Of a DNA stretch of 21,028 bases, positions 1 to 21,028 are shown piece by piece. The position numbers were made by a program, and so were the translations under genes. The number at the start of each line of letters is the position of its first letter. Position 1 is the first letter of the stretch. Source of the DNA: Silvanigrellaceae bacterium (GTDB lineage: Bacteria > Bdellovibrionota_B > Oligoflexia > Silvanigrellales > Silvanigrellaceae); assembly GCA_049423385.1 (NCBI GenBank), contig JBMSQQ010000061.1, forward strand, positions 1 to 21,028, written 5' to 3'. The notes under the pieces are model-generated. The model was not told the DNA's origin. It searched no databases and saw nothing but the letters and a program-made list of their open reading frames with translations.

Positions 1-465
1 GACTATTCCCAGAGCGCGGATCTTCATTTGCGCGGCGAGTGGGGAGTCTGGGAGTTTGCAAAGAACGAACTCGCAAGCACCGTCAGTGCTCCGAGCAAAA
101 CGAGGCAATTGAATGTCTTGCCATTGGGACTTGCTGTGGATGCCAGGTTGTTGCCATTGTCTGTAATTGGAGTCGGATCCCGAAACTCGGTGGGTGCAAA
201 TGCACGGGTCGATGCTGATTTGGTGCTTGGTAAACTCTACTACTCCAATGACACCGAACTTTTGCCGCCGAAATCGATTGGCGATTCCGACAAGGGAAAA
301 ATGTACAGTCTTCGATTGGGTCTATCTTTCGAAAAGACGGACTGGGAATCGCAGATTTTTCTTGATTATTCGACCATGAAATTTTCACGCACGACAAATT
401 CCAACACCCTTTCGAACTCTATTGTTCAATGGGGAGTCGGCCTGCGGGCTGGTATTGAGATTTAG
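1..465 (+). CDS. C-terminal part of a probable outer-membrane beta-barrel protein (5' end lies outside the window)
   Basis: Frame is open from base 1 (GAC TAT TCC CAG...), so the ORF-track TTG start at 28 is internal. Alternating hydrophobic/polar strands (YSLRLGLSF, WESQIFLDYS, VQWGVGLRAGIEI), with an amphipathic strand at the extreme C-terminus as in OM barrels. Confidence 0.6.
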   Translation, partial: DYSQSADLHLRGEWGVWEFAKNELASTVSAPSKTRQLNVLPLGLAVDARLLPLSVIGVGSRNSVGANARVDADLVLGKLYYSNDTELLPPKSIGDSDKGKMYSLRLGLSFEKTDWESQIFLDYSTMKFSRTTNSNTLSNSIVQWGVGLRAGIEI

Positions 466-496
466 TCAATACATACATGTTCTTAGATTAAACTTT

Positions 497-523
497 TGAA
501 TCATTCCCTGTTCCAGCCGATCC
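497..523 (+). promoter_or_regulatory. Candidate sigma-28 (FliA)-type promoter for the vWA lipoprotein gene
   Basis: TGAA(497-500)-N15-GCCGATCC(516-523) compared with consensus TAAA-N15-GCCGATAA. It lies 30 nt upstream of ATG 554, with an RBS-like GAGGGG at 541-546. Confidence 0.4.
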
Positions 524-553
524 CGTTTTGAGTTGAGCGAGAGGGGTTGAATC

Positions 554-1822
554 ATGGGAAATATCCATCGGTGTCACCTTGTTGGTTCGGTTTTCAGTGT
601 GCTTGCGGTGATTTGCCTGGGAGGCTGTGGAGAGACAAAATCATCGTTCACCAACATTGAGAGACTGGCACCCCGCAAGGACACTGTTTCAGTTTCCTCG
701 GCGTCGGATGCGAATGCAAAAAAGCCACCAGCTGCCGACAATACCTTTGCCAATGCTGCGGAAAAGTTTGAGACCGGCGCGATGTCGTTCACGAGTCAGG
801 TCTATGATAATCCTCCAAATGACTTTGTGTTTGTGGTCGACAACTCCAAATCCATGGTGAGCCAAATCAACAAGTTTGTTGCCGGATTCGATTCCATACC
901 CGCGAACATGTATCCTGCGAACACCCGGTTAGCCGTGATGAACACGATGATCGGAAAACTGAAGACCCCTTCGGTACCGGCTGAGGCGGTTTATATCGAA
1001 AATGATCTTTCACTGACATCGGCCGAGAGGTCTTCTTTCATTGATGTGTTTGCAAGCGAACCGGGGTTTCATAAATTCATAAACTATTCAAGAGTGTCGG
1101 ATCACAAAGCCAAAGTGAGTGCGTTTCAAGCGGGCTGGAAATACGCGGAATACACGGGCAAAGACATTCCACACTTTCCGCTCGCTGTATGTGAATCCGA
1201 ATGGTTTTTGCCATCGGCGAAGAATGCGACGGGACAATCCTGCCTCAAGGCAGCAATGCAGATTTCTGGTGAACTTGGAATTGAGGCAGGTTTGACTGCA
1301 ATCATGCAGTTGGTTGCTCAAAATTCCAACTCTTCACTGTTTAGAAAAAATTCATTTGTTCATTTTGTGTTTTTGTCAGACACGCATGATCCTGGCATCG
1401 ACGATGAAGAGTTGGTAAAGGCTCGCCCGGATTTTGTGAACATTGAAGATGCTGTGCGGAAAAACTCACCTGTGGTGGCGGTCAAGTTGCACGGAGTCGT
1501 GCCCAAAAAGGCGTGCGTATCGGCAGAAGCAACCCATGACTTTTCCTATCTTCCCAGAATAGACGCATCTGGCGGTGTTGCAGTAGATTCGTGCGACAAC
1601 AGTGTCAACTACTCAGCCGTGGTGACCAAAATATTCAACGAGGGGAAAAAGCACCCTCCGTTCAAACTTGGCGTGAAGCTTGCAAAAGATGTCAAGGTGA
1701 AAGTTGATGGAAAGCCCTGGAAGGATTTCAATGTGATCAGCGGACAATCAGTGGAATTGTCCGGGCTGGATTTAACTGTGGCGCACAAGATTGATGTGGA
1801 ATTTCTCGTCCCGGGGAAATGA
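554..1822 (+). CDS. Lipoprotein with von Willebrand factor A (MIDAS) domain
   Basis: Signal peptide with lipobox (VICLGG-C26), then a low-complexity linker. MIDAS DxSxS in DFVFVVDNSKSM, a later GIEAGL helix and FVFLSDTHD (distal MIDAS Asp). Several Cys and a small C-terminal beta-rich domain. RBS GAGGGG. Confidence 0.8.
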   Translation: MGNIHRCHLVGSVFSVLAVICLGGCGETKSSFTNIERLAPRKDTVSVSSASDANAKKPPAADNTFANAAEKFETGAMSFTSQVYDNPPNDFVFVVDNSKSMVSQINKFVAGFDSIPANMYPANTRLAVMNTMIGKLKTPSVPAEAVYIENDLSLTSAERSSFIDVFASEPGFHKFINYSRVSDHKAKVSAFQAGWKYAEYTGKDIPHFPLAVCESEWFLPSAKNATGQSCLKAAMQISGELGIEAGLTAIMQLVAQNSNSSLFRKNSFVHFVFLSDTHDPGIDDEELVKARPDFVNIEDAVRKNSPVVAVKLHGVVPKKACVSAEATHDFSYLPRIDASGGVAVDSCDNSVNYSAVVTKIFNEGKKHPPFKLGVKLAKDVKVKVDGKPWKDFNVISGQSVELSGLDLTVAHKIDVEFLVPGK

Positions 1823-1848
1823 ATCTTCAAAACAGGATTGAAGATTCA
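1820..1848. terminator. Hairpin between convergent genes, possible bidirectional terminator
   Basis: Perfect 11-bp inverted repeat TGAATCTTCAA(1820-1830)/TTGAAGATTCA(1838-1848) with a 7-nt loop. The stem is AT-rich and has no clear U-tract. Confidence 0.5.
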
Positions 1849-1857
1849 AGGACTATT

Positions 1858-3672
1858 TCAACAACGCGGCCCACTGTCGTGCCACCCCGAAGCCTGTTTC
1901 TCAAATTCAGGCAAGACGTTTTCACGGGGACCGAAAGATCTGACCTTGCCGTTTTCCATCCACAACACGAAGTCACAATGAGCAAGCGTTGAAAGCCTGT
2001 GCGCAACAAGAATACGGGTCCGCTGGGAGAGCAATTGTGAAAGTGCCCATTCAAGCTTTTGTTCCGAGGCCGGGTCGATGGCACTGGTGGCTTCATCCAT
2101 CACGATGACGGGTGTGTCCTGAACGATGGCGCGCGCCAGACAAACGAGTTGTCGCTGACCAGCTGAAAAATTCGCACCCCGCTCGTGGACGTTTTGATCC
2201 AGACCACCTTCTCGCTGAAGAACGTTCTCGAGACCCAGCGTTGAAAGCACATCGACGAGTTGCGTATCGATGTCTTTGCGTATCGTCAGGTTGTCTCGCA
2301 GGGTGCCGCGGAACAGAGTGGGTTCCTGGGGAATGTATGCCAAAGTGCTGCGCAGCGAATCGAGGTCGTGACCATGGTCTGTTGAAGACAATCCACAAAT
2401 TGAAACTGATCCGGATTCCACAGCGTAGAGTGAAAACAGGGCCTGCACGAGCGAGCTCTTTCCGCTGCCCGTGCGTCCCACGATGCCCAGGCTTTTGCCC
2501 GCAGGAAGAGTAAACGTGACATCATCAAGGACAAGCGGTTTTCCTGGAAAATAGCGCATGGCCAGGTTCTTCACTTCGATTCCCTTGGCCGTTTGCGCGT
2601 TTGAATGTGTGCCAGTGGTCTCCACCGGACGACGTTTGTAATCATCCAGACGTTCTGCACCTGTGAGGGCTTCCTCGAATTGAATCACATATTCAAAATA
2701 CTGCTGTAGCGTGGTTGAAAGTAGCCAGACTTGAGTCAGCACAACCACAACATGACCGACGCTGATGACGTGATTCTGCTGGAGCAAGATTCCGGCTCCA
2801 CCGATGAAAATCAAGCTAAGTGCTGTGACCAGACTCATTTGAAAAGAAAAATGTGTGCTGGTTCGCTGTTGGTTGAGCCGTTCATGTTGAAGGTGACCCG
2901 AAAGAGTGTTGAACCGTCGTGTGAAATGTTCTTGTCGACCATAGACCTTGACGGTGCGGGCTCCTTGGGTGGTCTCGGCAAAGTGGGCAATCGCGGGACC
3001 CCGCGCTGCAGACACCTTTCGACGTGCTGTGCGGATGTTCATTCGGTTCCAGAAGTAAACCGACAAATACGAAGCCCCGACCAACACCGCAGCCGGAATT
3101 CCCCAGACTCCTGAAAGTGCAATAAAGACAAGGCAAAGAATGGCATCGAAACTGAGGCTGATGAATTCACCCATCGGCCCACCCGTCATGCGCAGAACAC
3201 TTTCAAAGTCGCTCGAAAAGCGGGTCAGGGCGCGTCCCACCGGGGTGCGGTCGAAAAAGGTCATCGGAAAGCGGGACACCCTGCGCACAACGGAGTCGTG
3301 CAGTTGGCCTGCAGCACGTGTGCCGATGCGGGCAATGGCGACGCGGAAAACGAGATTCAGCACCAGTGCGCAGGCAACCATGCCAATAATCAAGGCTGCG
3401 AATTGGGCTGAACTCCAATTCGACATGGTTCCGGGAAGGTTGCGGCATTCGGGTCCAACACATTGAGAGTCGATCCAAAGTCCAACGACACTGGCGGAAC
3501 CCACAAGGCAGGTGCGGGCCACGAGTCCCACCAAAAGTGTTGCCGCCAAAGATAACTTCCAAGGTGCATAGGCTTCGCGCAGACTCTGCCACACCTGACT
3601 TTTATACTGCCCCTGAAACTCGATTTCATTTTCCAGATACTTGCTCGTCGGGGGCAAGGACGCATTGATCAT
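1858..3672 (-). CDS. ABC exporter permease/ATP-binding half-transporter, ABCC/MRP C-terminal-half-like (604 aa)
   Basis: TMD with FFDRTPVGRALTRFSSD, Walker A GIVGRTGSGKSSL, Q-loop IPQEPTLFRGTLRDNL, degenerate signature NFSAGQRQLVCLARA, Walker B IVMDEATSAID, H-loop AHRL. Start moved to ATG 3672, which forms an ATGA overlap with the upstream stop and has RBS GAGGTGG. Confidence 0.92.
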   Translation of the reverse strand: MINASLPPTSKYLENEIEFQGQYKSQVWQSLREAYAPWKLSLAATLLVGLVARTCLVGSASVVGLWIDSQCVGPECRNLPGTMSNWSSAQFAALIIGMVACALVLNLVFRVAIARIGTRAAGQLHDSVVRRVSRFPMTFFDRTPVGRALTRFSSDFESVLRMTGGPMGEFISLSFDAILCLVFIALSGVWGIPAAVLVGASYLSVYFWNRMNIRTARRKVSAARGPAIAHFAETTQGARTVKVYGRQEHFTRRFNTLSGHLQHERLNQQRTSTHFSFQMSLVTALSLIFIGGAGILLQQNHVISVGHVVVVLTQVWLLSTTLQQYFEYVIQFEEALTGAERLDDYKRRPVETTGTHSNAQTAKGIEVKNLAMRYFPGKPLVLDDVTFTLPAGKSLGIVGRTGSGKSSLVQALFSLYAVESGSVSICGLSSTDHGHDLDSLRSTLAYIPQEPTLFRGTLRDNLTIRKDIDTQLVDVLSTLGLENVLQREGGLDQNVHERGANFSAGQRQLVCLARAIVQDTPVIVMDEATSAIDPASEQKLEWALSQLLSQRTRILVAHRLSTLAHCDFVLWMENGKVRSFGPRENVLPEFEKQASGWHDSGPRC

Positions 3673-5345
3673 TTTGCCACCTCGGTCTGCAGTCGTCCTT
3701 GATTGAGTGTCCAAACTGCATCGCAGAAAGGAAGAACCGACAAGCGATGCGAGACGAGAAGTCGGGTTTTGTTTTTCCAAAGTCCAAAAAGAAGATTTTC
3801 GACCAGCTGTTTTTCGGTTGCAACATCAACAGCGCTCAAGCAATCGTCGAGCAAGAGCACTTCACGACCCAGACCCAATGCACGTGCGAGGCTGAGCCGC
3901 TGGCGCTGGCCACCGCTCAGATTCACTCCGCGTTCGCCAATTTCGGTGTCGAGTCCTTCGTTCATCAGACTCAGGTCATGGGAAAACGCGCTCAAGTTCA
4001 ATTGGTTGAGCGTGGTAGTGTCGCGGTCGGAAGGAAGGTTGTAATTGAAGCCAACGTTGTCGCGAATATTGGCACTCATGACAAAGCCGTCCTGAGGCAC
4101 AAAACCATAAAAAGCGCGCAGTTGTGAAAGAGGCAATTCAAGCGCATTGCGCCCAAAAATTTCGTAACTTTCAAATTCGCAGGGAATCTCGCGCAGCAAT
4201 GCATGCAGCAAAAGTGTTTTACCGGAACCCACCGGGCCGACAATGGCGACACAGCTTCCGGCCGTCACCTCAAAGTCGAGGTTGTCGAGAATGACCTTGT
4301 TGTTTTGCACGACCCGCAGGCCGCGCACCTTGAGGGCGGGAGCGTCCTTTACCAGCGGTGGCAACATCGGTGAAATATCCGAGCCCGGGTTTGTCTCGCC
4401 CGGTTCGCGTTCCAGCGCCAGATAATTTTCCAGCCGCCGAACCGAAGTCATTGCGTCAAGTGTGTTGACCAAAGCCCATGGAAAACTGCGCAGCGGGCGG
4501 ACCATGAAAACTCCGCACAGCCAAAGTGCGGCCACAAGGCTGCCCGCGCTGACTTCGGGCCGCAAGGCAATGTAGGTCAGGGCAACAGCGTTGAGCATGT
4601 AAGGAGCCACCTGCATCACTCCGTTCATGGCTGAGCCGTTGCTGACCTGTCGCAGTCGGGCGTCTGTTTCGTTGCCACGTGCATTGAAGATTTTTTCTTC
4701 AAATTTTTTGCTCCAACCGAGCATGCGCACAGCGCGCATGTTCTGCAGCCATTCGTTGATGATGGCCACCCTGGCTGCGGTTGCCGCTTTTGAACGGCCA
4801 AACAGGCGAGCCTGTCGGCGTGCCATGAAAAGGCAAATGAACAAATTGGCAAAAGCGGTTGCCAGCAGCGGAGCCGGCGGAAGGTCGTCCATCCACATCA
4901 GGGCAAACGGAAAGCTGATGAGCGGAACTCCTGCGATGGCGATGAGTGGGAGTACTTCTTCAAACAACGAGACGACCGCATTGATGTCTTGTGCATAAAG
5001 ACTCACTGTTTCACCAACGGTGAACTTGAATCGTGATTCACCCCGCAGCGCCAAAGTTTGTTCGTATATTCTTTCAGCGATTTGTCGGTGGACGAGTGTG
5101 CCTTCACGGACAAAAAGCAATTTGCAGAGCGATTGCAGAACTTGGGCCAGAAAGAGTCCCAAGGCTGCGATCAAGAGCAATGGCCAGAGTTTTTGTTCAC
5201 TCGTGTTTGACTTGAGATTGTCGACAAAAGACTTTTGCGCAAACACACCCATGAGTGCTGCAGCAGTGCTCAAGATTCCGAGTGAAAACAGACCGAGCCT
5301 CTTGAGGGGGCGCTGTTTGAGAATGAACGGGAACAGGCGTGCCAT
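3669..5345 (-). CDS. ABC exporter permease/ATP-binding half-transporter, ABCC/MRP N-terminal-half-like (558 aa)
   Basis: TMD, then Walker A AIVGPVGSGKT, signature ERGVNLSGGQRQRLSLARA, degenerate Walker B LLLDDCLSAVD, H-loop SHRL. Start moved to ATG 5345 (GGAG upstream) because the ORF-track start at 5633 overlaps the divergent GH38 gene. Confidence 0.92.
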   Translation of the reverse strand: MARLFPFILKQRPLKRLGLFSLGILSTAAALMGVFAQKSFVDNLKSNTSEQKLWPLLLIAALGLFLAQVLQSLCKLLFVREGTLVHRQIAERIYEQTLALRGESRFKFTVGETVSLYAQDINAVVSLFEEVLPLIAIAGVPLISFPFALMWMDDLPPAPLLATAFANLFICLFMARRQARLFGRSKAATAARVAIINEWLQNMRAVRMLGWSKKFEEKIFNARGNETDARLRQVSNGSAMNGVMQVAPYMLNAVALTYIALRPEVSAGSLVAALWLCGVFMVRPLRSFPWALVNTLDAMTSVRRLENYLALEREPGETNPGSDISPMLPPLVKDAPALKVRGLRVVQNNKVILDNLDFEVTAGSCVAIVGPVGSGKTLLLHALLREIPCEFESYEIFGRNALELPLSQLRAFYGFVPQDGFVMSANIRDNVGFNYNLPSDRDTTTLNQLNLSAFSHDLSLMNEGLDTEIGERGVNLSGGQRQRLSLARALGLGREVLLLDDCLSAVDVATEKQLVENLLFGLWKNKTRLLVSHRLSVLPFCDAVWTLNQGRLQTEVAK

Positions 5346-5430
5346 GTTGCTGCTCCGGCATTGCTCTGGGTTGGCGGTATTCCGACTCGAAAGGTTTACT
5401 CTGAATTGGCTCTCAACCTCAAGGAGGCAT

Positions 5431-5459
5431 TTGACCGTTCGGTTCGCAAATGTTAGCAA
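5431..5459 (+). promoter_or_regulatory. Possible sigma-70 promoter for the sugar operon
   Basis: TTGACC(5431-5436)-N17-TAGCAA(5454-5459) with a TGn extension. The -10 lacks the conserved final T. Confidence 0.3.
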
Positions 5460-5528
5460 ACCCGCCTGAAAACTGTGCAAGAACCAGGCTAATCCAGCCT
5501 CCGCGCGACAACCCGGAGCATGGCAAAC

Positions 5529-8357
5529 ATGAGCAAAACAACTCTGGGAATTGTGGTGCCCCACACACACTGGGACAGGGCGTGGTATTTGCCCTTCCAG
5601 GCTTACCGATTGCGACTTGTCGAAATGATGCAACAGCTCATCGGTTGGATCGAGTCGGGTGCGTTGCCTTTGTTTGTTCTTGATGGACAGACGGTGTTGC
5701 TCGAAGATTATCTTGCCATCCGTCCGCAGGATGAGCAGCGGATTCGTTCGCTTGTTGAAACTGGCAAAATCAAGTTGGGGCCCTGGTACACAATGCCGGA
5801 TTGCTTTCTGGCCCGGCCCGAATCACTCATCCGCAATCTGCAGCGTGGTTTGCAGATGGCAGAAGAAATGGGCGGAGCGTCGCGGGTCGGATACGTGCCC
5901 GATTCCTTCGGCCATTTCGCTCAACTTCCACAAATCCTGGCCGGACTCGGAATCGACTCGTTTCTTTTTATGCGCGGAATGCCTGTCGAGCTTAGGGATA
6001 AAACCGGTGCCGTGTTTGTTTGGCAATCGCCCGATGGATCGCAAGTGCTCTCAACATTCCTGAGGGAAGGATATTTTCCTCTCGGCGCTTTGGGGCAGGA
6101 GAGTTTCCACGGCCGTTATGATGGCCTTGCGGGACGTGTCGAATTGGCACAACAGCGACTCGACGACACCCTGGCCCGGCTTGCACCCTTCCACAAGGAA
6201 CCGGTCGTGGTTTTGCCAGCCGGTGGCGATCACCTTCCAGCGCGTGATGACCTTGCGGGAATCGTGTCTGAGCTCAATGAATCCCGGCAAGACATTGAAT
6301 TGCGATTTGGCGGCTTCGAAGATTATTTGCAGCAGTTGAAGTCCGCGTTGGCTGGCAGACAGCCGGCTATCTACGCTGGCGATCTTCTTGGCCAGGCCGA
6401 CCATCCATTGCTGCGCAACGTTCTTTCTTCGCGCATTGACCTCAAGATTTTGAATCATCAAGCCCAGTCGCTGCTCAGTGGAATCGTCGAGCCATTGTTG
6501 GCTTGGTCCCGCGCGCAAAACATGCCTGTTGTGGATGCAGCACTGCTGCAGACCGCGTGGGATGCGCTTCTCAAGAATCATGCACACGATGATATTTGTG
6601 GGTGCAGTGTGGATGAAGTGCACGTGGACGACGTGCAACGCTTCCGCGAAGTAATCTCGCTTAGCGAGGAAATCATCAACCGGCAAGTGGAACACATTGT
6701 CCAGCAGCGGCTTTCTGCAAACGAAAACGGTCGTTCCGCTCGGGTGTTTTTGTTCAATCCACATCCATGGCCCGTGAATGTGAAGCGCCGGGTGCGCGTC
6801 CTGTTGCACGATGAGGGCGGAGAGTTTTCGCAGGAGTCGGAGGCTCGTGAACTCACGGCAGTCAGTGCGACCGGAAAAACCGTCGAGCTCTTGGTTTTGT
6901 CGACGCGTTGCAAGGATATCCGCAATAGATATTTGGAAACCACATGGGGCCGCAGTTACGAAGTCTTGTTGAACGTTGAAGTGCCTGCATTGGGTTTCGA
7001 GATCGTGACTGTTTCCGAAATTGAACAGCCATTCGTCGAACCGCTGCAGGCGTCGCCGCAAAAGAATGTTCCGCAAGAGTTATTGGAATCCATCCGTTTT
7101 GAACTCGATGCCGATTTGGGTGATGGCTATTCGTTTGGACCATGCCCTGAATTGGGTGTTTCAGTGGCGCGTCTTTTGAGCGCCGAGGCGGATTCAAAAG
7201 ATCCCGATGTCTTTCATTTGAGCTACGAAATCGAAGGCGCAAGTTTTATTCTGCGCGATGAGTTGGGCAAGAAGGGTTTGCAAGATTGCGTCGGCCCACG
7301 CAGCAAAACCACAATCTGCGTGATGGCAAGCCACAATCGTTCCTCGTTCAGCAACAGCGATCCTGCCGGATCCGCTGCAGATGTCGAAGACAGCGCTTGG
7401 GAACTGGCAATTTCCTACACGAACGTATTCAGCAACAGCCGATTGCGATTGGTTTTTGATCCCGGTGTCATTGCATCCGGCAATGGAGCAGGACTTGGTG
7501 AAAGCGTGAAGATATTTGCACATGGTCAAGCACAGTGGAACGAGCTTTCGACTCGTCCCCAAGCGCCTGATCTTTGGCAGGGACCTGTGGCAAAGCCCGC
7601 TTATCCCGGAGAAAAACCATATCCAGTGCACCACGCCAACGATGGCGTGGTCATCTCGGGAACGCGCAGAAGTGCATTTGTGGGTGGTGATGGTCTTCAT
7701 GAATTTGAAGTCGTCGAGACTGCATTGGCGGCCTCTTTGGTTTCGGCGCAATCAGGAGCTGCAGCAGACGAGACGAGAACCGCTAACGCTGCTCCTGCTG
7801 TGGCCGTCACGCTCCACCGCGCAGTTGGTTCGTTGTCGGTGCGCGGAGGGCTCATTCGCTCTTGCCAGGCAGGCCCCCAGCGTCCAACTCCCGATGCTCA
7901 GCTTCTGCGCTGTATCGACCACCGCGTGACTTTGGGTTTGGCGGGTTCGCACCAGCGCGCAATGCGCTTGTTGAGGCAGGGAGTGCATCCGGTGTGGAGC
8001 CAGGAATGTCCGGTGGTGCCAACAATTCTCTCTGCCAATGAAAAGACCACTGCGACGCGCCCTGCGGCGATTGCCTCCAGCATGATTGATATTGGCAGCG
8101 CGCCATTGGAGATGATGTGTTTGCGATCCTCGACGACTGCCGAAGTATTGATTCTGCGGATCGTCAATCCAGCATGCGAGCCAGTCGATGCAGTATTTAA
8201 TTTGGGAGATGCATTCGTTGGCTATGCCCGAGCCACACGCACACAGATCGACGAACAAACGGTCTTGCCTTCGGGTCTGCAATCCATCGCCGAAAATAAA
8301 TTCAAATCACGTTTCAAACCCTTTGAAATTCAGACCTGGAAACTTGAAAAATGTTGA
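5529..8357 (+). CDS. Glycoside hydrolase family 38 alpha-mannosidase (mannosylglycerate hydrolase MngB-like subgroup)
   Basis: Zn-binding PHTHWDRAWY, LDGQT, GPWYTMPD, nucleophile motif GYVPDSFGH, middle-domain NHAHDDICGCSVDEV, C-terminal FKPFEIQTW. No signal peptide. GGAG at 5515-5518 favours ATG 5529 over ATG 5520. Confidence 0.92.
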   Translation: MSKTTLGIVVPHTHWDRAWYLPFQAYRLRLVEMMQQLIGWIESGALPLFVLDGQTVLLEDYLAIRPQDEQRIRSLVETGKIKLGPWYTMPDCFLARPESLIRNLQRGLQMAEEMGGASRVGYVPDSFGHFAQLPQILAGLGIDSFLFMRGMPVELRDKTGAVFVWQSPDGSQVLSTFLREGYFPLGALGQESFHGRYDGLAGRVELAQQRLDDTLARLAPFHKEPVVVLPAGGDHLPARDDLAGIVSELNESRQDIELRFGGFEDYLQQLKSALAGRQPAIYAGDLLGQADHPLLRNVLSSRIDLKILNHQAQSLLSGIVEPLLAWSRAQNMPVVDAALLQTAWDALLKNHAHDDICGCSVDEVHVDDVQRFREVISLSEEIINRQVEHIVQQRLSANENGRSARVFLFNPHPWPVNVKRRVRVLLHDEGGEFSQESEARELTAVSATGKTVELLVLSTRCKDIRNRYLETTWGRSYEVLLNVEVPALGFEIVTVSEIEQPFVEPLQASPQKNVPQELLESIRFELDADLGDGYSFGPCPELGVSVARLLSAEADSKDPDVFHLSYEIEGASFILRDELGKKGLQDCVGPRSKTTICVMASHNRSSFSNSDPAGSAADVEDSAWELAISYTNVFSNSRLRLVFDPGVIASGNGAGLGESVKIFAHGQAQWNELSTRPQAPDLWQGPVAKPAYPGEKPYPVHHANDGVVISGTRRSAFVGGDGLHEFEVVETALAASLVSAQSGAAADETRTANAAPAVAVTLHRAVGSLSVRGGLIRSCQAGPQRPTPDAQLLRCIDHRVTLGLAGSHQRAMRLLRQGVHPVWSQECPVVPTILSANEKTTATRPAAIASSMIDIGSAPLEMMCLRSSTTAEVLILRIVNPACEPVDAVFNLGDAFVGYARATRTQIDEQTVLPSGLQSIAENKFKSRFKPFEIQTWKLEKC

Positions 8358-9265
8358 AAATCACCGGTACATTTCTCGACGAAATCACCCACGACATTCC
8401 ACCGCAGAATTGGGGGCGCCGCGAATGGGCTGCCGACTTCGATGCCATGAAGGCCATCGGCATCGACACCGTCATTCTTATTCGGGCTGGATACCGTGAG
8501 CGTCTGACCTTTGATTCCAAAGTCATCAATCGTCATCGCAAGTGCCTGCCGGCTTATCAGGATCTGGTGGACGTCTTTCTGACCGAGGCGGAACGCTGCG
8601 GAATGAAATTTTTCTTCGGCACTTATGATTCAGGCGAACACTGGATTTCCGGCGACTACAAAAAAGAAAGCGATTTGAACAGGGATTTCTGCAGCGAGGT
8701 GATGGACAAGTACGGTCATCGCAAAGCTTTTGCAGGTTGGTACATCAGTCACGAGATCAATACCTTTGATGCAGGAATGATGCGTGTTTATGATGAGCTT
8801 TCCACCCACCTGCGTTCGCTCAAAAAGATCCCTATCCTCATGTCGCCCTATGTGAAGGGCGTCAAGCAGTTTGGTGCCGAAGCCATTTCGCTCGACAGGC
8901 ACGTCAAGGAATGGGGTTCTGTGTTTCGCGACCTCGAGGGCAAGGTCGACATCGTGGCCTTCCAGGACGGACAAATGTCATTCCTGGAATTGCCTGACTA
9001 CCTGAAGGTCAATCGCGAATTGGCCGTCAAACACGGATTGCAGTGCTGGAGCAACCTCGAGAGTTTTGATCGCGACATGCCGATCAAATTTCCTCCGACC
9101 GACATCCGCAAGCTCATCTACAAGGCCGAACAGGCTTCGGCCGCGGGCGTCGACAAGCTCATCACCTTTGAATTTTCGCATTTCATGAGTCCGAATTCGA
9201 TTTATCCGGCAGCTCATCAATTGTACAAGCGCTACCAGGAATGGATGCGCGGAGAGGAACTGTGA
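8351..9265 (+). CDS. DUF4434/DUF5109-like putative glycoside hydrolase (TIM barrel)
   Basis: N-terminal ITGTFLDEITHDIPPQNWG..W..DF..MK.IGIDTVILIR matches the DUF4434 family as I recall it. Candidate catalytic Glu in GWYISHEIN and WSNLESFD, plus AFQDG and ITFEFSHFMSP. Start overlaps the GH38 stop by 7 nt. Confidence 0.8.
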   Translation: MLKITGTFLDEITHDIPPQNWGRREWAADFDAMKAIGIDTVILIRAGYRERLTFDSKVINRHRKCLPAYQDLVDVFLTEAERCGMKFFFGTYDSGEHWISGDYKKESDLNRDFCSEVMDKYGHRKAFAGWYISHEINTFDAGMMRVYDELSTHLRSLKKIPILMSPYVKGVKQFGAEAISLDRHVKEWGSVFRDLEGKVDIVAFQDGQMSFLELPDYLKVNRELAVKHGLQCWSNLESFDRDMPIKFPPTDIRKLIYKAEQASAAGVDKLITFEFSHFMSPNSIYPAAHQLYKRYQEWMRGEEL

Positions 9266-10461
9266 AAATGCAGTCGGCACCAGCGTCACGTGAAACTCTC
9301 TCTCGCCTTCGCCGTGAATTTGAGAGTGAACTTTTTGAGAATGTGATTCCGTTTTGGGAGAAGCATTCCTGGGACAAAGAAAATGGTGGTTTCTGGAACT
9401 GCCTCGACCAAAGTGGAAAAGTTTTTGATGTGACCAAATATGGTTGGTTGCAAGGGCGCGAAACCTGGTTGTTCAGCAAGCTTTACCGCACGGTTGAAAA
9501 AAAGCCGTTGTGGCTCGAGATGGCACGCAGTGGTGCCGAATTTTTGCGTCACAAGGCACTCACGTCAGACGACCGCATTCCTTTCCGCATGACTGCCGAG
9601 GGCAAGCCGGTTTACGTCCAGCGCAAGATCTTCAGCGAGTGCTTTTACATCATGGCCATGGCGGAATATTCGCGCGCCAGTGGTGACGAAAGTTACATGC
9701 GTGAAGCGGAGCGGATGTTTGCCAAGGTCTGGGAATGGGCCTTTGACTGGCGCAAGGTTGGCAGACCTTCCTATGAAGGCGAAACGCCGCTGCAGTCTTT
9801 GGCTGTCCCGATGATTCTGATGAATCTCATCGAGGAACTCACCGACGGCAATGCAGCGCCTTACCAAAAACAGTTGGCTGATTGCCAAAGTGCCTTTTTG
9901 CGCCACGTTAAGCTCGACGAAAAGCGGGTCTATGAATTCGTTCGTCCCGACGGTTCGTTGTGTTTGGACATCCCCGAGGGCCGGCAGTTGAATCCGGGCC
10001 ATGCCATCGAGGCGGGTTGGTTTTTGCAACACTGGGCACAGCGACAAAAGAACAAAGAGCTTTCAGATCTCGCCATTCAGGTGGTGCGCTGGTCGCATGC
10101 CGAAGGCTGGGACAAAGAGAATGGTGGTTTGTTTTATTTCCTCGACGCCCGTGGCCATTCGCCTGTGCAATTGGAATGGAACATGAAACTCTGGTGGCCA
10201 CATTGCGAAGCACTCTATGCGCACCTGCTCAATTACAGTCTGACAGGCAGCACGATCGACTGGGAGTTCTTCCAGTCAACCAAGGACTACACCTTCGGGC
10301 ATTTTCCAGATCGCACCCATGGTGAATGGTTTGGCTACCTCGACAGGCAAGGGCGGGTGAGCCAGTCGTTCAAGGGTGGCGCATACAAGTGCGCATTTCA
10401 TGTTCCCCGGGCACTGCTGTTGTGCCGCAACTTGTTGGCAAAAATGGAGACAGCACAATGA
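9262..10461 (+). CDS. N-acylglucosamine 2-epimerase (AGE / renin-binding protein family)
   Basis: KYGWLQGR, IFSECFY, catalytic His motif NPGHAIEAGWF, QLEWNMKLWWPHCEA, GEWFGYL, second catalytic His in KGGAYKCAFHVPR. Start is GTG 9262 (GTGA overlap) or ATG 9268, with RBS GGAGAGG at 9251-9257. Confidence 0.93.
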   Translation: MKMQSAPASRETLSRLRREFESELFENVIPFWEKHSWDKENGGFWNCLDQSGKVFDVTKYGWLQGRETWLFSKLYRTVEKKPLWLEMARSGAEFLRHKALTSDDRIPFRMTAEGKPVYVQRKIFSECFYIMAMAEYSRASGDESYMREAERMFAKVWEWAFDWRKVGRPSYEGETPLQSLAVPMILMNLIEELTDGNAAPYQKQLADCQSAFLRHVKLDEKRVYEFVRPDGSLCLDIPEGRQLNPGHAIEAGWFLQHWAQRQKNKELSDLAIQVVRWSHAEGWDKENGGLFYFLDARGHSPVQLEWNMKLWWPHCEALYAHLLNYSLTGSTIDWEFFQSTKDYTFGHFPDRTHGEWFGYLDRQGRVSQSFKGGAYKCAFHVPRALLLCRNLLAKMETAQ

Positions 10462-12332
10462 ACTGGTTCAACGGTACAAATCTTCTCGGCGGGCTCGATT
10501 ACGCTGTTATTGGCGCGTATCTCCTGGGCATCATGATTTTGGGCCTGTGGCTCGAGCGCAAGGCACGCGGCAGTATCGACGCCTACTTTCTCGGCAACCG
10601 CGATTTGCCATGGTGGGCGTTGGGTGCGTCGGGCATGGCCTCCAACACCGATATCGCCGGAACGATGGTCATTACCGCGCTCATCTATTCTTTGGGCGTG
10701 AAAGGATTTTTCATCGAAATCCGCGGCGGGATTGTTCTCATCATGGCATTCTTCATGATTTTCATGGGCAAGTGGACACGCCGAGCGCAGGTGATGACCC
10801 TTGCTGAATGGATGAAACTTCGTTTTGGTGATGGCCGCGAAGGACGCACGGCTCGCCTTATCAGTGCTCTTGCAAATCTTGTCGTTTCGATTTGGATCAT
10901 CAGCTATTTCGCCGTCGGCGGCGGAAAGTTCTTTGGCATGCTGATGGGAATTGATGATCGTGTCGCATCGATTGCACTCATTCTCCTGACGATGGTCTAC
11001 ACAGCTGCAAGTGGTTTTTATGGTGTCGTTTGGACGGATGTCGTGCAGGGTGGGCTTATTCTCGTGGCCGTGCTGTATGTGATTTTCGTCGCAATGACGC
11101 AGGTGAACTTGCCTCCTGAATTCACCGTCTCGGTGCCCGACGGCCATGGTGGATTCGAAGCGGTCCGCACGACCCTCAATGAGTGGGCAAACATTTTGCC
11201 ACCGATGAATCTGGAATTGCCGGGCGAGTATTCGCGCTACAATATTTTCGGCATCACTGTCTTTTTCTATCTGCTGAAGACTTGTATCGAGGGCTTCGCT
11301 GGTGCGGGTGGTTATACAAGCCAACGCTATTTTGCGGCCAAATCCGATCGCGAGGCAGGACTTCTCTCTCTGTTTTGGATTCTTCTTTTGTCGTTCCGTT
11401 GGCCGTTGGTCATGGGGCTTGCGATATTGGGAATTCACCACGGAATCACCACTGGTAAGATCATCGATCCGGAACTTGTTCTGCCGACTGTGCTTGCCGA
11501 GTACATGCCACCGGGCATGAAAGGGCTGGTGATTGCCTGCTTCATGGCGGCGGCGATGTCGACCTTCACTGCGGTGATCAACGCCGGTGCAGCATATTGG
11601 GTGAAAGATATTTACGAAACGTTCATCAATCCCAAGGCTTCTTCCAAAACTCTCGTTTGGCATTCGCGACTTGCAACAGTTGCGATTGTTGTTCTTGGAT
11701 TGGCTTTCAGCCTCGACAGCGTGAACATCAACGACATCTGGGGATGGATCACCATGGCCTTTGGTACGGGCTTGTTTGTTCCACTTTTGTTGCGCTGGTA
11801 CTGGTGGCGCTACAACGGCTACGGATTCGCACTCGGCACGCTGTTTGGAATGCTTTCTGCGGTGCTCATCCGTGTGCTGAAAATTGATTTGCCCGAGTAC
11901 ATGGGATTCGTTGCTCCCAGCGCAATTTCGTTGGTCGGTTGTATTGCCGGCACATACCTCACTGCTCCGACTCCACGCTCCGTTTTGGTGAATTTTGTGA
12001 AGGTCACCCGACCCTTTGGATTTTGGGCCGACATTGCCCAGGAATTGCCCCAGGCTGAGCAGGATGCAATTCGAACCGAAACCCGTCGCGACCTTGCTGC
12101 CGTTGTTTTTGCCGTTCCCTGGCAGCTGGTGCTGTTTCTGCTGGGAATGGTGGTCGTGCTTCGCCAATGGAACGCTTTTGCAGCCCTGTTCCTCGCTTTT
12201 GCCGGACTTTCTGCGGGGCTTTACTGGTTTTGGTTCCGTCATCTCTCTGCCACGGAAGCTCTCCGCGCGAGTGCCAATCTCGGGCAAGATGGACAAGGGG
12301 ATTCGCGGCCCGAGGCAGTGCCGGAATCCTGA
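10458..12332 (+). CDS. Sodium:solute symporter (SSS/SLC5 family), probable sugar importer (624 aa)
   Basis: LDYAVIGAYL, YFLGNRDLPWWALGAS, GFYGVVWTDVVQ, SQRYFAAKSDREA, GLVIACFMAAAMST and many hydrophobic segments. Start moved to ATG 10458 (ATGA overlap with the AGE stop, GGAG at 10446-10449). Confidence 0.93.
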   Translation: MNWFNGTNLLGGLDYAVIGAYLLGIMILGLWLERKARGSIDAYFLGNRDLPWWALGASGMASNTDIAGTMVITALIYSLGVKGFFIEIRGGIVLIMAFFMIFMGKWTRRAQVMTLAEWMKLRFGDGREGRTARLISALANLVVSIWIISYFAVGGGKFFGMLMGIDDRVASIALILLTMVYTAASGFYGVVWTDVVQGGLILVAVLYVIFVAMTQVNLPPEFTVSVPDGHGGFEAVRTTLNEWANILPPMNLELPGEYSRYNIFGITVFFYLLKTCIEGFAGAGGYTSQRYFAAKSDREAGLLSLFWILLLSFRWPLVMGLAILGIHHGITTGKIIDPELVLPTVLAEYMPPGMKGLVIACFMAAAMSTFTAVINAGAAYWVKDIYETFINPKASSKTLVWHSRLATVAIVVLGLAFSLDSVNINDIWGWITMAFGTGLFVPLLLRWYWWRYNGYGFALGTLFGMLSAVLIRVLKIDLPEYMGFVAPSAISLVGCIAGTYLTAPTPRSVLVNFVKVTRPFGFWADIAQELPQAEQDAIRTETRRDLAAVVFAVPWQLVLFLLGMVVVLRQWNAFAALFLAFAGLSAGLYWFWFRHLSATEALRASANLGQDGQGDSRPEAVPES

Positions 12333-12356
12333 AGGTCAGGTCATCGCCTGACTTCA
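12330..12356 (+). terminator. Stem-loop directly at the end of the sugar operon
   Basis: TGAAGGTCAGG-tcatcg-CCTGACTTCA: 10-bp stem with one bulged G, starting at the stop codon. No U-tract. Confidence 0.4.
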
Positions 12357-12372
12357 AGGTTGGGGAAGACAG

Positions 12373-13563
12373 GTGATGACCAGGTTCAACAGCGACAAGC
12401 CATTTCGTTTCATCGGTCCTCTTCGCGGAGCAGCGATGCTGTCTGCAGCGGTCGCTTTTGCCTCTCCGATGGCAGGCTGCACACCTCTTTCCTCCTGGTT
12501 CGCCTCAAGCAAAAAAACAGACAGTTCGAGCAGCGTTGCACCCGAGCGGCCGTTGGTGAGCAATGCGTTTGCTTATGCGCGATATGTGGCAATGAATCTT
12601 GAACCTTCAATTGGCAGCCGCGAGTGGAACGATGAATCCGTCCGCAAAGTCCTTGTTGACCACGCCGTGGCGTCTTGCATCCAGCCCGACGAGGTTTTGG
12701 CCATTCTGAGTGCAGAAATGGGCAATCCGACCGCAACCCCATCTTTGATCGAGGGTAAAATCCAAGGTCCCGAAGTCGACAGGGGGACGAGCGTTGGGTC
12801 TGAAATGGGATCGACCTTTCAGCGCATTTCGTCGTTGGAGGCCCAGCATGGCCGGTGCATGGCAAGTGGACAACGGACGGCTCGAGCGTGTTGTGAGGCC
12901 TTGGCCTTGCCCTTGGCTGTGCTGCCGGAATGGAAATCAATGAGCCAGGAGCAACGGTCTGCCCTGAGCCAGGTTGCGAGGACCGGCGACGCAGATGCCC
13001 GCAGACGAATTTACGAAGCTTGGGGCGAGGGATTTCGATTGCAGGGACTCAAGGCCTGGCTTTCGGTATGTCATGGAACGATTACAAAACAACCTGAAAC
13101 CCTTGAAGAATTCAGAAAATCAGAGTGGTTTCAGGCTGTCGCCACAGTGTCCTGGAAGCGAATGTTGCACCCCCGCTCCCGGGCCAAACAGGGCCCCCGC
13201 AGAATTCAAACCCGCTCCGATGGCCAGGTTTCAATTGCCGAGACTCTCAAACCCGACACCTGCGCAGTGACCGAAACCGAAGTGATTGTTCGGCGGCCCG
13301 ATGGAGCACTGAATTTTTGGGTCTACGACGCTGCTGGAAAAACCATCAACCGTAGCCATTTTCCGGCTCCCGGTCGTTCAGAAGGCAGTCACGACACCAT
13401 TGAAAAGCCGTCTCCGGATGCCTGCATGGGCTGCCACTACGACCTCAAGGCGCGCACCTTTGATGTTCTTTTTCCATCTGCCGACGAATTGAAGCTGGCC
13501 AAGACTTCGAATTTGCCGTTGCTATGTCGATTGGCCGATGAGCCTGTGGCAGAAGACAACTGA
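12373..13563 (+). CDS. Uncharacterised lipoprotein with one C-terminal CxxCH heme-c motif
   Basis: 396-aa ORF filling the gap between neighbours. Hydrophobic segment ending MAG-C36, followed by a Ser-rich linker. CMGCH at 13423-13437. Start GTG 12373 or ATG 12376, with a purine-rich GGGGAAG upstream. Confidence 0.7.
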   Translation: MMTRFNSDKPFRFIGPLRGAAMLSAAVAFASPMAGCTPLSSWFASSKKTDSSSSVAPERPLVSNAFAYARYVAMNLEPSIGSREWNDESVRKVLVDHAVASCIQPDEVLAILSAEMGNPTATPSLIEGKIQGPEVDRGTSVGSEMGSTFQRISSLEAQHGRCMASGQRTARACCEALALPLAVLPEWKSMSQEQRSALSQVARTGDADARRRIYEAWGEGFRLQGLKAWLSVCHGTITKQPETLEEFRKSEWFQAVATVSWKRMLHPRSRAKQGPRRIQTRSDGQVSIAETLKPDTCAVTETEVIVRRPDGALNFWVYDAAGKTINRSHFPAPGRSEGSHDTIEKPSPDACMGCHYDLKARTFDVLFPSADELKLAKTSNLPLLCRLADEPVAEDN

Positions 13564-13673
13564 ATTCGGCCAACCAGCCGAAAACGCCCCAAAAAAATCG
13601 CTCGACAAAATAAAATTTGTTCATTATCGGCACGCAACCCGGTTGTGTTTCGGGGTCAATGGGAGACGACTCG

Positions 13674-15641
13674 ATGAGGTCGGTTTCGAGTAGTATTGTG
13701 TGTCTTGTTGTTGCGTTTTTGATCGCTGCTTGCGGACAGTCCGCGGGGCGGTTCAATTACAACCCGCATGCACACGTTTCGCAGACCCGGAGTGTGGGTT
13801 CAAAAAAGACGGCATGTGTCAGCTTTCAGGGCAATGGCGTTTATTTTTCATCGCACGTGGGTGCACTCATCTCGCTTCTCGAGAATAACTACGAACCTGT
13901 TTTCGCCACTGGCGGATCGAGCGGAGCGATTCTTGCGGGTGTTGCCCGTGCGTTGGTGGAAAATCCAACTCTCTCCAACACCGCCGGATTCAATCCGCAG
14001 GACGCTGCGGTTGTGTTGGCTGCAAGTGCTCCCATCATCGAATCCGTTCTTTTTCTTCCGCGATTCACCACACCACTTTTGCTGCTTGATTCACTTGATG
14101 TCTTTCTCACCGGCTCGAGCCTTGGAGTGCTTTCGGCAGATCCCACAGATGGACTCGTGAATGCCGAATCGATTGTTGGCCAGGCTACCCTGGTGGTGGA
14201 TTTTTATCGAACTGTGGATTTCAGCCAAATCCGTTCGCTGCAAAGTTTGCGAGAGCGCGAAGTCGCACTGGCTCGACTTTGGAAGCAATTTGCAAACACG
14301 GTCGACGTGACTCCCGAAGATGCTGCAGACGCCTTGCTCACCAGCCGTGATACTCTCGAGAGCGAAGGTCGCAATGACCTCGTGACCATCCAGGATCGCA
14401 TCTTCAAGCTGTTCAAAAGCAAGAAAGACACTTTCCACACCAATTGGAAAACCCAACAGGAATCGTGGAACCGCTTGATTGGCGGGAATGCGAAAGTCTT
14501 CGGACTCGATTCGCGCGAGCGCAGACAAGCCATCTTCAAGAAGTTGGTTGAAAAAGTGCGTTCACTGGAAAGCTTTGATGCGCTGTCGGCAACCTTCTCG
14601 GGGCAATTCATGCTGGCCGATCCTGATCGTGTCTATCGCGCTTTCGAGGGATTCGATTCACGCACAAATCGACGCATTGAAATTCCTTCCAACACCATCA
14701 TCCACAGCACGGCCCGCCGCGCAAAAAAGGTGGATGGGGATTGGCGGGAAGCCAAAGGGATTGCGAGCCTGCATCAGGTCTATTTTTCAAGCCCTGGCCA
14801 GGCTGGGCAATTTGCCGAGCAATTGCTCCTTCCCGGGAACAACCCTTTGCGTCCATCGGATGAGAAACTGCAGCCGATCATCCCCACTGAGAGAATCGTG
14901 GTGACATCCCTGCCGCTCGGGCCAACACTTGCGGCAACAACGGGTGAACCCACTGCCTTCCTGCGTTATCCAATCGAAATCGACGTTCCGGCGCGTTTGC
15001 GGCTGGGCTGGACGGGTGTGAATGATGCACTCATTGGCTACGGTGGCTGGCTCGAAAAAGTGTCCCTGGGAACTGCTCGGAAATTCGAAGCCTGTGCTGC
15101 GAAAAATGTTGATGCCTATTTCTTCACGTCCGACGGCGAAGGAGTGAATCGCTTTTCCAAAATGGCACTGTTGGGATTGTTTCTCGATGCTCCGCTGCGC
15201 GGACTTCTGGCCAAGCAAATCGAACGTCCCAGCGACATTCACGCGTTGTTGGCTGGCACATCGGTCAACAGTGGATTTGCAACTGGCGAATTGCAGTCCG
15301 CCTTTGATGAGGCCGTGGGTTCTGCAGATCGCGTCTTTTCGGACAATCGTTCGACGAAAGGACGATTGGGCCACATTCCTGTCAATTTTATTTATGTGAG
15401 TCCTTCGGAGGCAAAAGGCGCGGCGGCGGCAAAGGCCAACGTTGCCATCCGTTCGAATCGTCGTGCAATGGTTTTGGCTGCATACGAATTCACCCGGCGA
15501 ATTATGAGCGAGCAAAAAATGTTGTCTGCAACATTGAATTTCTGGAACCAGGACGGAGATAAAATCAAAGTTCTGCCGCTTGAAAATCCTGCCGACATTC
15601 TCTCTGTCGTGAATCAAACCTTCCCGCGCTTGAGTTACTGA
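13674..15641 (+). CDS. Divergent patatin-like phospholipase-fold lipoprotein (655 aa)
   Basis: ATG 13674 with GGGAG at 13661-13665, lipobox LIAA-C20. Oxyanion-like SFQGNGVYFSSHVGAL, nucleophile elbow GGSSG (GxSxG, 13911-13925), AATTGEPTAF resembling the ASxAxP block, and GYGGW where DGG is expected. Confidence 0.7.
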   Translation: MRSVSSSIVCLVVAFLIAACGQSAGRFNYNPHAHVSQTRSVGSKKTACVSFQGNGVYFSSHVGALISLLENNYEPVFATGGSSGAILAGVARALVENPTLSNTAGFNPQDAAVVLAASAPIIESVLFLPRFTTPLLLLDSLDVFLTGSSLGVLSADPTDGLVNAESIVGQATLVVDFYRTVDFSQIRSLQSLREREVALARLWKQFANTVDVTPEDAADALLTSRDTLESEGRNDLVTIQDRIFKLFKSKKDTFHTNWKTQQESWNRLIGGNAKVFGLDSRERRQAIFKKLVEKVRSLESFDALSATFSGQFMLADPDRVYRAFEGFDSRTNRRIEIPSNTIIHSTARRAKKVDGDWREAKGIASLHQVYFSSPGQAGQFAEQLLLPGNNPLRPSDEKLQPIIPTERIVVTSLPLGPTLAATTGEPTAFLRYPIEIDVPARLRLGWTGVNDALIGYGGWLEKVSLGTARKFEACAAKNVDAYFFTSDGEGVNRFSKMALLGLFLDAPLRGLLAKQIERPSDIHALLAGTSVNSGFATGELQSAFDEAVGSADRVFSDNRSTKGRLGHIPVNFIYVSPSEAKGAAAAKANVAIRSNRRAMVLAAYEFTRRIMSEQKMLSATLNFWNQDGDKIKVLPLENPADILSVVNQTFPRLSY

Positions 15642-15643
15642 GT

Positions 15644-16075
15644 CTACTGGAGTGTGCTGGGACCCGAAATTCCGTCCCGGGACGCGCCCTGCAGGTTTGC
15701 AAGCTTGATGAAGTGCTCTGCTGCGGCGACAAGTTCCTTGACCCTGAATGGTTTTTGAAAAATTGCATCGGCGCCAATAGTGTGGGCATCCTCGCGGGTC
15801 AGGTCGTCATATGCTGTCATGATGAAGATTGCCGGTTGAATTGCATTCCTTTCCGCCGCAATTTTTTTGATGAAGTTCTGGCCCGTGACCCCTGGCATGC
15901 GAATGTCCGTCACAACAAGACTCAATTCCGCGGCGTGTTTCCGCCAAAGCTCCTCGCCCTTCACACCGTTCGATGCCGTCAGCACGCGCCATCCGCACTG
16001 TCCCAAATGCCATCCGAGTTCCTCAAGGATTGAGGATTCATCGTCGACGAGCAAAACCAACGGACGTTGAGACAT
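15644..16075 (-). CDS. Single-domain response regulator (CheY-like receiver)
   Basis: VLLVDDE acidic pocket, phospho-acceptor VVTDIRMP, IMTAY, FQKPF. No output domain. RBS GAGGGAG upstream of ATG 16075. Confidence 0.93.
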   Translation of the reverse strand: MSQRPLVLLVDDESSILEELGWHLGQCGWRVLTASNGVKGEELWRKHAAELSLVVTDIRMPGVTGQNFIKKIAAERNAIQPAIFIMTAYDDLTREDAHTIGADAIFQKPFRVKELVAAAEHFIKLANLQGASRDGISGPSTLQ

Positions 16076-16086
16076 GAAGCTCCCTC

Positions 16087-16115
16087 TTGTTGATTCTTCG
16101 CCAGTTTTGTTGATT
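16087..16115. repeat. 9-bp direct repeat TTGTTGATT with 20-bp period, candidate regulator binding site
   Basis: Exact copies at 16087-16095 and 16107-16115, between the receiver gene RBS and its putative -10. Confidence 0.5.
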
Positions 16116-16140
16116 ATCGGAAGGAAATGCCGGATTTTGA
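16114..16140 (-). promoter_or_regulatory. Sigma-28 (FliA)-type promoter for the receiver gene
   Basis: Minus strand reads TCAA(16140-16137)-N15-TCCGATAA(16121-16114): exact consensus spacing, 7/8 match in the -10. Confidence 0.6.
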
Positions 16141-16169
16141 GGGAAAATTAAAAAAAGTGCCTTTTCACT

Positions 16170-16196
16170 TCAGGTTTAGGCATGTGGTCCCGATAC
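16170..16196 (+). promoter_or_regulatory. Sigma-28 (FliA)-type promoter for the orphan gene pair
   Basis: TCAGGTTT(16170-16177)-N11-CCCGATAC(16189-16196) compared with extended consensus TAAAGTTT-N11-GCCGATAA. Confidence 0.55.
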
Positions 16197-16234
16197 CCCC
16201 TACATCCGAATCACGTCCTGAATTGGAGGTTGTG

Positions 16235-17188
16235 GTGAGCCAACAACAAGTTGAAAGCGGAATCAGGGCGTCTTCTCGTCGAGGGAATCCAAGATTCTTG
16301 AGTCAGCAATTGGGGATTCCAGTTCAGGACGTTCTCAATGCCATTGAATTTGCTCAGCTCGAGGCCACCGAAGGTGAGGGGGGAAGCATTGAATACGAAT
16401 TCAATTCGGTGATGACGGCTTATCTTGAACAAAACAGGCTCAAGGAGAAAAGCCAATCCGCGATGATGCAGGGCGTTGTCCGCGAGTGCATTGAAGCTTG
16501 CCAGGATGCATTGCGCCAGATGATTCGCGATGAAAATCGCGTCGCATATCAGATCAAGGACATGACAGAATCTCGGTTTCTCGAAGTCTTGGGTCAGGTG
16601 AGTTTGTCGCTCGGACGAATGGAGGCGTTTGTCATGCAGGCTGCGCGTATGCTGAGCCAACTCGACATGCGCTTGGCACGGCATGAATCGACAATCGAAA
16701 ATTTCAGGCAAACAACGCCAGACACGACGCCCCAGCAAAAAAAGACTGATGAACAAAAAGCGAACCCTGAGCCTGGTCCAAAAAGTCCAGCCCGGGCGAT
16801 GTCGAATTCCGAGCACTGGAGAGAATTTGAGGGACAAGTGACACGGAGTTTTGCGGCATCAGGGAGGATGTCTGAAAATGCGGTTTCGGAATGGATGAGC
16901 ACGGCGAAAGCTGTCTTGAATCTTGGCAGCCTCGAACTGCGTCTGAACGGTGAGCATCTGTTGGAAGGAATTCGGCCTGCGCTGATGGACACCAGCTTTT
17001 CATCACTTCATTTCTCATTGCCAGCCGACGAAAGTGTTTTGCCCGCCTTTGAAAACTTTCAGGATTGGGTGCGCATCCAGCGCGAAAAGGGCCATTCGGC
17101 TATTCTCCTCTATCTTGTACTTGTTCTCAATCGCGGACCGCAAATTTCGTGGTCTGGATTTGTGACGACGTTCATCAACGAGGCCTGA
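16235..17188 (+). CDS. Hypothetical protein with possible N-terminal HTH, central coiled coil, Pro/Gln/Lys linker and C-terminal domain (317 aa)
   Basis: GGAGG at 16225-16229 precedes in-frame GTG 16232/16235. PRFLSQQLGIPVQDVLNAIEFA has an HTH-like pattern, LGRMEAFVMQAARMLSQLDMRLARHESTIE is heptad-like, linker TTPDTTPQQKKTDEQKANPEPGPKSP. Confidence 0.65.
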   Translation: MSQQQVESGIRASSRRGNPRFLSQQLGIPVQDVLNAIEFAQLEATEGEGGSIEYEFNSVMTAYLEQNRLKEKSQSAMMQGVVRECIEACQDALRQMIRDENRVAYQIKDMTESRFLEVLGQVSLSLGRMEAFVMQAARMLSQLDMRLARHESTIENFRQTTPDTTPQQKKTDEQKANPEPGPKSPARAMSNSEHWREFEGQVTRSFAASGRMSENAVSEWMSTAKAVLNLGSLELRLNGEHLLEGIRPALMDTSFSSLHFSLPADESVLPAFENFQDWVRIQREKGHSAILLYLVLVLNRGPQISWSGFVTTFINEA

Positions 17189-17218
17189 TACTTTTGAATT
17201 CATCGGGGTGGTGCAGGC

Positions 17219-18490
17219 ATGTGGAAAGCACTTGTCGTTGATGTGATGAACCCGATGGGTGCACTCGTCGCTCAGGAAGTGCGTGAGTGTCACTCGGCAC
17301 AGGTTTACGGTTCGACGCGCGACGCAATGTTTCTTGCCGCCTGGAAATTGGCCATCGATCCGGGAACCAACCTGCACGCGGGTTTCAATTCCAGGATGGT
17401 GTTGCTCGAAAGTCTCGAACGCATCGTGCAAATTGCGCTTGAGCTTCTGGATCATCCCATGAACAAGAGTGACGACACGTTCATTGGTTCATTGAGGGAA
17501 CCCAAAACCAGCGTGGACAGAAACATCAGTCCCCCGTTCGAAGTTCCGTTGGAAATCAAATTGCGCGAAGAGGTCCTCTATTTTTTTGGCAGTCTTACAG
17601 CTCTTGGCAGCAAATTGCCGCTCATCGAACGAATCCGGAGCTTTGAATACTTGTCCGCGGTTGTCGGGCAATCCGATGAGTTTTTTCCGATGACAGTGGG
17701 TGAAAATCTGGGTGCCGAGATGCGTTCGAATTTCGAGTTTTTAACATCGTTGCATCACATACAGTCGAATGCCCGGCAAACTGGCCGCATCAAGCGTCTT
17801 TGTGACGTCGAGCAAAGGTTGCAAGACATCTGTTGCAAGGCAACGACCTTGCAGTACGACAAGAACCAGGACGCACAGATCACCTGGGAGTTGGCGCGCG
17901 TGCACAAATCCGATGAACAGGGCGCTGGCGTCTTGTTTTTGCCGTCGGCATCGGGTGGAGGACTGTCGCCCGAGGAAATGCGTTCTGCGACTGTCCGACA
18001 ATTGTCCGCAGGAAGGAACAAATTTCTTCTGGTTGATTCTTTTCATCATCGACTGCGTTGGATGGAACGCCTGAACCGCACACGTCAGCGGGTGATCTTT
18101 TCAGAAATCCAACAGGATCCATTGCGCGCACGCAGCAACTTCGAATCGCGCAGTGGCCGCACGCGGATTGCGGTTTTGTCTGGTAAGACGCTCGCATTTC
18201 TTTCCGAGATCAAAGCGTCCGAGCTTTTCCGCTCCCTGCCGATTGCAGTTCAGGAGATTGTCGATACTGCCTTGGAGATTGATGAAATTCGAAGAATCGA
18301 GAGTTGGGGTGAACCACCTTCATTCGATTTCATCGATCTTGTCGAGACACTCGCAGTTTGCGGATTCGAAATAAAATCGGGCCAGGTGCTGCAATCGTTG
18401 ACCAAAACAGGCATGCCCAAGTTTTTGGATGCAACATTGCGGCAGCAATCGATCGACAGCCAAAGTTGTTTCAGAGTGCTCTCTGAATAA
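17219..18490 (+). CDS. Hypothetical cytoplasmic protein (423 aa)
   Basis: Long ORF with globular-protein composition, 30 nt downstream of and co-oriented with the previous gene. No signal peptide or family motif recognised. Confidence 0.65.
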   Translation: MWKALVVDVMNPMGALVAQEVRECHSAQVYGSTRDAMFLAAWKLAIDPGTNLHAGFNSRMVLLESLERIVQIALELLDHPMNKSDDTFIGSLREPKTSVDRNISPPFEVPLEIKLREEVLYFFGSLTALGSKLPLIERIRSFEYLSAVVGQSDEFFPMTVGENLGAEMRSNFEFLTSLHHIQSNARQTGRIKRLCDVEQRLQDICCKATTLQYDKNQDAQITWELARVHKSDEQGAGVLFLPSASGGGLSPEEMRSATVRQLSAGRNKFLLVDSFHHRLRWMERLNRTRQRVIFSEIQQDPLRARSNFESRSGRTRIAVLSGKTLAFLSEIKASELFRSLPIAVQEIVDTALEIDEIRRIESWGEPPSFDFIDLVETLAVCGFEIKSGQVLQSLTKTGMPKFLDATLRQQSIDSQSCFRVLSE

Positions 18491-18625
18491 GCAATTATTT
18501 GAAAAAATCCTTCAACACAGATTCCCATCGGTGGCAAGTTGGCGCCGAAAATCTCCTGACTCACTGGCCAATTCACAGACCCGCTACGATTGCAGAGCAC
18601 GAAAAAATACGGTGAGGGGGGACGG

Positions 18626-19876
18626 ATGAAAATATCGAGTTGCGCAATTTGGTTGGGTGCAGTGTGTCTTTGGGCCTCCCAGGGAGTGGCTCAGGCATCG
18701 GAATCCGGGAACAAGACATTTCTCAAATTCCGCAACGAGTCTGCGTTGACCCACTACCTGCAACAGAATCCAGGCAGCACTCGAGTGCATCGCGGTTTGA
18801 TGTGGGTGGAAACTTCGTCAATTTCGCGCGGCACTTTCACCGAGAGTGTCCAGCAATCGCTGGGCATCGACACGGTTGAAGAAGATCACGCCGGTTATCG
18901 GATTCCCAAACCAGTGGTGCCAGAGGCAATGCCGGCAAACCTCCCCGGTGCAAAACTTTGGGGCATCAAGAAAATTCAGAGCATGACAGCCTGGAATTCG
19001 ACCCAGGGAAGCGCAGATGTTGTTGTGGCTGTTGTGGATACCGGTATCGATTTCAATCACCCTGCGCTCAGGGAAAATATCTGGATCAACCAGGCCGAGA
19101 AAAATGGTCAACCAGGAGTCGATGACGACGGCAATGGTTATGTCGATGACATTCACGGTGCCGATTTCATTTCGGGCAAACCAACTCCGCTCGACGACGA
19201 AGGACATGGCAGCCACGTGGCAGGCACCATCGCGGGCCGACTTCCTGCGGATGAATTTTACGGAGTTGCACCGGAAGCGCGCCTGATGGCGGTGAAGACC
19301 CACAACACCAAGGGTGAAGGCAGCAAAGCTTCGGTCGTGAAGGGCATTTTGTATGCTGCAGACAACGGTGCGCGGGTTCTGAATTGTTCCTGGGGTGGTG
19401 CACCCGAGGCAGGTGAGTATGACCAAATGCTTTTTGATGCGATCGAATACGCAAACAAAAAAGGAGCAGTGCTGATTGCTTCTGCGGGCAATGCAGCTGC
19501 CAACAACGACACCGGAATGCACTTTCCGTCAAATTACGATTTGCCCGGAATTATTTCTGTGGCTTCGTCGACCAGCACAGACACGCGATCGTATTTTTCC
19601 AATTACGGATCTCGGACAGTCGACCTTGCGGCGCCTGGTTCAAACATCTGGAGCGTCACGGCGGGCGGAAAGAGCTATGAGTATCTTTCTGGAACCAGCA
19701 TGGCATCACCGCACGTTTCAGGTGCTGCAGCGTTGTTGGCCTCCACTCCGGCTGGCCGCAGCATGAGTCCAGCGCAGATCCGCGAAACGCTCATGAACAA
19801 TGTCGAAAAGTTGCAGGACTGGTCGACCCGGGTGATTTCGGGTGGACGCCTGGATGTGTCTTTTATTGGAAGGTGA
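18626..19876 (+). CDS. Secreted subtilisin-like serine protease (peptidase S8) (416 aa)
   Basis: Signal peptide (MKISSCAIWLGAVCLWASQGVAQA) and a short prodomain. Catalytic triad VAVVDTG, HGSHVAGTIAG, GTSMASPHVSG, oxyanion SAGN, acidic insert GVDDDGNGYVDDIHG. RBS GAGGGGGG before ATG 18626. Confidence 0.95.
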   Translation: MKISSCAIWLGAVCLWASQGVAQASESGNKTFLKFRNESALTHYLQQNPGSTRVHRGLMWVETSSISRGTFTESVQQSLGIDTVEEDHAGYRIPKPVVPEAMPANLPGAKLWGIKKIQSMTAWNSTQGSADVVVAVVDTGIDFNHPALRENIWINQAEKNGQPGVDDDGNGYVDDIHGADFISGKPTPLDDEGHGSHVAGTIAGRLPADEFYGVAPEARLMAVKTHNTKGEGSKASVVKGILYAADNGARVLNCSWGGAPEAGEYDQMLFDAIEYANKKGAVLIASAGNAAANNDTGMHFPSNYDLPGIISVASSTSTDTRSYFSNYGSRTVDLAAPGSNIWSVTAGGKSYEYLSGTSMASPHVSGAAALLASTPAGRSMSPAQIRETLMNNVEKLQDWSTRVISGGRLDVSFIGR

Positions 19877-19904
19877 TTTTCGGGCAGCGGGTTTTCTCGT
19901 GCAG

Positions 19905-19951
19905 AAAAAAAGAGCGGGGATGGCAGTCTGTGGACCCATCCCCGCTCTTTT
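19905..19951. terminator. Bidirectional rho-independent terminator
   Basis: Perfect 16-bp inverted repeat AAAAGAGCGGGGATGG(19908-19923)/CCATCCCCGCTCTTTT(19936-19951) with a 12-nt loop. U7 tail on the minus strand and U4 on the plus strand, between convergent genes. Confidence 0.9.
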
Positions 19952-19964
19952 CGATTTGCGCAAC

Positions 19965-20894
19965 TTATTGCGCGTTGCTCGTGGAGGCGGGGGCCTTGTC
20001 GAGCGTGTTGAGAGCTTCGAAGCCTGGCAGCTTGCTCAGGTCGGGCACCACAACAATTTCCACCCGGCGGTTGGCAGCTCGGCCTTCCTTGGTGTCATTT
20101 GCGCGCGCGGGTTTCGCCTCGCCATAGCTGGCGGCGCTGATGCGGGTGTCGGTCATTCCGGCGTCGACCATCTTCTTGACCACCGAAATGGCACGTGCGG
20201 CTGCGAGTTCCCAGTTGCTCGCAAACTTGCCGCCACTGATGGCGACGTTGTCGGTGTGGCCTTCGACCTGGAACTTCTTGTCTGGAATCGACTGCAGCAA
20301 TGCCGCGACTTCCTGCACAGCCTTTTGTCCGTCGGACGTGAGCATGGATGAACCGCTCTTGAACAACAGGTCGCTGTTGAGGGCCACCACCATGCGCCCA
20401 TCAACCATGCGCACGCGCAGCTTGCCGGCGTCGATCATCGACTTGAATTTCAGAAGCAGCTCTTGATACTCGGCAACGCGTTTTTCGGTTTCAGCCTTGT
20501 TCTTTTCCATCTCAGCCAAGGCGGTGCGGAGTTTGTCGTTGTCGGATTGAACCTGGGTCAGCGACCCTTCCAGCATCGACTTGTCTTTGCTGACGGCTGT
20601 TACAGTCTTTTCAAGGCTGGTTGCCTTTTGCTCGAGTGTGGTCGCTTTTTGTTCCAAAGAGCTGGCTTTGGCTTCAAGGTTGGTGGCCTTCTTGCTCAGG
20701 TCCGAGGATTTGGCCGACTCGCTCTTGAGCGAGGTGCTGAGTTCGTTGACTGCCTTGTCGCGCCGCGCGAGTTCCTCTTCGGTCGACTTGAGGCGCGTTT
20801 CAAGCGCTTCGTACTTGGATTTGCTCACGCAGCCGGCGGAGAGCAGGATGAGGCATGCCGTTGACGGCAACAAAATGGATTTGATCTTTTGCAT
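19965..20894 (-). CDS. OmpA/MotB-family peptidoglycan-binding lipoprotein with long coiled coil
   Basis: Lipobox LSAG-C22 followed by VSKSKY, then a long coiled coil. OmpA_C motifs LLFKSGS, QVEGHTDN, NWELAAARA, SYGEAKP, NRRVEI. RBS AAGGGAG. Confidence 0.92.
   Translation of the reverse strand: MQKIKSILLPSTACLILLSAGCVSKSKYEALETRLKSTEEELARRDKAVNELSTSLKSESAKSSDLSKKATNLEAKASSLEQKATTLEQKATSLEKTVTAVSKDKSMLEGSLTQVQSDNDKLRTALAEMEKNKAETEKRVAEYQELLLKFKSMIDAGKLRVRMVDGRMVVALNSDLLFKSGSSMLTSDGQKAVQEVAALLQSIPDKKFQVEGHTDNVAISGGKFASNWELAAARAISVVKKMVDAGMTDTRISAASYGEAKPARANDTKEGRAANRRVEIVVVPDLSKLPGFEALNTLDKAPASTSNAQ
20607..20690 (-). repeat. Four tandem 21-bp (7-aa) degenerate repeats within the coiled coil
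   Basis: KATNLEA-KASSLEQ-KATTLEQ-KATSLEK, preceded by the more degenerate KSSDLSK. Confidence 0.8.
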
Positions 20895-21028
20895 CGAGAA
20901 TCTCCCTTGTTATCTTCAAGAGGGAATTTTTTCTCATGTCGGACGCGAAGGCAAGGGAGCAAAACATGACTGTCAATACCAAGTGGCTGCCGTTGGCAAC
21001 TTTGGGCATCGGTTTGGTTGGGGGGTGG

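Follow-up and report, generated by a model that had tools for sequence, protein, structure and literature searches.

The window analyzed here, the whole 21,028-nucleotide stretch of Silvanigrellaceae DNA, contains four genes packed tightly as an operon in the order GH38, DUF4434, AGE, symporter:

5520..8357, plus strand: GH38 alpha-mannosidase, 945 aa, which opens the operon and lacks a signal peptide (Pfam and structure search)
8351..9265, plus strand: DUF4434 protein of 304 aa, a retaining glycosidase candidate whose putative acid/base is E135 and whose putative nucleophile is E237 (PF14488, 4H41, AlphaFold2 model, fold searches, and conservation)
9268..10461, plus strand: N-acylglucosamine 2-epimerase (AGE), likely start ATG 9268 (PF07221 and structure matches)
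10458..12332, plus strand: sodium:solute symporter (SSF; PF00474), its start ATG overlapping the AGE stop (ATGA)

The DUF4434 open reading frame starts with an ATG that overlaps the GH38 stop by 7 nt, and its product has no signal peptide. Its own stop codon (9263–9265) is followed 2 nt on by an in-frame ATG of the AGE gene at 9268; at this junction, the longest AGE reading frame begins at 9241. The symporter start was placed from the junction sequence together with a tblastn alignment of the L059 orthologue, which spans 10458–12329. A promoter and terminator scan of positions 5200–13700 gave no usable signal: it turned up four promoter-like sites where 3.8 would be expected, and 17 terminator-like sites where 11.2 would be. 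Of two downstream reading frames without a glycan link, one of 396 aa returned nothing from the ESM Atlas, and one of 674 aa gave a patatin-like lead there.

The partner genes are assigned by clear matches. The GH38 gene matches PF01074 (E 1.1e-36), PF09261, and PF17677, and its nearest solved structures are the bacterial GH38 enzymes 3LVT/5KBP and 2WYH. The AGE gene matches PF07221 (E 1.7e-44) and, among solved structures, porcine AGE 1FP3 (E 8.2e-98) and the cyanobacterial AGEs 6F04 (5e-94) and 2GZ6 (2e-91), with cellobiose 2-epimerases at 7e-24 or weaker. Being nearer to characterized AGEs than to cellobiose 2-epimerases, the operon epimerase is, as judged by sequence, a genuine N-acylglucosamine 2-epimerase, although its score of 375 bits against NCBIfam NF052547 is under the equivalog cutoff of 600. 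The symporter (PF00474, E 1.9e-42) matches SGLT1/2, vSGLT, and SiaT about equally.

The 304-aa product of the second gene had been described in the initial annotation as DUF4434-like, and it proves to be a full-length member of that family. PF14488 covers residues 4–285, corresponding to profile positions 1–283 of 283 (E 1.8e-69), and because the score of 234.8 bits is far above the cutoff of 30, the assignment of ORF 8351–9265 is not due to chance. PF14488 is also the sole Pfam match at E up to 0.01; NCBIfam holds no model for the family. Homologues are numerous, with 6079 matches at E up to 0.001. Although DUF4434 thus numbers thousands of members, one of them in E. coli K-12 and one with a solved structure, it has no assigned function, and our literature search on DUF4434, PF14488, 4H41, and BT0435 yielded no paper describing the family's activity or function.

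The closest structure to the DUF4434 protein is 4H41 (phmmer E 2.4e-86, TM 0.95, 48% identity, Z 44), a structural-genomics entry for BT_0435 of Bacteroides thetaiotaomicron labelled “putative alpha-L-fucosidase”, for which the same search found no published function. BT_0435 belongs to the same family, has the same fold, and carries the corresponding motifs WYISGE and WTNAE. It has an N-terminal extension of ≈30 residues and is therefore presumably exported, whereas the window protein begins directly at β1. At the level of profile matches, we found no support for the α-L-fucosidase label: the DUF4434 protein has no GH29 Pfam match (E up to 0.01), and the DUF4434 profile aligns to the putative GH29-like chain 3EYP over positions 33–126 only (E 0.0088).

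An AlphaFold2 model of the DUF4434 protein, built from a 27-sequence alignment (mean pLDDT 96.2, pTM 0.93), confidently predicts a (β/α)8 barrel of eight strand-helix units, with strands at residues 4–9, 40–43, 86–90, 127–131, 162–164, 201–205, 231–235, and 269–272. This agrees with the TIM barrel and with the pair of strand-terminal glutamates first proposed from the letters of the sequence: in the model, E135 of WYISHE (residues 130–135) comes after β4 and E237 of WSNLE (residues 233–237) after β7. Of 134 aligned family members, 133 keep E135 and 130 keep E237. Other residues form a distinctive conserved set, comprising D15, N20, R45, E116, D200, Q205-D206, W233, N235, and T272-E274.

In fold searches, 4H41 is followed by a plateau of clan GH-A enzymes at Z 17–21 (Cwp19, GH164, GH5, GH42, GH2, GH35, and GH1), and the best 50 VIA matches of the model are all glycosidases or close relatives of glycosidases. 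The GWYxxxE segment of the family profile aligns weakly (E 0.0025–0.024) with the N-E acid/base motif in GH2 and GH42 chains, among them a β-glucuronidase of GH2 (E 0.0025) and a GH42 β-galactosidase. The protein thus resembles retaining β-glycosidases of clan GH-A, such as the GH164 β-mannosidase Bs164, the GH5 mannanases and mannosidases, GH42, and GH2, in that carboxylates follow β4 and β7 of the barrel, and we infer from the model that E135 is the putative acid/base and, by strand position, E237 the putative nucleophile of a retaining enzyme of this type. It differs from these enzymes in sequence, with only 8–14% identity and no match to any Pfam model of GH164, GH5, GH42, or GH2. It also lacks the canonical GH-A Asn before the acid/base: position 134 is H in 70 sequences, Q in 34, M in 14, F in six, G in five, and T in three, and the corresponding residue in the branch that contains E. 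coli YbcH is Ala or Ile.

YbcH is itself a full-length PF14488 protein (E 1.5e-69), encoded by the third gene of the nfrB-nfrA-ybcH exopolysaccharide operon (Nfr, the N4 glycan receptor). Like the window protein, it has the PF14488 domain and a barrel in which β4 and β7 each lead into a Glu, but it lies on a distant branch at ≈20% identity. Profile–profile comparison of the window subfamily with the YbcH branch gives a probability of 96% and places GWYISHE on GWYISAE and AFQDG on VWVQDG. This alignment ends before β7, and an HMM of the window subfamily aligns YbcH only around the β4 motif. In a model of YbcH, whose best PDB match is 4H41, β4 ends at the invariant E144 and β7 at the invariant E245; E237 would correspond to E245 by strand position only. 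The settings of the two proteins also differ. YbcH is periplasmic and membrane-anchored and sits in a biosynthesis and export operon without an AGE partner, whereas the window operon is catabolic in type; the source genome has no Nfr genes.

The product of the nfrBA-ybcH operon has been proposed to be a ManNAc polymer built from UDP-ManNAc (PMC8669469, PMC8669472); that the E. coli polymer consists of ManNAc is a genetic inference in both papers. They term YbcH a non-essential auxiliary protein and not a hydrolase, with “putative scaffold” used in PMC8669469; the word “hydrolase” does not occur in the texts of either paper. Among the matches listed in literature searches, nothing from 2021 onward characterizes YbcH beyond PMC8669469, and none from 2022 onward on NfrB, NfrA, ManNAc, and glycoside hydrolase was relevant.

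That description raises the alternative that DUF4434 proteins do not hydrolyze glycosides at all and serve instead as periplasmic or cytoplasmic sugar-binding scaffolds, or as metal-dependent TIM-barrel isomerases, epimerases, or lyases acting on these sugars. A few sugar epimerase barrels (UlaE, psicose 3-epimerase) do appear among the matches of the YbcH model, at low rank, which would suit the second version, as the non-essential role of YbcH suits the first. We nevertheless regard a non-hydrolytic function as very unlikely: two Glu at canonical GH-A positions are kept in both distant branches, the window model has only glycosidases and their close relatives among its 50 best matches, and the invariant residues include neither a conserved His/Asp metal set nor a Schiff-base Lys.

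For a glycosidase, the most informative neighbor is the epimerase. Direct coupling to an AGE had been claimed initially from this locus, and the 2-nt gap within the operon turns out to be one instance of a general association, evident in adjacency, fusion, and co-occurrence. Counted by tblastn, an AGE lies within 300 nt of DUF4434, always on the same strand, at 56 of the 134 loci, representing 21 of 58 lineages, and at 28 of the 64 loci (13 of 30 lineages) flanked by 3 kb or more on each side. Seven clusters of DUF4434-AGE fusions account for seven of 17 long homologues, and the architecture was confirmed in all four that were tested. Among 301 Bacteroidota genomes, all 13 with a strong DUF4434 match have AGE, compared with 77 of the 288 others (Fisher p 8e-8, uncorrected for phylogeny). 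In 14 of the 30 well-flanked lineages, no AGE occurs within 6 kb. One apparent neighbor cluster, “unk424”, was discarded as an artefact, namely an antisense reading frame of AGE.

The α-mannosidase partners offer a different clue to the substrate. In Bifidobacterium, GH5_18 works on Man-β1,4-GlcNAc beside GH38 enzymes, and DUF4434 could likewise be a β-mannosidase that acts on the Man-β1,4-GlcNAc core of N-glycans after GH38 has trimmed the α-mannoses, with AGE acting on the released GlcNAc. The translationally coupled GH38 gene upstream would fit such a role, as would the presence of GH38 or GH92 within 6 kb in eight of the 30 well-flanked lineages, a single GH92 fusion among the long homologues, and the many β-mannosidases and mannanases among the nearest folds outside the family (GH164, GH5, and the GH5_18 enzyme BlMan5B). 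The fold plateau at Z 17–21, however, does not separate GH-A specificities. Because GlcNAc is usable without epimerization, AGE as the dominant and fusion partner would go unexplained, as would the N-acetyltransferase partners and the family member in the Nfr exopolysaccharide operon. We therefore consider a β-mannosidase unlikely.

The N-acetyltransferases belong to a set of further recurrent neighbors that act on amino sugars: an AAC(3)-like N-acetyltransferase (within 6 kb in 20 loci from eight lineages, 15 of these loci having it within 300 nt), an HGSNAT-like DUF5009 protein (eight loci, four lineages), a NagB/PIG-L fusion (three lineages), GH20, and ROK. The first three would be natural companions of a hydrolase specific for another amino-sugar linkage, for instance an α- or β-linked GlcNAc or GlcN glycoside that is N-acetylated first and then cleaved to GlcNAc, by analogy with the lysosomal succession of HGSNAT and NAGLU. 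A Man-α1,4-GlcN-R core of the GPI/GIPC type would be an example of such a substrate and would also suit the α-mannosidase partners. If the product were GlcNAc, however, AGE would be superfluous, and the joint presence of AGE and the N-acetyltransferase at L074 and L084 is accounted for no less well by a conversion of ManN to ManNAc and on to GlcNAc. This alternative, which has no link to the context of YbcH, also seems improbable to us.

The reading we find best supported is that DUF4434 is a ManNAc-releasing glycosidase that feeds AGE, a predicted activity that we advance tentatively, as something slightly short of probable. DUF4434 would be a cytoplasmic glycoside hydrolase built like the retaining enzymes of clan GH-A. 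In the order of steps we envisage, the symporter would import a small amino-sugar glycoside, GH38 would take off any α-mannosyl residue, DUF4434 would cut a ManNAc glycosidic bond, most simply that of β-ManNAc, to give free N-acetylmannosamine, and the adjacent AGE would epimerize ManNAc to GlcNAc. Because the acetamido group of β-ManNAc lies cis to the leaving group, it should not be able to assist catalysis, and an enzyme nucleophile would be needed; such a need would fit the Glu/Glu pair and not an Asp-Glu pair of the GH20 type. The presence of YbcH, with the same Glu pair, in an operon proposed to make a ManNAc polymer lends circumstantial support. The GH38 and GH92 partners are left unexplained by a pure ManNAc substrate. 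Further points against this reading are the lineages with no AGE nearby, the wide separation of AGE from DUF4434 in genome G297, and the lack of any NagA, NagB, or BadF-type kinase match in the source genome to process the resulting GlcNAc. Literature searches found no paper on N-acetylmannosaminidase as a named activity and nothing relevant on the combination of AGE, GH38, and symporter.

If DUF4434 does cleave ManNAc linkages, both its GH family and its enzyme activity would be new, and it would provide a physiological source of substrate for cyanobacterial and environmental AGE epimerases. A wider proposal, attractive but more doubtful, joins the two branches: DUF4434 would be a new GH family of N-acetylmannosaminidases in which periplasmic YbcH is the missing glycanase of the c-di-GMP-controlled ManNAc polymer of the Nfr/N4-receptor system, and the cytoplasmic/PUL branch together with AGE forms a salvage route for ManNAc glycans, spread over metagenome-assembled genomes that carry the labels of eight or more phyla and passed from phylum to phylum as a cassette of four genes. 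YbcH would then supply the missing hydrolase of the exopolysaccharide that serves as the receptor of phage N4.

An AGE-type epimerase also occurs in the sialic-acid (nan) clusters of Bacteroidota, which combine a lyase, the AGE-type epimerase NanE, and a transporter. DUF4434 loci resemble these clusters in placing AGE beside a sugar transporter and, in some cases, an esterase, GH20, ROK, or SusC/D nearby, but neither a lyase nor a sialidase is among the recurrent neighbors of DUF4434. No Lys is invariant in DUF4434, as a class I aldolase would require, and we dropped the idea that it substitutes for NanA for that reason. The source genome, 90.6% complete, has a single DHDPS-family gene, with no NanA above cutoff and no BNR sialidase; this gene content indicates that the operon does not serve sialic-acid catabolism in this genome. 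A search with TIGR00683 (NanA) gave no matches across the 301 Bacteroidota genomes and is uninformative, as E. coli was the only control detected. Among six genomes in which PF00701 members were counted, the source genome and G301 have one each, G245 has two, and G297, G253, and G145 have three each; in G297, AGE adjoins a DHDPS-family lyase 811 kb from DUF4434.

The gene under study lies second in an operon of four tightly packed plus-strand genes, as read from the junction sequences:

5520-8357, plus strand, GH38 α-mannosidase, whose stop and the DUF4434 ATG overlap by 7 nt
8351-9265, plus strand, DUF4434 gene, product of 304 aa
9265 to 9268, plus strand, DUF4434/AGE junction, with the DUF4434 stop at 9265 and an in-frame ATG of the AGE frame at 9268, 2 nt on
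to 10461, plus strand, N-acylglucosamine 2-epimerase (AGE), whose stop overlaps the symporter ATG at 10458 (ATGA)
10458 to 12332, plus strand, SSF symporter, the last of the four genes

Promoter and terminator scans of this region gave no signal over shuffled sequence. The partner gene product matches porcine 1FP3 (E 8.2e-98) and cyanobacterial 6F04 and 2GZ6, with cellobiose 2-epimerases at 7e-24 or weaker, and by sequence we assign it as a true N-acylglucosamine 2-epimerase. The symporter is about equally similar to SGLTs, vSGLT, and SiaT.

The DUF4434 product matches PF14488 in Pfam over its full length (E 1.8e-69, 234.8 bits; residues 4-285 cover profile positions 1-283 of 283), and no NCBIfam model for it was found. 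The initial annotation had proposed a possible ManNAc-releasing glycosidase on the basis of AGE coupling and two glutamates placed after predicted strands, by comparison with strands 4 and 7 of clan GH-A enzymes. An AlphaFold2 model built from a 27-sequence alignment (30-65% identity) has a mean pLDDT of 96.2 and a pTM of 0.93 and bears out this architecture, displaying the eight β-strand/helix units of a TIM barrel (strands 4-9, 40-43, 86-90, 127-131, 162-164, 201-205, 231-235, and 269-272), with E135, the last residue of WYISHE, after β4 and E237, the last of WSNLE, after β7. The two residues are present in 133 and 130 of 134 family sequences, respectively, alongside further near-invariant positions (D15, N20, R45, E116, D200, Q205, D206, W233, N235, T272, and E274). 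Whereas an Asn typically precedes the acid/base Glu in clan GH-A, the corresponding DUF4434 position varies (H in 70, Q in 34, M in 14, F in 6, G in 5, and T in 3 of the 134). Because the N terminus, MLKITGTF, is already the first β-strand and leaves no space for a signal peptide, the window protein is predicted to be cytoplasmic.

Its sole close solved relative is 4H41, BT_0435 from Bacteroides thetaiotaomicron (phmmer E 2.4e-86; Foldseek TM 0.95 at 48% identity; VIA Z 44). This structural-genomics entry is labeled "putative alpha-L-fucosidase," a label left unsupported, as the window protein has no GH29 Pfam match. Below 4H41, VIA scores level off at Z 17-21 among clan GH-A and other TIM-barrel glycosidases, led by Cwp19/GHL10 (21.2), GH164 β-mannosidase (19.9), and GH5 mannanase (19.5), followed by GH14, GH42, GH2, GH35, and GH1. 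A family profile places GWYxxxE over the N-E acid/base motif in a GH2 β-glucuronidase (E 0.0025) and in a GH42 β-galactosidase. Given the single close relative, the flat glycosidase plateau, and the missing GH29 match, DUF4434 is a separate family with GH-A-like architecture.

Of 138 sources (57 loci on genome contigs, 80 on metagenome contigs, and the window), 134 have a recognizable DUF4434 ORF, and the remaining four were dropped. Since some records sit in both locus collections, counts are also given for the 58 lineages that the 134 loci form at 80% identity. The AGE coupling of the initial annotation recurs by direct tblastn: 56 of 134 loci, from 21 of 58 lineages, carry AGE at most 300 nt from DUF4434, and all 56 have both genes on one strand. 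Restricting the count to loci flanked by 3 kb or more on each side puts AGE within 300 nt in 28 of 64 (13 of 30 lineages) and within 6 kb in 34 of 64 (16 of 30 lineages). An apparent additional neighbor family, "unk424," turned out to be the antisense ORF of AGE. Among the 17 homologues exceeding 532 aa, seven join an N-terminal DUF4434 to a C-terminal AGE in one polypeptide, an architecture confirmed in 4/4 tested.

Across 301 sampled Bacteroidota genomes, a strong full-length DUF4434 is encoded by 13 (a weak partial match in genome G053 was excluded), and AGE is present in all 13 compared with 77 of the 288 others (one-sided Fisher p 8e-8, ignoring phylogeny). No more than 212 nt separate the two genes in five genomes; in two others the distance is ≈1.6-1.7 kb, with a sugar transporter filling the gap, in two it is 14-18 kb, in one it is 811 kb, and three have the genes on separate contigs. 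In the 811-kb case, genome G297, DUF4434 sits between an SSF gene and an FAD oxidoreductase; on contig C1, at about 1142-1144 kb, AGE and a DHDPS-family gene are immediate neighbors. The latter two genes look like a canonical lyase-epimerase sialic-acid pair, an arrangement that speaks against sialate-independent AGE as a general rule.

The window genome, at 90.6% completeness, contains DUF4434 once and a single DHDPS-family member, presumably DapA, with no NanA above cutoff and no BNR sialidase; a sialate lyase therefore does not feed this AGE, and sialic-acid catabolism was ruled out for the operon. One ROK kinase is present, and NagA, NagB, and a BadF-type kinase were not found. By tblastn with neighbor proteins from the collected loci, NAT (an AAC(3)-like N-acetyltransferase), GH92, GH20, DUF5009, and GDSL esterase were not found there.

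A second genomic context comes from Escherichia coli K-12: the product of ybcH (b0567), third gene of nfrB-nfrA-ybcH, matches PF14488 over its full length (E 1.5e-69, 235 bits). This branch is distant: aligning a profile built from 27 window-type sequences with one from 21 of YbcH type gave a probability of 96% and an E of 3.6e-9 over β1-β6, ending before β7, and paired GWYISHE with GWYISAE and AFQDG with VWVQDG. The YbcH-branch model (pLDDT 90.6) is an eight-stranded barrel in which invariant E144 closes β4 and invariant E245 closes β7, and its best PDB match is 4H41. Exopolysaccharide operons usually encode a periplasmic glycanase against their own polymer. GT2 enzymes are inverting, so Nfr linkages would be β-ManNAc. 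Two genetic studies conclude that NfrB, a GT2 synthase, builds a polymer based on ManNAc from the UDP-ManNAc that WecB supplies; they regard YbcH as a dispensable auxiliary or scaffold of the periplasm, and neither describes it as a hydrolase (PMC8669469, PMC8669472). A non-hydrolytic role for DUF4434 is, in our estimate, quite improbable. Recycling of a self-made Nfr polymer by the window cassette was rejected, as NfrA, NfrB, and YbcH from E. coli had no tblastn match in the window genome.

Two independent contexts, an epimerase acting on ManNAc and the synthase operon of a putative ManNAc polymer, point to ManNAc. As the simplest account we tentatively favor, at a little short of an even chance, DUF4434 as a candidate retaining glycosidase acting on ManNAc glycosides, with E135 as putative acid/base and E237 as putative nucleophile. 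In the window, a small imported glycoside would be cleaved in the cytoplasm and the freed ManNAc converted by AGE to GlcNAc; N-acetyltransferases, where present, would acetylate de-N-acetylated residues again. GH18, GH20, and GH84 enzymes rely on anchimeric assistance by the 2-acetamido group. In β-ManNAc this substituent sits cis to the leaving group and would give no such assistance, so a Glu nucleophile appears chemically sensible; a substrate that lacks an equatorial OH at C2 would also be compatible with the absence of Asn ahead of the acid/base.

Some observations sit poorly with ManNAc release. GH38/GH92 is associated with DUF4434 in 8 of 30 well-flanked lineages, implying α-mannose in the substrate; a β-mannosidase cleaving Man-β1,4-GlcNAc is nonetheless an unlikely identity. 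AGE is absent within 6 kb in 14 of the 30, which counts against the ManNAc reading. We regard a glycosidase for another amino-sugar linkage as about as unlikely as the β-mannosidase. A literature search, with subscription-only papers outside its reach, returned no function for DUF4434, 4H41/BT_0435, or YbcH and no mention of an N-acetylmannosaminidase.

Other recurrent partners point to the wider substrate.

Families within 6 kb of DUF4434 (loci / lineages)
AAC(3)-like N-acetyltransferase (NAT), PF02522: 20 / 8
GHL10: 18 / 8
SSF: 25 / 7
GH38: 29 / 6
PF12831 FAD oxidoreductase: 10 / 6
MFS: 9 / 4
DUF5009: 8 / 4
GDSL esterase: 9 / 3
GH92: 5 / 3
NagB/PIG-L fusion: 3 / 3
GH20: 2 / 2
ROK: 6 / 2

The theme is an amino-sugar glycan that bears mannose and O-acetylation as well, and in which some amines are free. 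In Chloroflexota, the NAT gene is often upstream of DUF4434 and overlapping, and the AAC(3)-like enzyme is probably a catabolic sugar-amine acetyltransferase rather than a resistance gene; AGE and NAT both adjoin DUF4434 in loci L074 and L084. DUF5009 proteins are reported to group with the lysosomal N-acetyltransferase HGSNAT, their activity being putative (PMC12423673). DUF4434 is also fused to FAD oxidoreductase, GH92, SGNH esterase, or sugar transporter domains. The same pathway may include an oxidative reaction, as hinted by the PF12831 fusion and by the six lineages in which this family is a neighbor. Bacteroidota PULs show the same neighbor set again, one with an extra NAGPA-type phosphodiester glycosidase.

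Among individual examples, an AAC(3)-like "aminoglycoside" N-acetyltransferase gene overlaps the DUF4434 start in Chloroflexota loci L033, L035, L043, L054, and L055, and proteins P0275 and P0284 fuse DUF4434 to a PF12831 FAD-dependent oxidoreductase. Loci L143, L144, and L145 (genomes G245, G253, and G257) are PULs made almost entirely of uncharacterized families, containing two to three GHL10, PF12831 FAD oxidoreductase, DUF5009, GDSL esterase, DUF4434, and DUF5018, as well as GH92, SusC/D, ROK, and AGE; L143 additionally encodes a GHL10-DUF4985-NAGPA phosphodiester glycosidase.

Elsewhere in the window, a stand-alone response regulator (15644-16075, minus strand), a subtilase with mycosin-like similarity (18590-19876, plus strand), and an OmpA/MotB-like protein with a coiled-coil N terminus (19965-20894, minus strand) bear no relation to the DUF4434 finding. 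Divergent from the operon are tandem ABC exporter half-transporters resembling MsbA or type I secretion systems (1858-3780 and 3669-5633, minus strand), also kept upstream in the closest relatives. Two downstream ORFs (12373-13563 and 13617-15641, plus strand) have no Pfam/NCBIfam match and are kept only in Silvanigrellaceae-type relatives; the ESM Atlas gave a patatin-like phospholipase lead for the 674-aa ORF (score 0.93) and nothing for the 396-aa one.

Freshwater MAGs labeled Silvanigrellaceae/Oligoflexia are the nearest relatives. The GH38-DUF4434-AGE-SSF cassette (5520-12332) also occurs in loci L011-L018 and L023, from MAGs labeled Pirellulales/Planctomycetota, at amino-acid identities of 88-89% (DUF4434), 81-85% (AGE), 80-83% (SSF), and 58-61% (GH38), with different flanking genes. 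Such alike genes with unshared flanks suggest that the cassette moved between phyla or that the MAGs are mis-binned.
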